DNA of 64,000 nucleotides from an uncultured virus (IMG/VR IMGVR_UViG_3300029922_000037) (lineage: Duplodnaviria; Heunggongvirae; Uroviricota; Caudoviricetes), in the IMG/VR virus record IMGVR_UViG_3300029922_000037; one strand, given 5' to 3'. This document shows, in pieces, positions 1-64,000 of this stretch. Every line of letters starts with the position of its first letter. Within the stretch, counting starts at the first letter, position 1. The translations under genes and the position numbers were made by a program. The notes beneath the pieces are model-generated. The model had not been told where the DNA came from. It saw only the letters and a program-made list of their open reading frames with translations, and ran no database searches.

Positions 1-19
1 TTTCCCGACCTATCCAGTT

Positions 20-1140
20 TTGAACATCCCCACGGATAAATCCGGGGGATTCCGGTCGGAGTTATGCGACATGGCGTAACTCCTGATTCGCGGCACATCC
101 CATGCCGGACAAGAGGGTGTTTACGGCAGCATTTACGTCTCTGTCGTGGCGGACTCCACATCCACATTCCCAATGTCTTACTGATAGTCCTGCCCATCCT
201 TGCGGCCCGGTTAAAGCTCCGCATGACGAACAAGTCCTAGTGGAATTACGGGAAACGACTTCGATGTATTGAGTACCGCTTTGAATGCTCTTGTAACTCA
301 ACATTGACCGAAGTTGAGCATGCCCACTGCTGGATACGCTCTTCCCAAACTTCTTTGCTATCCCCTTGATGTTGTCCTTCGAGAAAACGATCAAGGTATT
401 CTCTTGCACCAGTCGCAGCGATAGCTTGTGATTCCTGTCTTTGCGCTGGTTCTTGATGCGCTCATGCAATCTCGCTACCTGCTTGCGATTGAGGCCGCGC
501 TGTGCCTGTCCTAGGCGATCTAGCGAGGCTTGCAACTCCTTCGGGTGCGGTACCTTCTCGCCGTCAGAAGTGGTGATTAAATCTTTAAAGCCGGGGTCTA
601 TCCCGATCATGCCGTCCGCCGTGCGCTGGATAGGTTTGCGCTCCGCATCAATGAACAGGCACAGATACCAGCCGGAAGCGCGCTTGATGATGCGTCCGCA
701 CTTGATCTTGCCTTTCGGTATGTCCTGCTTATGGAAGCGCAACAACCCGATACCGGGCAGTTTGATGTGGTTTCCTTCCTGCGACTTTATGGGGTCAGGG
801 AACGGGATTGAATTGAGTTTGTTGCGCATTCCTTTTAGCTTCGGCTTTCCGCCGATCTTTTTGAAGCATCTTGACCATGCCGTGTGAACCTGCGCCAACA
901 TGCCCTGTACTGTGTGACTCGGTATGTCGATCTTCTTCCCGTGGTCGGCAAGGATATTCTGAAAGACCATGCCGGTATAGTAAATCCCATCCTTCGCATC
1001 AAGTTCGATCTTGCGCACGGCGAAATTATGAACCGCAGTCAAAGACCACAGCCAATCGTTAAGCTGCGCTTCTTTATTGGCGCTTAACCTGAGTTTTACT
1101 TGTGCCTGAATCATGCTGATTTTTGCTGTCTCACACTCTG
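20..1140 (-). mobile_element. IS200/IS605-family element, tnpA-deleted derivative (tnpB only)
   Basis: Right-end hairpin CCCCGGATTTATCCGTGGGG followed by ATGTTCAA. The left end CAGAGTGTGAG follows TTGAA, as in the copy at 14515-16085, but is joined directly to the last codons of tnpA. Confidence 0.85.
62..1114 (-). CDS. tnpB: TnpB RNA-guided nuclease family protein (atypical RuvC-II)
   Basis: GIDPG (RuvC-I), CSSC..CGC zinc ribbon, HDRDVNAAVN (RuvC-III); differs from 14556-15608 at 3 aa. Confidence 0.95.
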   Translation of the reverse strand: MIQAQVKLRLSANKEAQLNDWLWSLTAVHNFAVRKIELDAKDGIYYTGMVFQNILADHGKKIDIPSHTVQGMLAQVHTAWSRCFKKIGGKPKLKGMRNKLNSIPFPDPIKSQEGNHIKLPGIGLLRFHKQDIPKGKIKCGRIIKRASGWYLCLFIDAERKPIQRTADGMIGIDPGFKDLITTSDGEKVPHPKELQASLDRLGQAQRGLNRKQVARLHERIKNQRKDRNHKLSLRLVQENTLIVFSKDNIKGIAKKFGKSVSSSGHAQLRSMLSYKSIQSGTQYIEVVSRNSTRTCSSCGALTGPQGWAGLSVRHWECGCGVRHDRDVNAAVNTLLSGMGCAANQELRHVA

Positions 1141-1527
1141 TTCAATTAGGTCGCCATGATCGCGTTCCCATGCCCTGGTGTCGGCTTTATCGGCGGCGGC
1201 ATCCTCTTGCGCGCGCTCGATGCGCGCCTTAAAAATCTCCGATGCTGCCGCCTCTGCAGCATCGGTCCAGTATTTTTCAACGATATCGCGAAGTCCAGAT
1301 GATGTAGGCAAGTGGTCGCGGAGAACGCCTGCCAGCGTGAGCCACTGCGCGCTCGACATCTCGGATACGGCCTCGCAGATGTGCTCGGAAGTGAAAGGAT
1401 AATATTCGCCCTTTGGCGCAGTCAACTCGGTCACGATATCCGATATCGCCTCCGAATAGGCGTCGTCTTTTTCCTGCTCTGCAAGGTACCGGTTTAATGC
1501 CTCGGTGACTGCGCATCGTTCTACCAT
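1111..1527 (-). CDS. hypothetical phage protein; C-terminus replaced by IS sequence (ends in the tnpA tail QQKSA)
   Basis: 138-aa ORF whose stop overlaps the tnpB start (ATGA). Confidence 0.7.
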   Translation of the reverse strand: MVERCAVTEALNRYLAEQEKDDAYSEAISDIVTELTAPKGEYYPFTSEHICEAVSEMSSAQWLTLAGVLRDHLPTSSGLRDIVEKYWTDAAEAAASEIFKARIERAQEDAAADKADTRAWERDHGDLIEQSVRQQKSA

Positions 1528-1535
1528 GTCAACCC

Positions 1536-1784
1536 CTAAAAATTGTGGACGCAGAGAAAGTGCTCGCTGCGGTGGATACCTAACTCGACACCGTCAAGCA
1601 TCTGGTAGCTGACCTTGACGCCAAGCAGCGGGAACGCGCCGCCGGCAAGCGCCCACTCCGTTTGCTCTGTGGCCACCCCAGTTTCTGGCTTGTCCACCAT
1701 CTTACTGCATAGGCGAAGGTCTTCGCGGTGATGGCGCGCCCAGATGACGGCGAAGACCTCGGCGCTGGTGGGGATTCGTTTCAT
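1536..1784 (-). CDS. hypothetical protein
   Basis: Operon packing; start taken at MKRIPTSAEV. Confidence 0.55.
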   Translation of the reverse strand: MKRIPTSAEVFAVIWARHHREDLRLCSKMVDKPETGVATEQTEWALAGGAFPLLGVKVSYQMLDGVELGIHRSEHFLCVHNF

Positions 1785-1789
1785 GGCGG

Positions 1790-2179
1790 TCACCGATACC
1801 GATTGGCAAGCGCTACGCGACTGGCAATGCGCGCCGCATAACAACTATCGTGGTCGTGGAAGAAGTGCATGGTGCCGCCGTCGCTGGTGGACACATCCAA
1901 GGCCGCGCCGACATCGTTAACCGTCACCGTATAGTTCTCGTCCTGCTGGTGGGCGATGTACTGGCCGGGTGTGAATGAGATCTCGATGCAGTCACTGTGC
2001 TGTTGGTTGGCAGCGTACCATCTCGCAGGTTCTGGCCGCCGTGGCGGATCATAATGCCTCTCTATCGGCGGCGCCAACGCAATCGTGTTCGGCTGCGGAT
2101 GGTGCAAGTAAATAGCAAGCGACCCGATCCAGACCGTCATGACGGCTGCGAATATCCAGGCTATGGCTGATGTTTTCAA
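1790..2179 (-). CDS. membrane-anchored hypothetical protein
   Basis: AGGAG RBS before a TTG start; N-terminal hydrophobic segment AIAWIFAAVMTVWIGSLAIYL. Confidence 0.6.
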   Translation of the reverse strand: MKTSAIAWIFAAVMTVWIGSLAIYLHHPQPNTIALAPPIERHYDPPRRPEPARWYAANQQHSDCIEISFTPGQYIAHQQDENYTVTVNDVGAALDVSTSDGGTMHFFHDHDSCYAARIASRVALANRYR

Positions 2180-2214
2180 GGTGATGCTCCTGGTAGTTGA
2201 TTGGATTATGCCGA

Positions 2215-2325
2215 TTATGCCGGATTGGCACACCGACGAAGCCACTGCTGGAAACTGAGAATGTGCTGCCGGAAATACTCGGTGGCGATGTATTCGCGGT
2301 ATTTGGTGTGATCGGTGATGTACAT
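2215..2325 (-). CDS. small 36-aa protein (MYITDHTKYRE...)
   Basis: GGAGAG RBS; first ORF after a sigma70-like promoter. Confidence 0.45.
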   Translation of the reverse strand: MYITDHTKYREYIATEYFRQHILSFQQWLRRCANPA

Positions 2326-2351
2326 TTTGCTCTCCCTGAGTCCTTGATTTA

Positions 2352-2380
2352 ATAATAGACCTTAATCAAATTTAAGTAAA
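2352..2380 (-). promoter_or_regulatory. sigma70-like promoter of the leftward operon
   Basis: TTTACT-N17-TATTAT. Confidence 0.6.
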
Positions 2381-2459
2381 GTCCTTTTTTGAGTAATAGT
2401 GACATGAACCGTAGCCGGTGTCGCAACGAAGCAACTTGTGATAATGATATCACTACCAC

Positions 2460-2890
2460 GCAAGTAACTCTATCCCCGCAGTGTTACCACAGAAAAACCG
2501 TTACCAAGCACGTAAGTAATTGATTTTAAACGTAAAAAACGTAACAATTGTCTGTTACCCAATTGTTACGCCGCGCCCATCAAAATCGATCGGTTACAAA
2601 AATTGTTACCCTGTTACGGTAACATCGACGTAAGTCATTGATTTTAAAGGGGTAACAAGTAACGGTAACAATCGCCGGGGAGACCTATACATATATGCGT
2701 ATCACACGACATATATATAATTGTCATATACACAATATCCATAACCTCATATGTATCTATATATATAAATCTATGTAACTTTGTAACTGTATATATAAAG
2801 GAGGTGAAAAACGTAACGAAATCAAAGACTTAGGCTCGTAACAATTTCGTAACAACGGGTAACAATCGCTGTTACGCTGTTACCGTGACG
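2460..2890. repeat. origin-like element A: GTAAC/GTTAC iterons, AT-rich core, IHF-consensus sites
   Basis: About 20 GTAAC/GTTAC pentamers; (TA)n core; WATCAANNNNTTR matches near 2514, 2631 and 2820. Confidence 0.65.
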
Positions 2891-2961
2891 TTTTGATAAG
2901 TATTTGCACCGAGTAGCATGTCGGAATGGTGGCGTCTGTGCGTTTCCAAGCAGACACATCT

Positions 2962-3008
2962 TTGACATCCTCCCCGCCCTGAAGGGCGAGGTTTTACGCA
3001 CAAATCCG
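2962..3008 (-). mobile_element. minimal IS200/IS605 remnant (PATE-like, single hairpin)
   Basis: Minus strand TTAT|CGGATTTGTGCGTAAAACCTCGCCCTTCAGGGCGGGGAGGATGTCAA: an IS605-type hairpin ending in TCAA. Confidence 0.6.
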
Positions 3009-3085
3009 ATAAACTAAAAGAAATATCTTTATTTGATTAATTAGAATATGCTACCATCCACAAAAATCAATTCAGGGATGACGAA

Positions 3086-3607
3086 ATGCTCTATTTCTTG
3101 CGTGAAGAGATGCCTGGCAAGCAGTTCTTTGACTGCGACAAATACCACTCTACCCTGACGGTCGATAGCTGCGCTGTCATGTGGCGGCAGGCCAATCACA
3201 ACAGCATCGAGCGCATGTACAAGTGCAAATCCTGCCCGGTCGGCGCTTTGCACGCTGGCGAGACAGCTGCCAACATGTCCCCCATCAAAGGCACTGTCAC
3301 TTGCGCGCGTTGCCACGAGGGTGCGCCACGGCTAATCTACCGGCATCTGTGTGTGAGCTGCTACAACCGCCAGCTTGAATGGATCAAGGGCCGGAACGCC
3401 AAAGGCAAGTGGCCACTGCGCATGTTGCGCCTAGATACGCGCGTGCTCGGGTACATGTCTGGCGATGAACCGAAGGTCTTGCGCTTCCAACTCTGCGTCG
3501 ATACCGTCGAGTTGATGTGGGCGGCGCTGCGGGATAGCCAGAAAAAAGTACGCTTCGCATTCCGTGGTGAGTTCGGGGGCCCGATCAACCAGATGAGGCT
3601 GTTCTGA
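3086..3607 (+). CDS. Cys-rich putative zinc-finger protein
   Basis: Several CxxC motifs (CKSC, CARC, CVSC). Confidence 0.7.
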   Translation: MLYFLREEMPGKQFFDCDKYHSTLTVDSCAVMWRQANHNSIERMYKCKSCPVGALHAGETAANMSPIKGTVTCARCHEGAPRLIYRHLCVSCYNRQLEWIKGRNAKGKWPLRMLRLDTRVLGYMSGDEPKVLRFQLCVDTVELMWAALRDSQKKVRFAFRGEFGGPINQMRLF

Positions 3608-3915
3608 TGGCGAAGAAGCAGTATTCACCGGACCAGTTCGGCTGGGATCTCACACAGCATGTTTGCCGCGTGTGTTTGGGCCGCATCATCCACCGCTACA
3701 CAGTCGAGCAAATCCATGTCCATCGCTGCACCAACTGCGGCACTGAGACGCGCAGCGAGCACGATACAGTGCATGCACTATGTGCTTGTGGCATCAAACT
3801 CCGCAACCACAAAGACGCAGGTATCCGTTGCGTGGTCAACGATAAAAAATGCCCCGAGCAACCGGCCGAGATCGTTGCGGTCCAGGTTGAACCGGAATTC
3901 CTTGTGCGGAAGTGA
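3607..3915 (+). CDS. zinc-ribbon hypothetical protein
   Basis: CRVC, CTNC, CAC; coupled to the upstream ORF. Confidence 0.7.
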   Translation: MAKKQYSPDQFGWDLTQHVCRVCLGRIIHRYTVEQIHVHRCTNCGTETRSEHDTVHALCACGIKLRNHKDAGIRCVVNDKKCPEQPAEIVAVQVEPEFLVRK

Positions 3916-3938
3916 GTTAATCATTTATAATACATGAC

Positions 3939-4229
3939 ATGAAAAAGCGCATCTACATCAGCGGGGCCATGACTGGACACCCGCAACTCAATTTCCCGGC
4001 CTTCCACGCTGAAGCTGCGCGTCTACGCGGTGAAGGTCACGAGGTTGTCAACCCAGCAGAGATCAATCTTGACCCTGGCGCCGACTGGGCGACATGCCTA
4101 CGCGCTGACTTGGCGGCGCTCCTGCAGTGCAATACCATACGCATGCTCGACGGCTGGATGGCGTCGCGCGGTGCGGTCTTGGAGCACCACGTTGCTGTGC
4201 ATCTTAACTTCGAGGTAATTTATCCGTGA
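3939..4229 (+). CDS. DUF4406 / nucleoside deoxyribosyltransferase-like protein
   Basis: RIYISGAMTG...NFPAF...VVNPAE...GWMASRGAVLE; TATAAT 7 nt upstream of the ATG. Confidence 0.85.
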   Translation: MKKRIYISGAMTGHPQLNFPAFHAEAARLRGEGHEVVNPAEINLDPGADWATCLRADLAALLQCNTIRMLDGWMASRGAVLEHHVAVHLNFEVIYP

Positions 4230-5161
4230 AAGCACCACTCCCGCGTGATCTCGGCGCCGAGATAACGACGTTCGTAACTGTCAATCCTGGCGCCACATGC
4301 GATCATATGGCGGACCATTTCGACATCGAACTCGATGTCGCCTATACGATGCTGGTCGATCTCGTCGACCTCAAGCAGATTTGCAGTGCAATCACGCGGC
4401 AGGATGGCAAGACCATCACTGTCTACCGAGCGCCTGGGGCCGAACTGCCGACGATATTCGAGAAAGCGCTGGCAAGCGCTGAAGTCGCCGCCGGTGGCCA
4501 GCCGCAGACTGCAGAGCAAAAGGCGATTGCGTTCATTACCGCCAACGGCGGCAGCGCCACCAGCGACGAACTCGCGCATGTCCTTGGCCTCAAGCCAGGG
4601 CAGTTCCCGTCGACATGGCTGGCCGGCGCGATCAAAGGCGGCAGGATCAACAAGAACAGCCGCCAGTGGTCGCTTGGCGCTGGATCAGCGCCGGCACCGC
4701 TGAAGCCGTTGGTGTTCAATCCCGCTATCAGCACGCGCGCGGTTGACGCAGCGCCGGAGCCTGCACCGCACGTGCCCGCAACCGACGACGATTACAAAAA
4801 AGACTACAAGGAATTCACGGGTTTGGACTGGCCGACCGAGGACTTGCCCGCACCGACGACGACTGCGCGCGAACTCACTGACACTCGCATGCAGGTCGAG
4901 TGGAGTCTCGGCGATGCCACGTACATTATCACGGCGCCGACAGCTGAGGATATTGCACATGTTGAGTCGCTACTTCATGGCGACAAGCAGGCGGCTGCAT
5001 CCGGTCCGCTGCGCATCGCTGCGGCATCGTTTGCGATCTGGAGTAGCGGCGAACTCCACATCGCCGATGGCGATCGCACCGTCGCAACGCTGTCGCGCGA
5101 ACAGGTCGTTGAGATGCTGGACTATCTCAGCGTGTTTGATGTTGCCAGGGGTAAAAAGTGA
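4226..5161 (+). CDS. hypothetical protein with probable winged-helix domains
   Basis: Two HTH-like segments (NPGATCDHMADHF; GSATSDELAHVLG). Confidence 0.65.
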   Translation: MKAPLPRDLGAEITTFVTVNPGATCDHMADHFDIELDVAYTMLVDLVDLKQICSAITRQDGKTITVYRAPGAELPTIFEKALASAEVAAGGQPQTAEQKAIAFITANGGSATSDELAHVLGLKPGQFPSTWLAGAIKGGRINKNSRQWSLGAGSAPAPLKPLVFNPAISTRAVDAAPEPAPHVPATDDDYKKDYKEFTGLDWPTEDLPAPTTTARELTDTRMQVEWSLGDATYIITAPTAEDIAHVESLLHGDKQAAASGPLRIAAASFAIWSSGELHIADGDRTVATLSREQVVEMLDYLSVFDVARGKK

Positions 5162-5340
5162 ATACTGCCGTAGCCGACAACCAAATCCAGCGCGAGGTCG
5201 AATCCTGCGCGCGCGACCTGGTGATAGCCGCGAACAAGCTCGGGCTCGTGGTCACCATCTCGCAGCGGCCTTTCCCGCCGCTCGCCATGGGGAATTATGA
5301 GAGCGTTGTCGAGGTGCGGGAACGGTTGGTGCGGGGATGA
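5158..5340 (+). CDS. hypothetical protein
   Basis: 4-nt overlaps with both neighbours. Confidence 0.6.
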   Translation: MNTAVADNQIQREVESCARDLVIAANKLGLVVTISQRPFPPLAMGNYESVVEVRERLVRG

Positions 5341-7148
5341 CCGTTACGATCATGGTTGGCGATGTCCGCGAGCAGTTGCGCAAGTTGCCCGATAACTCAG
5401 TGCATTGCGTCGTGAGCAGCCCGCCATATTGGGGATTGCGCGATTATGGCGTCGATGGCCAGCTCGGACTTGAAGCAACGCCGGCGGAATTCATCGCCAC
5501 GATGGTGGCGGTGTTCGAGGAAGTGCGTCGTGTGTTGCGGCCGGACGGCACTTGCTTTATCAACATGGGTGATTCTTACTGGTCAGGTGCTCAACGTGCA
5601 GCCTCTTGTGGCACCTCCGGCAAAGTACCTGCAGATTCGATAGATCATGGTTGTCTTTGCGGAAATCTTTGTGATGGGTGTCGCAAGGCGTCTCGCATTG
5701 GCAAATTTCACACCGGTTCTCGGCTCGCTGCCATGCCAGAGCCTTTGCAGTCCGAGTCCAGCCGCGGGCATACGGTATCTGTGACCGACCGTTTTCCCAC
5801 ATTGGATTCGTCTCTCCAGGCTGCCCACACCGAAGCCGCCATTCTGGGTCAGCCAAGTTCTTCTGGGCTCGCAGACGTGCCGCTTCGCGCCGCTCCGGCG
5901 TCCACCAATCAAGGATTTTCTTTGCCACCTCCGGCTTCGTGCTTGCCGATACAACGCCGGGCCGACGAATGCCTTTCGTGCGGGTGCTCATTGCCTGATT
6001 GCGATCCGGAGTTCTCTCATACGGTGGCGTGCAATTTTTGCATAGCCGAGCGCGCGTCGGTGTCTGGCACTGTGGGCAAGGATGCTTTGGGCTTGGCATC
6101 CGGACATTCTACCAGTGCGGCCCTGAAACCGAAAGACCTTGTGATGATGCCGCACCGACTGGCGATCGCGCTACAGGACGCCGGCTGGTGGGTTCGTCAA
6201 GACATCGTTTGGTCGAAACCCAATCCCATGCCAGAAAGCGTCACTGACCGCTGCACCAAGTCGCACGAATACATTTTCTTTCTGACGAAAAGTGCGAAGT
6301 ATTACTACGATGCCGAAGCGATTAAGGAACCGGCGCAAACATGGTCTGGGCAAGCAGCAGTGTTTGATCGCACTGGGCCTGTATCTGAGCATGTCTTACC
6401 AGGGCAATCGGCTGCGCAACATCGGCAAAGACTCCCCGGTAATGTCAACCCGCCGAAAGGCCAAGTAGCTTACGAAAATGGTGATGACAGTCACCGGACA
6501 AAGGCAGGATTACTGGCCTATGCTGAAAAGCAGCGCTCCATAAAAATCAAGGTTCCAGGAGGATGGGATACTGATGCTGGAGCCCACGGAACGATTCACC
6601 GCGAAGGCCGCAACGAAGCAGAATATAAGGAATATGTGCCGTCAGAAAAACGCAACAAGCGCAGCGTCTGGACGATGGCAACCCACTCGTTCAAGGATGC
6701 GCATTTTGCCACCTTCCCGCCGGAATTACCGGAGACGTGCATCAAAGCCGGATCAAGCCAGCATGGCGCATGCTCTGTTTGTGGAACTCCATGGCGACGA
6801 GATACTGAATCGACATTTGTCCCACAGAGTGATGTCAGCGAAGAAAAAGGCGTGCGTGGCGCTGGCGATCAAAAGCCTTTGGATGCATCAAACCACAGAG
6901 ATGGTTTCCCGCGTGGAAATACCAATGTCGAAACGATTGGTTGGTCGCAAGCATGTAAATGTGTTGGCGCGCATGTGGTACCGTGTACCGTACTCGATCC
7001 ATTTTTCGGCGCCGGCACCACCGGGCTGGTTGCCGATCGGCTGCAGCGCCATTGCATAGGAATCGAACTTAATCCGGCCTACGCCGAGATGGCGCGCAAG
7101 CGCATTCTCTCCGAATCAACATTATTTGCTGACATCATCATGGCGTGA
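5337..7148 (+). CDS. N4-cytosine/N6-adenine DNA methyltransferase (beta class) with a ~180-aa insertion
   Basis: SSPPYWGLRDY (motif IV), NMGDSY, LKPKDL, WSKPNPMPES, HFATFP, VLDPFFGAGTTG (motif I), GIELN. Confidence 0.93.
   Translation: MTVTIMVGDVREQLRKLPDNSVHCVVSSPPYWGLRDYGVDGQLGLEATPAEFIATMVAVFEEVRRVLRPDGTCFINMGDSYWSGAQRAASCGTSGKVPADSIDHGCLCGNLCDGCRKASRIGKFHTGSRLAAMPEPLQSESSRGHTVSVTDRFPTLDSSLQAAHTEAAILGQPSSSGLADVPLRAAPASTNQGFSLPPPASCLPIQRRADECLSCGCSLPDCDPEFSHTVACNFCIAERASVSGTVGKDALGLASGHSTSAALKPKDLVMMPHRLAIALQDAGWWVRQDIVWSKPNPMPESVTDRCTKSHEYIFFLTKSAKYYYDAEAIKEPAQTWSGQAAVFDRTGPVSEHVLPGQSAAQHRQRLPGNVNPPKGQVAYENGDDSHRTKAGLLAYAEKQRSIKIKVPGGWDTDAGAHGTIHREGRNEAEYKEYVPSEKRNKRSVWTMATHSFKDAHFATFPPELPETCIKAGSSQHGACSVCGTPWRRDTESTFVPQSDVSEEKGVRGAGDQKPLDASNHRDGFPRGNTNVETIGWSQACKCVGAHVVPCTVLDPFFGAGTTGLVADRLQRHCIGIELNPAYAEMARKRILSESTLFADIIMA
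5560..6099 (-). CDS. HNH endonuclease nested antisense within the methyltransferase
   Basis: RCEICQ...THHKDFRKDNHDLSNLQVLCRRCHKRLH is a complete Zn-HNH motif; NPMWENG linker motif; N-terminal CPQC/CKNC. Confidence 0.88.
   Translation of the reverse strand: MPSPKHPCPQCQTPTRARLCKNCTPPYERTPDRNQAMSTRTKGIRRPGVVSASTKPEVAKKILDWWTPERREAARLRAQKNLADPEWRLRCGQPGETNPMWENGRSQIPYARGWTRTAKALAWQRAENRCEICQCETPCDTHHKDFRKDNHDLSNLQVLCRRCHKRLHVEHLTSKNHPC
6100..6114 (-). promoter_or_regulatory. extended -10 leaderless promoter for the HNH gene
   Basis: TGG-TAGAAT-gtccgg-ATG. Confidence 0.6.
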
Positions 7149-7157
7149 TATCAGAAT
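7144..7157 (+). promoter_or_regulatory. CGTGAY-N3-A-N3-T promoter motif
   Basis: CGTGATatcAgaaT, 6 nt before ATG 7164. Confidence 0.55.
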
Positions 7158-7163
7158 ATAATC

Positions 7164-7406
7164 ATGAGCGAATTCAAACCCATAGATACCCTAGCCGATC
7201 TGGCGCGTCAGGACTTGGTATGCGGTGACATCGAGGCAGGCTACATCGCTGGCGTCTACGGCGCGCCGGAACCGATTGCCAGCACGTTCTCGCGTGCGTT
7301 CTGGCACGGCTGGCGCAATGGCCGTGTCGATGGCGCGCACGATGACCCCGATGAATACCATGCCAGGCTGGCAGCAGCCTATTCCGAACCACAATGGCTT
7401 CACTGA
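7164..7406 (+). CDS. hypothetical protein
   Basis: ORF directly after the promoter motif; SRAFWHGWRNG. Confidence 0.7.
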   Translation: MSEFKPIDTLADLARQDLVCGDIEAGYIAGVYGAPEPIASTFSRAFWHGWRNGRVDGAHDDPDEYHARLAAAYSEPQWLH

Positions 7407-7413
7407 GGACAAT

Positions 7414-7668
7414 ATGACCACCACCACCAACGCCGTCACCGTATCCGCCTTTTTCGATGCCATCCTGACGCGCACAGGCGTGAAAAATGATCGTGCGCTG
7501 GCGCGCCTGATCGACATCGATCCCTGCAGCCTGTCGAATATGCGTGCCGGCCGCGCCGGCATGGGTCCAGTGATCCTGCTGCGCGTGCATGAGGCAACGG
7601 AAATATCCATTGCCGAATTGAAGCGTATGGCAGGCTGGCCGCCGGCGCGGGCGTTCAGCCGTGGATGA
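7414..7668 (+). CDS. HTH (CI/Cro-like) DNA-binding protein
   Basis: GAGG RBS; KNDRALARLIDIDPCSLSNMRAG. Confidence 0.7.
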   Translation: MTTTTNAVTVSAFFDAILTRTGVKNDRALARLIDIDPCSLSNMRAGRAGMGPVILLRVHEATEISIAELKRMAGWPPARAFSRG

Positions 7669-8185
7669 TTTCGGCCCATACAGCACGCCGGATCCAAATA
7701 CCGGACCGGCGGCTGTGTGCGCGCGGCTAATACGCGACCCCACGCACAAACACATTGTCGACAACGACATCGTAATCGAGTACCTGATGTGCGGGAAGCA
7801 AAAGCGGCATCAGGGCCGCTCAATTGCAGGGTCCGTGCATCTGCCAAAAGTCCAGGGTAAGCTGGGCGATCTCTTCGAGCAACTGCTGACAGCGCACTTC
7901 GGCGCGCTCCCCGACTTCCTGATGGTCATTGACGAACCCTGGTGGAATGCCGCCAGCGAGATCGATCGCGAGGCATTGTGCTGGCATGAACTCTGTCATA
8001 TCCAGCAAGAAGTCAACGAGTTCGATGACCCAAAGTTCGACCGCGATGGCGTCCCCGTCTACGGGCTCCGCGAGCACGATGTCACGGCGTTCCATAGCGA
8101 AGTCGCACGTTACGGTGCCTGGAGTCCAGATTTACAGGAATTTGTTCATTCAATTAACCAAAAACGAGGCATAATCACGTCATGA
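7661..8185 (+). CDS. putative phage metallopeptidase
   Basis: HELCH (HExxH) plus EHDV..F..EVARYG. Confidence 0.8.
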   Translation: MDDFGPYSTPDPNTGPAAVCARLIRDPTHKHIVDNDIVIEYLMCGKQKRHQGRSIAGSVHLPKVQGKLGDLFEQLLTAHFGALPDFLMVIDEPWWNAASEIDREALCWHELCHIQQEVNEFDDPKFDRDGVPVYGLREHDVTAFHSEVARYGAWSPDLQEFVHSINQKRGIITS

Positions 8186-8406
8186 CCTTCATTTCATACT
8201 ATCGCCAAGCCGCTTGGCATGTCTTCAGCAGCGTCATCGTGCAGGTTGGTATGGTGCTTATGCAGATATTGATTCTCGCTCTGTTGATGGCTCGGTGCAC
8301 GTTGCTACCTATCACGGCGGCGCTGATGGCGTTCGACCTCATCGACAAAGACGCGGCGGCGCGCCGGTACGACAGCCTACTCGAAGAGGACCACACAGAA
8401 TGGTGA
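8182..8406 (+). CDS. small membrane protein
   Basis: Long hydrophobic stretch; coupled start. Confidence 0.5.
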   Translation: MTFISYYRQAAWHVFSSVIVQVGMVLMQILILALLMARCTLLPITAALMAFDLIDKDAAARRYDSLLEEDHTEW

Positions 8407-8570
8407 CCGCGATTGAAGCCAAGATCAACGAACTCGCGGCGGCGCTTGTGGCGGCAGGTAAATTTCCAGATATCGCCAGCGCCCGCGCCGATGTCCGCCA
8501 CCGCCTCGGCGCTGTCATCGAACCCGAGACGCTGGCAAAACGATTTGAACCCGGGTATCCGCTCGGGTAA
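8400..8570 (+). CDS. hypothetical protein
   Basis: GAGG RBS; MVTAIEAKINELAAAL. Confidence 0.5.
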   Translation: MVTAIEAKINELAAALVAAGKFPDIASARADVRHRLGAVIEPETLAKRFEPGYPLG

Positions 8571-8609
8571 CCGCATCGGCGCGGCACGCCGGAATTATTG
8601 GAGATACAC

Positions 8610-8942
8610 ATGGCAAAGGCACCACAAAAAGTATTGAGACCGTTATTGGATCGCGAAGACCGTCACTCGCCATCGCCATCGGAGTCAGGGCTGGCACCAT
8701 TGAACGAAATCCCAAGTCGTCTTCAGGAAATTTCAAACGAATTGAGCGATCTCGAAGACGCTGCCGGGTCACTGGTGCAGAAGATCATGCCGGTTTTGCG
8801 TGATATGAGCAGCGATAAAGCGCTGGGCGTTGATAATCCGCCATCTCAATCGGCGCTTGGTGCCCAACTGCAGGATCTCATCTTCCGCATTGGATGTCTC
8901 ACACAACGCATGCGCGACGCCAGCAACCGCGTCGAACTGTAA
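8610..8942 (+). CDS. coiled-coil hypothetical protein
   Basis: GGAG RBS; heptad-like pattern. Confidence 0.65.
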   Translation: MAKAPQKVLRPLLDREDRHSPSPSESGLAPLNEIPSRLQEISNELSDLEDAAGSLVQKIMPVLRDMSSDKALGVDNPPSQSALGAQLQDLIFRIGCLTQRMRDASNRVEL

Positions 8943-8981
8943 CCCGAGCCGGCGGCTGCCGGCATCACCACAGGAGCAATA

Positions 8982-9368
8982 ATGATAGAACCAACCGTCG
9001 GCCGCAAAGTATGGTATCGGCCAAAATTGTGCTTTTCCGCGTTTCCGCCAAAGTTAAGCGATGACAATAAACCTGTTATGGCGCACGATCAACCATTCGA
9101 CGCCACGGTATTGCATGTCAATGACGATGGCACAATCAATGTTCTGGTCTGCAACGAGATCGGTGCGCAGATGGGCCTGACAGACATCGTTCTCGCCCAA
9201 GACCGTCCCGCTGAACCCGGCGAGTGCGAGTGGATGCCATATCAGGTTGGACAGGCAAAGACTCAACCTGCTGCGGTTCCAGTCCTTGAGGCTGGGTGTA
9301 CTGGCGGATGCAAAGGCCATTGCCACACCAGTCCTGGACCGGTTCACGATGGCACAGACGCTGCCTGA
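8982..9368 (+). CDS. hypothetical phage protein
   Basis: AGGAG RBS; MIEPTVGRKVWY...EWMPYQ. Confidence 0.75.
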   Translation: MIEPTVGRKVWYRPKLCFSAFPPKLSDDNKPVMAHDQPFDATVLHVNDDGTINVLVCNEIGAQMGLTDIVLAQDRPAEPGECEWMPYQVGQAKTQPAAVPVLEAGCTGGCKGHCHTSPGPVHDGTDAA

Positions 9369-9447
9369 CACAGCAAAAAATCCACTCTCATTGATAGTGA
9401 TAGTACATTGAGAGTCTTGATAGTGTGCATGAGAGTGGATATCCAAC

Positions 9448-10098
9448 ATGAGCGCGCCGAAAAATGCGGAAAAGTTGGCGGTAAAGATTGCAATCAGTGA
9501 ACACCTGAAACTGTATGGTCCGCGGGAATGGCCTGATTTTTTCGACAAATATCCAAATGTTTCAAAAGCGTCGATGTGGCGCTGGATCAAAGAGGTCAAA
9601 GACGATCTGGAGCGCGCCACCATCGACGGCGGCATGGACCTGAAGTTGATGCAGAAGCGGATTCGGTCGAACGCCAGCCCAGAACGATCTTCCCGAGAAC
9701 TCAAAAAGCATATCCCAGTCGCGCCATCGCCAGCCGGGCTGGTCGGTCTCGGTTCCGAGAATGTTGGCGAAGTATTCATATTCCTTGAGCAATTCAACGA
9801 ACTCGTGCGCGACATGAAAATGCTGCGCAAGCACTCCGTCGAGTTGCAGGCGGACGGTGAAGAAAAGATCAAGAACCCGATGCTGTTCGACCGCAGTCTT
9901 GGGCGGCGCCTGGAATTGCTTGAAACCTGGCTGCACTCGCAGGATATGGTTTGGAACCTGGAGCGCATGCAAGAACTTTACATGATGATAATAGAAGAGG
10001 TCGGCAAGGTCGACGCCGATACCCAGCAGGCGATACTCTCGCGCATCCGCACGCTCAACAACAAGCGCGGGCTCACCATTGACGCGAGGTTGTACTGA
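9448..10098 (+). CDS. probable terminase small subunit
   Basis: N-terminal HTH (VSKASMWRWIKE), helical, coupled to terL. Confidence 0.6.
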   Translation: MSAPKNAEKLAVKIAISEHLKLYGPREWPDFFDKYPNVSKASMWRWIKEVKDDLERATIDGGMDLKLMQKRIRSNASPERSSRELKKHIPVAPSPAGLVGLGSENVGEVFIFLEQFNELVRDMKMLRKHSVELQADGEEKIKNPMLFDRSLGRRLELLETWLHSQDMVWNLERMQELYMMIIEEVGKVDADTQQAILSRIRTLNNKRGLTIDARLY

Positions 10099-12152
10099 TG
10101 GGGCGCGTCGCAAAAGTGAAGCGGTTCGATCCGGCGGCGTCGCTGGACGAGTTGATATCCAGGTTGGAGGTTCATACTGGATACAAAGTACCCAGCACCA
10201 CCGTTATCCCAGATGGCATGGGTTTCCGGGAATGGTGCGGCGGCCTCGCGCACGATGGCCTGAAGGTCGACGGAAAACCGTTTCGTCTTGATAACCGACC
10301 CGCCATGGCATGGGTCTACGACCAGATCCCCACCACCGCCGATGAGGCGTACCGTTATATTCTTGTCATCATGAAGTGCGCCCAGGTCGGTTTCACCGTG
10401 ATGGAGATCCTGGCCGCTTTGTACCTCGGGCTCAAGTTTGGGCCCTGCACCGTCGGCATGTTCCTGCCCGACATGAATCTTGCTGGCATCAAGTCGACCG
10501 AGCGCTTCATGCCGATCGTGCGCAGTATACCCTCGGTTCATGCCATGATGCGCCAGGATGCTGCGGACGGCAGCGGGCGCAAGGCCGGCGAGGGCAATGT
10601 CACCAAGCGGCGGCTCAACGATGCCCTCTATGTTTTCAGCTGGACGAGTGGTCGCGCCACGACGGAGTCCATCCCGATGGACGTCCTCAACTTCGACGAG
10701 GTCCAGGAGATGACACTGGACCAGATCGAGAAGACGTACGAACGGCTCAGCGCGTCTGAAGTGCGGTTCATGTTGATGGGAAGCACGGCCAATTGGCCAG
10801 AGAGTGACATCCACCACTGGTATCTGCGCGGCAGCCAACACCGGTTCCATACGTCTTGCCAAACATGCGGTACCGCGCGGCCGCTGGACGATTATTTCCC
10901 TGCTTGCATCAAGTTCGATACGGGACAGGACCGCTACCGGTATGTCTGCCAGAACGGCCATTGGATCGATGACCCGCAGATCGGGGAATGGCGCGCTGAT
11001 GCGCCGCACCAGGACAAGACACTCGAGCTGGAAGTATCCAAAATAAACCGGCGCCAGCGCATCCGATCGCTTCACTTCCCGCAATTCCTGTCGCCGACGA
11101 TCAGCCCGGACGAAATTATCACCTCGTACGGCAGCGCGACCGACATGAAGAATTTCTTCAATCGCAAGCTGGGCAAGCCATTTCTAGATCCGTCGCAGGT
11201 TCCCGTCACGCTGGAGCACTGCGCTGCGTGCGTGGCCGCCGGCGCGCTGATCGGCTTGATGTGGAAGACGCGCGCGCGCAACACGTACATGGGCATCGAT
11301 CAGATGGGCCAGTACAACGTGCATGTCATCAAGGAGCGGCTTCCTGACGGTCGACAGGCTGTTGTGCATGTCGAGGAAACCTACAGCGAAGATCCTTTCG
11401 CGCGATCGAGCGAGTTGATGGAGTTGTACGGCGTGTCGGTCTGCGTGGTCGAAATAAATCCGAACTACAACGAGGCAAAGAGGTTCGCGAACCGGCACCG
11501 TGGCAAGGTCTTCATCTGCAATAGCTTCGGCGCCATTGAAGAGGGGATGATCCAGTGGGGCGACGCGCCCAAGTTGGATGTCTCTGACCGGCGCACAACC
11601 GAAGAGGACCGCGATCGCTACACGCTCAAGATGGACCAATACAAGTGCATGCAGGTCAGCATGGCTCGCATCACCGGTGCGCTATGCCTATTCCCGGATC
11701 CGCAGGGGCTTGTGCAAGAGGTTTTGAAAGACGGGAAGAAACAACTTGCGGCGGTGCTGCCGCGCGTCTTCGCGCACTTCACAAAAACAGCCCTGGTCGC
11801 CGAAAAGGACGATGAAACAAACCGCTTCAAGCGCTCAGTCAAAAAGATAGGTATCGATCCCCATTTCAGCTACGCCAACATGCTGTGTGACGTCGCCTGG
11901 GCGCGCTCACATGGCACGTCTACTTTCCTTATCCCGCAAATGGAAGAAAAAAAGGACCACGTCGTGAAAACTGAGAACATGGGACTTGGAATAATTTCAG
12001 AGACACTAGCTGAGATAAAGGCTGATGCAAATCTGCATCAGCGCTGTGGTGGCTGCACATCGTTTGACCCGGTCGACGGAATGTGCATGGAGAGATGGTT
12101 TAAGGTTCGTGAGCAGGATGCTGGCTGCGCTATCTGGGTAGCTAAGGCTTAG
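10098..12152 (+). CDS. terL: terminase large subunit (GpA-like)
   Basis: MKCAQVGFT Walker A variant, NFDEVQ Walker B, CQTC zinc motif, YMGIDQ nuclease motif. Confidence 0.88.
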   Translation: MGRVAKVKRFDPAASLDELISRLEVHTGYKVPSTTVIPDGMGFREWCGGLAHDGLKVDGKPFRLDNRPAMAWVYDQIPTTADEAYRYILVIMKCAQVGFTVMEILAALYLGLKFGPCTVGMFLPDMNLAGIKSTERFMPIVRSIPSVHAMMRQDAADGSGRKAGEGNVTKRRLNDALYVFSWTSGRATTESIPMDVLNFDEVQEMTLDQIEKTYERLSASEVRFMLMGSTANWPESDIHHWYLRGSQHRFHTSCQTCGTARPLDDYFPACIKFDTGQDRYRYVCQNGHWIDDPQIGEWRADAPHQDKTLELEVSKINRRQRIRSLHFPQFLSPTISPDEIITSYGSATDMKNFFNRKLGKPFLDPSQVPVTLEHCAACVAAGALIGLMWKTRARNTYMGIDQMGQYNVHVIKERLPDGRQAVVHVEETYSEDPFARSSELMELYGVSVCVVEINPNYNEAKRFANRHRGKVFICNSFGAIEEGMIQWGDAPKLDVSDRRTTEEDRDRYTLKMDQYKCMQVSMARITGALCLFPDPQGLVQEVLKDGKKQLAAVLPRVFAHFTKTALVAEKDDETNRFKRSVKKIGIDPHFSYANMLCDVAWARSHGTSTFLIPQMEEKKDHVVKTENMGLGIISETLAEIKADANLHQRCGGCTSFDPVDGMCMERWFKVREQDAGCAIWVAKA

Positions 12153-12418
12153 CACTAACCAAGTCCAACGATGCGGTGTCGCCGCATTGGCGTTCCTTCT
12201 CCGCCAATGCAATACCATACCGCATACCAGCATCAAACGCGGCTCGCGTAACAGCATCATGGTGCGCGACACCGATCAGTTGCGTGTCTCTAAATTTCTG
12301 GTAGGCTTCTTCTGTCACCACATCACCTTATATAGCCAATATAGAACGACGGCCAGCGCACCGACTCCGCAAATTGGAGCTACGATGAATTGTCCGATGG
12401 CTTGGATTATTTCTACTG

Positions 12419-14503
12419 TCATGGTGTTTCCTTTGTTAAGAATTGTTGAATTCTCTGTCCTATGAAAAGCATGCATGGCACCGCCATCGAGTTTCCCAAT
12501 GCCTTGTACCGTGGACCATCGGCTGCCAGCAACCAGTAGTCTCCGTTGATCAGCGTCATCTCTTCTTGGCGGTCGGCGTCAATTAATTCTTGCGCGCGCT
12601 TGACTGAGAGTTTTCTGATTGGGATGTTGGTGTATCCATCTGAGAATCCCTGCAGTCGCTCGCATTCCGTTGGCGTTATTCTGCGCACTGCATAGGATTG
12701 CTGCATGCACTGCACCTCTTGGCGCGCTTCCAGCGTGTAGGCGCAGTCTGTTTGAACACCTACGCCACCTGGGCCGCTGTTGGGATTGGTGCGCAGAGCA
12801 CCGGCTTGGATAGCGTGCGTTATCACCATTGGCGTACCTTGACCTGGTTTTCCGCCGCCGCTATTAAGGCATCCAGTCCGATCACCGTTACCACCTTCAA
12901 GTCGCAGTTCGCCTCGGCTGTTTTCGGCGAACGCCACAGCTAATTGGCCGCCGCCATTAGCATGACTCCCATCATGCCCCATACTCCGTAGTGTCGGCGC
13001 CATCTCAACGGTCGCGTCGCGACCGTTGTCTTTGCAAGAGAACGCGATCATTGGTGCACCGCCGCTAGCGCTATCTGAATTCGTCCCAAGCGTACCCGAG
13101 ATATCGCCTACGTAAAGATTTGATCCTCTGGTTTGGAATGCGATCGTCGACTCGCACGCGTCATCGCACTCCATGCTGCTGCAATCAGGGCAAGTCGGAT
13201 TGCGGTCGTAGTCGTCAATTCCGTATTGGCGTCCGCATTGATGGCAAGTGAAGCGCTGGATGCGGATGCTAGGTATTGGTGCCAACACATGGGCCTTGTC
13301 ACCACCACCACCACCACCACCACCACCACCACCACCACGTAGACAAGTGGCGACATCATCACCGAGTTCGGCCGTTGCGCCGCCTTCGCGGCCACGGAGG
13401 GCGACGGATAGCGCCATCGGTATCAGCATGCCAGACTCGGCATCCTGCTGCGTCGCACTTCCAGCCGCTTTGCCGTTGGCCTGAAGCGTCCCTGCAACTA
13501 TATTTTCTTGGACAATGAACGTTTCCGTATCAAAATCGTTCCTAGTCTTGGTGCTGGTGCTGGTGCTGGTGCTGGTGCTGAGCGGTCCGCTTGTGTTGCC
13601 ACCGCCGAAGGCGACGGGCACGCACATTGCTGGCGATGTACCAGCACCGCGAGTTCTACCTGCCGCTGCGTCAATAGTGCCGGCGCAGAGTTGCAAGTGC
13701 CAAGCTAACGCATGATCTAAGTCAGCCCCGCCATCGCTATTTCTCAGCGTTCCGGTAATGCAGCCCCCCCCGAGTTCAAAGTCGGTTCCAAGTCCACCAC
13801 CGCCTGTAGTGCGGCTGCTAATTGTGCCGGTAACTTCTTGCCCCGTTTTTCTGCTCGGCGGATGATCCCGGCGCATGCCATCGCGCTCAAAAAGTATTTC
13901 TGTGGGATCGAACTCTTTTCGAGCACTTGCGACAACGAACACACGCTCGCGTCGTTGGGCCACGCCGAAATATTGTGCATCGCAGATCCGCCAAGCGATT
14001 GAGCGGACGGGTCCAAACACACAACCAGCGTTCGACCATTTTCCCCCTGGCGCTGTGAGCGGCCGATCTTCGCCGGCAAGCGCTCCCAGAAAGCAGCCGA
14101 AGGCGTTGTCTGCTGTACTGAGGACTCCGGGCACATTTTCCCAGACAACGATAGCGGGAGGCTTCCCCCGAACAAGTCTTGATTCATCGATGGTATCCGC
14201 AAGTTTTACAAAGGCAAGTGTGAGTTGGCCACGCGCATCTTCCATGCTACCGCGCAGACCCGCGATCGAGAATGCCTGACATGGCGTTCCTCCAACAAGT
14301 ACATCTGGCGCTTCGACTTCGCCAGCGCGCACTCGCGCTGCGATGGCTGTCATATCTCCCAGATTCGGCACGTCCGGATAGTGATGCGCAAGCACGGCAG
14401 ATGGGAATTTCTCGATTTCTGCAAACCAATCTGCTTCCCACCCAAGAGGATGCCATGCGCACGTAGCTGCCTCGATGCCGCTACACACCGACCCGTATCT
14501 CAT
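12419..14503 (-). CDS. C5-cytosine DNA methyltransferase with a long modular variable region
   Basis: YGSVCSGIEA (I), GGTPCQAFS (IV), WENVPG (VI), QRRERVF (VIII), RRITPTECERLQGF (IX), YKALGNS (X); start at MRYGS 14503. Confidence 0.93.
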   Translation of the reverse strand: MRYGSVCSGIEAATCAWHPLGWEADWFAEIEKFPSAVLAHHYPDVPNLGDMTAIAARVRAGEVEAPDVLVGGTPCQAFSIAGLRGSMEDARGQLTLAFVKLADTIDESRLVRGKPPAIVVWENVPGVLSTADNAFGCFLGALAGEDRPLTAPGGKWSNAGCVFGPVRSIAWRICDAQYFGVAQRRERVFVVASARKEFDPTEILFERDGMRRDHPPSRKTGQEVTGTISSRTTGGGGLGTDFELGGGCITGTLRNSDGGADLDHALAWHLQLCAGTIDAAAGRTRGAGTSPAMCVPVAFGGGNTSGPLSTSTSTSTSTKTRNDFDTETFIVQENIVAGTLQANGKAAGSATQQDAESGMLIPMALSVALRGREGGATAELGDDVATCLRGGGGGGGGGGGGDKAHVLAPIPSIRIQRFTCHQCGRQYGIDDYDRNPTCPDCSSMECDDACESTIAFQTRGSNLYVGDISGTLGTNSDSASGGAPMIAFSCKDNGRDATVEMAPTLRSMGHDGSHANGGGQLAVAFAENSRGELRLEGGNGDRTGCLNSGGGKPGQGTPMVITHAIQAGALRTNPNSGPGGVGVQTDCAYTLEARQEVQCMQQSYAVRRITPTECERLQGFSDGYTNIPIRKLSVKRAQELIDADRQEEMTLINGDYWLLAADGPRYKALGNSMAVPCMLFIGQRIQQFLTKETP
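13301..13336 (-). repeat. (GGT)12 simple sequence repeat encoding poly-Gly
   Basis: Perfect trinucleotide run. Confidence 0.95.
13550..13579 (-). repeat. (AGCACC)5 repeat encoding (Ser-Thr)5
   Basis: Perfect hexanucleotide run. Confidence 0.95.
13744..14187 (-). CDS. alternative-frame nested ORF, M.EcoHK31I beta-subunit-like
   Basis: SLSGKMCPESS...WPNDASVCSLSQVLE...KYFLS..AC.GIIRRAEKRGKKLP. Confidence 0.65.
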   Translation of the reverse strand: MNQDLFGGSLPLSLSGKMCPESSVQQTTPSAAFWERLPAKIGRSQRQGENGRTLVVCLDPSAQSLGGSAMHNISAWPNDASVCSLSQVLEKSSIPQKYFLSAMACAGIIRRAEKRGKKLPAQLAAALQAVVDLEPTLNSGGAALPER

Positions 14504-14555
14504 GCAGCCGCCAGTTGAACCTCCCCACGGATAAATCCGGGGATTCCGGTCGGAG

Positions 14556-15608
14556 TTATGCGACATTGCGTAACTCCTGATTCGCGGCACATCCCATGCC
14601 GGACAAGAGGGTGTTTACGGCAGCATTTACGTCTCTGTCGTGGCGGACTCCACATCCACATTCCCAATGTCTTACTGATAGTCCTGCCCATCCTTGCGGC
14701 CCGGTTAAAGCTCCGCATGACGAACAAGTCCTAGTGGAATTACGGGAAACGACTTCGATGTATTGAGTACCGCTTTGAATGCTCTTGTAACTCAACATTG
14801 ACCGAAGTTGAGCATGCCCACTGCTGGATACGCTCTTCCCAAACTTCTTTGCTATCCCCTTGATGTTGTCCTTCGAGAAAACGATCAAGGTATTCTCTTG
14901 CACCAGTCGCAGCGATAGCTTGTGATTCCTGTCTTTGCGCTGGTTCTTGATGCGCTCATGCAATCTCGCTACCTGCTTGCGATTGAGGCCGCGCTGTGCC
15001 TGTCCTAGGCGATCTAGCGAGGCTTGCAACTCCTTCGGGTGCGGTACCTTCTCGCCGTCAGAAGTGGTGATTAAATCTTTAAAGCCGGGGTCTATCCCGA
15101 TCATGCCGTCCGCCGTGCGCTGGATAGGTTTGCGCTCCGCATCAATGAACAGGCACAGATACCAGCCGGAAGCGCGCTTGATGATGCGTCCGCACTTGAT
15201 CTTGCCTTTCGGTATGTCCTGCTTATGGAAGCGCAACAACCCGATACCGGGCAGTTTGATGTGGTTTCCTTCCTGCGACTTTATGGGGTCAGGGAACGGG
15301 ATTGAATTGAGTTTGTTGCGCATTCCTTTTAGCTTCGGCTTTCCGCCGATCTTTTTGAAGCATCTTGACCATGCCGTGTGAACCTGCGCCAACATGCCCT
15401 GTACCGTGTGACTCGGTATGTCGATCTTCTTCCCGTGGTCGGCAAGGATATTCTGAAAGTCCATGCCGGTATAGTAAATCCCATCCTTCGCATCAAGTTC
15501 GATCTTGCGCACGGCGAAATTATGAACCGCAGTCAAAGACCACAGCCAATCGTTAAGCTGCACTTCTTTATTGGCGCTTAACCTGAGTTTTACTTGTGCC
15601 TGAATCAT
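14556..15608 (-). CDS. tnpB: TnpB RNA-guided nuclease family protein (atypical RuvC-II)
   Basis: Same motifs as 62-1114. Confidence 0.95.
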   Translation of the reverse strand: MIQAQVKLRLSANKEVQLNDWLWSLTAVHNFAVRKIELDAKDGIYYTGMDFQNILADHGKKIDIPSHTVQGMLAQVHTAWSRCFKKIGGKPKLKGMRNKLNSIPFPDPIKSQEGNHIKLPGIGLLRFHKQDIPKGKIKCGRIIKRASGWYLCLFIDAERKPIQRTADGMIGIDPGFKDLITTSDGEKVPHPKELQASLDRLGQAQRGLNRKQVARLHERIKNQRKDRNHKLSLRLVQENTLIVFSKDNIKGIAKKFGKSVSSSGHAQLRSMLSYKSIQSGTQYIEVVSRNSTRTCSSCGALTGPQGWAGLSVRHWECGCGVRHDRDVNAAVNTLLSGMGCAANQELRNVA

Positions 15609-16000
15609 GCTGATTTTTGCTGTTCGATGTACTGCTTGATAATCGCCAATGGCGCACCACCTACAGTCGCTACAAAATATGAGTTAGTCCACAGCGTGGG
15701 CAGTCTGGATTTAAGGCTTTTGAACTCTTGGCGAAGAAGCCTTGACGACCTCCCTTTGATGCGCTTTACCAGCCGATGAATCCCGAATTGAGGGTCAACC
15801 TCGACAAGCAAATGAATGTGATCCGGCATCGTTTCCATTTCGATTATTCCCGCCCCAAGCTCACCGCACACCTCGCGGACAATCTGCTTTAACCGCAACT
15901 CAATATCACCAACGATCACGCTGCGCCGATATTTCGGACACCACACAACATGATACTTGCTCGAAAAAACGATGTTGTTATTTGACTTGAACTTATCCAT
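15605..16000 (-). CDS. tnpA: IS200/IS605 Y1 transposase
   Basis: YHVVWCPKYRR, PDHIHLL (HUH), LWTNSYF, KQYIEQQ (catalytic Tyr). Confidence 0.97.
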   Translation of the reverse strand: MDKFKSNNNIVFSSKYHVVWCPKYRRSVIVGDIELRLKQIVREVCGELGAGIIEMETMPDHIHLLVEVDPQFGIHRLVKRIKGRSSRLLRQEFKSLKSRLPTLWTNSYFVATVGGAPLAIIKQYIEQQKSA

Positions 16001-16061
16001 GCCGACAATATACAGGTTATAGCAAAATAGTCAAGAGCAATCGCTCACCCCATAGATAAAT

Positions 16062-16538
16062 CTAGGGGATTGCGCTCACACTCTGTTCAAAAACCACGCC
16101 ATCGTCAATGCGCTGGCGTATCTCGGCAATGGCCGCACGCAAGTCAGCCCGCGTTGCATTCTCAATCTGCGCTTCATGGATCTCGAATGCGCGCTTGATG
16201 GCGGTCATGGCGGCGCCGTCGTATCCCCATGCCCCAGTGCGTTGCGCCCGCACGCGGGCACGGAACGCACCTTCGAGCGCTGCGTTGATGTCGTCAACGA
16301 AGTGTTGGCCAAATCCGCGCTCTGCCAGGATCAGCGCGATATTGAGCGCGACCGTACACGTCGACCACTGCTGCTCATCGGCGTGGCCGGTGATCATGAG
16401 GTCGAAGGCGATGCGGAATGCGATCGAGAGATCGGCGATCTGATCATCTGCCAACGGAACCGCGTTCTCGCGCGCACGCTGGAATGATGCAGTGCGCTGG
16501 GCGGCTTTGTTGGGGTTGTAGGGTTTGCGTTTGCTCAT
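16062..16538 (-). CDS. hypothetical phage protein; last codons replaced by the IS left end
   Basis: Start MSKRKPY overlaps the upstream stop. Confidence 0.75.
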   Translation of the reverse strand: MSKRKPYNPNKAAQRTASFQRARENAVPLADDQIADLSIAFRIAFDLMITGHADEQQWSTCTVALNIALILAERGFGQHFVDDINAALEGAFRARVRAQRTGAWGYDGAAMTAIKRAFEIHEAQIENATRADLRAAIAEIRQRIDDGVVFEQSVSAIP

Positions 16539-16867
16539 GAATTTGCTACCTCCAACAGCACATCGGCATGGCACAATTCGCCGACCTTACACCAGCATGC
16601 AAGATTCTTACCGCGAAGTTCAGTTTTTGCCAAGGCCGCAATTTCTTTACCGCGTTCGTTCAGTTCAAGCCAGTAGCGATAGCATTCAACGGCATCCTCA
16701 ATGGTCGGTACTGCGATATAATTTGGACCGACCATTGTCCCAACTGCCTGCAACGGCGCCACGCTAAATGGATTTCCCCATTGCGATGGCCGTGTCACGC
16801 AGACTGTATTCGGCGGTAATATCCAGCCTTTTGACCGTTTTCTTTGAGTTCTGATCGGTGTATTCAT
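16535..16867 (-). CDS. DUF4326 family protein
   Basis: VTRPSQWGNPF...LRGKNLACWC....CHADVLLE. Confidence 0.9.
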   Translation of the reverse strand: MNTPIRTQRKRSKGWILPPNTVCVTRPSQWGNPFSVAPLQAVGTMVGPNYIAVPTIEDAVECYRYWLELNERGKEIAALAKTELRGKNLACWCKVGELCHADVLLEVANS

Positions 16868-16908
16868 GCCATCAATATTAACCTAAATTGATTATTTTGT
16901 GCTGGAAT

Positions 16909-16922
16909 CGTGACACTATATT
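16909..16922 (+). promoter_or_regulatory. CGTGAY-N3-A-N3-T promoter motif
   Basis: CGTGACactAtatT, 6 nt before ATG 16929. Confidence 0.55.
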
Positions 16923-16928
16923 TGATGA

Positions 16929-17138
16929 ATGGACGCCATCGAAGCATTACGCCTCATCGCCGAACTCGACAAACCGCTCGAAGCGACTTCGCCTAACGAC
17001 TGGCGGCGGCGTGTGCAGTTGATTGCGCGGATTGCACTTGGGGTAACAGAGAGTCCAATTGCATACGGGCGAGTTGAAGACGCAGGTCAACAATCTCCGC
17101 TTCCGCCTTCTCCAAATTGTCATGCAGCTTGTGATTGA
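16929..17138 (+). CDS. small protein antisense to the leftward operon
   Basis: Promoter motif at exact leaderless spacing. Confidence 0.45.
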   Translation: MDAIEALRLIAELDKPLEATSPNDWRRRVQLIARIALGVTESPIAYGRVEDAGQQSPLPPSPNCHAACD

Positions 17139-17214
17139 TCTTCATCTGGACTGAGAGCATTGCCTCGGCGTCGATGGCGCGCTTCTCCAGCGCTTGTTGC
17201 GTTGTGGTGTTCAT
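16993..17214 (-). CDS. coiled-coil hypothetical protein
   Basis: ATGA-coupled to the upstream ORF. Confidence 0.55.
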   Translation of the reverse strand: MNTTTQQALEKRAIDAEAMLSVQMKINHKLHDNLEKAEAEIVDLRLQLARMQLDSLLPQVQSAQSTAHAAASR

Positions 17215-17579
17215 CGCTGTACCCGGATCGGGATTCCTTTCAGTTGGTGTTCGTACATGGCGCAGAGGGGATCGCTTTTAGCTTCATACACTCGACAAGT
17301 TTCTGGCCGGTTCTCGTAATCTGTGCAGCGGCCGTCGGCGCCAAGCCGTTCGCAATCGAATTGCACTAAAGTTTTACCTTCTGGCGGATATGAAGACAAT
17401 TGTTCGACAAGTGGGCGGACTGGTTTGAAATAATACAGTCCATACAATTCCATGAAGTTTTCAGCTTCAATTTTCCAGTTATCGATATTGAAATGCTTAC
17501 CTCCAATTGTGAATCCGCTGCAGCACGCGCCAGGGTGGGTGCATGTGTCACAGGTACTCATGCCGGTATCCATTCCCAT
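17211..17579 (-). CDS. YkgJ-like cysteine-cluster protein
   Basis: CDTC..PGACC...C..L..DGRCTDYENRPETCR. Confidence 0.8.
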   Translation of the reverse strand: MGMDTGMSTCDTCTHPGACCSGFTIGGKHFNIDNWKIEAENFMELYGLYYFKPVRPLVEQLSSYPPEGKTLVQFDCERLGADGRCTDYENRPETCRVYEAKSDPLCAMYEHQLKGIPIRVQR

Positions 17580-17721
17580 TGAGGTTGCCCAAGCCGCATG
17601 ATGACCTTGCCGTCGGGACCGCAGAGTGGGCGTTTGCGATGCAGGACACCGCGCACCAGCATCGTGTTTGGCGTGAGTTTGCGCGCACGCGGCCCAGTGT
17701 GCGGCGGCGGGTGTTTGGCGT

Positions 17722-17925
17722 TTATGTCATCCATTGATCTGGAAACCTTATCGTAAATGGTTGTTCTGGTTCAAAATTAATGCACCATGTTGGTCTAGCT
17801 TCAGAAATGCTTATATCACGCAACATCGCGCCGGAAATCAAGAATTCTTCTATTTGCTTCTCAATCAGCATTGCATGCTCAAGCAAAGCGGATTCATACT
17901 GTCTCCAGATGGTGCCTGATATCAT
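17722..17925 (-). CDS. hypothetical protein
   Basis: Coupled ORF in the operon. Confidence 0.45.
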   Translation of the reverse strand: MISGTIWRQYESALLEHAMLIEKQIEEFLISGAMLRDISISEARPTWCINFEPEQPFTIRFPDQWMT

Positions 17926-18167
17926 ACCTGCACATCATCATCATAAAACCCGCGCACGACATTGCGAGGCACGAATCGCGCCGTGGCGATCTCGGCCGCA
18001 CGTTCGCGCATAGCGGCTTCGCGCTGCAACTCATCGGCCGCCGATTCTGCCTGCGCTTTGGTGTCGCAGTCGACCAGCGGTACAAAAATTCGCGTGCCAG
18101 GACGCACGTAGCCGGCGTAATAGCCGCCTTTTTTGTGACCTGGGCCGATAGCGATGAAGTCGAGCAC
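17922..18167 (-). CDS. hypothetical protein
   Basis: GTG start just after the upstream stop. Confidence 0.5.
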   Translation of the reverse strand: MLDFIAIGPGHKKGGYYAGYVRPGTRIFVPLVDCDTKAQAESAADELQREAAMRERAAEIATARFVPRNVVRGFYDDDVQV

Positions 18168-18169
18168 GG

Positions 18170-18481
18170 TTATTCCAACTCGGCGATGGTGCAAGAAATC
18201 GGTTCGTCGTCGCCATTTTCCAGCATGCATGTTCCGGCATCCTGGTCGACCGTCAGCACCTTGTGCGCGCGCTGATCACCAGGCCAGATCACCTCGGCGC
18301 CGGCTTGCAATTCCGCTCTCCAATTCGGGTTACCACGCATAATCGTTCCTTTCGGTACATCGTTGTAATATCGCCATGGCCGACACCGTAGTGTCACCCA
18401 GCCGGCGCGGCCGACCAGGACGCCTTCGAGATATTCCTCACGGTGGCCGGTGCGCTGGTTGTCGTAGATGCCGTTGAGCAT
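18170..18481 (-). CDS. hypothetical protein
   Basis: Start MLNGIY; operon packing. Confidence 0.5.
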   Translation of the reverse strand: MLNGIYDNQRTGHREEYLEGVLVGRAGWVTLRCRPWRYYNDVPKGTIMRGNPNWRAELQAGAEVIWPGDQRAHKVLTVDQDAGTCMLENGDDEPISCTIAELE

Positions 18482-18635
18482 GGCTATTTGCTGGAGAAAT
18501 CGTACGGGTCGATTTCGTCTTTGTCGAGATACTTGGCGCGCTTGATAGCCAGTCGCCAAATGATCTCGCTGCAAAAATATCCGGCCAAAAATGCGATCGC
18601 TCCATACGCCATGAAGATCAGTTTCCCGCTGTCCA

Positions 18636-19094
18636 TCAATGCACCTTTTCCTTGCCGAATGTGACCTTGATGAAATCCGCCATGCCCCAGGCAGTGCGAC
18701 CGATGTCGTTCATGCTGGTGCGCTTGGCGTCGTGCATTTCGTACAACGCCGCCAAGTAAGTTTGCGGCGTGCCGGTGCGCTTGAGCAATTCCTCGGCGGC
18801 GCGCCGGTTATCAGCGCCACCGATCATGACCGACGCCAAGCAGCAGCACAATTCATCGGTGCATTCTTGGGATGCGTAGTTGCACGATTGCTCGAAGGTC
18901 CGACCAAACTGCTTCATGAACCAGTCGTCTTGTCCGCCAAACATGAACATTGGAACATTTCCGGATTTATCACCGCTGAGTTCTGCGAGAGCATACTTGC
19001 CTTCGCCGAGGATGCAGCATGCCACTGCAGCGATTTCCAGGCTGTTCGCCTCGATGGTGTAGGGGTCGGATGGGTTGATGATTTCGAATAGCAT
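18636..19094 (-). CDS. hypothetical phage protein
   Basis: GAGG RBS; MLFEIINPSDPYT...RTSMNDIG. Confidence 0.75.
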   Translation of the reverse strand: MLFEIINPSDPYTIEANSLEIAAVACCILGEGKYALAELSGDKSGNVPMFMFGGQDDWFMKQFGRTFEQSCNYASQECTDELCCCLASVMIGGADNRRAAEELLKRTGTPQTYLAALYEMHDAKRTSMNDIGRTAWGMADFIKVTFGKEKVH

Positions 19095-19375
19095 TATAGT
19101 TCCTCAGAAAGATGCACTAAAACAAACTTTTTCTTGCCGGCCGCCAGCGGCGCGCCATCGGTATTGCGGGTGATGTGCCAGCCGTTGCAATGGCGGCATT
19201 GATATGCGCCCATGGATAACAGTCCTTTTGCATTTTGCATGAATGCCCGGGCGCCGCGAATTGCCGGACCCTTGTCCGCATAGCGCACCTTTCTCTTGCA
19301 CACTCTTTGCACTGCCAACGAAAAATCAGCAGGAACATTGTGCGAAAACTTGGCATCCCTACTTTTACGCTTCAT
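19094..19375 (-). CDS. small zinc-binding protein
   Basis: GGAGG RBS; C.RKVRY...AYQCRHCNGWHIT. Confidence 0.75.
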   Translation of the reverse strand: MKRKSRDAKFSHNVPADFSLAVQRVCKRKVRYADKGPAIRGARAFMQNAKGLLSMGAYQCRHCNGWHITRNTDGAPLAAGKKKFVLVHLSEEL

Positions 19376-19400
19376 CGATACACCTCCATAGGTATTAATC

Positions 19401-19429
19401 AATTTTAATCAATCAATCAAATAAAAGCA
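19401..19429 (-). promoter_or_regulatory. sigma70-like promoter of the leftward accessory operon
   Basis: TTGCTT-N17-TAAAAT. Confidence 0.6.
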
Positions 19430-19447
19430 ACATAAAAATGAGGTCGT

Positions 19448-19461
19448 CGTGACTTGATACT
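19448..19461 (+). promoter_or_regulatory. CGTGAY-N3-A-N3-T promoter motif (portal)
   Basis: gtcgtCGTGACttgAtacT, 6 nt before ATG 19468. Confidence 0.7.
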
Positions 19462-19467
19462 AGCACC

Positions 19468-21273
19468 ATGACCGACAATGCCAGAAAACTGCTGTCCGAC
19501 TCGCGTGCGCCGGCGGACGAACAATTCGCCGCGATGGCAGAATTGCAAAAAACGCTTATGCCTACGCGTTCCGATCTGATACCTGCTGGCAATATCGCGC
19601 CTATTATCGACTGGATGCGTGAGAATTATGCAGAACAGGAGATGAATAAGGCGCTGACCCGCAACAATGTCATTCACTTCCCCAGCATGGCGGCCCGCAA
19701 TCGGCAACCTGGTATGCAGTCGGTCGATCTCGATGATAACCAAGTCGGCGTCTGGGGGGACTATTATGAACGCCCGGGCGCGTTCGGATTTGATTCGATG
19801 CGGATGATGGTCGAGCAAACGCCAGTCTTGTCGGCAGTCATCTGGACGCGGATTCGCCAAGTTCAGCGCTTTGCGCGGGCGCAGGAAAACGGTAAGGGCC
19901 CAGGCTTCGAAATCCGAATGCGTGATCGCGATGCCTTTGTCGGCAAACCAGAAAAGGAGAGCATCACCGCGCTCCAGACGTTTTTCACCAACTGCGGATG
20001 GGAAACAAACCCGCGCGCGCGGGCACGGCTCAAGCGCGACGACTTCACTAGCTTTCTGACCAAGCAAGTGCGCGACAGCTTGACTATGGACTCGGCACCG
20101 ATCGAGACTGAATTCAAGCGCAATCGCTCGCAGGGCATGGATGGCATCTATGCCGTCGATGGCGCCACGATCCGGCTCTGCACCGAGGTTGGTTACCAAG
20201 GCGACGACGAGATCCGGGCCCTGCAGGTGGTGCAGGGGCAAATCCGATCCGCTTACACATTCGATGACCTCATCTACGTTCCGCGCAATCCCCGCGCAGA
20301 CGTAATCGTGGGCGGATACGGCCAATCCGAGACGGAATTGCTTGTCAAGACGGTCACGAACCTGCTGAACGCCATGACGTACAATGGCAAGTTCTTCGAC
20401 AGCAACGCCATCCCGAAGGGGCTGCTGCACCTCACCGGCGACTACGATGCCAATGACCTCGCCGCCTTCAAGCGCATGTGGTCGGCAATGACAAAGGGTA
20501 TCGCCAACGCCTGGACGATGCCGGTCCTGGTATCCAAGGACCAAGAGAGCAAGGCCGCATTCGAGAACTTCGGCCAAGAAGTCAACGAGATGATGTTCAG
20601 CAAGTGGATGGTCTTCTTGACGTCGATCATTTGCGCTGTCTACGGGATCTCGCCGGAAGAGATCAACTTCGAGAGCTTCAGCTCGAAGACATCAAGTCTC
20701 GGCGGCAACAACGACACCGAAGACAAGATCATCTCGTCGAAGGACAAGGGCTTGTTGCCGTTGCTGCACTATTTCGAGAATGTCTACAGCGATTTCATCG
20801 TTGCCGAGTTCAGCGACAAGTATTGCTTCCGCTTCACTGGCCTCGACGACGAGGACGAAAAGCAGGGGTTCGAGGAAGAAAAGCTTGTCTTGACCGTCAA
20901 CGAGATGCGCGCCAAACGCGGATATGAAAAAATAGAAGCTGCTTGGGGCGATGCGCCATTGAACCCGTCGCTTATCGGACCCTGGCAGGCTGAGCAACAA
21001 CAGGGCCAGCAGGATTTCGGGCAACCGCAGGGGGAGATGGCGGAGCCAGCCGATGAAAATGCTGACGATGACGGGCAACCACTGGGTGCCGCTTCCGGTA
21101 GTGCTGCACCGGCGCCGGCCGGCAATGACTTCGGTGGCGACAAGGACAGTGGCGACTTCGGCGCACCGGCACATGGCACGGACAAGCCGCTCCCAGCTGC
21201 GTCTGGTGACGAATACGAACCAAACCCGATGACCAAGTCGTTCGGACTCCCAATTTTTACGATCGAGGCTTGA
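19468..21273 (+). CDS. portal protein
   Basis: AVDGATIR, YVPRNPR....GGYG.SETE, NAIPKGLL, ICAVYGISPEEINF, LTVNEMRA; acidic tail. Confidence 0.9.
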   Translation: MTDNARKLLSDSRAPADEQFAAMAELQKTLMPTRSDLIPAGNIAPIIDWMRENYAEQEMNKALTRNNVIHFPSMAARNRQPGMQSVDLDDNQVGVWGDYYERPGAFGFDSMRMMVEQTPVLSAVIWTRIRQVQRFARAQENGKGPGFEIRMRDRDAFVGKPEKESITALQTFFTNCGWETNPRARARLKRDDFTSFLTKQVRDSLTMDSAPIETEFKRNRSQGMDGIYAVDGATIRLCTEVGYQGDDEIRALQVVQGQIRSAYTFDDLIYVPRNPRADVIVGGYGQSETELLVKTVTNLLNAMTYNGKFFDSNAIPKGLLHLTGDYDANDLAAFKRMWSAMTKGIANAWTMPVLVSKDQESKAAFENFGQEVNEMMFSKWMVFLTSIICAVYGISPEEINFESFSSKTSSLGGNNDTEDKIISSKDKGLLPLLHYFENVYSDFIVAEFSDKYCFRFTGLDDEDEKQGFEEEKLVLTVNEMRAKRGYEKIEAAWGDAPLNPSLIGPWQAEQQQGQQDFGQPQGEMAEPADENADDDGQPLGAASGSAAPAPAGNDFGGDKDSGDFGAPAHGTDKPLPAASGDEYEPNPMTKSFGLPIFTIEA

Positions 21274-21274
21274 T

Positions 21275-21577
21275 ATGCAAGAGACAGTTCAAGACATTCA
21301 AACCAAAGCATCTATTCAAGTACAAGGTATAGCCGGCAGTGTCCGCGTAACCGAGTGCGCGATGTCGGCTATCGCAGTTACCCCCAGCAACGCCACTACG
21401 CTCCCTGTAGGATGTCAGGGCTTATGGGTCGGCGGTGCCGGCGCGGTAGCGGTGACATTTTATGCAGGGTCTAGCGTTGTATTCTCAGCAGTCCCAGCCG
21501 GTACGCTATTGAAAATCTCGCCGTCTCAGGTTCTTTCAACTGGTACGACGGCCACGCTGATTCTAGCGCTGTACTAA
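21275..21577 (+). CDS. head spike base-like protein (RcGTA Rcc01079-like)
   Basis: AVTPS...GLWVGGAG...VPAGTLL.I....V.STGTTAT.I.ALY. Confidence 0.7.
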   Translation: MQETVQDIQTKASIQVQGIAGSVRVTECAMSAIAVTPSNATTLPVGCQGLWVGGAGAVAVTFYAGSSVVFSAVPAGTLLKISPSQVLSTGTTATLILALY

Positions 21578-23148
21578 TGGGCCGAGTTGCTGTCAAAGGT
21601 AATGCCACCGATTTCGCCGCCGGCACCGAGATCGGCGACGAAATCTATTTCCAACACGCAAGCGGACCAGCGTGCGGTCAAGTGCGCTCGATCGGGTGCC
21701 ATGGCGTGACTGTGCACCACGAAAACAAGCCGCACCAGGTCAAGTGGGAGCATGTGCTCGGGCATAAGAAGCGCGCGCCGGTGAAATACACTGTCATCGA
21801 CGAGGGCGAGGACGGTGCCATCGTTGGCAATGCCGCCGGCAAGAAGAAATTCCTTCGCATCGATCCCAGCGCCAGGTTAGGAGATATGGTTTTGGACAAG
21901 TCGCTTCGAGGTAACCGCATGATACTGTTCGCCAAGGCCAATGGCGCGCCACCTGGCCCTGGTCTGTCGCGCAAACAGATAACAGACAAAAACGGGGTCC
22001 AGGTCAACAAATGGGTGCGGACCAATCCCGATCAGGCCAAACCGCGCGAGCGTGCGCATGCCGATTCCGCGCCGTCGCATGTCGGGTTCAATCACGGTGA
22101 ATTCAAGGGTCACGGTAAGGTAATCGCCAGTGGTGCCGATGGCCACACCGTCCAGGATGGTGCCGGCGCCACGCATAGGATACCGCATGCCAGCGTGACG
22201 CACCAATGGTATGGCGACGACAAACCGGACGCGTCGCCGCATGACGATGACGAAACCATTCATCCCGACAAGTTCAGTGCGGCCGACTTCGCCAAACAGC
22301 ACGATGACCCGAACGCCTCGGCGGAAAGCATCATGGCCGCGCATCCGCCAGAAGTACGCGAACGCGCCGCCAAGACGGTAGAAAAGCTTGGGACTGTCAA
22401 GCCGACCGATCAAGAGCACTCGCAGGATGGCGTCTGGAACCCGGAACGTGCGGCCATGCACCGCAAGATCATATTCGATGGCGTCGAGGTGAAGGGCAAG
22501 AAGGTGCCTGGTCTGCTTTCGAATGAACGCGTCAAGGCGGCCACGCCGGCGCCTGGTCAGAAGCCAACCTTCATCGCGCTCGGTGGCCGTGGCGGATCCG
22601 GAAAGTCCACGCTGAACGGCAAGGTCTATCAGGAAGAAAACGCGATCGTACTCGATGCCGATCACATCAAGGGCATGTTGCCGGAATATGCGGGTTGGAA
22701 CGCGCACCAAGTCCATGAAGAGTCTGGGCATATTCTTGATACCGTGCTGGCGATGGCCAAGATCCTGGGTGTCAACGTGGTACTTGATGCCACGATGAAA
22801 ACCGGCAAGACGCTGGAAGACAAGATCAACTCGTTCAAAGACGCCGGATTCCGCACGGAAGCGCATTACATGCATCTGCCACGGCAAGAGGCGGCCAAGC
22901 GCGCCATGTCGCGGTTCGCTGGCGGTGGCGAAACCGGCCGGTACGTGCCGCCAGAGGTGGTGCTTGGCAACACCGAGAACGAAGCCAATTTCGACAAGAT
23001 CAAGAACAATGTCGACGCGTGGTCATTCCATGATAACAACCGCAGCAAGGAAGAAGGGCCAAAACTGATTAGCGGCAAGGGAACGCCCGCACTTGTACCA
23101 AAAAAGATCATGACAAAGGCTATGATTCGGCCTATACTGTTCTTGTAG
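21577..23148 (+). CDS. multidomain protein with a C-terminal zeta-toxin-like P-loop kinase
   Basis: LGGRGGSGKST, VLDADHIKGMLP, VHEES, NVVLDAT, GRYVP. Confidence 0.85.
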   Translation: MGRVAVKGNATDFAAGTEIGDEIYFQHASGPACGQVRSIGCHGVTVHHENKPHQVKWEHVLGHKKRAPVKYTVIDEGEDGAIVGNAAGKKKFLRIDPSARLGDMVLDKSLRGNRMILFAKANGAPPGPGLSRKQITDKNGVQVNKWVRTNPDQAKPRERAHADSAPSHVGFNHGEFKGHGKVIASGADGHTVQDGAGATHRIPHASVTHQWYGDDKPDASPHDDDETIHPDKFSAADFAKQHDDPNASAESIMAAHPPEVRERAAKTVEKLGTVKPTDQEHSQDGVWNPERAAMHRKIIFDGVEVKGKKVPGLLSNERVKAATPAPGQKPTFIALGGRGGSGKSTLNGKVYQEENAIVLDADHIKGMLPEYAGWNAHQVHEESGHILDTVLAMAKILGVNVVLDATMKTGKTLEDKINSFKDAGFRTEAHYMHLPRQEAAKRAMSRFAGGGETGRYVPPEVVLGNTENEANFDKIKNNVDAWSFHDNNRSKEEGPKLISGKGTPALVPKKIMTKAMIRPILFL

Positions 23149-23160
23149 GAGGTGAATATC

Positions 23161-23337
23161 ATGGCTGAAGAAAAGAAAATCCAAGGAATACCACATAGCC
23201 ACTTTGATGGCTATGACGGCGGCACCGAGCCGCCTGCCGAATTCATGGCTGAGTTGCTGAAGGGCGCTCCTGCCGCCGTCCAAGCGCGCGCCGCCGAATT
23301 CGCCAAGGAACAGGCTGCTGCAAAAAAAGTTGAATAA
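23161..23337 (+). CDS. small hypothetical protein downstream of the zeta-like gene
   Basis: Strong AGGAGGT RBS. Confidence 0.65.
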   Translation: MAEEKKIQGIPHSHFDGYDGGTEPPAEFMAELLKGAPAAVQARAAEFAKEQAAAKKVE

Positions 23338-23383
23338 ATGCTTGACAAGCATTGTTCAAATTTGATGTAATACGCCTGTTCGT

Positions 23384-23397
23384 CGTGAAGGTAAAAT
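23384..23397 (+). promoter_or_regulatory. variant of the CGTGAY promoter motif
   Basis: tcgtCGTGAAggtAaaaT upstream of the Ig-like gene and tRNA island. Confidence 0.5.
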
Positions 23398-23468
23398 TTA
23401 TGTTCGATCTCTTCCATCGCCATAGGCATGAGGCCCGGCGGTTAACTATCATAAAGGTTGAAAAAGTC

Positions 23469-23810
23469 ATGCAAATCAATTTCCAAGTCGGTGGCGTGCT
23501 CACCGAAACCGTTCTTGCCGTTTTCAAAGATGCTGCTGGCAATGTCACTTCCGCGCACGGCGCTGTCGTTTTCACTTCGTCCGATGACACCATTGCGACT
23601 GTCGTCGAAGGCGGCGATGGCGTTTCCGCTGTCGTTACCGGCACCGGCAAGGTCGGCACTGCGACGATCACAGCAACCGATTCCGCCGACAACGCCAGCG
23701 ATATCGCTACCGTTACCACTGTCGCCGGCGAAGCCGTATCGCTGGCGTTGGAAGAAGCACCGGTTGCTGCGCCTGCTGCGGCCCCGGCACCAACCGCTCC
23801 GGCAGCGTAA
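23469..23810 (+). CDS. Ig-like (Big_2-type) virion protein; start uncertain
   Basis: VVFTSSDDTIATV...VTGTGKVGTATITAT. Confidence 0.75.
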   Translation: MQINFQVGGVLTETVLAVFKDAAGNVTSAHGAVVFTSSDDTIATVVEGGDGVSAVVTGTGKVGTATITATDSADNASDIATVTTVAGEAVSLALEEAPVAAPAAAPAPTAPAA

Positions 23811-23903
23811 TCGTTACCCAGCCAAGGATGTAAAGACTTGGCACGCTGTCTCTTTCGAGACAGCACACGAATTGGCACCAATTACTGAAGTTCCAATTCG
23901 TGT

Positions 23904-23978
23904 GTCGGGATAGAGCAGCGGTAGCTCGTCAGTCTCATAAACTGAAGGTCGGTGGTTCGATTCCATCTCCCGCAACCA
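23904..23978 (+). tRNA. tRNA with CAT anticodon (Met/Ile2), imperfect acceptor stem
   Basis: D arm GAGCagcggtaGCTC, anticodon arm TCAGT-ctCATaa-ACTGA, GGTTCGATTCC, encoded CCA. Confidence 0.8.
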
Positions 23979-24186
23979 GAAACACCGTGAGAGCGCAAAG
24001 TGGTAACCCTGTACAGGGGAATAGCCGAGTCGTTGACTGCATTCACTGATGCTCGGCCACGATTAGAAGAGAATTGATGCCGCATCGGAGAATGCATGCG
24101 ATGGTGCCAAGCAGTCAATTCAGACCAACGCATTGGTACGATTACAATTGCGGTTGGCAGGAGGTGAAAGTCCTCCACCAGTTTCA

Positions 24187-24270
24187 GGATGCGTGGCCGA
24201 GTGGTTGATGGCACCTGCCTGTAGAGCAGGTCTTAACAGCGCGTTGGTTCGAATCCAGCCGCATCCACCA
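24187..24270 (+). tRNA. tRNA-Tyr(GTA)
   Basis: GGATGCG/CGCATCC acceptor, CCTGC-ctGTAga-GCAGG, long variable arm, GGTTCGAATCC, ACCA. Confidence 0.92.
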
Positions 24271-24275
24271 GATTT

Positions 24276-24346
24276 GCCCTTGATTGGATTGGGGCCGGGA
24301 ACCAAGGACCGGCATCAGAGAGGTTCGATTCCTCTTAGTGGCACCA
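24276..24346 (+). pseudogene. degenerate tRNA-like element
   Basis: Perfect T arm AGAGG-TTCGATT-CCTCT and GGCACCA end; 10-nt loop at the anticodon position; no clear D arm. Confidence 0.55.
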
Positions 24347-24349
24347 GAA

Positions 24350-24797
24350 TCCTAAGTTGGCAATAAGTGGCGTGAGCGAAAGCGACGTATCCACGTAAGC
24401 CAAGGGCGGATGAGAGCAGTGGAGCCTACGGCCACAAAAAACAAGACGGCGGTGGAAGTCCGCGCTGGAGACGTAACCAGCAAGAATATAGCCCATTGCC
24501 GGCTGCTTGACGGATTTGAGGCCGTTTCAACGTGGCTTGACGTTGGAGAATCAGAAGCCTGGCACGGTATGGCTTCCTCAAAACGTGAGTGTCGGCGGTC
24601 CAGAGACCTGGCCGGTAAGCCTGAGACGGGTACACATAGTCCACATCCGGGCACCCTTCGCGGTGCCCGGCGTCGTTACAGTACGCTGAAGCAATCCGAA
24701 AGGTCGCCGTCAGCGGGTAGTGGGCTTAAACCACCGCAGCGAGGTTGCGCCATGCCGGGTGCATAGTGGTGTGCGAAAGTCTCCCCCGGCAGGGGCG
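24350..24797 (+). ncRNA. candidate large structured non-coding RNA
   Basis: No convincing CDS; many hairpins (GC-GAAA-GC, CC-GAAA-GG, CCGGGCACC-cttcgc-GGTGCCCGG); adjacent to tRNAs. Confidence 0.5.
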
Positions 24798-24801
24798 CGT
24801 G

Positions 24802-24815
24802 CGTGATTGTAGGAT
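24802..24815 (+). promoter_or_regulatory. CGTGAY-N3-A-N3-T promoter motif
   Basis: CGTGATtgtAggaT, 6 nt before ATG 24822. Confidence 0.6.
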
Positions 24816-24821
24816 AGTCCA

Positions 24822-27029
24822 ATGGAAAAACCACTTCTCATCGATGTCGGCGCCTGCTGCGAAGACCATACCAATTCCGCGCTGGAGCACTTGCACAAGG
24901 CCATTGGTGAGGGCGATCCCGATCTGATATGGGCGGTTCACCATTCTCCGTTCCTGGCGCGCATGATCGAACTCTTTACCGAGCGCGGCTTGATGCGGCT
25001 CGACGGCTTCAAAAACGAACTCATGCAATGGCTCGCCGGCGAGCGCCATGTCGGCCAGCACCGCACTGTCGTGCCGGCTGGCATGCACGAGCGCTGGACC
25101 GATAGCGAAATGAAGTTGGTCAAGCTCTACCTGGAGTCGCTGGCACCGGGTACGTTCACGCTCGATGACTACATGCTGTGCGTGGACATGCTGTGCAACA
25201 AGTACCTGGCGCCGGATGCGCTGCGCACCGAAGCCGAGTGGCTGGCTACCAGGTCCGTGCTCATGGGCCGTGTCCAGGCGAGCATGGCGACGGTATCGGC
25301 CAAGCAGGTTGATGTGTTACTCGAAAAACTCCCTGCCACCGTCGCCGCTGCCGCCGCAGAATTCCCGTTCACTCCCGTCCAGCGCGCCGTCATCGACTAC
25401 GCGCGCGTGCGCGGCTGCGAAAACGTGGTTGAACTCGCGGCGTCGACCCGCAAGACCATGCGCGCCATCATCCAACTCAAGATGGCTGCCGATGCCTTGG
25501 GTAATCCGGCTCCGATGAACAACTTGCAGACGGCTTTGTTTGATGCGTTCGGGGAGTTGAATCGGGATTGGCGGCGGATAGCGTTGACGGAAGCGGTCGA
25601 GAACTCCAACCAGGGCTACGTGGCATCAATGCCGGAAGGCAAGAAGTTGCGACGCCTTGAGCAATACCATGGCGCTTGCCCATGGTGCAGGCGCATCGAT
25701 GGCATGGTGCTGGAGGTTGTCGCGCCGGGTGCTGTCGATAAGAATGGCGATACCCAGGTATGGGTCGGCAAGACCAATCTCGGGCGCTCGGCCGCGCCGC
25801 GCCGGCGCCAAGGCGGGATATTGGTCGAGAGGCAACCGGAAGAGATGTACCATGTGGCCGCTGGCGCGCAGCATCCCAATTGTTTCATCAGCAGAAATGT
25901 TAATATTTATACTGTCGATGGTTGGAAAAAGATTGGCGATATTTCTATTGGTGATCTAGTTCTCACACACAAAGGTAGATTTCGGAAAGTAACATGGATT
26001 CTATCTGGTGCTCGTCATACTGGTGATGTAATTCAGATTGAAATTTCACAAGATGGTAGAAATCGCATTAAGATTTCTGAAATGACGCCAGAACATCCTG
26101 TTCTAACCGAAAGGGGTTGGGTTAATGCTGGCGATATAGTTATTGGCGATAAAGTGTCTGCATTAGCTAAAATTTGTGAAACTTGCAGAAAACCGTTTGT
26201 TAATGCACATCACCCGCATATAAAATCATGCTCAAGCCAATGTGCTGTTCATCTTGGAATAAACCAATTTTCAACTGGTGATCCAATAGCATATGCCGCT
26301 GCCATAAAACAAACTGCTGATTCTAATCGTATTCGTATGCGTGGCATGACGGTCGAACAGAGGCGTGAAATAACTGCAAGCGCACGTATTGCTTCAAGTG
26401 CCCTTGGTTATTCTTGGTTGAAAACTCCAGAATCAAAACGTAAAGGTGGGCTGACTGCATCAAAGCATAATTACACACCATCCCCAATTGAGGAAGATAT
26501 TGCCGAGATGATTGAGTGTCTAGGAATATCGGTTGATCTTCAGCATCGAGTTGATAGAAATTATCCAGATGCTGCTGGTCGTAAGCGTTATTGGTGGATT
26601 GATATTGCATTGCCGGAACAGAAAATTGCTGTCGAAATAGATGGTGAACCATGGCATGGTAGATTATCTGGCGGCGGTGATAGCAAGCGCGATGATGATC
26701 TAAAATTATCAGGTTGGAATGTAATGCGTTTTGATTCTTTGAATGCAAAAGAATCACCGCATAAGGTGGCTGAATCGATTGCTCGTTTGGCGCTTAACCA
26801 TTCTGGTGAATATACTTTTGGAAGTGCGGATGTATCGTCTATTTCTAGGCGTCATGTGACAAATAAATTGCTTTATAACTTTGGCGTTGAAGAAGATGAA
26901 TCGTACATTATTGGCCGTGGCGTAGTAGTTCATAATTGCCGTGGTTCCTGGCTTGAAGAGGTTGATGATCTACCGGGTGAGGATGCCGAGTTCGGCGCTC
27001 GCATTCGTGAAATTTTGAGGAAGAAATAA
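24822..27029 (+). CDS. MuF-like head morphogenesis protein containing an intein
   Basis: [16 protein letters not shown], and HPN|CRG split by the intein. Confidence 0.85.
25881..26936 (+). mobile_element. intein (352 aa) with a DUF559/Vsr-like endonuclease
   Basis: [60 protein letters not shown]...[13 protein letters not shown]; lower GC than its flanks. Confidence 0.92.
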
Positions 27030-27766
27030 TGCCACTCGCATCAGGCGACAGCCAATCCGTGATCAGTTCCAACATAGCCGAAATGATTCGTGCCGGACAT
27101 CCGCGCGCGCAGGCAGTCGCCGCCGCCTACCATAATGCCGGGAAGTCGCACGGCCACGTCAATCCACGCCCCGATATGATCAAAGCGCGCTGCGGCGGTC
27201 CTGGTATGTGCCCCATCTGCAAGTGCGAACAGGCTGATATGGCTGGGGTGCCGATGGTGAAGTCCGTGCTATTCGTCAAGGCCCAACCGACCGAAGCCCA
27301 GATCGCCGCTGGCAACTACAAAAAGCGGCGCATCGCCTGGCATGGACTTGAGATCGCCGTCGAGAACGAGGCGGGATCGACGCGCAGCGGCACCAAGCCG
27401 AATGGCGACAAGTGGTCGACCACCATGGTGCGCCCATACGGCTATTTCTGCCGGAGTGAAGGCACCGATGGCGATGAGGTCGACGTATTTGTCGGGCCGG
27501 ATGAAGACGCCACGCAGGTCTATGTGGTGCGCCAGCGCAAAGTCGGCGACTGGGAGCGCTACGACGAGGACAAAGTGATGGTCAACTTCCCCAATGAGAC
27601 TGCGGCGCGCGCGGCATTTTTGCGCAATTACGATGACCCGCGCTTTCTGGGGCCGATCACCGCCATGCCGGTTGACGAGTTCGTCGCCAAGGTGCGTGCT
27701 ACGTATGACAAGCCTGCGATGATTAAGGCTGTGCTGTTCTTCAAGGAAACCACCAAGTCATCGTGA
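27029..27766 (+). CDS. phage inorganic pyrophosphatase-like (InPase) protein
   Basis: [13 protein letters not shown]...IAVEN..GSTRSG...YGY...[13 protein letters not shown]...DEDKVM. Confidence 0.85.
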
Positions 27767-27775
27767 TGGTAGGCT
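27762..27775 (+). promoter_or_regulatory. CGTGAY-N3-A-N3-T promoter motif
   Basis: tCGTGATggtAggcT upstream of the DarB-like gene. Confidence 0.5.
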
Positions 27776-27804
27776 GTCAGAATCCCAATCTGACGGCCAC
27801 TGCG

Positions 27805-30800
27805 ATGCTGATATTCTTCAAATCCGAGCAATTTGGCTTGTTTAGTGCGCCTGTCCATGTCGGAGCGAGCGTGCGTGCCGATGGTACCGTAGTGGCACCG
27901 CATACGCGCATCCAAAAAATCAAACTGAAGCACGATACTGCGCCTCGGCACAAGAAGCTTGATTCGTTCATTGCCGCACATGGCGGCACCGAGCGGCTTT
28001 CCAATACATTGTCAGGCATGACGGAACCGCAGCGCCAGCGTCTGATCGCCGAAATGGCGAAATTGGATGGAATCACACCTGAACAAGTGGCGGCGAAGTT
28101 CGTTATCACCGTACCTACAGCTACAGTCGGCGAAACGCCGGACCTGTTTTCCGCGCCAATAGAGCCTGAAATTGCAACGGAATCGGCTGAACCTGCAACA
28201 AAACATGAAATAACCGAACACGTCACCGGGCGCGGTAAGACGCTGCGCGGCGTGGTTCGGCATGATCTGAGCGCTGACCAGGCCAAGGCCATTGACGAAT
28301 ACACGTTCAAAAAGGACGGTGGCTGGTTCATTCGCGAGAAGCATCTTGGCACCACACCAGCGATTTCGCGTGCGAAAGCAGTAGAGTATTCAATGCATGT
28401 GGCGCCTGTCGAACCACATCCTATCGAAGCCGCTGCGCCAGCGTCAGCAGTCGAGCAAGGCCCATTCGGCGTCCCCGCCGGCATCACCAAAGCCAGGCGC
28501 CGCGAAATCAACCAAAAAGCATTCGATATCGTCAATTCCGGCAAAGACATCACCGACAGCGATCGCGCTGTCTTGCGCCAATACAGCGGTAACGGTGGCT
28601 GCGGCGACAGCTTGAACGAGTTCTATACCGACCAGGAAGTGGCGAAGTCCATGTGGACAGTCCTGGGGCGGCTCGGCGTAACGCATGGCACTGTGCTGGA
28701 ACCATCCTGCGCGACCGGCGTTTTTGCGCATACTGCGCCGGTCGGCGTGCGCCTTACCGGCGTCGAACTCGACCCGACCAGCGCAGCGATCGCCGATGTC
28801 CTGCATGGTGACCGCCATGAAATCGTCAATTCCAGCCTGGAGCGTTTCGCTACATCCGATGGTGACCGCCAGTTCGATGCAGTCATCGGGAACGCGCCAT
28901 TCGGACTCCGCGGCAGTCTCATCAAAGACGATAAGCCGGAACTGTCCACCGCAGAAGGTTACTTCCTCGATACGTCGCTGGATAAGTGCAAACCCGGCGG
29001 CGTGGTGGCGATGATCGTGCCCACTGGCGTGCTCGACAGCAGCAGCGGCAGAAAGGTCCGCCAGCGCCTACTCTGCAAAGGCGAATTTCTCGGCGCCATT
29101 CGCATGCCAAACACGGCATTCGAGCACAGCCATACCGAAGTGACGACAGATATTGTGTTCTTCCGCAAACGTCCTGATGATGTAGCGGCGGCGCTGAAGT
29201 CTGCTGGGCGCGCGGCCATGAAGAAACTCGGCGTCTGGGACGAGGATTACTTGTCAGGAAACTATTTTGAAGGGCGTGGTGCTGATTCAGTCTTCGGTAC
29301 AATGGAAGCGGGCTGGCGGGCGAAGGCCGGAATCGGCAATGACATCACGGTAGCCGGGAGTATGATCGGCGTCCCAGATAGCATCAGTACATGGCAACCA
29401 GACGAATTCAAGACGCCGACGCCTACCGTGCAGGAAGTCGTTGACGCACTCGATGATGATGGCGACCGCAAGCGGGTGCTCGGCGCCGCCGTGAAACGCA
29501 ATTACGTTGTCGGCAAGGTCGGCGATACCAAGACGGTTGATGGCATTGACTATATTCTGCAGGGGCGGCCGCCGCGCTGGCACCGTGTCGACGAGTTCAT
29601 GCAGTCTGCCGATGTGACCGATGCCCAGCAGCTCGCGCGCGATATTGAGTCAGCTATCGCCGGTGGCGACCGGGTCGGCCTGGCCGAGCGCGTTCAGGCT
29701 TACGTCGATGCGCATGGGAACCCGGGAAAGAACAAGAATTTGTTGTTGGCGGCATCGCAAGATCGCGTTTTGTATCGTCTCATTGGCGCCGTCAAACCCG
29801 ACGGCACGCTGTCTGATGTGGTGTCTGGGGCTACTGTGCAGCGCGTCGAGGGGTCGTTCGAGACCGCTGCGCAGTCGCTTGCGATCGAGCATGACAATGG
29901 CCTATTCACAGTTGCCGATCTGGCGGCGCGCATGGACAAACCAGTTGCCGACGTCGAGGACCATCTCTTTGCCTCGTCCGACTACGCCTATGCAGGTGGC
30001 GACCGCTGGACGACCATGGACATTTACCTTACCGGAGACCTCTGGCCGAAGCTGGATGGGGTCCGCGCAGCGACAGCACAAGGCGAACTCCGTGAAGGAC
30101 TAGCAGAAAAATATGCGCTGCAGGCAAAACGCCTAGAAGACGCCATCGACCCGAAGTCGCTCGAAGACGTCGACATCCAGGTCAACACCGCGTTCCTGCC
30201 TACAACCATACTCGAAGCCTACCTGAACGACAAAAAGAACAATTCCGGTAACGACTGGGAGCGCAAGCACCCAGACATATCGATCAAGTTTGCAGATGCG
30301 TGGTACACGGTCACAGGTGGCAGCGAGTATTCGAGCGCACAGAAGTTGCTCACCAATTACCTAAACCGTGATGGCGTCGGCAAGAAAGACTTACCTGACA
30401 TTCAGGCACTCAATGAAGACTTCAAGGCGTGGTTGCTGACGAGTCGATACCGTGACGAGGTTGAAGACTTGTATAACCGGCGCTTCCGTGGCTTTGTCCA
30501 GAAGGAGTTTTCGGACGCAACAATTGATATCCCGGGCATGAATACTGAGGGCCTGAAGCAATACCAGTACGCGGGGTTGCGCTGGGCGATGTCCGCTGGT
30601 AAAGGAATTGTCGCGGCTGACGTCGGGCTCGGCAAGACCGTACGTGGTCTCATGCTAGCGCGCATGGCGAAAATCAATGGCACCGCGCAGCGCCCCACGT
30701 TCGTGGTGCCGAAGTCAGTTCTGGCCAACTGGGTCGCCGAAGCCGAGCGCTGGTTTCCTGGCAGCCGCTGTCTGGTGATAGGTGAAACCTACACGCGCGA

Positions 30801-33800
30801 TGCCGATGGCATGCTCAAGAGCAAACCCGATGACGCCGCCACTCGTGCGCGCAAGCTACACGACATGGTGCAAAACGATTACGACTTCATTTTCATCTCG
30901 CAACCGACATTCTCAGAAATCGACATTGACCCGATTACCAAGGGCGAATACGTCAGTTCCGACTTCTGGGTGCAGCGTGGCGACAAGAAGGGCAACGCCG
31001 GCGACAAGAAGTTGAAGAAAATCCGTGAGGCGTACGATCAGGCGATTGCCAATCGTGAGTTCGGGAAGCGAACAGACGCGATCTATTGGAATGACCTTGG
31101 CGTCGACATGCTGTTAGTGGATGAAGGGCAAAATTTCAAAAATTTGTTTTCTGCCAAGGCAAGATTCGGCTCGACGCCTAAGTTCCTTGGCGGCCAAGGC
31201 GAGAGCATGCGCGCCTTTGACCTGAACATGAAAACGCGGTACCTGCGCGAGCACAATGATGGCAAAGGCATTTATCTGCTGTCCGCGACACCGACAAAGA
31301 ACTCGCCGCTGGAAATTTATTCGATGTTGTCGCATATCGCGCCGGAAGCGTTTGAACAGATCGGCATCCGCAACAGTGAAGAGTTCCTGGACCGGTTCTG
31401 CTTGTTTGTCGAGGACAAGGTACTCACCACCACCGGTACCATCGAAGACGCCATGGTGACCGCTGGCTTCAAGAACTTGGGTGAGTTGCGCGAGATCATG
31501 CGCAAGTACATCGACCGCAAAACCGCTGCCGATGTCGGGCTCGTGCTGCCTCAGCGCGATGACCAGATGCACTTGGTAGACATGAACGCAGAGCAACAAG
31601 CCGTCTACGCGGGATTGCGCCAGGACCTGATTGACTCGGCCAAGGAAAAAGACGCTACCGGAGACGCACACATTTTCTCGATCATGAGCAAGATGGGGAA
31701 AGCGGCTCTTGATTTGGAACTACTTGACCCTGAAAAATATGTTGGCGAAGTCAGTCCAAAATATGAAGATGCGGCCAAGGTGATCGCGGCCGGTGCCAAA
31801 GACGGGGGTCAGGTAGTTTTCTGTGACAGCGTGCAAGCGCACCAAAAGATTGTCGAAGCACTCGTGCGCGCCGGCATGGACCGCAAGCGAATCGCCATCA
31901 TCAATGCCTCAGAAGCGGAATCATCCTCCAAGCGCCAGAACATCGCCGACGCCTTCAATGCCGGCAAACTCGATGCCGTGGTTGGCAACACCGCGACCAT
32001 GGGTGAAGGCGTCAACCTGCAGAAAAAGACAACCGATATCCATCACTTCGATTTTCCTTGGGACCCGGCCAGCATGCAACAGCGCAATGGCCGTGGACTG
32101 CGCCAGGGTAATATCAATGAGGCTGTGCGCATTCACTCCTACATGAGCAAGGGTTCGTTTGACGGTTACCGATACCAATCCATGATGGCGAAAAAGGATT
32201 GGCAGGATATTTTGTGGACTGGTGGCGATACCGTCGAGAATCTGGCGCGCGAGGGGAAACTTGATCGGTCCGACCTGCTGATCATGATGTCTGCCGATCC
32301 TGACGCAGAGCGTGCCAAGTTCGAAGCCGATAAAGCTGCAGCGGCCCAGCGCTACGGCGCCGACCAAACGCGCGATGCCGCCTATGAGTTCAAGCGTCTG
32401 CAGTTGAAGAAGCAATCCTATGGCGAACTCAAGAACAAGGATAACGCCAGCGCAGCGCGGTTGCGGTCACAGATCGATCAAGCCACCAATAAATTGGTGA
32501 AAAACAAGTATTTCATCGCCAAGGAAGCGCTAACCAGCAAAGTCCCGGTTGTGATCCATCCCGAGACCGGCGCTGCATTGAGCGCTGGAGTAGGACTCGA
32601 TGTCGCCGAAAAGAACGGTACCATTGGTAAATGGGTGATCAGTTCCGTTAATCCGATCAGCGGAAACGTGTCCATGCGCCGCTACGGAGAACTCGGAAAC
32701 GCTCGCGCTATATCGGTTCCGTTGAAGGAAATGGAAACCGGCGTCACTACTTTCAACTATGTCGAAGCCGATGAACAGGCAGTGATCGCTACCAAGTTAT
32801 CGGCGGCTGCGGAAGATTCAGTCGGCTCGGTGGTTGATCTGAAGTCGCTGAAGGGTATGCCGTCTGCTGTGATCCATTCCAATTACAAGGCCCTGCAAAG
32901 CCGCTTGAAAGAAGGTCTTCGTGATTACAAGTGGTCTTCTCCGTATGGCGGTATGGGGTTCCTTGATGCGTCTGGTACGCCTGTTGCCGCTGAATCGTAT
33001 GAGGCGCATAAGTTGGCGGCTTCGGACCAGCACGATATCATGCTCCCCACTGACGAGCATCGGGAAAAGGCAATCCAGGCATATATCGACGATGAGAAGG
33101 CTAAGCGGTTCACTACTGAGTATGTGACCGGTCGCAACCGTAGCCGACCAGGACAGACCGTATTCGTACAGCGCATGCCTGGTAAGCACGATCAAAGCTA
33201 CAACCGGTGGAAGTCGATCGGCAATGAATTGTTCGGGCATGAATTCGAGAAGGATGCTAAATCGGCATTCCATAGTGTTCAGGGCGATACCATACGCCAT
33301 GCGCCAACCTTCCATGATGCCATCCGCGCAGCGGTTCCGATGGCTGATATTGGGTACGGAACCACACCGAAGTGGCCGCGCAAGGCGCTGGCCGTGCTGT
33401 ACGCAAAGGCCAAGCACGATGGTGTTCTGGACAAACCATTCCAAGAAGTGCAGCCGAAGTCGTCTCGTGGTGATAACGAGGTTCACAAGGACATATGGAA
33501 GTATGGGGAAAGTGGAAACGCGTTGATGAGCGGGATATATGGCGGTGGCACCACCGTGCGCGACGCCTTGACAACCCTTGCGCAACACAATGGATACGCT
33601 GACCTAGCATCTGCCATGACGGTATCTAGTACCAAGCCTGAAACTGCGGCCAAAGATGCTGGGCGTTTGCTCAACATGCCGCTGGCGCGTCACTCGGTGG
33701 ATGCATTGCGCTACCTCGCCGCCAAGCACCCAGATATCGGCAAGACCACCTTGAAGGATTTAGGCATGCAGACGTACCGCCAAAACTCGCATCTCAACGC

Positions 33801-33861
33801 CAATGACCTGGCCCGCACATTGGACGAGATGCTGCCGAAATTCGAAGAGGTGGCAGCATGA
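27805..33861 (+). CDS. DarB-like N6-adenine methyltransferase-SNF2 helicase fusion
   Basis: VLEPSCATG, IGNAPFG, ADVGLGKT, VDEGQNFKN, LSATP, QRNGRGLRQGN; start taken at MLIFFKS. Confidence 0.9.
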   Translation: MLIFFKSEQFGLFSAPVHVGASVRADGTVVAPHTRIQKIKLKHDTAPRHKKLDSFIAAHGGTERLSNTLSGMTEPQRQRLIAEMAKLDGITPEQVAAKFVITVPTATVGETPDLFSAPIEPEIATESAEPATKHEITEHVTGRGKTLRGVVRHDLSADQAKAIDEYTFKKDGGWFIREKHLGTTPAISRAKAVEYSMHVAPVEPHPIEAAAPASAVEQGPFGVPAGITKARRREINQKAFDIVNSGKDITDSDRAVLRQYSGNGGCGDSLNEFYTDQEVAKSMWTVLGRLGVTHGTVLEPSCATGVFAHTAPVGVRLTGVELDPTSAAIADVLHGDRHEIVNSSLERFATSDGDRQFDAVIGNAPFGLRGSLIKDDKPELSTAEGYFLDTSLDKCKPGGVVAMIVPTGVLDSSSGRKVRQRLLCKGEFLGAIRMPNTAFEHSHTEVTTDIVFFRKRPDDVAAALKSAGRAAMKKLGVWDEDYLSGNYFEGRGADSVFGTMEAGWRAKAGIGNDITVAGSMIGVPDSISTWQPDEFKTPTPTVQEVVDALDDDGDRKRVLGAAVKRNYVVGKVGDTKTVDGIDYILQGRPPRWHRVDEFMQSADVTDAQQLARDIESAIAGGDRVGLAERVQAYVDAHGNPGKNKNLLLAASQDRVLYRLIGAVKPDGTLSDVVSGATVQRVEGSFETAAQSLAIEHDNGLFTVADLAARMDKPVADVEDHLFASSDYAYAGGDRWTTMDIYLTGDLWPKLDGVRAATAQGELREGLAEKYALQAKRLEDAIDPKSLEDVDIQVNTAFLPTTILEAYLNDKKNNSGNDWERKHPDISIKFADAWYTVTGGSEYSSAQKLLTNYLNRDGVGKKDLPDIQALNEDFKAWLLTSRYRDEVEDLYNRRFRGFVQKEFSDATIDIPGMNTEGLKQYQYAGLRWAMSAGKGIVAADVGLGKTVRGLMLARMAKINGTAQRPTFVVPKSVLANWVAEAERWFPGSRCLVIGETYTRDADGMLKSKPDDAATRARKLHDMVQNDYDFIFISQPTFSEIDIDPITKGEYVSSDFWVQRGDKKGNAGDKKLKKIREAYDQAIANREFGKRTDAIYWNDLGVDMLLVDEGQNFKNLFSAKARFGSTPKFLGGQGESMRAFDLNMKTRYLREHNDGKGIYLLSATPTKNSPLEIYSMLSHIAPEAFEQIGIRNSEEFLDRFCLFVEDKVLTTTGTIEDAMVTAGFKNLGELREIMRKYIDRKTAADVGLVLPQRDDQMHLVDMNAEQQAVYAGLRQDLIDSAKEKDATGDAHIFSIMSKMGKAALDLELLDPEKYVGEVSPKYEDAAKVIAAGAKDGGQVVFCDSVQAHQKIVEALVRAGMDRKRIAIINASEAESSSKRQNIADAFNAGKLDAVVGNTATMGEGVNLQKKTTDIHHFDFPWDPASMQQRNGRGLRQGNINEAVRIHSYMSKGSFDGYRYQSMMAKKDWQDILWTGGDTVENLAREGKLDRSDLLIMMSADPDAERAKFEADKAAAAQRYGADQTRDAAYEFKRLQLKKQSYGELKNKDNASAARLRSQIDQATNKLVKNKYFIAKEALTSKVPVVIHPETGAALSAGVGLDVAEKNGTIGKWVISSVNPISGNVSMRRYGELGNARAISVPLKEMETGVTTFNYVEADEQAVIATKLSAAAEDSVGSVVDLKSLKGMPSAVIHSNYKALQSRLKEGLRDYKWSSPYGGMGFLDASGTPVAAESYEAHKLAASDQHDIMLPTDEHREKAIQAYIDDEKAKRFTTEYVTGRNRSRPGQTVFVQRMPGKHDQSYNRWKSIGNELFGHEFEKDAKSAFHSVQGDTIRHAPTFHDAIRAAVPMADIGYGTTPKWPRKALAVLYAKAKHDGVLDKPFQEVQPKSSRGDNEVHKDIWKYGESGNALMSGIYGGGTTVRDALTTLAQHNGYADLASAMTVSSTKPETAAKDAGRLLNMPLARHSVDALRYLAAKHPDIGKTTLKDLGMQTYRQNSHLNANDLARTLDEMLPKFEEVAA

Positions 33862-34175
33862 TCAACCCAAAACAATTCGCCGCTAGCACGCTCGAACTGC
33901 TGCAGGCCAACCCGCGCAATTATCGCAACTTCGGCACACACTGGTATTTCGTCAAGGCGCTGATGAAGCGGTTTTATACCGCCGATAACCTGTACCTGCT
34001 TGGTGATTTTGACGATCCCTCTGTGACGGCGCGCATGGAGCCGCCTGATGACTTGCAGAGTGCGCTCTCTGGCGCGGTCGAGGAATATCAGGAGAATGCA
34101 TGCTTTGGCATGGGCGCGGTCGAGTTGACTGATGACGCTGGCGAGAAGTTTATCCTCATTGATGCCGACGCCTAG
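33858..34175 (+). CDS. hypothetical protein coupled to the DarB-like gene
   Basis: ATGA overlap; GAGG RBS. Confidence 0.75.
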   Translation: MINPKQFAASTLELLQANPRNYRNFGTHWYFVKALMKRFYTADNLYLLGDFDDPSVTARMEPPDDLQSALSGAVEEYQENACFGMGAVELTDDAGEKFILIDADA

Positions 34176-34180
34176 CGACT

Positions 34181-34210
34181 GCTATCATATGCTATCATAT
34201 GCTATTATAT
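34181..34210. repeat. 10-bp tandem repeat x3 (GCTATYATAT)
   Basis: gctatcatat gctatcatat gctattatat between convergent genes. Confidence 0.85.
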
Positions 34211-34253
34211 CAATGCGCGAGACATGTTCAGGCTCACAGCTTGAAGTACCTGA

Positions 34254-35042
34254 CTATCGCGCTTCCAGTACATCATTTTTCCACATCAATTCACCATTGG
34301 CGTCGATTGCCCCAAACTTCTCGCCAGCTTTAAGCAAATAGTAGCGGCCGTTGTGACGACGCTCTTGATATTTCCGGCGCGTCAGCAGACAGTTCGTCCC
34401 GGCAATTGAGCGACCAAACATGTTTGCCAACTCATACACGTAGTAGAGTTTTTTATTTGACTGAACCGATGTCAATGGAAGCGGCAATTGCTCTTGCTGT
34501 GTCGATGCCGACGACTCCACCACCTTCACCTTGGCGGTGGCAATCTGCATGAATTCCACCAAAGCTATACCAGTGGCACGATATGCTGCCACGGATGCCA
34601 TACTGAGCGCTTTGGTGTCGTCTAACCCGCTTTCCTTGAAGTGCTTATACATGTCGCCGGTGATGTAGCCTGATTGCACGGCTGGATGCATGGTGACCGC
34701 CGGCGCGGCGATCGGCACGGCCTGCGCGACGCGCTCGCACTCGATGAAATACTGTCGCGCTTCCTTGCCCTTGGCGTTCCGCTCGACCATGGACAGTTCC
34801 TTCGCCATGTCGGTGGTGATGTGGTGGTCAACCCGGTTTTGACCACCTCGACCTTCGCTCCCCAAAATCGGGGAGCAAAGATAATCGGTATTTTCCACAA
34901 ACCCATATTGGCTGATGCGATCTTTCAACCATGTTGAATAATCCTTGCCGACTTCCAAAAACGTATGCAAATCCCGAGCATTAACGGTCTGCACCGAGTT
35001 ATCGCCGATTTTGGCGGTTGCTATTGTGATTATTTGATTCAT
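34254..35042 (-). CDS. AntA/AntB-family antirepressor
   Basis: VNARDLHTFLEVGKDYSTWLKDRI..YGF.EN.DY...MAKELSMVERNAKGKEARQYFIECE. Confidence 0.92.
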   Translation of the reverse strand: MNQIITIATAKIGDNSVQTVNARDLHTFLEVGKDYSTWLKDRISQYGFVENTDYLCSPILGSEGRGGQNRVDHHITTDMAKELSMVERNAKGKEARQYFIECERVAQAVPIAAPAVTMHPAVQSGYITGDMYKHFKESGLDDTKALSMASVAAYRATGIALVEFMQIATAKVKVVESSASTQQEQLPLPLTSVQSNKKLYYVYELANMFGRSIAGTNCLLTRRKYQERRHNGRYYLLKAGEKFGAIDANGELMWKNDVLEAR

Positions 35043-35063
35043 TTTTGACTTTCTTTATCGCCT

Positions 35064-35128
35064 AATAGTGAGGGCCTTGGCAGTCCCTGCCAGAATTCAG
35101 GGATGGTCTTTCGACCGCCCTCACTATT
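35064..35128 (-). ncRNA. multibranch RNA structure in the antirepressor leader (c4-antisense-like)
   Basis: Outer stem AATAGTGAGGGC/GCCCTCACTATT; inner GGTC-GAAA-GACC and TCCCTG..CAGGGA. Confidence 0.5.
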
Positions 35129-35249
35129 TTAAGCATTAAGGTTCACATAATTCCATCGAGATCCGCCAAGATTTACGATGGTGCTTAGATAACCGGTCGT
35201 TGCGACCGATGAGAAATAATACCAGAACCGCGCAAATTTGAGCAAGTTT

Positions 35250-35555
35250 TTTGCGCCGGTTACGCAAATTGTTACGCTGTTACGCCAAAATATCGCTAAG
35301 TCATTGATTTTAAAGCGGTTACAAAGTAACAGTAACAAATGCGGATAGACATATATATGCGCATCATGCGCGCACACACACAATATGTTTCCTATATGCA
35401 ATATAGATTGCTCACATAGTATCTATCTATATATATCTATGTTACTTTGTAACTGTATACTATAAGTATGAAAAAAATGTAATGAAATCAAAGACTTGGA
35501 ACGGTAACAGAAACGTAACAACGCGTAACAACTGCTGTTGTTGCGTTACCGGCAA
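35250..35555. repeat. origin-like element B, homologous to 2590-2890
   Basis: About 12 GTAAC/GTTAC; shared blocks TAAGTCATTGATTTTAAAG, ATCTATGT.ACTTTGTAACTGTATA and GAAATCAAAGACTT. Confidence 0.65.
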
Positions 35556-35579
35556 CAAAACACAGTGAATTGGCGTCGT

Positions 35580-35593
35580 CGTGACCTGAATAT
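35580..35593 (+). promoter_or_regulatory. CGTGAY-N3-A-N3-T promoter motif
   Basis: gtcgtCGTGACctgAataT, 7 nt before ATG 35601. Confidence 0.7.
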
Positions 35594-35600
35594 GGTGGAC

Positions 35601-38600
35601 ATGATGCCTATTCTGTTTTTCAAATCTATTCCGGCCGGTGCGCGCTGGATCTCAGTCCATCCGAATGGCCCAGGCACAAAAGGTCAGCCGGTGTTGATCC
35701 AACCCAATGCCGATGGCAGTGCTCATGTGATCGGTGGCGCCGGTGGCAAACTCAACTACCTCAAGATCCGTGGCGTTCGCAGTGAATCCGACTACAAGCG
35801 CGAAGCCGAAGAAAAGAAAAAGAACAAGGTCGAAGCCGACAAGGCTCAGCGCAAAGCCGATAAAGAGGCTGGCCTGGTGGAGTCGAAGAAAAAAGCGCAT
35901 GCAGACGTCAAGCGCCAGGTAGCTGGAAAGGAACAGGAATTCGTGCAAAAGGTGGCGGCCAAGATGAAGTGGGCGCCGGAGACGCTGCAATTCCCAGAGG
36001 CCAAGGTCGCCGACATGTCGCCGGCGGCGGCGGCCAAGGTCCGCGCAAAATTCCACAACGAGTTGGTGGCGCGCGCCAACGAGGCAGTCAACCTCCAGAA
36101 AAAGATGTTGGTCGACAACGCGGCGGCGCGCATGGAAGCCGATATTGGCGAGATCCCGCTGGAATCGAAAGACCCTGACGTGCTGTCCGTGGCGGACCTG
36201 AACCCAGTCAAGGCGGAAACCGGTGGCCTTGGCTTCGCGCCGAAATACGCCGACCGCGCTGAAAAGGCTGGGCTCACCGAAGCCGACCTCGCCAAAGAGG
36301 TTCAGGCAAGCAAACAGGCCAAGCAAGATGCGATGACGCCGGCGCAGCGCAACGCCGCAGTCGCCAAGGGCGAGACCGCCAAGATGGTGGCGATCGAACT
36401 GGCGACTATCAGGGAGCCGCTTGTCAGCGCCGACGCGCATGTGCAACTCGTCGACGCCCGCGCCGCCATGGAACTCGTCAAAGAGCAGAAAGCGCTCAAG
36501 CAGGTACAGCAAAAGGCGCAAGCAGCCAACAAGGAAATTGCAAAGACAGCGGCCGAACCAAAAGCGTACGTGATCGAGTACACCGCCGATCCCGATGCCG
36601 ACGAAAAGATTGAGCACGATATCGAGTCCGACCTGCGCACCGTCAAGACGAAAGCGTTCCTGTCAGAATTCCAGCGGCTTGCCGGCGATGAGCCGATAGA
36701 GACACTGGGCAAGTACATCGGTGTCGGTGCCTACAACAGCATCAACTCGCTGGCGCTGGCCGTCGGTGGCGACGCGCTGGTGGACAGGTCTGTCGTGGAC
36801 GTACTCGGTATTGCTGGCGCCGCTCAAGTCCTGGCGCGGCGGATCCACAATGACTTGCCGGATCAGGTGGAGCGCATCCAAGCCGGCATGCAGGAATTCC
36901 ACATCGACCACTACATGGCGGCCAGTGAGTCAGCGCTCTCGGACGCGCGCGATCTCATGGAGACCGCGCGCGAGATCGAGTTGGGTGAAATGGCAAGCGG
37001 ATCCGACCTCATGGCCGGCCAGGAACTCAATCAGCGCCGTCGCCGTGCTGTCACAGACGCGCAAAAGGTCATGGGCCAGACGCTTGGCGAGCTCGAAGCC
37101 AATGCCGCGCTCGTGGTTGCTCTGAAGCAGGGGAAGAAAGAAAGTTTTCAGGTATCGCTTGGCCGCACCACGCCAGAGTCCGCGATCCAGCGCGCGCGCG
37201 CAATCGGGCTCCAACGCGGCGACTACACGCTGGATGAGGTCGCTGGCGACAAGTTCCTGACTATCAACGGCGCTGGTCTTGATCGCCTGTCCAAACCGGT
37301 CAATGCCGCTGATGTCGCGCAGGTCCGGCGCAACATCGCAATTATCCGTGGCGACGAGGATGAGGACGGCTGGCTGCCCCTGGGCGTGGCCAATCGTCCA
37401 GATCTGGTAATGGATGTCAAACCAGGGGCATCGCCGTCGCTGGCAGAACCTTTTACCCCGGGCGCGGACCTGCAGCAATCGCTTCGAGACTATATCGGTG
37501 GTCGTGCCGCCGACGGCGACCCCGCTGCCGACATCATCGCCGATATCCAGTCTCAGGCGTTCTTCCAGAAGTCTGGCGACAACGCCGGGTATCGGGCCGC
37601 GCTCGACGCCGTGGCGCCGCTTGGCGACGGCCGGCTGCGCGCGGAGACGCTGGCACCGAAATTTGACGAATACGCAGACGCGTTCGTATCGAAGCGGTAC
37701 GGGAACACGCGGTCGACGCTGAACCGGCAGAAATTCGATGTCGATCAAAAGTCCGTCGACGCGCTGCACCGGGCTCTGGCCGCTACGCCAGAGGGAACTG
37801 CTGCCTATAAGCCGATCGGCGAACTCACCGACCAGGATCAGCGTGCTATCCGCGAATTCTTTCACGCCAATGTCGCGCATGAGGATGCTGATGCCGCTGA
37901 GTTGCGCGCAGACTTCGAAAAACACGGTGCAGCCGAACCGGAGCGCACGGTGACCGACATGTTCGGTGAAGAGACCGACAACCCCGAGCACAGTGACTGG
38001 CGCGCGCGCCGTGACGAGATGGCGGGCAAGATCAAGTCGTCGAGCCTGAACTGGTCGAAATATGTCGATGCCATGCACGGCAACGAGAACGCCTACGCAG
38101 CGGTCCAGGACCTGATTCGATCGAAAGTCGGTAAGGCGTTCGCGGAAACCTATAACAAACTCAACCCCGATAAGCCGATCCGGCTCGGGCGCTCGGTTAT
38201 CCGCAACAACCTCAACCACTTGGATGCGGTCGACCCCGTAGCGCGTGAGGCGCGCATGGCGCAAGAGCGGGCGCTGACTGACAGCTTGCGCGAGCGCAGC
38301 GGCGGCAAGTACGCGGCTGGGTCTGTGAGCGACAAAATCGATGCCGCGCGCGAGCAACAACACGCATTCGAGCAGTCACAGATGGGGTTCTTTGCCGACG
38401 ACAGTCCGCCAGATGAGGCTAAAGAGGTCGCTGTCGCCGCCGATGAGCGGCATTCTCTTGGGCACGCGGCAGAGCGCCAAGTCGCGGCCATGATGGATAA
38501 GGTCGGGCAGAATTTCAAGCCTGGGCAGCCGACCAAGATTTGGGCGCCGTCGATGAGTGGTGGCAAGAACGCGGCCAGGCAGCGGCTTGTCAAGCTGGTT

Positions 38601-40124
38601 GATGCCAATAAGCGGGTGGTGGCTGCCTTCGGCACAGGGTCCGGCAAGTCGCTGTTGCAGTTGTCTTCGTTCACCAATCTCAAGGAACAAGGAAAAGCCA
38701 AGCGCGGGCTGGCGCTTGTGCCTTCGATCGTGCAAGGGCAATTCAATGGCGAGGCGCTGCGGTATCTCGAACCAGGGAAATACAATCTCCACTGCCAGCC
38801 TGGTGCAAACCGGGCCGAACGCATCGCCGCCTACAAGAATCCGCGACATGACTTTTGTGTGATGACGCACCAGTCGTTCCGCGATGACATGGCGCACCTC
38901 GGCGCTGCCCATGCCGGCGTCTCCGACGGCGAGATGGCGGCGCGGCTGAACGCGATGACGCGGACTGGGCGAAAAGTTTGGATGAAGTCAGTAATGGACA
39001 AGGAAGGTATCGATTTTGATTATCTCACCGTCGACGAGTCGCAGAATACTCTCAACCGGGCCGGGAAGTCAAACAGCGAACTCGCCAATGTCGCCGATGC
39101 GCTTGGCGATAACACGCCGTATCTGCTACACGCGAGCGGGGATCCTGTGAAAAATGATGCCAGCGAAGTCTTCGACCTCATGAGCAAGATGGACCCAGAC
39201 CGCTACAGCGACCGCGCCGCCTTCATGCGCCGGTACGGTGCCGATACGCTCGCCAGCAAGGACGCACTCAAGCGCGAGATGGCGCGATATGTCTACCCGT
39301 CAAAAATTGACCCTGATGTCGGCGCCGACCGGAAAACCGAGACCGTGCCAATGTCAGGTGGACAAAAACTCGCGATGGCCGAAATGGACAAGCATTTCAG
39401 TGACGCCCGCTTGGCGCGCATGGCTGGGCGCGTCGATGTCGCTGCGATCCGCGCGATCTCGCCGCAGTCGTTCGCCGGCGTGCCGGAAGACCAACACGAG
39501 GCGATCGCCAAAGACCTGCAGGCAAACATCGGCATCCTCAAGCAGTCGGCACAGCAGCGAATTTTCAACACGCACGCCGATAACTCCAAGGTCGACCACA
39601 TCTCGAAGATGGCCGGCGACCGCAAGGGCAAGCCTGGCGTGGTATTCGCGCACTCGATCGATGCCGTCAAGGCAATCACGGCGCGGCTGGAGAAAGAAGG
39701 ACATCGCGTGGTGTCGCTTACCGGCGCCGACTCGGCGGTGGAGAAAGAGAAAAAGCGATTGGCGTTCAATCCTGAGACCGGGGACGCGTCGGCTGACATC
39801 ATGGTTGCCAGCGATGCCGGGGCGACGGGGATGAACATCCAGCGTGGGCAGTGGATGGTGCAAATGGATGTGCCGAATACTGCTATGGTTCATGCCCAGC
39901 GCAACGGCCGTATCTTCAGAACCGGTCAACTCAACGATGTCGAGTTGACGGACTTGATCAATGACCATCCGGCCGAGCGCGTCGCACGCGACAGGTTGGT
40001 CAAAAAGTATGGGTTACGTGATTTGATGACTTCTTCGATGGACGGGCTTGACGATACTGGCGTGGCGGCATACGTCAATCAACGCAATGTCGAGAAACAG
40101 GACTTGCAAAATACTCTTATTTGA
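35601..40124 (+). CDS. large protein with a C-terminal SNF2/SF2 helicase
   Basis: AFGTGSGKS, VDESQ, GATGMNIQRG, QRNGRIFRTGQ; start taken at MMPILFFKS. Confidence 0.88.
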   Translation: MMPILFFKSIPAGARWISVHPNGPGTKGQPVLIQPNADGSAHVIGGAGGKLNYLKIRGVRSESDYKREAEEKKKNKVEADKAQRKADKEAGLVESKKKAHADVKRQVAGKEQEFVQKVAAKMKWAPETLQFPEAKVADMSPAAAAKVRAKFHNELVARANEAVNLQKKMLVDNAAARMEADIGEIPLESKDPDVLSVADLNPVKAETGGLGFAPKYADRAEKAGLTEADLAKEVQASKQAKQDAMTPAQRNAAVAKGETAKMVAIELATIREPLVSADAHVQLVDARAAMELVKEQKALKQVQQKAQAANKEIAKTAAEPKAYVIEYTADPDADEKIEHDIESDLRTVKTKAFLSEFQRLAGDEPIETLGKYIGVGAYNSINSLALAVGGDALVDRSVVDVLGIAGAAQVLARRIHNDLPDQVERIQAGMQEFHIDHYMAASESALSDARDLMETAREIELGEMASGSDLMAGQELNQRRRRAVTDAQKVMGQTLGELEANAALVVALKQGKKESFQVSLGRTTPESAIQRARAIGLQRGDYTLDEVAGDKFLTINGAGLDRLSKPVNAADVAQVRRNIAIIRGDEDEDGWLPLGVANRPDLVMDVKPGASPSLAEPFTPGADLQQSLRDYIGGRAADGDPAADIIADIQSQAFFQKSGDNAGYRAALDAVAPLGDGRLRAETLAPKFDEYADAFVSKRYGNTRSTLNRQKFDVDQKSVDALHRALAATPEGTAAYKPIGELTDQDQRAIREFFHANVAHEDADAAELRADFEKHGAAEPERTVTDMFGEETDNPEHSDWRARRDEMAGKIKSSSLNWSKYVDAMHGNENAYAAVQDLIRSKVGKAFAETYNKLNPDKPIRLGRSVIRNNLNHLDAVDPVAREARMAQERALTDSLRERSGGKYAAGSVSDKIDAAREQQHAFEQSQMGFFADDSPPDEAKEVAVAADERHSLGHAAERQVAAMMDKVGQNFKPGQPTKIWAPSMSGGKNAARQRLVKLVDANKRVVAAFGTGSGKSLLQLSSFTNLKEQGKAKRGLALVPSIVQGQFNGEALRYLEPGKYNLHCQPGANRAERIAAYKNPRHDFCVMTHQSFRDDMAHLGAAHAGVSDGEMAARLNAMTRTGRKVWMKSVMDKEGIDFDYLTVDESQNTLNRAGKSNSELANVADALGDNTPYLLHASGDPVKNDASEVFDLMSKMDPDRYSDRAAFMRRYGADTLASKDALKREMARYVYPSKIDPDVGADRKTETVPMSGGQKLAMAEMDKHFSDARLARMAGRVDVAAIRAISPQSFAGVPEDQHEAIAKDLQANIGILKQSAQQRIFNTHADNSKVDHISKMAGDRKGKPGVVFAHSIDAVKAITARLEKEGHRVVSLTGADSAVEKEKKRLAFNPETGDASADIMVASDAGATGMNIQRGQWMVQMDVPNTAMVHAQRNGRIFRTGQLNDVELTDLINDHPAERVARDRLVKKYGLRDLMTSSMDGLDDTGVAAYVNQRNVEKQDLQNTLI

Positions 40125-40137
40125 TTATACTACTGAC

Positions 40138-40386
40138 ATGCAAACCAACATCGACACAACAACCCGCCATTTAGGCGAACTCGCCGCCATGGCGCATCAG
40201 ACTGCGGCGGCTGAACGCCGCATCCTGGAAGTTGCTGTCAAACGGCTGGCCGATGTGCAAGCCGATATCGATCGCACGCGCCCGGGCGCGATCACTACCG
40301 ATGGCGACGCCTACATGGACCTAATTCGCGAGCGCGGACAACTTAACCAAGTCATCGCGAAAGCGCGCGCCGTGCTGCAGACTTAG
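40138..40386 (+). CDS. small helical protein
   Basis: TTGCAA-N16-TATACT-6 nt-ATG leaderless arrangement. Confidence 0.65.
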   Translation: MQTNIDTTTRHLGELAAMAHQTAAAERRILEVAVKRLADVQADIDRTRPGAITTDGDAYMDLIRERGQLNQVIAKARAVLQT

Positions 40387-40415
40387 CCAACCGATTACTC
40401 GCAGCGCCGACCTTC

Positions 40416-40440
40416 GCCGCCTTCGGGCGGCTTTTTTTTT
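40416..40440 (+). terminator. Rho-independent terminator
   Basis: GCCGCC-TTCG-GGCGGC-T9. Confidence 0.9.
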
Positions 40441-40454
40441 GCGCATGTTGCCGT

Positions 40455-40468
40455 CGTGACTTGATACT
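40455..40468 (+). promoter_or_regulatory. CGTGAY-N3-A-N3-T promoter motif (capsid operon)
   Basis: gtCGTGACttgAtacT, identical core to the portal promoter, 7 nt before ATG 40476. Confidence 0.7.
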
Positions 40469-40475
40469 CGATGGC

Positions 40476-41381
40476 ATGGACGACACCCAACTATTGGCGA
40501 ATTGCCCCGAATATCTGTGCATCGGCTCGATGCTCAAGGCGACTCCGCGCATGGAGGGAAACAATCGATTCATCTATATCGAAGCATCCAACGAGGTCGA
40601 GGACCAGCAAAATGAAGTAGTTCTTCAAAAAGCGTTGCGCGATAGCGCCGATTGGTTCCTGCAGTATGGGAATCTCGATATCGACCACTATACACTGATC
40701 GGAAAACCCAATCCGAAACTTGGCACACCAGGAATACCTGGTTGTGAACTCTTCGAAATCGGGCGACCAGTAGATGTCAAATTTTCCGGCGGTGCTACCT
40801 TCGTGAAGGGTCTCATCGCTACTGGTAGTGGTCCTGCCAGCGAAAAAGCCAACGAATTCTGGTCAAGCTTGGTCGATATTAGCCCGCCAGCGCGCTGGTA
40901 CCCATCCGTCGGCGGACATGTTATGGAAACCGCAGTCGAGATCGACCCAGACACAAAAAGCCGCAAAGCGTACGTAAAAAAAGTGCGCTGGAGTAATATT
41001 GGGTTTAGTAAAACACCCGTCAATCAAGCCGTCCCGACCGTTGCGACGGTCCCGTTCGGTGTGCTTGCCAAAAGTTGGGGCGTGGCCGGTCTGGATTTTG
41101 TCAAGGCTCTCGAAGCCAGCTACAGCACCGACATGGCGAATCTCTCTGGCGGCGGCGCGCTCGGCATGCAGTCTCTCGATGGCGCACCGAAAAATTATTT
41201 CGAGTTCCGCGACATCATCGCCGGCGCCATCAAGAGCGGTGCCGCGAAACCGAACCCGAAGGCACTTATCGAATATTGCAACAAAAGATTTGGCCTCGCG
41301 CTCAGCGACGCGGCTGAGTATGTGGAGCGGTTTTACCGCGATTTGAAAACTGGTTTAAACAAAAAACGGAGTGCGACATGA
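40476..41381 (+). CDS. prohead protease
   Basis: IEASNE..DQQNEVV...YGNLDIDH...SVGG...TPVN; position before scaffold and capsid genes. Confidence 0.8.
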   Translation: MDDTQLLANCPEYLCIGSMLKATPRMEGNNRFIYIEASNEVEDQQNEVVLQKALRDSADWFLQYGNLDIDHYTLIGKPNPKLGTPGIPGCELFEIGRPVDVKFSGGATFVKGLIATGSGPASEKANEFWSSLVDISPPARWYPSVGGHVMETAVEIDPDTKSRKAYVKKVRWSNIGFSKTPVNQAVPTVATVPFGVLAKSWGVAGLDFVKALEASYSTDMANLSGGGALGMQSLDGAPKNYFEFRDIIAGAIKSGAAKPNPKALIEYCNKRFGLALSDAAEYVERFYRDLKTGLNKKRSAT

Positions 41382-42055
41382 GCGATGGAAAACAAGTTGG
41401 TGCCTTCGAGGCGCTGTTGGGCGAACTTGACATCATAGCCAAGGCACTGCCGGCAGACGGGGGCGATAAAGTCATTGCTGCCGCAGCCGGTGGCACTGGT
41501 GAAGCGGGTGGCAAGAAAGACGGTGGCAACACCGGTGGCGAAAAAGTCGAAGGCAAGAAAAAAGAAGGCGAAGGCGAAGAACTCGACGAGGATGGTAACC
41601 CGCTCGTGAAGTCGCTGACTGTCACTATCAACGGCCAGGAAGTCCAGGCTGAAGACGGTACTGCGCTGGTCAAGGCGCTGATCGGGCGCATCGACGACAC
41701 GGAAGACGTGATCGCGAAAGCGCTGTCCGCGACCATTGGCATCGTCAAGAAACAAGGCGAGGTCATCACGCGGCAAGCCGAAATCATCAAGTCGCTGCAG
41801 GGCGATGTGCAAAAAATCGGCAACCAGGGTAATGGCCGCAAGACGCTGCTGAACATTCACGACAATGCGTCGGCGACTTTAGCGAAGTCCGAAAATGCTG
41901 GACAAATCGATGGCTCGACCTTCATGGTGAAAGCCACTGCTGCCTTCGACGCTGGCAAGATCACCGGCAAAGACCTGACATTTATCGATGTCGCACTGCG
42001 CAACAACCAAGCGCGCGAAATCGATCAGTCTCTGGTCGCAAAGGTTCTGGCATAA
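41378..42055 (+). CDS. probable scaffold protein
   Basis: Acidic/coiled-coil; repeated hydrophobic-x-K[AS] sites; between protease and capsid genes. Confidence 0.7.
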   Translation: MSDGKQVGAFEALLGELDIIAKALPADGGDKVIAAAAGGTGEAGGKKDGGNTGGEKVEGKKKEGEGEELDEDGNPLVKSLTVTINGQEVQAEDGTALVKALIGRIDDTEDVIAKALSATIGIVKKQGEVITRQAEIIKSLQGDVQKIGNQGNGRKTLLNIHDNASATLAKSENAGQIDGSTFMVKATAAFDAGKITGKDLTFIDVALRNNQAREIDQSLVAKVLA

Positions 42056-42093
42056 CCCACCCCACCAACCCGTCAACTTAAAGAGGAATCAAA

Positions 42094-43608
42094 ATGGCAG
42101 GAATTTTCAATCAATATGCGGGGGTGGTACCAGGCGGTGCTAACCCTGTTCTGGGCGGCTCGCAAGGCGGGGCCCTTTCCAACTTCGAGGACTTGCAAAA
42201 AGCCCTCCAAGCCAGCAACTACCAAACCGACGTCGCGACCCTGACCGGCGGCGGCTCGCTTGGCGTTCAATCTCTCGATACGGCCATGAAAACCGTGATC
42301 CAGGAGAATGAGAACTTCACGCTGTTCAACATGCTGCAGTCGACCAACGCGACGAATATCGTCGACGAATACGTTCGTCAGACCGGTGTCGGTGGCGTGT
42401 TGGCGGGTTCGGCGAATTCTCAAATGGGCGTTGTCGCATCGGCCCAAGGCGCTTACGCTCGTGAAGTCGGCTTGGTCAAGTTCCTGATGTCCCTGCGTCA
42501 AGTCGGGTACGTCCTGAACATCGGCAAGAACATCATCGAGGCGACTGCGGTCGAAGAACGCAACGGCGCGCTGCAATTGCTGACCGATGCCGAATACATG
42601 CTTTTCCACGGCAACGCCTCGGCATCGCCGGTTCAATTCGACGGTATCTTCACGCAGATCGATGCGCAGATCGCAGCCGGCAATATGTCCAGCGGCAACG
42701 TCTATGACTTGCAGGGCGCAAAGCTGAATAGCGTACTGCCGTTCTCGACCATCAACGCGAATGTGCAGGGGTATGGTAGCTGGGGTAAGTCGACCGATGC
42801 CTTCTTGCCGATGTCTGTGCAGACCGATTTGAACACCGATCTCGACCCAGCATATCGCTGGATGCCTGCCGGATCGAATACGCCGATGCTTGGCGGCCAT
42901 GTGGAAGCAATTCGCCTGACTCACGGCGCATTGAAAACCCATATGGACACGTTCCTGCACGATACATTGAATCCGATGACCGTGCCCTGGGACGGCGCAA
43001 CCGACACGAATTACACTGCGGCGGCAACTGCCAATGCCGGTATCCTGCCGGCCAGCCTGACCATTGCAACCAATTCGGATCCGTCGAGTTCGTTCAACGC
43101 CTCGCGTGCCGGCTTATACTATTGGGCTGTCGCTGCAATCGATGCCACTGGCAAGGGTTACAGCGCCTGCGTAAAGAGCGCGCAAACTTCCGTCGCCGCC
43201 GGCTACAATGCCGTGTTGACGATTACGCGTTCGACCGCAGGAACCGAAAGCGGATACGCCTTGTATCGTTCGTACCAGAACGGCCCGAACACATCGTCGA
43301 CACTGCGGCTGTTCAAGGTCATTCCAGTCGGCGGCGCTACCACTACCTATACCGACCGGAATGCCGATATCCCCGGCACTTTCCAGGTTCCGCTGTTGAA
43401 CATGGGCCAAGCCGCCGATGCGATCGGCTGGCGCCAATTCCAACCGATGACAAAGATTCCTTTGCCTTTCGGTGTTGGCGGCGTACCCGTTATCTCGTGG
43501 TTTCAGTTCCTGTTTGGTTATCTGCGTATGACCAAGCCGAAACACCACGGCTACATCAAAAACATCTTGCCTTCTAAGGCAACGTGGCGGCCATTCACGA
43601 ACGAGTAA
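42094..43608 (+). CDS. major capsid protein
   Basis: DLQKAL...TLTGGGSLGVQSLD, EYMLFHGN, QFDGI; strong RBS; synteny. Confidence 0.88.
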   Translation: MAGIFNQYAGVVPGGANPVLGGSQGGALSNFEDLQKALQASNYQTDVATLTGGGSLGVQSLDTAMKTVIQENENFTLFNMLQSTNATNIVDEYVRQTGVGGVLAGSANSQMGVVASAQGAYAREVGLVKFLMSLRQVGYVLNIGKNIIEATAVEERNGALQLLTDAEYMLFHGNASASPVQFDGIFTQIDAQIAAGNMSSGNVYDLQGAKLNSVLPFSTINANVQGYGSWGKSTDAFLPMSVQTDLNTDLDPAYRWMPAGSNTPMLGGHVEAIRLTHGALKTHMDTFLHDTLNPMTVPWDGATDTNYTAAATANAGILPASLTIATNSDPSSSFNASRAGLYYWAVAAIDATGKGYSACVKSAQTSVAAGYNAVLTITRSTAGTESGYALYRSYQNGPNTSSTLRLFKVIPVGGATTTYTDRNADIPGTFQVPLLNMGQAADAIGWRQFQPMTKIPLPFGVGGVPVISWFQFLFGYLRMTKPKHHGYIKNILPSKATWRPFTNE

Positions 43609-43670
43609 TCGCGGCTGTCTGCGGCCCCTGGCTCCGGCCGGGGGATTATCAATCGTCGGAGTAATAGATC

Positions 43671-44000
43671 ATGCCACGAGTAATTTGTAAGTTGGAATAT
43701 GCGTCCGAGTTAATAGACGGCATCGTATTTGAACGCCACGGTGAGCATCTCATCTCGGCGGAAATATCGGACGAAAAGGCAATGCATTTTACGTCTATCG
43801 CCGGTTTTGAATTGGCTGACAGCCAGGACAGCGAGATCCTGGCGCTGACAGAACAGGCGATTGCGCTTGGCATTAAGGTTGACTCGCGCTGGAAAGTGCA
43901 ACGCCTCACCGCTGAGATCAAGAAGGTAGTTGACGCAAACGAATTCGCTGAAAAGCAAAACACGCTGACTCTGCAGAGTGCGGGCAGCGCCAAGGAATAA
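43671..44000 (+). CDS. hypothetical virion-associated protein
   Basis: GGAG RBS; LGIKVDSRWKVQRL. Confidence 0.7.
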   Translation: MPRVICKLEYASELIDGIVFERHGEHLISAEISDEKAMHFTSIAGFELADSQDSEILALTEQAIALGIKVDSRWKVQRLTAEIKKVVDANEFAEKQNTLTLQSAGSAKE

Positions 44001-44033
44001 CCGGCCGCCGGCCATTTTTTTAGAGAGAATGAA

Positions 44034-44627
44034 ATGAGCAAAGCCCCGCAGGGTTCCAACCAGGAACAAGTCAACAATTCGTCTCCGGCGATGTCCGTTG
44101 CCAAGGTAGGCGATTGCATCGGCGATCTGATCAATCTCGAAAATACGGGCATGATTACCAAGGCCGGGTTGGCGATTAAAAGCGGGGGCGCGTCGCCGCT
44201 TGCAGCAGCTGCATCAGGTTTTGTGGCTCAGGTCAACGGCGCTATCGTTTATGTGGCTGCGGCAACAAGCATGCCAGCCATTGCCGGCACGTTGCCGACT
44301 GCCGACAGCGCGGCCTGGGCGTTTTATGTGAACCAGTCGGGAACGCTAAGCGCATCGGCAATGGCCACGCCAGCATCCACCGTTGCCGGTGCAATTGCCA
44401 ATTTGGTCTCGTTGGCGGCAGCCACCGCGCCGGCCCCAGTAGGTGCTCAGCAACCAGTCTACTCGGCATTGATCGGCTTCATCGTGGTATCGAATGCGAC
44501 TGGCGGCAACTTCACTGCCGGCACGACCAATCTCGATGCTGCCAGCGTGACCACGCTGTATTTTGATGCTCTCGGTAACAGTCAGTTGGTGCCATTGCTA
44601 ACGCAGGAAAACCGCCCAATCTATTAA
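44034..44627 (+). CDS. probable head decoration protein
   Basis: Ala/Gly/Thr-rich, FTAGTTNLDAA; follows the capsid gene, precedes a terminator. Confidence 0.6.
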   Translation: MSKAPQGSNQEQVNNSSPAMSVAKVGDCIGDLINLENTGMITKAGLAIKSGGASPLAAAASGFVAQVNGAIVYVAAATSMPAIAGTLPTADSAAWAFYVNQSGTLSASAMATPASTVAGAIANLVSLAAATAPAPVGAQQPVYSALIGFIVVSNATGGNFTAGTTNLDAASVTTLYFDALGNSQLVPLLTQENRPIY

Positions 44628-44648
44628 GCCAGGACTACCCCGGCTGAC

Positions 44649-44685
44649 AAATCCGCTGTCCGGGAATACCGCTCAGCGGATTTTT
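44649..44685 (+). terminator. probable terminator
   Basis: AAATCCGCTG...CAGCGGATTTTT. Confidence 0.6.
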
Positions 44686-44696
44686 AATGGGTTCAC

Positions 44697-45800
44697 ATGA
44701 CTACGATTATTGTCGATCAAGCAGTGACGGTACCGGTTACGTTGTTGACCAATGGCGTCCCGACGCCGATCGCATCCGGGGCGACCGTCACGGCGCAATT
44801 ATTCGATGTCGTCACCGGCGCTGCGTTATTCACGCCAGCGATTACGTGCTTGTCTGGCGATGCCGGCTCAAATTGGGCTGCGGGTCTGGTTGCGGTCGCA
44901 TTGACCGCGCTTCAGACCAATACGACCGCGCCGCCGGTGGCGATGTTGGTCATCGTCGTGGACGGGAAGCCATATCGTTTCCGCCTTGATATCGAGGTGG
45001 CGAACTCTGCGCCGACGCGCTCGGATCTGTTCGTGAAAGATTTCATCGTCTCGGATATCCGTTCTGACCAACTTTATCTGTTGGCGTTGACGATCATGCC
45101 GAACCTCACCGTAACCGATGACTACATCTGGGAGAGGGTACTCGCGGCTGAATCAGATGCCAGTCGCCGCCTGCGGGTCAGGTTCGTGCCGACGGCATTT
45201 TTCCCGACGCCGCCCACAAGCGATCAGATAACGGCTCTGAACGGTATGCCGTGGGATATCGACCCCGCCTATGACTACGACCCCGCCATGTTTCAGGGAG
45301 ACAACTGGAGTTTCATCCAACTCAGGCAGCGCCCGCTAATCAGCTTGACCTCGGTCATGTACAATTACCCGAGTGAGAATGATTTCAACTACGTGTTGCC
45401 GCTGGATTGGTTCAAATGGGATTTGAAATACGGGCAACTCCGCATCGTACCGACTTCGAACATCTCGATGGCGATGCTGGGCGGCTTCATGATTCAACTC
45501 ATCGGCGCCGGGCGTGTGATACCGCATATCCTCAATATAACCTATGTTGCCGGCCTTACCGATGTCTGGCAGAAGTGGCCAGATATAATCGACCTCATCA
45601 AGAAAATGGCGGTCGTGCGCGTCATCGGCGACATGTTCTTCCCGTCCAGCGACAGCATCAGCGCCGACGGGCTCAGCCAGTCGCTGTCGGTCGACATGGA
45701 AAAGTATCGCGACATGATCGATGTCCTCATCGACGGCCCCAAGGGGCAGAATGGCGGTCTCAAGACTGCTATCCATGGTGTTCGTGGGATTGTGATGTGA
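44697..45800 (+). CDS. head-tail adaptor/neck protein
   Basis: FIQLRQRP, ITYVAG, SISADGLSQS; synteny. Confidence 0.7.
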   Translation: MTTIIVDQAVTVPVTLLTNGVPTPIASGATVTAQLFDVVTGAALFTPAITCLSGDAGSNWAAGLVAVALTALQTNTTAPPVAMLVIVVDGKPYRFRLDIEVANSAPTRSDLFVKDFIVSDIRSDQLYLLALTIMPNLTVTDDYIWERVLAAESDASRRLRVRFVPTAFFPTPPTSDQITALNGMPWDIDPAYDYDPAMFQGDNWSFIQLRQRPLISLTSVMYNYPSENDFNYVLPLDWFKWDLKYGQLRIVPTSNISMAMLGGFMIQLIGAGRVIPHILNITYVAGLTDVWQKWPDIIDLIKKMAVVRVIGDMFFPSSDSISADGLSQSLSVDMEKYRDMIDVLIDGPKGQNGGLKTAIHGVRGIVM

Positions 45801-46435
45801 TGCAGCTAAGCCCATCAAAATTTAATTCCTTCCTGGCCGGAATCGGGCAGCAGTACACCTGGCGCAAATCCTACGCCTGCCCATGCACGGACCCGCACAG
45901 TGGCGCACCGAAACCATCATGCCCTATTTGTTTCGGGAAGGGTCGTCAATGGCTTGCCGGCGTGAATGGAGTCGCCGGCATGACTGGCATGTCCACGCAG
46001 CGGGCATGGGCACAGTTCGGTCTCTATGAGAGCGGCGACGTCGTGGTCTCGATCGGATCGGACTCGCCGATGTACACAATGGGGCAGTATGACCGCGTGA
46101 CGGCATTGAACGCAACCAATCAATTCAGCGTTGTCTTGACGCATGGCGCGCAGGTGGAAGCGCTGGTGATGACGGTCAACTCGATTGATCGCGTATTTTG
46201 GTTGACGACCGATGGCACTGCAGTAGTTGAGGGCGGTATCCCTGTCGTCAATTCCGATGGCACGCTGACATGGGCTGGCGGCGCGCCGCCGGCGAATACC
46301 AAGTACACCGTCTCTGGGTCGAAGTTCTTGGACTATTTTTGCTTCGGCGACTTTCCGTCGAACCGTAACGAGCACAGCGGCGCGCCGTTGCCTAAGCGCG
46401 TTGTGCTCCGCGACTTTGATTTGTTCCGGCGTTAG
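45800..46435 (+). CDS. neck/head-closure protein
   Basis: TGATG-coupled start; ACPC...CPICFGKG. Confidence 0.7.
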   Translation: MQLSPSKFNSFLAGIGQQYTWRKSYACPCTDPHSGAPKPSCPICFGKGRQWLAGVNGVAGMTGMSTQRAWAQFGLYESGDVVVSIGSDSPMYTMGQYDRVTALNATNQFSVVLTHGAQVEALVMTVNSIDRVFWLTTDGTAVVEGGIPVVNSDGTLTWAGGAPPANTKYTVSGSKFLDYFCFGDFPSNRNEHSGAPLPKRVVLRDFDLFRR

Positions 46436-47172
46436 GGTTCGGCGAACGCCAATTTGATTACCTCATCTGCCGCCGGTTGCATGGCCTCGGCGACCTTCTT
46501 GGCGATGTACTGGCCTGGTTGCGCCGGGATGATCCAGCCTGCAGACCATTCTCCCATAACGCGAAATGTGAGATATGTACTGGACTTCGACTTCTTGCTC
46601 GAGGTGTCGAACCGGACCATTCCGTGCTGATTTGTGCCTGGCGCGTTCATGCGGTCGCCCCAGTTGTAGGTAGCGCGCTGGCGCATGCGCACGCGAGCGC
46701 CGGTACCGCCATTGTTCTGCAACGCCTTGCCAGTCACCACAGACGGCGCCATGCTCGACGCGGCTTGATAGGTATCTGCCGACATGCCGCTGACATTGTG
46801 CCTGAGGGGGATGATCAGATACCGCTGTCCGGCATGGGGGCCGGTCTTGGCGAACCGTATTTTCTTCGATGTCTGGAGCATGCGCTTGAGGTCGCGCGGC
46901 GGCCGCCCGGTCTCGATCTCTTCCGCGTATTTGTAGTTGGAACTGATCACGGCCGACAGGTCGGTAGGATACGCTACCGTGATGGACGCCATGTAGGGGG
47001 TTTTTTCACCGCTCCATAGCCGTGCCTTTTTGATTGCGTTTATCCAATCTTCCCTGGTGATTTCAGCGATGTTGCGTATGGCCTGCTTGACGCGCGGGAA
47101 GACGGCGCCATTCACGACCCTGCGAATATCGTCAGCGTTTGGTAGATCGATGGTGATGGTGTAGTCGGCCAT
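46432..47172 (-). CDS. probable neck/tail-completion protein, inverted relative to the operon
   Basis: YAEEIETG...DLK..L...RYLIIPLRH...YLTFRVM...GWIIPAQPG. Confidence 0.75.
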   Translation of the reverse strand: MADYTITIDLPNADDIRRVVNGAVFPRVKQAIRNIAEITREDWINAIKKARLWSGEKTPYMASITVAYPTDLSAVISSNYKYAEEIETGRPPRDLKRMLQTSKKIRFAKTGPHAGQRYLIIPLRHNVSGMSADTYQAASSMAPSVVTGKALQNNGGTGARVRMRQRATYNWGDRMNAPGTNQHGMVRFDTSSKKSKSSTYLTFRVMGEWSAGWIIPAQPGQYIAKKVAEAMQPAADEVIKLAFAEP

Positions 47173-47178
47173 GCCCTA

Positions 47179-47210
47179 ATTATTGCATCCCGTCGTCGTG
47201 ACTGCACAAT
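47179..47210. promoter_or_regulatory. divergent pair of CGTGAY-type promoters
   Basis: Plus: CGTGACtgcAcaaT, 7 nt before ATG 47218. Minus: CGGGATgcaAtaaT, 6 nt before ATG 47172. Confidence 0.6.
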
Positions 47211-47217
47211 AATCTGC

Positions 47218-48060
47218 ATGATCACGCAAATACTGCCTTCTGCCGTCGGGAACGCGCTCAAGATTTATCTTGAGCAAGAGCCGACTGCGCTTGCTTGGGT
47301 GATTTTGCGTAATACCACTGGTATTTTCCCATCATACAACGACGTCAATTCCGTCTCGATTTATGAAGGGGACGACGAAACGTATCTGATGGATACCTGC
47401 GGCCTCGTCAACGGGACCCTGTACTATTATTGCGAATTTTACTGGGATGGGACGGCTTGGAATGCCACTGCCATAGTGTCAGGGACGCCGAATTACACCT
47501 ACACCGACCAGTCGGTTGATGTCCTCACAATCGTGCGCGACCGGCTCCAATATGGCCTTGAAAACGAGATCATCATCGGCACGTTGTCGCCGGCCAGCGG
47601 GCAGATACAGGTTCTGAATGCGCCGCCGATATTCGATGAAACGAATTTTCCAGTGGTGACGGTGCATGTCGCTGTCGATGGCAGCGGCGACCGCGCTATC
47701 GGCGAAATGCCGTTCACTGACGAATTCGATGCGGTCAACAACGTCTGGAAAGAGTCGTCTGGATGGATGGCGCATGTGTCGCTGACTATCATCGGCTGGA
47801 GCAAGAACCCGGATGAGCGGATCGCGCTGCGGCGTGCTCTGCGCAAGATAGTCATCGGCAACCTGGAAGTATTCGACAATTACGGGATCATCCTGCCTGA
47901 GTTCAGCCAACAAGATGTCGATGCGCTGCCACCAGAATATCCGGCTGCCGTGTATGAGTCCGTTTGCACATTCACATGCGAAGCCCCATCCGGCGTGGCC
48001 GATACGCAGCCTGTCTATGTTGCGGATCCTATCGTTAACGCAACCCCTGTTTTCCTATAG
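47218..48060 (+). CDS. probable tail terminator/completion protein
   Basis: Upstream of the sheath gene; FPVVTVH, IIGWSKNPDER. Confidence 0.65.
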   Translation: MITQILPSAVGNALKIYLEQEPTALAWVILRNTTGIFPSYNDVNSVSIYEGDDETYLMDTCGLVNGTLYYYCEFYWDGTAWNATAIVSGTPNYTYTDQSVDVLTIVRDRLQYGLENEIIIGTLSPASGQIQVLNAPPIFDETNFPVVTVHVAVDGSGDRAIGEMPFTDEFDAVNNVWKESSGWMAHVSLTIIGWSKNPDERIALRRALRKIVIGNLEVFDNYGIILPEFSQQDVDALPPEYPAAVYESVCTFTCEAPSGVADTQPVYVADPIVNATPVFL

Positions 48061-48070
48061 GAAGAAAAAA

Positions 48071-48373
48071 ATGCCTGAAGATATCCAACAACCGATCAAG
48101 CCTGTGGTTCCTGCTGCAGCCCCTGCGGCTGCAGCCGTGGCCCCTGCGGCTGCAGCGGTGTCGGTGCCTGCTGCCGTGTCGTCGGTTACCGAACCGGCAC
48201 CGGAAAACGAGATCACGCTTGAGCGTTATGCGATTGCGCGGTCGAAGACATGCGGTCGCGCCGTCGAAGCGCTCAATGCCTTCGCAAAGTCTGAAAAGCG
48301 CGCTGGCAACCATAAGGCCACGCGGTCTGCCTACGATGCTCGGTATGAAGCATTCATGAACCAACCGGTATAA
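48071..48373 (+). CDS. small Ala/Pro-rich protein
   Basis: AGGA RBS; MPEDIQQ. Confidence 0.65.
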   Translation: MPEDIQQPIKPVVPAAAPAAAAVAPAAAAVSVPAAVSSVTEPAPENEITLERYAIARSKTCGRAVEALNAFAKSEKRAGNHKATRSAYDARYEAFMNQPV

Positions 48374-48382
48374 AGGACGATC

Positions 48383-50113
48383 ATGCCATATTTCTTCAAC
48401 GGGCATTTGTACATCACGCCAACTACCGTGTCGGCGGTCAATGACGATGCAATGCTCAATCAAAATCTCAGCGTCGGGAATGTTCTCGCTGTCATCGGGC
48501 AAAGTACCGGCGGCACGCCCAACACCCCGCTGGTATTCGGCGACCCCGCGACCGCGCTGGCAACCCTGCGCACTGGCGAACTCGCGCAGGCTGTCACAAA
48601 AGCGTTCAATCCCAGCAATGAAGTTGGCGGCCCGACTACCGTCGTCGCGATTCGCGTCAACCCGGCTGTGCAGGCTGGCTTGACGTTGCTGGATTCTTCG
48701 GCGAATCCTGCCATTACCCTGCTTGCGTCCGATTACGGCCAGTACACGAACCAAATCAATGTCGATGTGGCCGCTGGCTCTACCAATGGCGTATACATCA
48801 CTACCGCTCTCGGTAGTGATGTATACGCGCAGGACAATATCTATGCGGCGCCGATGACCGTCGTCTATACCGGCGCGCAGGCGACTGCTACGGTGACTGT
48901 TACCGATACCACGATGACCCTCTCTGCGCCGGCGGGGACACCGATCGCTGCCATCAGTTTGGCCTCATTTCCTACCGTCCAGCAGTTGGTCGACAACATC
49001 AACACTTTCCCAGGATTCGCGGCGGCTGTGTTGGGCGTTTCCGGGAGTATGCCGTCGCTGAACGGCTTGGATGGCGTCACCGCACAATCCATCAAGACGA
49101 CAGCATTCACCGTCACCGCAGTGCTGCAGGCAGCCATCAATTACCTGAACAGCCCACAATCTGGCGGTCTCGTGGTTGCGGCGCGGCCATCTAACGCGCT
49201 GTTGCCGCCAGCGCCATTGGCAACGACCTACCTCACTGGTGGCACAGATGGCACCGTCACCAATACCCAGTGGAGCAACGCCTTCACGACCTTGCAGACG
49301 CAGGATGTGAACTGGATTGCGCCGTTGTCGGCGACCGGGTCCATCATCGCGATGGCCGACGCGCATGTGCAGTACATGTCGACTGTCGGGCGGAAAGAAC
49401 GGCGTGCGATCTGCGGAATGGCGCTTGGCACGACCGATGCCCAAGCGCTCACCGAAGCGCTTAGCCTGAACAGCAACCGAACATCGATTGTACACATCGG
49501 GTACTACGATTACGACTGGACGAACCAAGTAACGGGTCTGCAACTGTATTCCCCGTACATGGCTGCCGCCGTGGCCGCTGCGGCCTTCTCCGGCGTCTCG
49601 CCAGGAACGCCATTGACCAATAAGGCGCTGACGTTTAGCGGCGTCGAGCGACGGTTGACCAACCCAACCGAGACCGACCCCCTTATCCAAGGCGGCGTCT
49701 TCTGCATCGAGTCGACGTCAAAAGGATACTATGTCGTGCAGTCGATCTCGACGTGGTTGGTCGATTCGAAATACGATAAGGTCGAACAGTCCGTCGGCTG
49801 GGCGCTGGATTTCGTATGTCAGAACGTCCGCAACGCATTGGACCCACTGCGCGGTCAGAAAATGACGCCGCAGTTGTTGCGTCGTGCAGTCGATATCACG
49901 GAATCACAATTGCGGGCCCTTGCCGTTCAAGAGCCACAGGGACCAGGAGTTATCACTGGCGATGCGGCTAGCCCTGCCTATACCGGGATTACGGCATCGG
50001 CCGCTGGCGATGTCCTATCCGTTCAATTCCAATGCAGCCCGGTATTGCCGGCAAACTATGTCGCTGTGACGGTCTACGCGGTGCCGTATAGCGGTACCGC
50101 GACGGCATCTTAA
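48383..50113 (+). CDS. tail sheath protein
   Basis: AVIGQSTGGTP, VVAIRVNPA, YLTGGTDG, PLTNK, LIQGGV. Confidence 0.9.
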   Translation: MPYFFNGHLYITPTTVSAVNDDAMLNQNLSVGNVLAVIGQSTGGTPNTPLVFGDPATALATLRTGELAQAVTKAFNPSNEVGGPTTVVAIRVNPAVQAGLTLLDSSANPAITLLASDYGQYTNQINVDVAAGSTNGVYITTALGSDVYAQDNIYAAPMTVVYTGAQATATVTVTDTTMTLSAPAGTPIAAISLASFPTVQQLVDNINTFPGFAAAVLGVSGSMPSLNGLDGVTAQSIKTTAFTVTAVLQAAINYLNSPQSGGLVVAARPSNALLPPAPLATTYLTGGTDGTVTNTQWSNAFTTLQTQDVNWIAPLSATGSIIAMADAHVQYMSTVGRKERRAICGMALGTTDAQALTEALSLNSNRTSIVHIGYYDYDWTNQVTGLQLYSPYMAAAVAAAAFSGVSPGTPLTNKALTFSGVERRLTNPTETDPLIQGGVFCIESTSKGYYVVQSISTWLVDSKYDKVEQSVGWALDFVCQNVRNALDPLRGQKMTPQLLRRAVDITESQLRALAVQEPQGPGVITGDAASPAYTGITASAAGDVLSVQFQCSPVLPANYVAVTVYAVPYSGTATAS

Positions 50114-50129
50114 CCCCAGGGAGTGAAAC

Positions 50130-50561
50130 GTGGCAATCCAACAACAAGTAAATCTCAAGACGCGCACTGGCAATAAATGCGCGGTCATGTTCGGTGGCAT
50201 TCAGATCGGGCTCTTGCAGTCGGTGCGCATGAACGACGACTATTCACCGGAACCGGCATCAGGTATCGGCGACATCCACGTCCAAGAGTGGGTTCCAACG
50301 ATGGCGCGGCACAATATCAGCATCCAGGCGATGGTGCTCAACGTCGGTGAAATGATCTCGGCCGGCGTGGCGGCAGAAAATGGCGACGCCATGCTGCTTG
50401 GGCTCGTATTCGACATCGTTGTTTCCGACAATACTGGGGCATTGCTGCGCAAGTACGTCGGGTGTTCGTACGCTTCCGGCGATATCGAAGTCAGCAAGCA
50501 CGCAATCGTCATGCAGGCCGGCCAGTTCAACGCGCTCGATACGCAGGGAACCGGCTGTTGA
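50130..50561 (+). CDS. tail tube protein
   Basis: 143 aa after the sheath gene; IGLLQSV..NDDY.PEP.SGIGD. Confidence 0.85.
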   Translation: MAIQQQVNLKTRTGNKCAVMFGGIQIGLLQSVRMNDDYSPEPASGIGDIHVQEWVPTMARHNISIQAMVLNVGEMISAGVAAENGDAMLLGLVFDIVVSDNTGALLRKYVGCSYASGDIEVSKHAIVMQAGQFNALDTQGTGC

Positions 50562-50584
50562 GAATACTTCTTGGCCGTGGCATG

Positions 50585-50615
50585 AAGGGGCGGCATCGTC
50601 TGGTGCCGCCCCTTT
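50585..50615 (+). terminator. probable terminator
   Basis: AAGGGGCGGCA...TGCCGCCCCTTT. Confidence 0.7.
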
Positions 50616-50618
50616 CGT

Positions 50619-50632
50619 CGTGATAGGAGAAT
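50619..50632 (+). promoter_or_regulatory. CGTGAY-N3-A-N3-T promoter motif
   Basis: tcgtCGTGATaggAgaaT right after the terminator. Confidence 0.55.
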
Positions 50633-50664
50633 GAAAACTCCCACCCACAATCACATACACCATC

Positions 50665-51075
50665 ATGCCACGTCAAGCACATGCAACAGATTTTTTCGTT
50701 GAAGTAGATCGGCTCGGTCGCTTCAATTTCGCCAGGCGCACCATCGAAGACACGTTCAAGATCCGTGGACAATACCACCAAATCACCAGCGGCTACTATG
50801 ATGACGACGGCAACATGTGCGACCTCGGCGCGCTATCCTATGTGACGGTCAGAGCGCTACTAGTTTCCGGCCCTGAGAATTTCGACATCGATCAACTTGA
50901 TCCACTTGTGGATGATGAAGTCGATTCCAAGTTGGTCGCAATATGGAGGGCACTCCGAGAAAAGGAGCTCTCTTTTCGACCAAAAGCGCGGGTCATCGGC
51001 GCGGGTGGAGGGGCGGAAGCTGGCGCAAACTTACCGGCTCTGGTTTCGGAAGCAGTACAATCTCGCGCCGACTGA
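50665..51075 (+). CDS. tail assembly chaperone (G-like)
   Basis: Between tube and tape measure genes. Confidence 0.75.
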   Translation: MPRQAHATDFFVEVDRLGRFNFARRTIEDTFKIRGQYHQITSGYYDDDGNMCDLGALSYVTVRALLVSGPENFDIDQLDPLVDDEVDSKLVAIWRALREKELSFRPKARVIGAGGGAEAGANLPALVSEAVQSRAD

Positions 51076-51271
51076 CCCCCGGTATCTTGCCGCCACGGAC
51101 GAACAGATCGAGACCGAGTGGTGGGCATACCAGTATCAGGCTGGCAAGGTCCAAGAAGAATTCCTTGACGAGCAGTTCAGTGTCGAGGATGAGCTGGCAA
51201 GGATAGAGCAGGAAGCGGCTGAGCGCGATCGCGCGGCGCCGCCTGACGATTGGGAAGATATCGATGGCTGA
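50975..51271 (+). CDS. tail assembly chaperone extension (T-like), probably reached by frameshift
   Basis: +1 frame; WFRKQYNLAPTDPRYL; TCT TTT CGA at 50971-50979. Confidence 0.65.
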   Translation, partial: FDQKRGSSARVEGRKLAQTYRLWFRKQYNLAPTDPRYLAATDEQIETEWWAYQYQAGKVQEEFLDEQFSVEDELARIEQEAAERDRAAPPDDWEDIDG

Positions 51272-54035
51272 CGTAAAAATTGGCGTAAACGCCGACGGCA
51301 AGAATGTCGCCAAGGCGATCGAGGAAATTACTGCGTCGGTCAATGATTTGGCCAAGGCGGTTGCATCTTCCGGCAAGGTCAAATTCAAGCCGGCTGATGT
51401 CGGTACCGCTGCGCGCGATATCGCACTGCTGAACAAGCAATTCGAGATCGCCGTTGCGCGGTCGAAGGCGCTGCGCGACGCCCTCAAGGCTACCGGCCAA
51501 GCCGGCAAGTCCATCAATGAGGTCGACTTTCAAAAGCTTGGCGTCAATCCGGCTGCTGCGCAGCGCATGCGCGACAGCGCTTTCTCGTATGCCGCGCGCG
51601 GGACGGCTTGGGATATGGGGCCTCCTGCTCCTAGCCAGCCGGCCCCGCCATCACCACGACCTGGGCGCGGTGGCGGCAGGGGCGGCGGCGGCACCAATTT
51701 CGCGGCAACGGCTGCAAACTCTTTCGGCGGCGGCGTAGGCGGTGGATTCGGCCAAGTAATTCAGGGCGCAACGCGCGGAGCCGCTGCCGGTTCCGCAGAG
51801 GGCGGCGGCATGATGGGCGGCCTCGGTGGGCTTCTAAAGGGAGGTGGAATTGCTGCAGCCGCATTCGGACTATTCAAAGCCGGTCAAGCCGTTTCTGAAG
51901 GCTACGACATGGCAAAGGAGCGCGGCACCAATCTCGACACGCTCAAGCGCCAGATGGGCGACCTCGGCGTCAGCTTCGCCGGTCTCAAGACCATGACCGA
52001 CATCGCCAGCGCTGGTCTTGGCGTCAACTCGAAAGAATTCGCGGCACTCGCTGAACAATACAATCAGGCAAGCCACAACGCTGAAAAGACGCCTGAAGGT
52101 CTCGGCGGTGCCGTGCGCGATGCCACGCAGTTTGGGCGCGCCTACGGCATTGACCCTGGCGCGTCGGCGGGGTTCTTCGGCGGCATGCAGAACATGAATC
52201 CGAAGCAAAACAATCGCGAGTTGGCGCTCCAGATCGCGGAAGCAGTTGAAAAGGGTGGTGGCCGCGCGATGGCGCCGGACGTGATGCAGTTCCTGCAGAC
52301 GATGGCGTCGTCGGTGTCGCGCAATAGCCTTGGCATCGCCAATACCGACGCCTACAGCGCAGCGTTCGGGAATATGCTTGGTAGCGGGCGCACCGGCATG
52401 ACTACTGATAACGTATCGTCGATGCTCGGACAGGCAAATAATGCTATTTCGCATATGGGTGCTGCCGGCGAAGCTGGTCGAAATTTCCAGATCGGGTCGT
52501 ACAATAAAACATACGGTCAAATGAATCCAATGGCCGCCGAAGCGCTTGCCGCTGGCGGCATGTTCGCGACACCGAATAGCGTGTTCGGGGATAAAAATTC
52601 TGACCTCTCTGAATATTTCCGTCGCCATGGCGGCGATGTCTCGCGGCAATGGGGCGGGAAGAACGGCAACGTGACTTCGTGGGGGTCGATGAAGGCAGGG
52701 TACGAGTCGGCATTCGATAAGGGCGATACCGGGAATTGGCTGCGCCTGAATGCCGTGCAGCGCGATCTCGGGTTGAATTCTCCGCAGCAAGCTGCTGCCA
52801 TGATGAATCTTGATGAGAAACAGGCTGGCGGTCTTCAAAATTCATTGAAGCGGGCCGGTGTCTCGCTGAAGGATTTGAACGAAGGTGGGATCAAGACCAT
52901 GGCTGCCATCGGCGGCGCCGACAGTCATGCTGATCTGGACAAGATTTACAGCCAGATCGGTGGCCGCACCGGCAAGGATGCGCTATCAGAAAATGAAAAA
53001 ACGCACCTTGATGCCGCACAGAAAGGAAATACCGAGGATTTCCGCGATGCATTGTTGAAGGTTATGGCTGGCAAAGACCAGGAAATGACTGAGGCGAAAG
53101 ATATGCTTGCTGGCATCAAGGCGATTGAAACTGCCGAGACTGCGCTTGGCGACAAGTTGATCGGTCCGATTAATTCCATTCGCGACGCCACTCTCCGCAT
53201 TGCCAGCGTCATCGCAGGGCCAGAGAAAAAATCTGAGATGGAACTTGGTGCCGAACGTGGCATGGAGGCTGCCAAGGACCGATTGCCTAATGTTGATATT
53301 AAGGACCGGGTTAAATCGCACATCCAACTTGCAAAAATTGATATAAAGCCAAATCTACATACTGACAAGGCAGAACTTCGCGCAGAAGCGGATCGCCAGT
53401 GGAAGGAGGCTGGTTTGCCTATAAAAGGACAATCTGGCGATATCGACCAGCAAAGTTCCGATATCGCCAACACGTATGCGCAGACTGGCGGCACAAAGGC
53501 GCAATCTGACATCGACAAGTTGATGGCGATGGGATGGTCTGCTGAACAGGCCGCCGCGATCGCCGCCAATCTTCAAGTTGAAAGCGGCAGCAATGAAAAG
53601 GCTGTCGGAGATAATGGACTCGCGCGCGGAATCGCCCAATGGCATCCAGACCGGCAAGCAGATTTTGCCAAATTTTCTGGGCATGACATGAAATCGTCCA
53701 CTCACGATGAGCAACTTGCTTTCGTGAATGATGAATTGCGAAATGGGAAATACAAAAAAGTAGGTGATAAATTGTCGCATCTTTCAGATGCCAACGATGC
53801 CGGATCGCTGATTTCACGAGAATATGAGCGTCCAGCAGATGCCGCCGGCGAAGCATCAAAGCGTGGACGTCTAGCATCTTCTCTGGCATCCGCGCACGAT
53901 AGCCTTACTATCCATCTAAAGGTCGACACCACTGGGCGCAATGCGCAGGGCGGAACATCTCAGCACACTATCGAGACATCGGTGCCAATCGCCCGAGGTA
54001 GCGGCAATCAAACAATCGCATTGGCATCGCAATGA
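51264..54035 (+). CDS. tape measure protein with a C-terminal phage-tail-lysozyme domain
   Basis: Ala/Gly-rich; AAAIAANLQVESG...GIAQW...QLAFV..EL...EYERPA. Confidence 0.88.
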   Translation: MADVKIGVNADGKNVAKAIEEITASVNDLAKAVASSGKVKFKPADVGTAARDIALLNKQFEIAVARSKALRDALKATGQAGKSINEVDFQKLGVNPAAAQRMRDSAFSYAARGTAWDMGPPAPSQPAPPSPRPGRGGGRGGGGTNFAATAANSFGGGVGGGFGQVIQGATRGAAAGSAEGGGMMGGLGGLLKGGGIAAAAFGLFKAGQAVSEGYDMAKERGTNLDTLKRQMGDLGVSFAGLKTMTDIASAGLGVNSKEFAALAEQYNQASHNAEKTPEGLGGAVRDATQFGRAYGIDPGASAGFFGGMQNMNPKQNNRELALQIAEAVEKGGGRAMAPDVMQFLQTMASSVSRNSLGIANTDAYSAAFGNMLGSGRTGMTTDNVSSMLGQANNAISHMGAAGEAGRNFQIGSYNKTYGQMNPMAAEALAAGGMFATPNSVFGDKNSDLSEYFRRHGGDVSRQWGGKNGNVTSWGSMKAGYESAFDKGDTGNWLRLNAVQRDLGLNSPQQAAAMMNLDEKQAGGLQNSLKRAGVSLKDLNEGGIKTMAAIGGADSHADLDKIYSQIGGRTGKDALSENEKTHLDAAQKGNTEDFRDALLKVMAGKDQEMTEAKDMLAGIKAIETAETALGDKLIGPINSIRDATLRIASVIAGPEKKSEMELGAERGMEAAKDRLPNVDIKDRVKSHIQLAKIDIKPNLHTDKAELRAEADRQWKEAGLPIKGQSGDIDQQSSDIANTYAQTGGTKAQSDIDKLMAMGWSAEQAAAIAANLQVESGSNEKAVGDNGLARGIAQWHPDRQADFAKFSGHDMKSSTHDEQLAFVNDELRNGKYKKVGDKLSHLSDANDAGSLISREYERPADAAGEASKRGRLASSLASAHDSLTIHLKVDTTGRNAQGGTSQHTIETSVPIARGSGNQTIALASQ

Positions 54036-55561
54036 AATTCGAATCCCGCATACCAGGGATAGATGTGATCCTGGTAAAAAACATCGTCCGCACGACCTTG
54101 AACGGGTCGATACCGACATCGCAGCGCGACGCCCAGACGCGACAGATCAACCTCACCAAATACATTGGCGACGGGAACAGCGTGCGCGTGAACAAGTCCG
54201 TGCGCGAACCCGCTGGCGCGTTCTCGATCACACTCACCGAGCAATTGTTTTACGATGGCACGACAAACACTGGCGACTCGCTGTATTCCGTTATAGAACC
54301 GATGGACTACATCGAAATCCGCATGACCGGCAATGCCTACAAGCAGTCGGAAAATGGCGCGTGCTCGCGCATTCCCATGATCATGCGCGGCTTCATATCG
54401 CGGATCGCGTATTCCGAGACAATGGGCGCCGACGGCCACCCGCATCGCAATATCGTCGTATCCGGCCAGGACTACGGGAAAATCCTGCAGATGATCCAGC
54501 TTTTCTACATGCCTGGCACGCCGGAGAGCAACAACTACATGACGGAATTCCCATTTTTTGCGCAGTATGGGATTGGCGCTACCGTGCAAAATGCGGTGAA
54601 ATTCATGCAGGACGTATTCAATAACGTGGTGAACCCGTATGTGGCGGCTCTGCGAGAATATTCGAGTGGGGTGGGATCGCCTGGACCATTAATCCCAATC
54701 AGCCTCGATTTTAGCTCTGCCATCGCCGGCACCGTGTCTCCGTTCGGCGCCGGCGGCTTCGGCCAGGGAACGATATGGGAATTGATCAAGTCGTTTGGTG
54801 ACATCGGGACATGGAACGAGTTTTTTATCGAGGACCGCGAGGACGCACCGTATGCGGTGTACCGGCCAAATCCATTTATGGACGCCGCCGGACTGCCGAT
54901 ATTCACATTCCCCGCAGGGAAATTCCCGGGATTAGCCGCGAACCAGGTCCAGATCACGCGCGCCGATGTCGTCAGTATCTCAGCGGAACGATCTGATTCT
55001 GATGTCGCGAATTATTTCTGGGTCGACTCGCCACGGTTCAACCTCTGCTATGAGCCGACCATGAGATCAATGGCGGTTCTTGACCAAACAAATGACCCGG
55101 CCATGGGTCCATACGTGACCGCCTATCAGAACGTCGACCCGCAGCTATACGGCACTAAAAAGATGTGGGAGCAGACCCAGCAGGGCGGCCAGGACGAGAC
55201 CATCAACGGGAACGGTGTCGCCGCCGGCGCGGTGCGCGATACCAATCAGACCAGCTTTACGGGCTGGATGAAGGCGCGCCGCACCGACATGGTTCGTCAA
55301 AACCGCGACAACGTGATTTTTGAGCGGGGGTCGATGCGGCTAAAGGGGAATGAGTCCATCCGCGCCGGAACGTACCTGTCCTACGAGCATGGCGACTACA
55401 CGTCGCTCTATTACGTGGTTTCTGTCGAGCACGACTACGCGCCGTTCGGGAACTTCTTCACGTCGGTTCAGTTCGAGCGCGGAACCAACTTCATGGATCG
55501 CGTGCGCACGAAAGCGGATACTGATTCGCCGTATCTCTCTGAAATGGTCGATTTATCATGA
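54032..55561 (+). CDS. baseplate hub protein
   Basis: Synteny; VNKSVREPAGAFSI, SGQDYGK, YYVVSVEH. Confidence 0.7.
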   Translation: MKFESRIPGIDVILVKNIVRTTLNGSIPTSQRDAQTRQINLTKYIGDGNSVRVNKSVREPAGAFSITLTEQLFYDGTTNTGDSLYSVIEPMDYIEIRMTGNAYKQSENGACSRIPMIMRGFISRIAYSETMGADGHPHRNIVVSGQDYGKILQMIQLFYMPGTPESNNYMTEFPFFAQYGIGATVQNAVKFMQDVFNNVVNPYVAALREYSSGVGSPGPLIPISLDFSSAIAGTVSPFGAGGFGQGTIWELIKSFGDIGTWNEFFIEDREDAPYAVYRPNPFMDAAGLPIFTFPAGKFPGLAANQVQITRADVVSISAERSDSDVANYFWVDSPRFNLCYEPTMRSMAVLDQTNDPAMGPYVTAYQNVDPQLYGTKKMWEQTQQGGQDETINGNGVAAGAVRDTNQTSFTGWMKARRTDMVRQNRDNVIFERGSMRLKGNESIRAGTYLSYEHGDYTSLYYVVSVEHDYAPFGNFFTSVQFERGTNFMDRVRTKADTDSPYLSEMVDLS

Positions 55562-56313
55562 GCAAGGGATTCGGCATCGTCGTCGCTACCTACCCAAGCG
55601 GCAACTCCATCGACGTGCTAATGAACAGCAACGGCGCCAGGCTATCCAATGTCCAGGTGATGTCTCCGACTGGTTCTGACAGCACTGGACACGTCGACCT
55701 CCCTGATATCGGCTATGTTCTCGGTGACCCTGCGCGCTGGAACCCGATCGGCCCCGCGACACGATACATGCAGGCTGTCATCGAATGGATAGAGGGGGTG
55801 CCTGTCTGCATGGGGTTCTTGCCGCCGCAAATCAACCAGACCAGTTTCGACCGCAAAAATTTCCATGTCTTCCGCCATGCCAGCGATGTCTACAAAACCA
55901 TCAACGCCGCCGGCGATATCGAGGAATATCACCCGAGTGGCTCGTTTGTGCGCCTCGCGGCGTCGCCAGTTCACGAGGATCTCACCGGCCAGGATTTTGA
56001 TTTGACGTGGGCGATCAAGCAAAATACTGGAGGGGCCGTGCATTGGCATGTGACGGTGGCCAATGCCGGGACCGTGGTGGCAACGCTAGATATCGACCCC
56101 AGCGGGAACGCTGCGCTGGTGAATAGTGGCAATACGACGGTAACCACGACCGGCAACCTCTCCGCGACCGTAGGCGGCACGGCATCGATTACCTCGACCG
56201 GCAACATGGAATTCACGGCACCACAGATTACGATGAACACGCCGACACTAATCGCTACCGGCAATCAAAACACGTCCGGCACGACCACTACCGCCGATCT
56301 GGTGGTCCCTTGA
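55558..56313 (+). CDS. baseplate spike (gpV-like)
   Basis: OB-fold-like N-terminus, YHPSG, Thr/Gly beta-helix-like C-terminus. Confidence 0.75.
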   Translation: MSKGFGIVVATYPSGNSIDVLMNSNGARLSNVQVMSPTGSDSTGHVDLPDIGYVLGDPARWNPIGPATRYMQAVIEWIEGVPVCMGFLPPQINQTSFDRKNFHVFRHASDVYKTINAAGDIEEYHPSGSFVRLAASPVHEDLTGQDFDLTWAIKQNTGGAVHWHVTVANAGTVVATLDIDPSGNAALVNSGNTTVTTTGNLSATVGGTASITSTGNMEFTAPQITMNTPTLIATGNQNTSGTTTTADLVVP

Positions 56314-56585
56314 CGCCAAATATTGCTGTCATCGGTACGACGTCAAGTCATGGCGGATCAATGACTACGGCTACAGGGTCAAAATTCTCGACGCCTGCCG
56401 GCGCGGTCTGTCGGGTCGGTGACCTGCATGTATGCCCAATACCAGGGCATGGCACGACGGTGATCGTATCTGGCGGCGCCACGAAAGCGACTGTCGGCGG
56501 CTTGGCCCTAGCCATCAACGGATCAGTCGCTGGCTGCGGCGCGGTTCTAAATAGTGGTTTCGCTCCGAATTGCTCCACGGTGTGA
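56310..56585 (+). CDS. PAAR-like spike tip protein
   Basis: SSHGG, RVGDLHVCPIPGHG, CGA. Confidence 0.85.
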   Translation: MTPNIAVIGTTSSHGGSMTTATGSKFSTPAGAVCRVGDLHVCPIPGHGTTVIVSGGATKATVGGLALAINGSVAGCGAVLNSGFAPNCSTV

Positions 56586-56590
56586 GCGTT

Positions 56591-56604
56591 CGTGACCACA
56601 TAAT
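56591..56604 (+). promoter_or_regulatory. CGTGAY-N3-A-N3-T promoter motif
   Basis: tCGTGACcacAtaaT, 6 nt before ATG 56611. Confidence 0.7.
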
Positions 56605-56610
56605 CAAGCC

Positions 56611-57840
56611 ATGTCCATATCGTCCATCACGTCGGCTATCAATGGTGCTGCGAGTTCGCTTAACTCGTTAGTAGGCGCGCCATCGCCGCCATCGAGTCAA
56701 AAGGCGTTGGCGGTAACATTCGTTCTACTCGACAAAGCAAATGGCGGCAGCAAATCTCTTGATCTGATTATCCGTCCCGAGGACTTGACCCGCACTGATG
56801 TGTCGCGCATAACCGTGCAGCAGACGCTTGGCGGTGCCTGGGGCGATGATTTTGGTGTCGGCCTCTCGACAATCAATATCAGCGGTACCACTGGCTGGCG
56901 TGGTAATAAGTCTGGCGATGGCAGGGTCCAGTTTTCAAATTTAAAAAATCAGGTATTCACGGACTGGCATGCGCGGCGCAACAAGGCGCTAAAGGCAGGG
57001 AAAGACCCCGCCGGCGTCATGTTGGTTTTTGTCGATACGCTCAACCAGAACCTCGACTCCGTGATCCCGATGACTTTCACACTTCGCCGCTCAAAGTCGC
57101 GGCCTCTGCTGATGCAGTACAACATTTCGATGATTTCCATAGCCTGGAAGGTTGTGCCGCCACCGGCACCGTCCTCTGCTGGCGGTCTCGCGGGCTTGCT
57201 GGCGTCAATCAAAAACCTCATTGCGGCAGCCAATAATGTTGTTAATTTCGTCAAGAGTGCAATAGGGCAGGTAACTGCTTACATCAATACGGCAACGACC
57301 ATTTTTCAGAGCGTTACCAATTTGATACAAAATGCGCAGTCGATACCGCAGAGCCTACTCGGGCCAGCGATAGCGTGCGCGCAGGCCGGCGCGACCATGT
57401 TTTCAACGATTGCCAGCATGTCGGGGTCGACATCACAGTCTGCTGCGGCCATGGCGACTGCTTCCGATTTTTCAAATATCTTGTGCTTGCTCAATAACGC
57501 CGTCAACACGGTGCAGACGTATCCAGACTACACGCCTTTGTACGGCGCATCAAATTGCAGTAGTACCAGTGGAGGCTCTCCACCAAGTCCATACGCTGAC
57601 ACGAACCCATTTTATGCGGTAGTTGGGGCCCCGCAAAATGCGCCGGCACCGGCATCGACCACTGCGGCGGCACCGGTCATCGTGGTGCCGACTGTCTTGC
57701 CGCCGACTGTGACGATTACGCCGGCCGCGCAGCAATCGCTTGCGCTCATCAATAATTCAGATCCGGTATTGGCGCCAATGTCCATGTCGGCGCTTGGTAC
57801 TGCAGCAGGCGCCATCGCATCCGGGATAACACTCAAATGA
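56611..57840 (+). CDS. baseplate/tube-initiator protein
   Basis: IRPEDL...QQTLGGAW.DDFG....INISGTTG...RSKSRPLLMQYNI. Confidence 0.7.
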   Translation: MSISSITSAINGAASSLNSLVGAPSPPSSQKALAVTFVLLDKANGGSKSLDLIIRPEDLTRTDVSRITVQQTLGGAWGDDFGVGLSTINISGTTGWRGNKSGDGRVQFSNLKNQVFTDWHARRNKALKAGKDPAGVMLVFVDTLNQNLDSVIPMTFTLRRSKSRPLLMQYNISMISIAWKVVPPPAPSSAGGLAGLLASIKNLIAAANNVVNFVKSAIGQVTAYINTATTIFQSVTNLIQNAQSIPQSLLGPAIACAQAGATMFSTIASMSGSTSQSAAAMATASDFSNILCLLNNAVNTVQTYPDYTPLYGASNCSSTSGGSPPSPYADTNPFYAVVGAPQNAPAPASTTAAAPVIVVPTVLPPTVTITPAAQQSLALINNSDPVLAPMSMSALGTAAGAIASGITLK

Positions 57841-58451
57841 GCACGCCTTTTGATCGGCCACTTGTCGGATACCGTTTTGTCCTGACGCAGTACGGCGACA
57901 CGTTACTGTCCGTGGCCGCGCGCGAGCTCGGTGACGCCAGCCAGTGGTCGACCATCATCGCGCTCAATGGCATGGTCTATCCCTACCTGACTGACGACCC
58001 GGCAAAGGCCGGAACCGGCGTATTCCTAAATGGCGGCTACATCACCGTGCCGGGGAGCACGCCCGGGGCAGATACGAATGACCCCAATGCTGTTTTTGGA
58101 ACGGACATATTGCTGCAGAACGGGTTGCCGATATTCGTGAACGGGGATATTGGGACAGTAAGTGGCGTCCAAAATCTTAAACAGGCGCTCACAAATGCGC
58201 TCGACACCGATCAAGGTGAATTGCTTTTTCACCAGACTTACGGCACGGAAATAAGGAAACTTCTTGGGACGATGAATAACCATGCGGCTGTGCTGTTGGC
58301 CGCGCAATATGCGAGCGATACCGTATCGGCCGACCCCAGAATATCCAGTATCACCAGTTCAGTTGGGACGCTAGTCGGCGATGCAATTTCCGTTACTGTA
58401 ATTGCACCGACTGTGCAGGGCACTACGTCAAAAACCGGGATAACTTATTAG
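57837..58451 (+). CDS. LysM-like plus gp25/gpW baseplate protein
   Basis: GDTLLSVAARELGDA..W..I..LN; GELLFHQTYG, DPRI. Confidence 0.8.
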   Translation: MSTPFDRPLVGYRFVLTQYGDTLLSVAARELGDASQWSTIIALNGMVYPYLTDDPAKAGTGVFLNGGYITVPGSTPGADTNDPNAVFGTDILLQNGLPIFVNGDIGTVSGVQNLKQALTNALDTDQGELLFHQTYGTEIRKLLGTMNNHAAVLLAAQYASDTVSADPRISSITSSVGTLVGDAISVTVIAPTVQGTTSKTGITY

Positions 58452-58460
58452 GGATCGATA

Positions 58461-59606
58461 GTGGCATTCCAACTCAAAAATTTTGTTTCTATTGTTGCGT
58501 CGATGGTAAACCGCATGAAAGCGACGCAAACAAATTTGACCGACTTCAACATTGGTGCCGCTGGCCGCACGCTAGTGGAAGCGCCAGCGATTGAGATCGA
58601 CCAGCTTTACCAGCAGATGTTCAACGGACTCACGCAAGCGATTCCGGTAAGCGTTTTCCAATCATTCAATTTCCCGCCACTGTCAGCCATCGGGTCCAGC
58701 GGCACCATGACAGTTACCGTGGCAGCGTCGACGAACCCAATCATCATCTCGGCTGGGACGGTGTTCTCGGCGACGGCGACAGCTATCACATGGTCGTCGA
58801 CTGCCAGCGTAACCATACCGCCAAGCACTACCACGGTCAGCGTTCCCGTGACAGCTACTACCACTGGTTCATCCACGAATTTGGTTGCCGATGTAGCATT
58901 CACGATGACGCCTGCGCCGGTAGGATTTTCCAGCGCCACCAATTTGTCTCCGTTCGTGAATGGGCTCGATACCGAGACGCCGGCGGCCCAGCAAATCCGG
59001 TTCGCCGCATTCGTAAACTCGCTGCCGCGCGGGACCGTGGCGGCGCTGTACTATGCGATGACGCTTGCGAACGTGCAAGATGCCAACGGCAATATCATCG
59101 AGCAAGTGCGCTTGTCCAGCGTCGTCGAACCCTGGCTCACCGATGACACACAGCCTGTGAGTGTTGTGAATTGCTATATCCACAATGGCATCGGCAGCAC
59201 TTCCGTGGCATTGCAAACGAGCGTCAATAACGTGATCCTCGGCTATTATAATTCTTCCGGCGTAGCCGTTCCTGGGTACAAGGCCGCTGGCGTCAATGTG
59301 AACACTGTTATCGCGACCGAGGTAGCCGTGCCCGTGACTGGGGTCATTACGGCAGCGGCTGGCTATTCACTGACAGATCAGGTGATAAACGGCGTCACCG
59401 TTCCCGGGTTGGAGACGTTGGCCGCTGCCGCAATCACGTCCTATCTGATAGCGCTTGCCATAGGTCAATCCGCGATTGAAGCAGAGATCGTCGCGCTCGT
59501 GATGAACATCCCCGGCGTCTACAACTATGTCGGGAGCTTACCGGCAGCCGACGTAACGGCCACGGTGTCGCAAAAACTGATGCCTGGCACGATCACGTTG
59601 ACCTGA
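58461..59606 (+). CDS. baseplate J-like wedge protein
   Basis: TDFNIG..GRTLVEA, NGLDTET, SLPRGT, YKAAGV, IPGVYN. Confidence 0.88.
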   Translation: MAFQLKNFVSIVASMVNRMKATQTNLTDFNIGAAGRTLVEAPAIEIDQLYQQMFNGLTQAIPVSVFQSFNFPPLSAIGSSGTMTVTVAASTNPIIISAGTVFSATATAITWSSTASVTIPPSTTTVSVPVTATTTGSSTNLVADVAFTMTPAPVGFSSATNLSPFVNGLDTETPAAQQIRFAAFVNSLPRGTVAALYYAMTLANVQDANGNIIEQVRLSSVVEPWLTDDTQPVSVVNCYIHNGIGSTSVALQTSVNNVILGYYNSSGVAVPGYKAAGVNVNTVIATEVAVPVTGVITAAAGYSLTDQVINGVTVPGLETLAAAAITSYLIALAIGQSAIEAEIVALVMNIPGVYNYVGSLPAADVTATVSQKLMPGTITLT

Positions 59607-59607
59607 T

Positions 59608-60579
59608 ATGCAAATCACAAAAAAACTCATTGGCTATCTCAATCGAGTCTTTAAAAAAGACCCGTTGCCGTTCCTCGCGCTTGCTATTTCATATGCCGGA
59701 ACCAGTTTCACATGGTCTATAAAAGATGCTCCCGTCTATACAGCTATCTGGACCTGGGATGATGGGTCAACCACTTGGGATGATGGGTCAACCAATTGGG
59801 ATGGAATAAATAATGCCTATATTCCCAGCACGACATCTATTTTGACGATTACACCTATCGGTGGCAGCGGCACGACATTGGCGATCGATCTAAGCAAGTA
59901 CACTATTACCGGGCTCGCCGAATTCATCGCGACTCAGGCAGGGTATTCGGTTAGCTACACAAACTCGTCTGGCATGGCTGCCTTGAGCGCATTAGTGCTC
60001 ATCAATGGCAGCGGGTCGTCGACGCAACAAAATGGCGGCTTCCTTTACGGGTACACCAATTTTTGGTGGGCGTACATGGACGCATGCGCAGAAGAACTTG
60101 AGACCGCTCGGACACAAATCATCGCCATGCCGGCGCAAATGAATACGGTCAATGCCAATGGGTCATGGCTTGATTTTCTCGGAAATTTTTACGGTATCCC
60201 CAGAAATCAAGGCGAACTCGACCCGCAATACGGGCCGCGCATTATCGCGATGGTTATCAGGCCGCTTGGGAATAATATCGCTATCGCTGAAGCGTTGCGC
60301 GCCATCAACGGCGGTGGTGCCGTGACCGTCCCCGATTACCCGACGCTGACCAACAACAGCTACGGTCTTTTCGATGTGAATTTTTCAGCGAGTTTGGCGC
60401 TGTTGAGTGTGATGACACTTGGGGAAATCGAAACTTCCGTGCAAGCAATCGTGAATAAAATGCGCGATGCCGGCACATTTTTGCGCGTGCTGTCGGTTAT
60501 CAGCCCGATCGAAGGAACGACATATATTGGAGCCGCCGTCATTTCAGGCTGCACAACATACGTTTATCCGCCGCCGTGA
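59608..60579 (+). CDS. baseplate wedge protein
   Basis: ANGSWLDFLGNFYGIPRNQGELD..Y..RII. Confidence 0.75.
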   Translation: MQITKKLIGYLNRVFKKDPLPFLALAISYAGTSFTWSIKDAPVYTAIWTWDDGSTTWDDGSTNWDGINNAYIPSTTSILTITPIGGSGTTLAIDLSKYTITGLAEFIATQAGYSVSYTNSSGMAALSALVLINGSGSSTQQNGGFLYGYTNFWWAYMDACAEELETARTQIIAMPAQMNTVNANGSWLDFLGNFYGIPRNQGELDPQYGPRIIAMVIRPLGNNIAIAEALRAINGGGAVTVPDYPTLTNNSYGLFDVNFSASLALLSVMTLGEIETSVQAIVNKMRDAGTFLRVLSVISPIEGTTYIGAAVISGCTTYVYPPP

Positions 60580-60588
60580 CACCATAAT
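60575..60588 (+). promoter_or_regulatory. CGTGAY-N3-A-N3-T promoter motif
   Basis: CGTGACaccAtaaT upstream of the tail fibre gene. Confidence 0.55.
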
Positions 60589-60615
60589 TTCTTTAACAAA
60601 AAAGAACCCGCGACA

Positions 60616-61980
60616 ATGACCTATTCTGCCGTTTTGACAGTTGCCGGAGAGGCGCTCTACGCAGCCGCGCTGATGTCTGGTACGCCTATCGTCCTCTCTA
60701 CCATGTCCGTCGGCGATGGCGGCGGCAGTCCTATTGCTTCCCCGGATCCGACGCGCACGACGCTGGTTAATCAGGTCTACTCGACTACTATAAATGGGCT
60801 GTCGGTCGACCCATTAAATCCGAATTTGATGTGGGCACAGTTGAGTGTCCCGCCGACCGTTGGCGGCTTCACCGTACGTGAGGTGGGGGTATTCACATCT
60901 GGCGGGGTCCTATTCGCTATAGCAAATTACCCTGATACCATCAAGGCTGTGGCCGCCAGCGGCACTACATTGGATCTCGTCATCAATCTCGGGATGATAA
61001 TTTCCAATACGGCGCTGGTGACGGTGACGATCGACCCCAGCCTTGTCGGCGCCACACGGGCATGGGTTATCTCGACAATCACACCTGGGTACATTCTCCC
61101 CGGCGGGGCCCAGTATCAGATGCTACAGAAAAATTCATCTGCTGCCGGTGATTTCAGTTGGGCCGATCCGCAATCGCCGTGGCTGGCAACAGCGGCCACG
61201 ACTGGAGGTGTAGTCAATGTTTCTGCTCTGACGGCAAACAACAAGATCATCGAAGTAACGGGAGCGCTGACGGCAAATGTCACACTGACATTCCCTGCCG
61301 CCCCTGGCCGCTGGGTCGTAGTCAATGCCACAACCGGACCGTGGACCGTCACTGCCATTGCGCTTGGTGGTACCGGCGTACCCGTTGCGCAGGGAGCTGC
61401 CGACACAGTATTTTGCGATGGCTCGAACGTGCGTTATGCGCTGGCAGACGCGGTTACGCAGCCGCCAATGACTGGTACGACTGCCTTGGCGACGTGCGCC
61501 TATGCTGATGCCGCGACACCGTTTCGGTACGTTGTCCCGATCTTGTCGGGGTATGGCACCACGCCTGCATTTAAAAGCCAGGTCGGTGATACCTCTGTTT
61601 CGCAGTTTATCAAAGCCTATGCGATGGCTGTGTCTTGGTCGATGCCAGTCCTGTCTACGCTAAATCCCGCCAAGCCGTTGAAAATGCGGCTGCATTTTAC
61701 TGGGGATGTTGGTGCCGGAAATTTCTACCTGCAACTCGGGTATCAGATCTTCGCAAATGGACCGCTAGGGACTGTCGCATATACCAATGCCGTTGAATCT
61801 GTCGCGGCTCCAGCGACGGCAGGGAATTTGTCAAATTATTTGGCTGCTGTGATGGAGATACCGGCATCGACATTGGCATCACAGGATTTGGTAAACTTCG
61901 TTTTGACCAGACTCGCCGCCAACGGCGCCGATACAAATACTGGTGATTTCCAGTTGGTAAACATCACCATGGAGCAATAA
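60616..61980 (+). CDS. tail fibre protein (tail-collar-type N-terminus)
   Basis: LTVAG, VGDGGG, VGGFTVREVG, TIDPS..ATR.WV. Confidence 0.88.
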   Translation: MTYSAVLTVAGEALYAAALMSGTPIVLSTMSVGDGGGSPIASPDPTRTTLVNQVYSTTINGLSVDPLNPNLMWAQLSVPPTVGGFTVREVGVFTSGGVLFAIANYPDTIKAVAASGTTLDLVINLGMIISNTALVTVTIDPSLVGATRAWVISTITPGYILPGGAQYQMLQKNSSAAGDFSWADPQSPWLATAATTGGVVNVSALTANNKIIEVTGALTANVTLTFPAAPGRWVVVNATTGPWTVTAIALGGTGVPVAQGAADTVFCDGSNVRYALADAVTQPPMTGTTALATCAYADAATPFRYVVPILSGYGTTPAFKSQVGDTSVSQFIKAYAMAVSWSMPVLSTLNPAKPLKMRLHFTGDVGAGNFYLQLGYQIFANGPLGTVAYTNAVESVAAPATAGNLSNYLAAVMEIPASTLASQDLVNFVLTRLAANGADTNTGDFQLVNITMEQ

Positions 61981-61982
61981 CG

Positions 61983-63113
61983 ATGAGTATTTTACTCGGC
62001 AGCCAGAGTCCACAGCAACCTGCTATTTTCTTCCCGTTTTCAACCGTATACACGATCGTGATCGCTGGTATTTATCGGATATCTGCGCTTGGCGCTGGCG
62101 GCGCTGGTGGCATGGCATATACCAGCACTGGGACAGCGCAAGCCGCTGCGGGTGGTGGCGGCGGCGGCTTCTCTGAAATCGATGTCTTCCTACCATCTGG
62201 TACGGCTATCACTATTTCACCTGGAGTGGGTGGCGCCGGGGTTACGGCGACAAATGGTACTGCGGTAATTGGCAACGCCGGAACATCCACGACGGTGACT
62301 GCAACCGGGCTGTCGTTAACGGCAACCGGCGGCGGCGGTGGCGGCGCCAGTATTGTCTCTGGCACTCAGGTATACGGTGGCAGCGCAGGCACTGCATCGG
62401 GCGGCTCGAACAACCAAAGCGGGGGCAATGGCGGGGCTGCTCAAGCCACATCGACAAGTACCGGCGTAGCCCAAGCTGCGGCAGGCGGCGGCGCGGCGGC
62501 TACGCCTTTGGGCACGGGTGGCGCGGGCGGCGCGGCGCTGACATCAATCACGGGAACGTCGACATATTCAGCCAGCGGCGGCGGCGGCGGCGTGGGCGGT
62601 TTCGCTGGCGGTATGGCGACCGCAACTAGCGCGAGTTCTGCAACGGGCGGCGCGGGTACGGGAGGGGCGTCGGTGAACGCTACAAATGCTGTTGGTCTTG
62701 GTGGCGTCCCACGTTTGGGGTCATTCGGTGCGAGCACAAGCACCGTTGGCGCGGATGGTATTAGCCGTACCGTTACGCTCAGTGCTCAAAATTTAACAAT
62801 AGCTAGTGTGGGTTTTGAATCGTTGTTCGATCCGTGGCGCTCATTCACTGGCGGCGGCGGCAGCGGCGGAGCGAACCTCGGAACGAATGGAGGGCTTGGT
62901 GCTGGTGGGGGCGGCAGTGGGACTGGTTACTTTGGCGCTTGCGGCGGGACATGTGGCGGCGGCGGCGGTGGTTCGGGAGGCGGTGGGATTTCGGGAGGCG
63001 GTGGCGTTGGAGGTCTGGGCGGCTTTGGTGCTGGCGGCGGCGGCATGGCTGGAAACGGCGTCAAGAGCGGAGCCGGCGGCAACGGCATTGTTACGATCGA
63101 ACGAATCGGGTAA
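61983..63113 (+). CDS. glycine-rich tail fibre-associated protein
   Basis: GAGGAGG/GGGGGG repeats; GGNGIVTIE end. Confidence 0.85.
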   Translation: MSILLGSQSPQQPAIFFPFSTVYTIVIAGIYRISALGAGGAGGMAYTSTGTAQAAAGGGGGGFSEIDVFLPSGTAITISPGVGGAGVTATNGTAVIGNAGTSTTVTATGLSLTATGGGGGGASIVSGTQVYGGSAGTASGGSNNQSGGNGGAAQATSTSTGVAQAAAGGGAAATPLGTGGAGGAALTSITGTSTYSASGGGGGVGGFAGGMATATSASSATGGAGTGGASVNATNAVGLGGVPRLGSFGASTSTVGADGISRTVTLSAQNLTIASVGFESLFDPWRSFTGGGGSGGANLGTNGGLGAGGGGSGTGYFGACGGTCGGGGGGSGGGGISGGGGVGGLGGFGAGGGGMAGNGVKSGAGGNGIVTIERIG

Positions 63114-63122
63114 GGGGGCATC

Positions 63123-64000
63123 TTGAAAAAAATCATTATTTCAATTTTTCTGCTGATCGCATCGATCACTGCAGGAGCCGTTGGGTCAAGCGTTAACCCT
63201 TCTGAACCAGCTTTCAAAGAAAATCTGTCATCCGGCCCGATACGCTCAAATTTTGCTGCTGCTTATAGCGACATCAATAATATTTTTGGGCAATTCAATT
63301 CTGCGACAGCACCGGCCTCTCCATCAATCGGTAATCTCTGGCTAAACACTGCCGGAACTCCATATTCATTGGATGAATACGACGGCACGAGTTGGGTAAA
63401 TTTACTCGGAATCAATGCGTCGACGCATTTGCCTTTATTCCCAATTGCTGGCTTTCCTCTCGGGGCATCGGTCGGCAATCCCGGTACCGGCAAGATCGAA
63501 GCGCTATTGCCGCCATCGACTGTCACGCAGAGCAACTACGCCTTCGGCACCGCCGACCTGTTCAAAAAGACACGGCGCAGCAATGGCGGCACGGCGATGA
63601 CCGACACGCTGCCGGCAGCGGGCGCAACCGGATTGGCGAATGGGACGCAGATCAATATCGCTAACGTGGATGCAAGCGCAACCGACACCGTGACCGCTGG
63701 CAGCGGGACAACGATCGACGGAAGTTCGACGCTTGTGATTCAGCCAGGGCGCGATATCTGGCTGATTTACGATCTGGCGAACGCAGAATGGCGTGGAGCG
63801 GGGAATTCGAGGACGGCGGTTTTGTTTTCCGGCACGCCGCCTACCGCTTCGCAGCTTTGGGGTGGGTCGGCTACGCCTGGGAGTGGGGCGGCGGTTGCAG
63901 TCGGGAGTTGCCTGACGCTTTCCGGGGGCGTTCTTTCCAATAGCTGCGGCAGCACGTTTACCGGGCCAGGGTCGTCTACAAATGGATATCTCCCGCAATG
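63123..64000 (+). CDS. partial fibre-like protein with an N-terminal signal peptide (runs off the window)
   Basis: TTG start after GGGGG; MKKIIISIFLLIASITAGA; PASPSIGNLWLNT..YDGTSW; frame open to the window end. Confidence 0.75.
   Translation, partial: MKKIIISIFLLIASITAGAVGSSVNPSEPAFKENLSSGPIRSNFAAAYSDINNIFGQFNSATAPASPSIGNLWLNTAGTPYSLDEYDGTSWVNLLGINASTHLPLFPIAGFPLGASVGNPGTGKIEALLPPSTVTQSNYAFGTADLFKKTRRSNGGTAMTDTLPAAGATGLANGTQINIANVDASATDTVTAGSGTTIDGSSTLVIQPGRDIWLIYDLANAEWRGAGNSRTAVLFSGTPPTASQLWGGSATPGSGAAVAVGSCLTLSGGVLSNSCGSTFTGPGSSTNGYLPQ

What the first reader, a model, noticed from the sequence alone, without database searches (positions are those of the whole stretch)
5337..7148. Intact HNH endonuclease gene hidden antisense inside an uninterrupted DNA methyltransferase ORF
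Seen: the methylase linker between NMGDSY and LKPKDL is about 180 aa of motif-less Ser/Cys/Ala-rich sequence. The opposite strand of exactly that stretch (5560-6099) encodes a complete HNH nuclease (CEIC...HHKD...N...NLQVLCRRCH..H, NPMWENG, N-terminal zinc finger). It has its own extended -10 (TGG TAGAAT) 6 nt from its ATG. The methylase frame has no stop across the insert, the two frames are not codon-aligned, and there is no intein signature (no Cys1...HN/C) or obvious intron. Known: homing endonucleases usually spare their host gene through intron or intein splicing, and this linker is short and variable in beta-class phage methylases. Inference: either a splicing-free homing strategy in which the invader is tolerated as an antisense-encoded loop, or a very compact nuclease-plus-methylase module on two strands of one locus.
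Basis: partly seen in the sequence, partly recalled or inferred. Interest (0 to 1): 0.9.

Follow-up and report, generated by a model that had tools for sequence, protein, structure and literature searches.

The report
Backwards HNH gene inside phage methylase
A small selfish-looking nuclease gene with its own promoter lies backwards inside a phage DNA-methylase gene, and stop codons have been kept out of the methylase reading frame, so the enzyme appears to be translated straight through it without splicing.

Summary
The + ORF 5337-7148 (603 aa) is a PF01555 DNA methylase. Its 181-aa linker carries, on the opposite strand, an intact 179-aa zinc-ribbon/HNH endonuclease gene (5560-6099). An extended -10 box (TGGTAGAAT, 6106-6114) lies 6 nt before the HNH ATG.

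The layout is not chance. Among 92 non-redundant HNH relatives taken from raw contigs, 81 sit antisense at the same methylase site and in the same frame relation. These show 0 host-frame stops in 13,756 codons, against 296.5 expected from synonymous-codon shuffling. Relatives that split the methylase or stand free carry stops at the expected rate.

Substitutions concentrate at HNH codon position 3, so the HNH is the protein under selection and the sense peptide is only kept stop-free. AlphaFold models that peptide as a low-confidence loop. The insert is scattered across the methylase tree, which suggests mobility. No intron or intein signal was found.

The closest published thing is the same-strand 'ShiLan domain' hidden HNH (Genes 2025, PMC11855218). 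The antisense, self-promoted form is a new variant, and I found no paper on it. This scan has already noted the same kind on other genomes. Expression, read-through and homing are inferred, not shown.

The parts
5337..7148 (+). DNA methyltransferase ORF, 603 aa, beta-class N6/N4 type, uninterrupted
   Evidence: ORF. PF01555 E 9.1e-43. phrog_67 E 2e-70. AF2 core pLDDT >90.
5337..5579 (+). Methylase N-terminal core, with SPPY at aa 28-31 and ending in the conserved NMGDSY (5562-5579)
   Evidence: Invariant columns S28 P29 P30 Y31 N76 G78 D79. pLDDT 87-98 for aa 1-80.
5580..6122 (+). Linker plus insert as read in the methylase frame (aa 82-262). It is Ser/Cys/Ala-rich, has no family match, and is modelled as a low-confidence loop.
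   Evidence: Insert-free alleles have 34-55 aa here. pLDDT is mostly <50 for aa 89-260. Host-frame position 2 is the most variable position. No stop in 81 of 92 related clusters.
5560..6099 (-). HNH endonuclease gene, 179 aa. ATG at 6099-6097 and stop at 5562-5560. The last 8 codons and the stop overlap the host motif INMGDSYWSG.
   Evidence: ORF and sequence. 71 homologues. phrog_333/119/1271 HNH. AF2 pLDDT 84. Codon position 3 is the most variable.
6031..6078 (-). N-terminal zinc ribbon of the HNH protein (C8, C11, C20, C23)
   Evidence: Invariant in 30 of 30 aligned homologues.
5596..5712 (-). HNH catalytic core (aa 130-168: CEIC..DTHHKD..N..NLQVLCRRCHKRLH)
   Evidence: Invariant C130 C133 H142 H143 N155 C160 C163. 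PF01844 stretch 130-169. The best Foldseek rows include solved HNH nucleases, alongside unrelated folds, all at E about 0.1.
6106..6114 (-). Extended -10 promoter box TGGTAGAAT, 6 nt upstream of the HNH ATG. It predicts a leaderless or near-leaderless transcript starting at about 6099.
   Evidence: Sequence. The same box at the same spacing in relatives. At most 1 mismatch at 4-8 nt from the ATG in 21 of 35 and 11 of 44 representatives, against 0.10% of 15,260 control positions.
6123..7148 (+). Methylase C-terminal core: LKPKDL, NPMPES, HFATFP, target-recognition region, and motif I LDPFFGAGTTG
   Evidence: Invariant columns K264 K266 D267 N296 M298 P299 H456 F457 A458 D554 F556 G558. pLDDT >90 in the conserved blocks.

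Best explanation
A mobile, homing-type HNH endonuclease cassette has inserted backwards into the variable surface linker of a tailed-phage N6/N4 DNA methylase gene. The cassette consists of its own extended -10 promoter, a start codon placed for a leaderless mRNA, and a 179-aa zinc-ribbon/NUMOD-like/HNH protein. The insertion site lies between the conserved NMGDSY and LKPKDL motifs.

Because the cassette is antisense, its own start and stop codons are invisible to the host frame. Only three codon-pair types in the HNH (NTT, NTC or NCT followed by a codon starting with A) would create a host stop. Selection has removed all of them.

The methylase is therefore translated straight through about 175 extra residues of otherwise unconstrained sequence. 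These residues form a disordered loop that leaves the catalytic core intact. No RNA or protein splicing is needed. The HNH is made from the opposite strand and probably cuts or nicks insert-free alleles, so that repair copies the cassette.

What is shown here: the anatomy, stop avoidance, which frame is under protein-level selection, promoter conservation, sporadic distribution, and intact host domains. What is inferred: transcription, the full-length protein, tolerated activity, and homing.
For: (1) Of 92 non-redundant HNH relatives with a match of at least 120 aa, 81 sit antisense in a methylase frame that has no stop. The relatives were found by tblastn on raw contigs, independent of gene calls. 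Of the 81, 70 have both flanks in the same frame, 9 have one flank visible, and 2 have an anomalous N flank.

(2) The synonymous-codon shuffle gives 0 host-frame stops in 13,756 codons against 296.5 expected. The window alone expects 3.3, with P(0)=0.016.

(3) Natural controls from the same family behave as expected. Six split-host relatives have 27 stops against about 25 expected. Free-standing relatives have 12/13.7, 12/14.1, 6/5.8 and 4/6.0 observed/expected.

(4) Mean pairwise difference at HNH codon positions 1/2/3 is 0.40/0.41/0.63. The HNH frame is therefore the conserved protein, and host-frame position 2 is the freest.

(5) The AF2 model of the HNH has pLDDT 84. The same DNA read in the host frame has pLDDT mostly <50 between cores of >90.

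(6) The box TGGTANAAT ends 4-8 nt before the ATG in 32 of 79 representatives at 1 mismatch or fewer, against 0.10% of control positions. The other representatives mostly have GGAG 7-11 nt upstream plus a box further up.

(7) In the methylase tree of 147 rows, built with the insert columns removed, the insert label needs 12 changes, at least 5 of them forced by starred branches. The window's methylase lies in a 99* clade of 90 rows of which 89 lack the insert. HNH identity and methylase identity are nearly uncorrelated (Spearman 0.12).

(8) All 55 complete host ORFs score 61-179 bits on PF01555, and none has a Hint/intein family.

(9) Rfam finds no intron in the window at E<=10 or in 20 related loci at gathering score.
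Against: - No expression data: no RNA run holds the stretch.
- No cultured phage in the GenBank phage collection carries a relative (0 hits at E<=1e-5; best 33% over 59% at E<=1). Nothing has been tested at the bench.
- No insert-free copy of this same phage was found. The nearest held record, G001, ends at the IS copy at window 14568, and no contig skips the insert.
- The cleavage target is unknown, and the left boundary of the insert is not fixed between loci.
- Degenerate HNH copies are rare. One deletion derivative, L014, was seen. This is unusual for a purely selfish homing gene and leaves room for a useful role.
- The Pfam HNH score of the window protein is below the curated cut-off, and Foldseek E-values are only about 0.1.
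- The methylase-tree test used FastTree, and its insert-free rows were chosen as the best hits of the window's own methylase.
Confidence: 0.72

Rival explanations
1. The pair is a compact two-strand nuclease-plus-methylase module kept for its use to the phage. It would act like a restriction-modification or addiction pair, or as a weapon against unmethylated competitor or host DNA. The methylase would protect the phage's own DNA from the HNH, and antisense transcription would tune methylase level. Homing would be secondary or absent.
For: - The HNH is intact in essentially all embedded loci, with one deletion derivative seen.
- The pairing is old: there are two deep embedded clades, one of them at 100*.
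- Relatives that left the nested state still sit beside other methylase genes (L185, L170).
- The promoter is conserved.
Against: - The insert is sporadic among close methylase relatives. Of the 120 best hits, 113 lack it, as do 89 of the 90 rows in the window's clade. A useful fixed partner would not show this pattern.
- HNH and methylase histories are uncoupled.
- The protein architecture (zinc ribbon plus NUMOD3-type repeats; PF07460 precomputed in 3 of 71 homologues) is, from recall, that of homing enzymes.
Confidence: 0.15
2. The insert is removed after transcription or translation by a splicing element of an unrecognised kind, so the mature methylase lacks it.
For: The absence of a match in Rfam or Pfam does not exclude an undescribed ribozyme or intein-like element. 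The insert sits at a conserved site, as introns and inteins do.
Against: - An intron would not need a stop-free host frame, yet 0 stops are seen against 296.5 expected.
- Protein splicing would need conserved residues in the host frame, but that frame's position 2 is the most variable. There is no Cys/Ser..HN boundary.
- No Hint family in the window or in any of 55 host ORFs.
- No intron family.
Confidence: 0.06
3. The methylase is a dead or dying host gene, and the open frame is chance or recent. Alternatively, the antisense HNH ORF is a phantom of a real sense-strand domain.
For: Long antisense ORFs are common in G+C-rich DNA. The codon-aligned antisense frame is open in some relatives (L016, L083).
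Against: - Stop avoidance across 80 lineages, while the other two antisense frames carry 1-15 stops.
- 55 of 55 host ORFs keep PF01555.
- The HNH frame shows the coding pattern, folds with confidence, and has free-standing relatives.
Confidence: 0.02

Closest known systems
ShiLan domain / 'hidden HNH' insertion in mycobacteriophage DNA methylases (Arsenault, Gosselin, Gogarten 2025, Genes 16:178, PMC11855218; earlier Gosselin et al. 2023, PMC9957025, which I saw only as a reference)
   Same: - A homing-type HNH gene lies inside a phage DNA methylase gene.
- The host frame stays free of stops across the insertion.
- No intron or intein is detectable.
- Distribution among related methylases is disjunct.
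- The insert is predicted as a poorly structured loop.
- The HNH has flanking zinc fingers.
(I read the abstract and sections 1.2, 1.3, 3.6 and 4.)
   Different: - In ShiLan the HNH lies on the same strand, in the third frame. It has a GTG start 18 bp into the insert and no promoter or RBS of its own, and how it is translated is an open question in that paper.
- Here the HNH lies on the opposite strand with its own conserved extended -10 promoter.
- The paper has 0 occurrences of antisense, reverse, opposite strand, complement or promoter.
- The HNH proteins are not detectably alike: tblastn of the phage collection at E<=1 gave no Mycobacterium phage. I did not verify that phage ShiLan is in that collection.
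- The host clade, the methylase subfamily and the site differ.
Homing endonuclease genes carried in self-splicing group I introns or inteins, including antisense HEGs inside nuclear group I introns (PMC9548176, search listing and abstract only)
   Same: A site-specific nuclease gene lives inside a conserved host gene without destroying it. It shows sporadic distribution, and an antisense orientation is known in some introns.
   Different: Those elements spare the host by RNA or protein splicing. Here no splicing element is found, and the host frame itself is kept open.
Free-standing homing endonuclease that splits a host gene into two ORFs ('genes in pieces'; mobE in Aeromonas phage Aeh1 nrdA, recalled and not checked here)
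   Same: One clade of this same HNH family (L016, L039, L083, L202, L207, L190) sits at the same methylase site with the N and C parts in different frames. In L016 and L202, the two loci read in full, these parts are separate ORFs.
   Different: In the window and in 81 of 92 clusters the host gene is not split but is read through.
Type II restriction-modification pairs
   Same: A nuclease and a DNA methylase are encoded at one locus.
   Different: There is no evidence that the two share a target. The nuclease gene is nested antisense inside the methylase gene and is sporadic among close methylase relatives.

Membership tests
N6_N4 DNA methyltransferase (PF01555, beta class) | Profile match above the curated cut-off, with motif IV (SPPY) N-terminal and motif I (FxGxG) C-terminal | tested here: met
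   147 bits against a cut-off of 26.7. SPPY is at aa 28-31 and DPFFGAGTTG at aa 554-563.
HNH endonuclease (PF01844 and phage HNH families) | Profile match above the curated cut-off | tested here: inconclusive
   Pfam gives 16.7 bits, below the 21.4 cut-off. PHROG HNH families match at E 3.5e-9, 1.2e-7 and 6.1e-6. 5 of 71 homologues carry a precomputed PF01844.
HNH endonuclease (PF01844 and phage HNH families) | beta-beta-alpha-metal core with conserved His, Asn, His and a CxxC..CxxC zinc site | tested here: met
   Invariant C130 C133 H142 H143 N155 C160 C163, and nearly invariant H164 H168, in 30 sequences. The AF2 model has strand-strand-helix at 139-176 with pLDDT about 90. The best Foldseek rows include HNH nucleases (5h0m, Cap5, McrA), mixed with unrelated folds (T4CC, DotN), and all are weak at E about 0.1.
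Homing endonuclease gene (functional class) | Sporadic presence at one conserved site of a host gene, incongruent with host-gene phylogeny | tested here: met
   In the embedded loci read, the insert always lies between N(L/M)G(D/S)SY and KPKDL. The label needs 12 changes on the methylase tree, at least 5 of them forced. Spearman 0.12.
Homing endonuclease gene (functional class) | Site-specific cleavage or nicking of the insert-free allele, and copying of the element into it | not testable with these tools
   No bench data. No insert-free copy of the same phage was found.
ShiLan-type hidden HNH insertion | Insertion in a phage DNA methylase whose host frame stays stop-free, without intron or intein | tested here: met
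   Definition taken from PMC11855218.
ShiLan-type hidden HNH insertion | HNH encoded in an alternate frame of the same strand as the methylase | tested here: not met
   The HNH is on the opposite strand in the window and in all 81 embedded clusters.
ShiLan-type hidden HNH insertion | Sequence relatedness to the ShiLan HNH | tested here: inconclusive
   No Mycobacterium phage appears among 83 records at E<=1. I did not confirm that the ShiLan record is in the collection.
Intein | Hint-domain splicing blocks with a nucleophile at the first residue and His-Asn plus a nucleophile at the end, conserved in the host frame | tested here: not met
   No Hint or intein family in the window protein or in 55 host ORFs. 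The host-frame residues are not conserved as such. The boundaries read ..WSGAQRAAS.. and ..STSAALKPKDL.
Group I / group II intron | Match to a ribozyme covariance model; the host frame need not be open | tested here: not met
   No intron family at E<=10 in 4800-7600. None at gathering score in 20 related loci. Stop avoidance is not expected of an intron.
Type II restriction-modification system | Nuclease and methylase recognise the same DNA sequence | not testable with these tools
   No specificity can be read from sequence here.

The most novel reading that the evidence does not exclude
The nested pair has become a mutually dependent two-strand module rather than a parasite and its host. The methylase mark would protect the phage's own DNA from its HNH. 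The HNH would attack unmethylated competitor phages or insert-free alleles. Convergent transcription from the conserved internal promoter would set the ratio of the two proteins. The roughly 540-nt antisense overlap would then be a long-lived dual-coding gene pair maintained by selection on both strands in more than 80 phage lineages.
Probability: 0.15. Interest if true: 0.85.

Novelty: new variant of a known kind. Interest (0 to 1): 0.65.

Why it matters
Homing endonuclease genes are thought to survive inside essential or useful genes by riding on introns or inteins. The 2025 ShiLan work proposed a third way: the host simply reads through the insertion. That work left open how the hidden nuclease is expressed.

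The antisense form answers that question by design. The nuclease has its own promoter and start codon on the other strand, and the host frame only has to avoid three codon-pair types.

The comparative signal here is 0 of 13,756 codons against about 297 expected stops, with same-family controls behaving as expected. This is unusually clean evidence that a long antisense gene overlap is maintained by selection. It also gives a simple, testable system for three questions: tolerated loop insertions in methyltransferases, leaderless expression, and homing without splicing.

On the practical side, gene callers annotate only the methylase, so this nuclease family goes unannotated in viral metagenomes.

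Tried and rejected
- RNA evidence: the look-up of sequencing runs listed 24 DNA holders (peat metagenomes) and no RNA holder. Expression therefore could not be examined.
- Read laying on X16, X20, X22 and X24 gave no joint that skips the insert and no insert-free variant. It served only to confirm the junctions.
- GenBank phages: no tblastn match of the HNH at E<=1e-5. At E<=1 there were only generic HNH hits.
- Own genome: the window's assembly is not held. The nearest record, G001, has no HNH match and no match to 4800-7600. This is because the contig ends at the IS copy, matching window 14568-20000 at 100%. It is not an insert-free allele.
- Foldseek of the HNH model gave no match at E<=0.001.
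- The strict regex count of methylase motifs in host ORFs undercounted variants (30 of 55 with all four motifs). It was replaced by the Pfam scan (55 of 55).
- The second methylase of the window (12419-14590) was checked for a nested antisense gene and has none.
- Literature: five full-text searches found the same-strand ShiLan papers but no description of an antisense, self-promoted HNH inside a read-through methylase.
- Not attempted: complex prediction, the search of protein representatives and the protein-atlas search.
Full report
**What is there.** The window is a tailed-phage contig. It encodes a terminase at 10098-12152, a portal, a major head protein at 42094-43608, a tail sheath at 48383-50113 and baseplate proteins. 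The + strand ORF 5337-7148 encodes a 603-aa protein that matches PF01555 N6_N4_Mtase (E 9.1e-43). SPPY lies near the N terminus and DPFFGAGTTG near the C terminus.

Between the conserved NMGDSY (5562-5579) and LKPKDL (6123-6140) motifs lie 181 residues with no family match. Twelve insert-free alleles have only 34-55 variable residues there.

On the - strand, 5560-6099 is a 179-aa ORF. Its Pfam HNH score is below the curated cut-off (16.7 against 21.4 bits). It does match three PHROG HNH families (best E 3.5e-9). It also has 71 homologues with an invariant CxxC..CxxC zinc ribbon, a WTPExREAAR-type repeat and the core CExC..DTHHKD..N..NLxVLCxxCH..H.

An AlphaFold model built on that alignment has mean pLDDT 84. 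Its best Foldseek rows include solved HNH nucleases, alongside unrelated folds, and all are weak at E about 0.1.

The last eight HNH codons and the stop overlap the host's INMGDSYWSG codons. On the - strand, TGGTAGAAT (6114-6106) is followed by 6 nt and then the ATG. AT skew changes sign inside the insert.

A contig from a run not flagged as the source spans 5519-6378 without a difference.

**Is the open host frame more than chance?** From the coordinates, HNH codon position 1 pairs with host position 1, position 2 with host position 3, and position 3 with host position 2. A host stop arises only where an HNH codon NTT, NTC or NCT is followed by a codon beginning with A.

I collected relatives of the HNH directly from DNA, independent of any gene call:
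- 80 kept of 153 in viral contigs;
- 7 in species-representative genomes;
- 80 kept of 218 in metagenome contigs.

I then located the window's HNH and the methylase N and C parts in these 167 loci by tblastn. Loci with an HNH match of at least 120 aa number 117, which form 92 clusters at 90% identity.
- In 79 clusters the HNH lies antisense between methylase N and C parts that share the frame predicted by the window's frame relation, with no stop across the HNH. Both flanks are seen in 70 and one flank in 9.
- Two more (L011, L025) are open, but their N flank hits another frame further upstream.
- Six have flanks in different frames, with stops.
- Four have no such flank (L015, L052, L061, L170).
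- One is too short to tell (L185).

Shuffling synonymous codons within each HNH ORF keeps both the protein and the codon counts. Under that shuffle the 81 embedded representatives show 0 host-frame stops in 13,756 codons, against 296.5 expected. One representative, L240, was mis-parsed and contributes no codons, so the effective number is 80. Its host frame is open over 587 aa.

The other two antisense frames carry 1-15 stops per locus.

The family has no intrinsic bias against these stops. The six split-host relatives have 27 stops against about 25 expected. The four relatives without a methylase flank have 12/13.7, 12/14.1, 6/5.8 and 4/6.0 observed/expected. L185, whose context is undetermined, has 1 against 5.7 expected and may be a recent escapee.

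**Which strand is the protein under selection?** I used a codon alignment of 35 embedded HNH ORFs, with 148 of 234 columns retained. The mean pairwise differences at HNH positions 1, 2 and 3 are 0.40, 0.41 and 0.63.

This is the signature of a protein-coding HNH. It also means that host-frame position 2 is the least constrained. The similarity seen between sense-frame insert peptides is therefore a by-product of HNH conservation.

AlphaFold on a 97-sequence alignment agrees. The methylase cores score above 90, while aa 89-260 score mostly below 50, apart from two short islands.

All 55 host ORFs bounded by stops on both sides match PF01555 at 61-179 bits. None matches an intein family. Rfam finds no intron in the window at E<=10 or in 20 related loci.

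An intron would not need an open frame. An intein would need conserved host-frame residues. Both kinds of splicing are therefore unlikely.

**Promoter.** Upstream of the HNH ATG, many relatives have the same extended -10 box at the same spacing.
- The strict pattern TGNTANNNT ends 4-8 nt before the ATG in 23 of 78 representatives, against 10 of 5,499 control windows.
- At most one mismatch to TGGTANAAT at that spacing is found in 21 of 35 representatives outside the second clade (a set that includes the window's group) and in 11 of 44 representatives of the second clade. The control rate is 0.10% of 15,260 positions.
- Most of the second clade instead has GGAG 7-11 nt before the ATG, with a similar box further upstream.

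This stretch lies outside the HNH ORF and is absent from insert-free alleles. Its conservation is therefore best read as a promoter. The conserved sense peptide AYPYST is its reverse translation.

With sigma-70 promoters, transcription usually starts about 7 nt after the -10 box (recalled knowledge). That would put the start on the A of the ATG, giving a leaderless mRNA. This is inference.

**Mobility.** Among the 120 best relatives of the window's methylase, only 7 carry the insert, including the window's own protein.

I built a FastTree of 147 methylases with the linker/insert removed, keeping 302 columns. The rows dropped were two proteins identical to loci, six loci with incomplete host ORFs, and duplicates. 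The insert label needs 12 changes, at least 5 of them forced by starred branches, against a shuffled mean of about 31. The window's methylase lies inside a 99* clade of 90 rows of which 89 lack the insert, and its nearest relative is 75% identical.

HNH identity and methylase-core identity are nearly uncorrelated in 29 loci (Spearman 0.12).

In the HNH tree of 91 representatives, the split-host group is one clade (97*). Three of the relatives outside a read-through methylase (L170, L015 and the undetermined L185) nest among embedded ones.

This pattern fits gain by homing and occasional loss or escape. There are caveats. The insert-free rows were chosen as neighbours of the window's methylase. 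The cleavage site is unknown. No insert-free copy of this same phage was found.

**What it most likely is.** It is a self-promoted, antisense homing-type HNH cassette that its host methylase reads through as a disordered loop (confidence 0.72).

The antisense orientation is a neat solution. The nuclease's own start and stop codons do not exist in the host frame, and only a few codon pairs must be avoided.

The main rival (0.15) is that the pair is kept as a useful nuclease-methylase module. The near absence of decayed HNH copies (one deletion derivative, L014) and the depth of the association leave this open.

**Comparison with what is known.** After my own analysis, a look-up of earlier notes of this scan showed that the same kind of thing had been reported on other genomes. 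Those notes pointed to the ShiLan domain.

I read that paper (PMC11855218: abstract and sections 1.2, 1.3, 3.6 and 4). It describes a 202-aa insertion in a mycobacteriophage methylase. The host frame is stop-free. A 195-aa HNH is hidden in the third frame of the same strand. No intron or intein is detectable, the distribution is disjunct, a loop is predicted, and how the HNH is translated is an open question. The words antisense, reverse, opposite strand, complement and promoter do not occur in it.

The present element shares the read-through principle. It fails the same-strand feature, has its own promoter, and is not detectably related in sequence.

Five literature searches found no description of the antisense form. 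Antisense endonuclease genes are known inside spliced group I introns (PMC9548176, listing only).

I therefore rate it a new variant of a known kind, already seen repeatedly by this scan.

**Limits.** Nothing here shows transcription, the 603-aa protein, methylase activity or nuclease activity. All relatives come from uncultured sequence. bioRxiv supplements and the ShiLan GitHub data were not seen.

Noticed in passing
L016:1481-4019, L202:1253-3495 (also L039, L083, L207, L190): One clade of the same HNH family (97*) sits at the same methylase site, but the methylase N and C parts lie in different frames. In L016 and L202 these parts are two separate ORFs. The N fragment ends in a conserved tail (..LRxDLTxxExAYVLxELAxCxxL*). 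The C fragment starts with M(K/E)LRLxQxxIPxHL(K/R)RFF(K/R)P. L016 has an extra 89-aa ORF (2728-2997) just upstream of the HNH. The conserved tails may let the two halves reassemble.
   Followed up: partly
L014:2867-3598: Deletion derivative. Only the C-terminal 82 aa of the HNH remain. The methylase frame runs from SPPY through half of the insert directly into the last ~30 residues (ELNPAYVEMSKRRI..), so most of the enzyme is lost.
   Followed up: partly
P0161 (676 aa), sister of insert-bearing P0076 at 99*: This methylase carries a different insertion at the same NLGSSY/KPKD site: a linker roughly 250 aa longer than in insert-free alleles. It is not similar to the antisense-HNH peptides.
   Followed up: no
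L170:2276-3570; L185:159-1394: Two HNH relatives (63% and 48% identical) lie outside a read-through methylase but next to other methylase genes. L170 overlaps the start of a fragment that ends in DPFMGAGTT.. and has 4 host-frame stops. L185 is convergent with a DPPY-type methylase and has only 1 stop where 5.7 are expected.
   Followed up: partly
window 62-1114 and 14556-15608 (both - strand): Two 350-aa transposase ORFs (phrog_506, E about 1e-68) bracket the 13-kb segment that holds the methylase and the terminase. Both give identical scores on two further transposase profiles. The nearest held virus record ends exactly at the second copy (match 14568-20000 at 100%). This suggests an assembly break at a repeated IS.
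   Followed up: partly
window 12419-14590 (-): A second methyltransferase (723 aa; best PHROG match phrog_116, DNA methyltransferase). It has long low-complexity inserts (a run of 13 Gly, STSTSTSTS) and a CxxC..CxxC stretch. No nested antisense gene was found in it.
   Followed up: partly
window 27763-33861 (+) and 35538-40124 (+): A 2032-aa ORF combines methyltransferase and helicase matches and resembles DarB-like antirestriction proteins (phrog_11801, phrog_10089). It is followed by a 1528-aa helicase.
   Followed up: no
window 5655-5696 and about 5964-5996 (+ frame, aa 107-120 and about 210-220): Two short Cys-rich stretches of the sense-frame insert (CLCGNLCDGCRK.., ECLSCGCSL) are modelled with pLDDT about 76-77, while the rest of the insert is below 50. 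They mirror conserved HNH codons. Whether they bind metal in the methylase is unknown.
   Followed up: no
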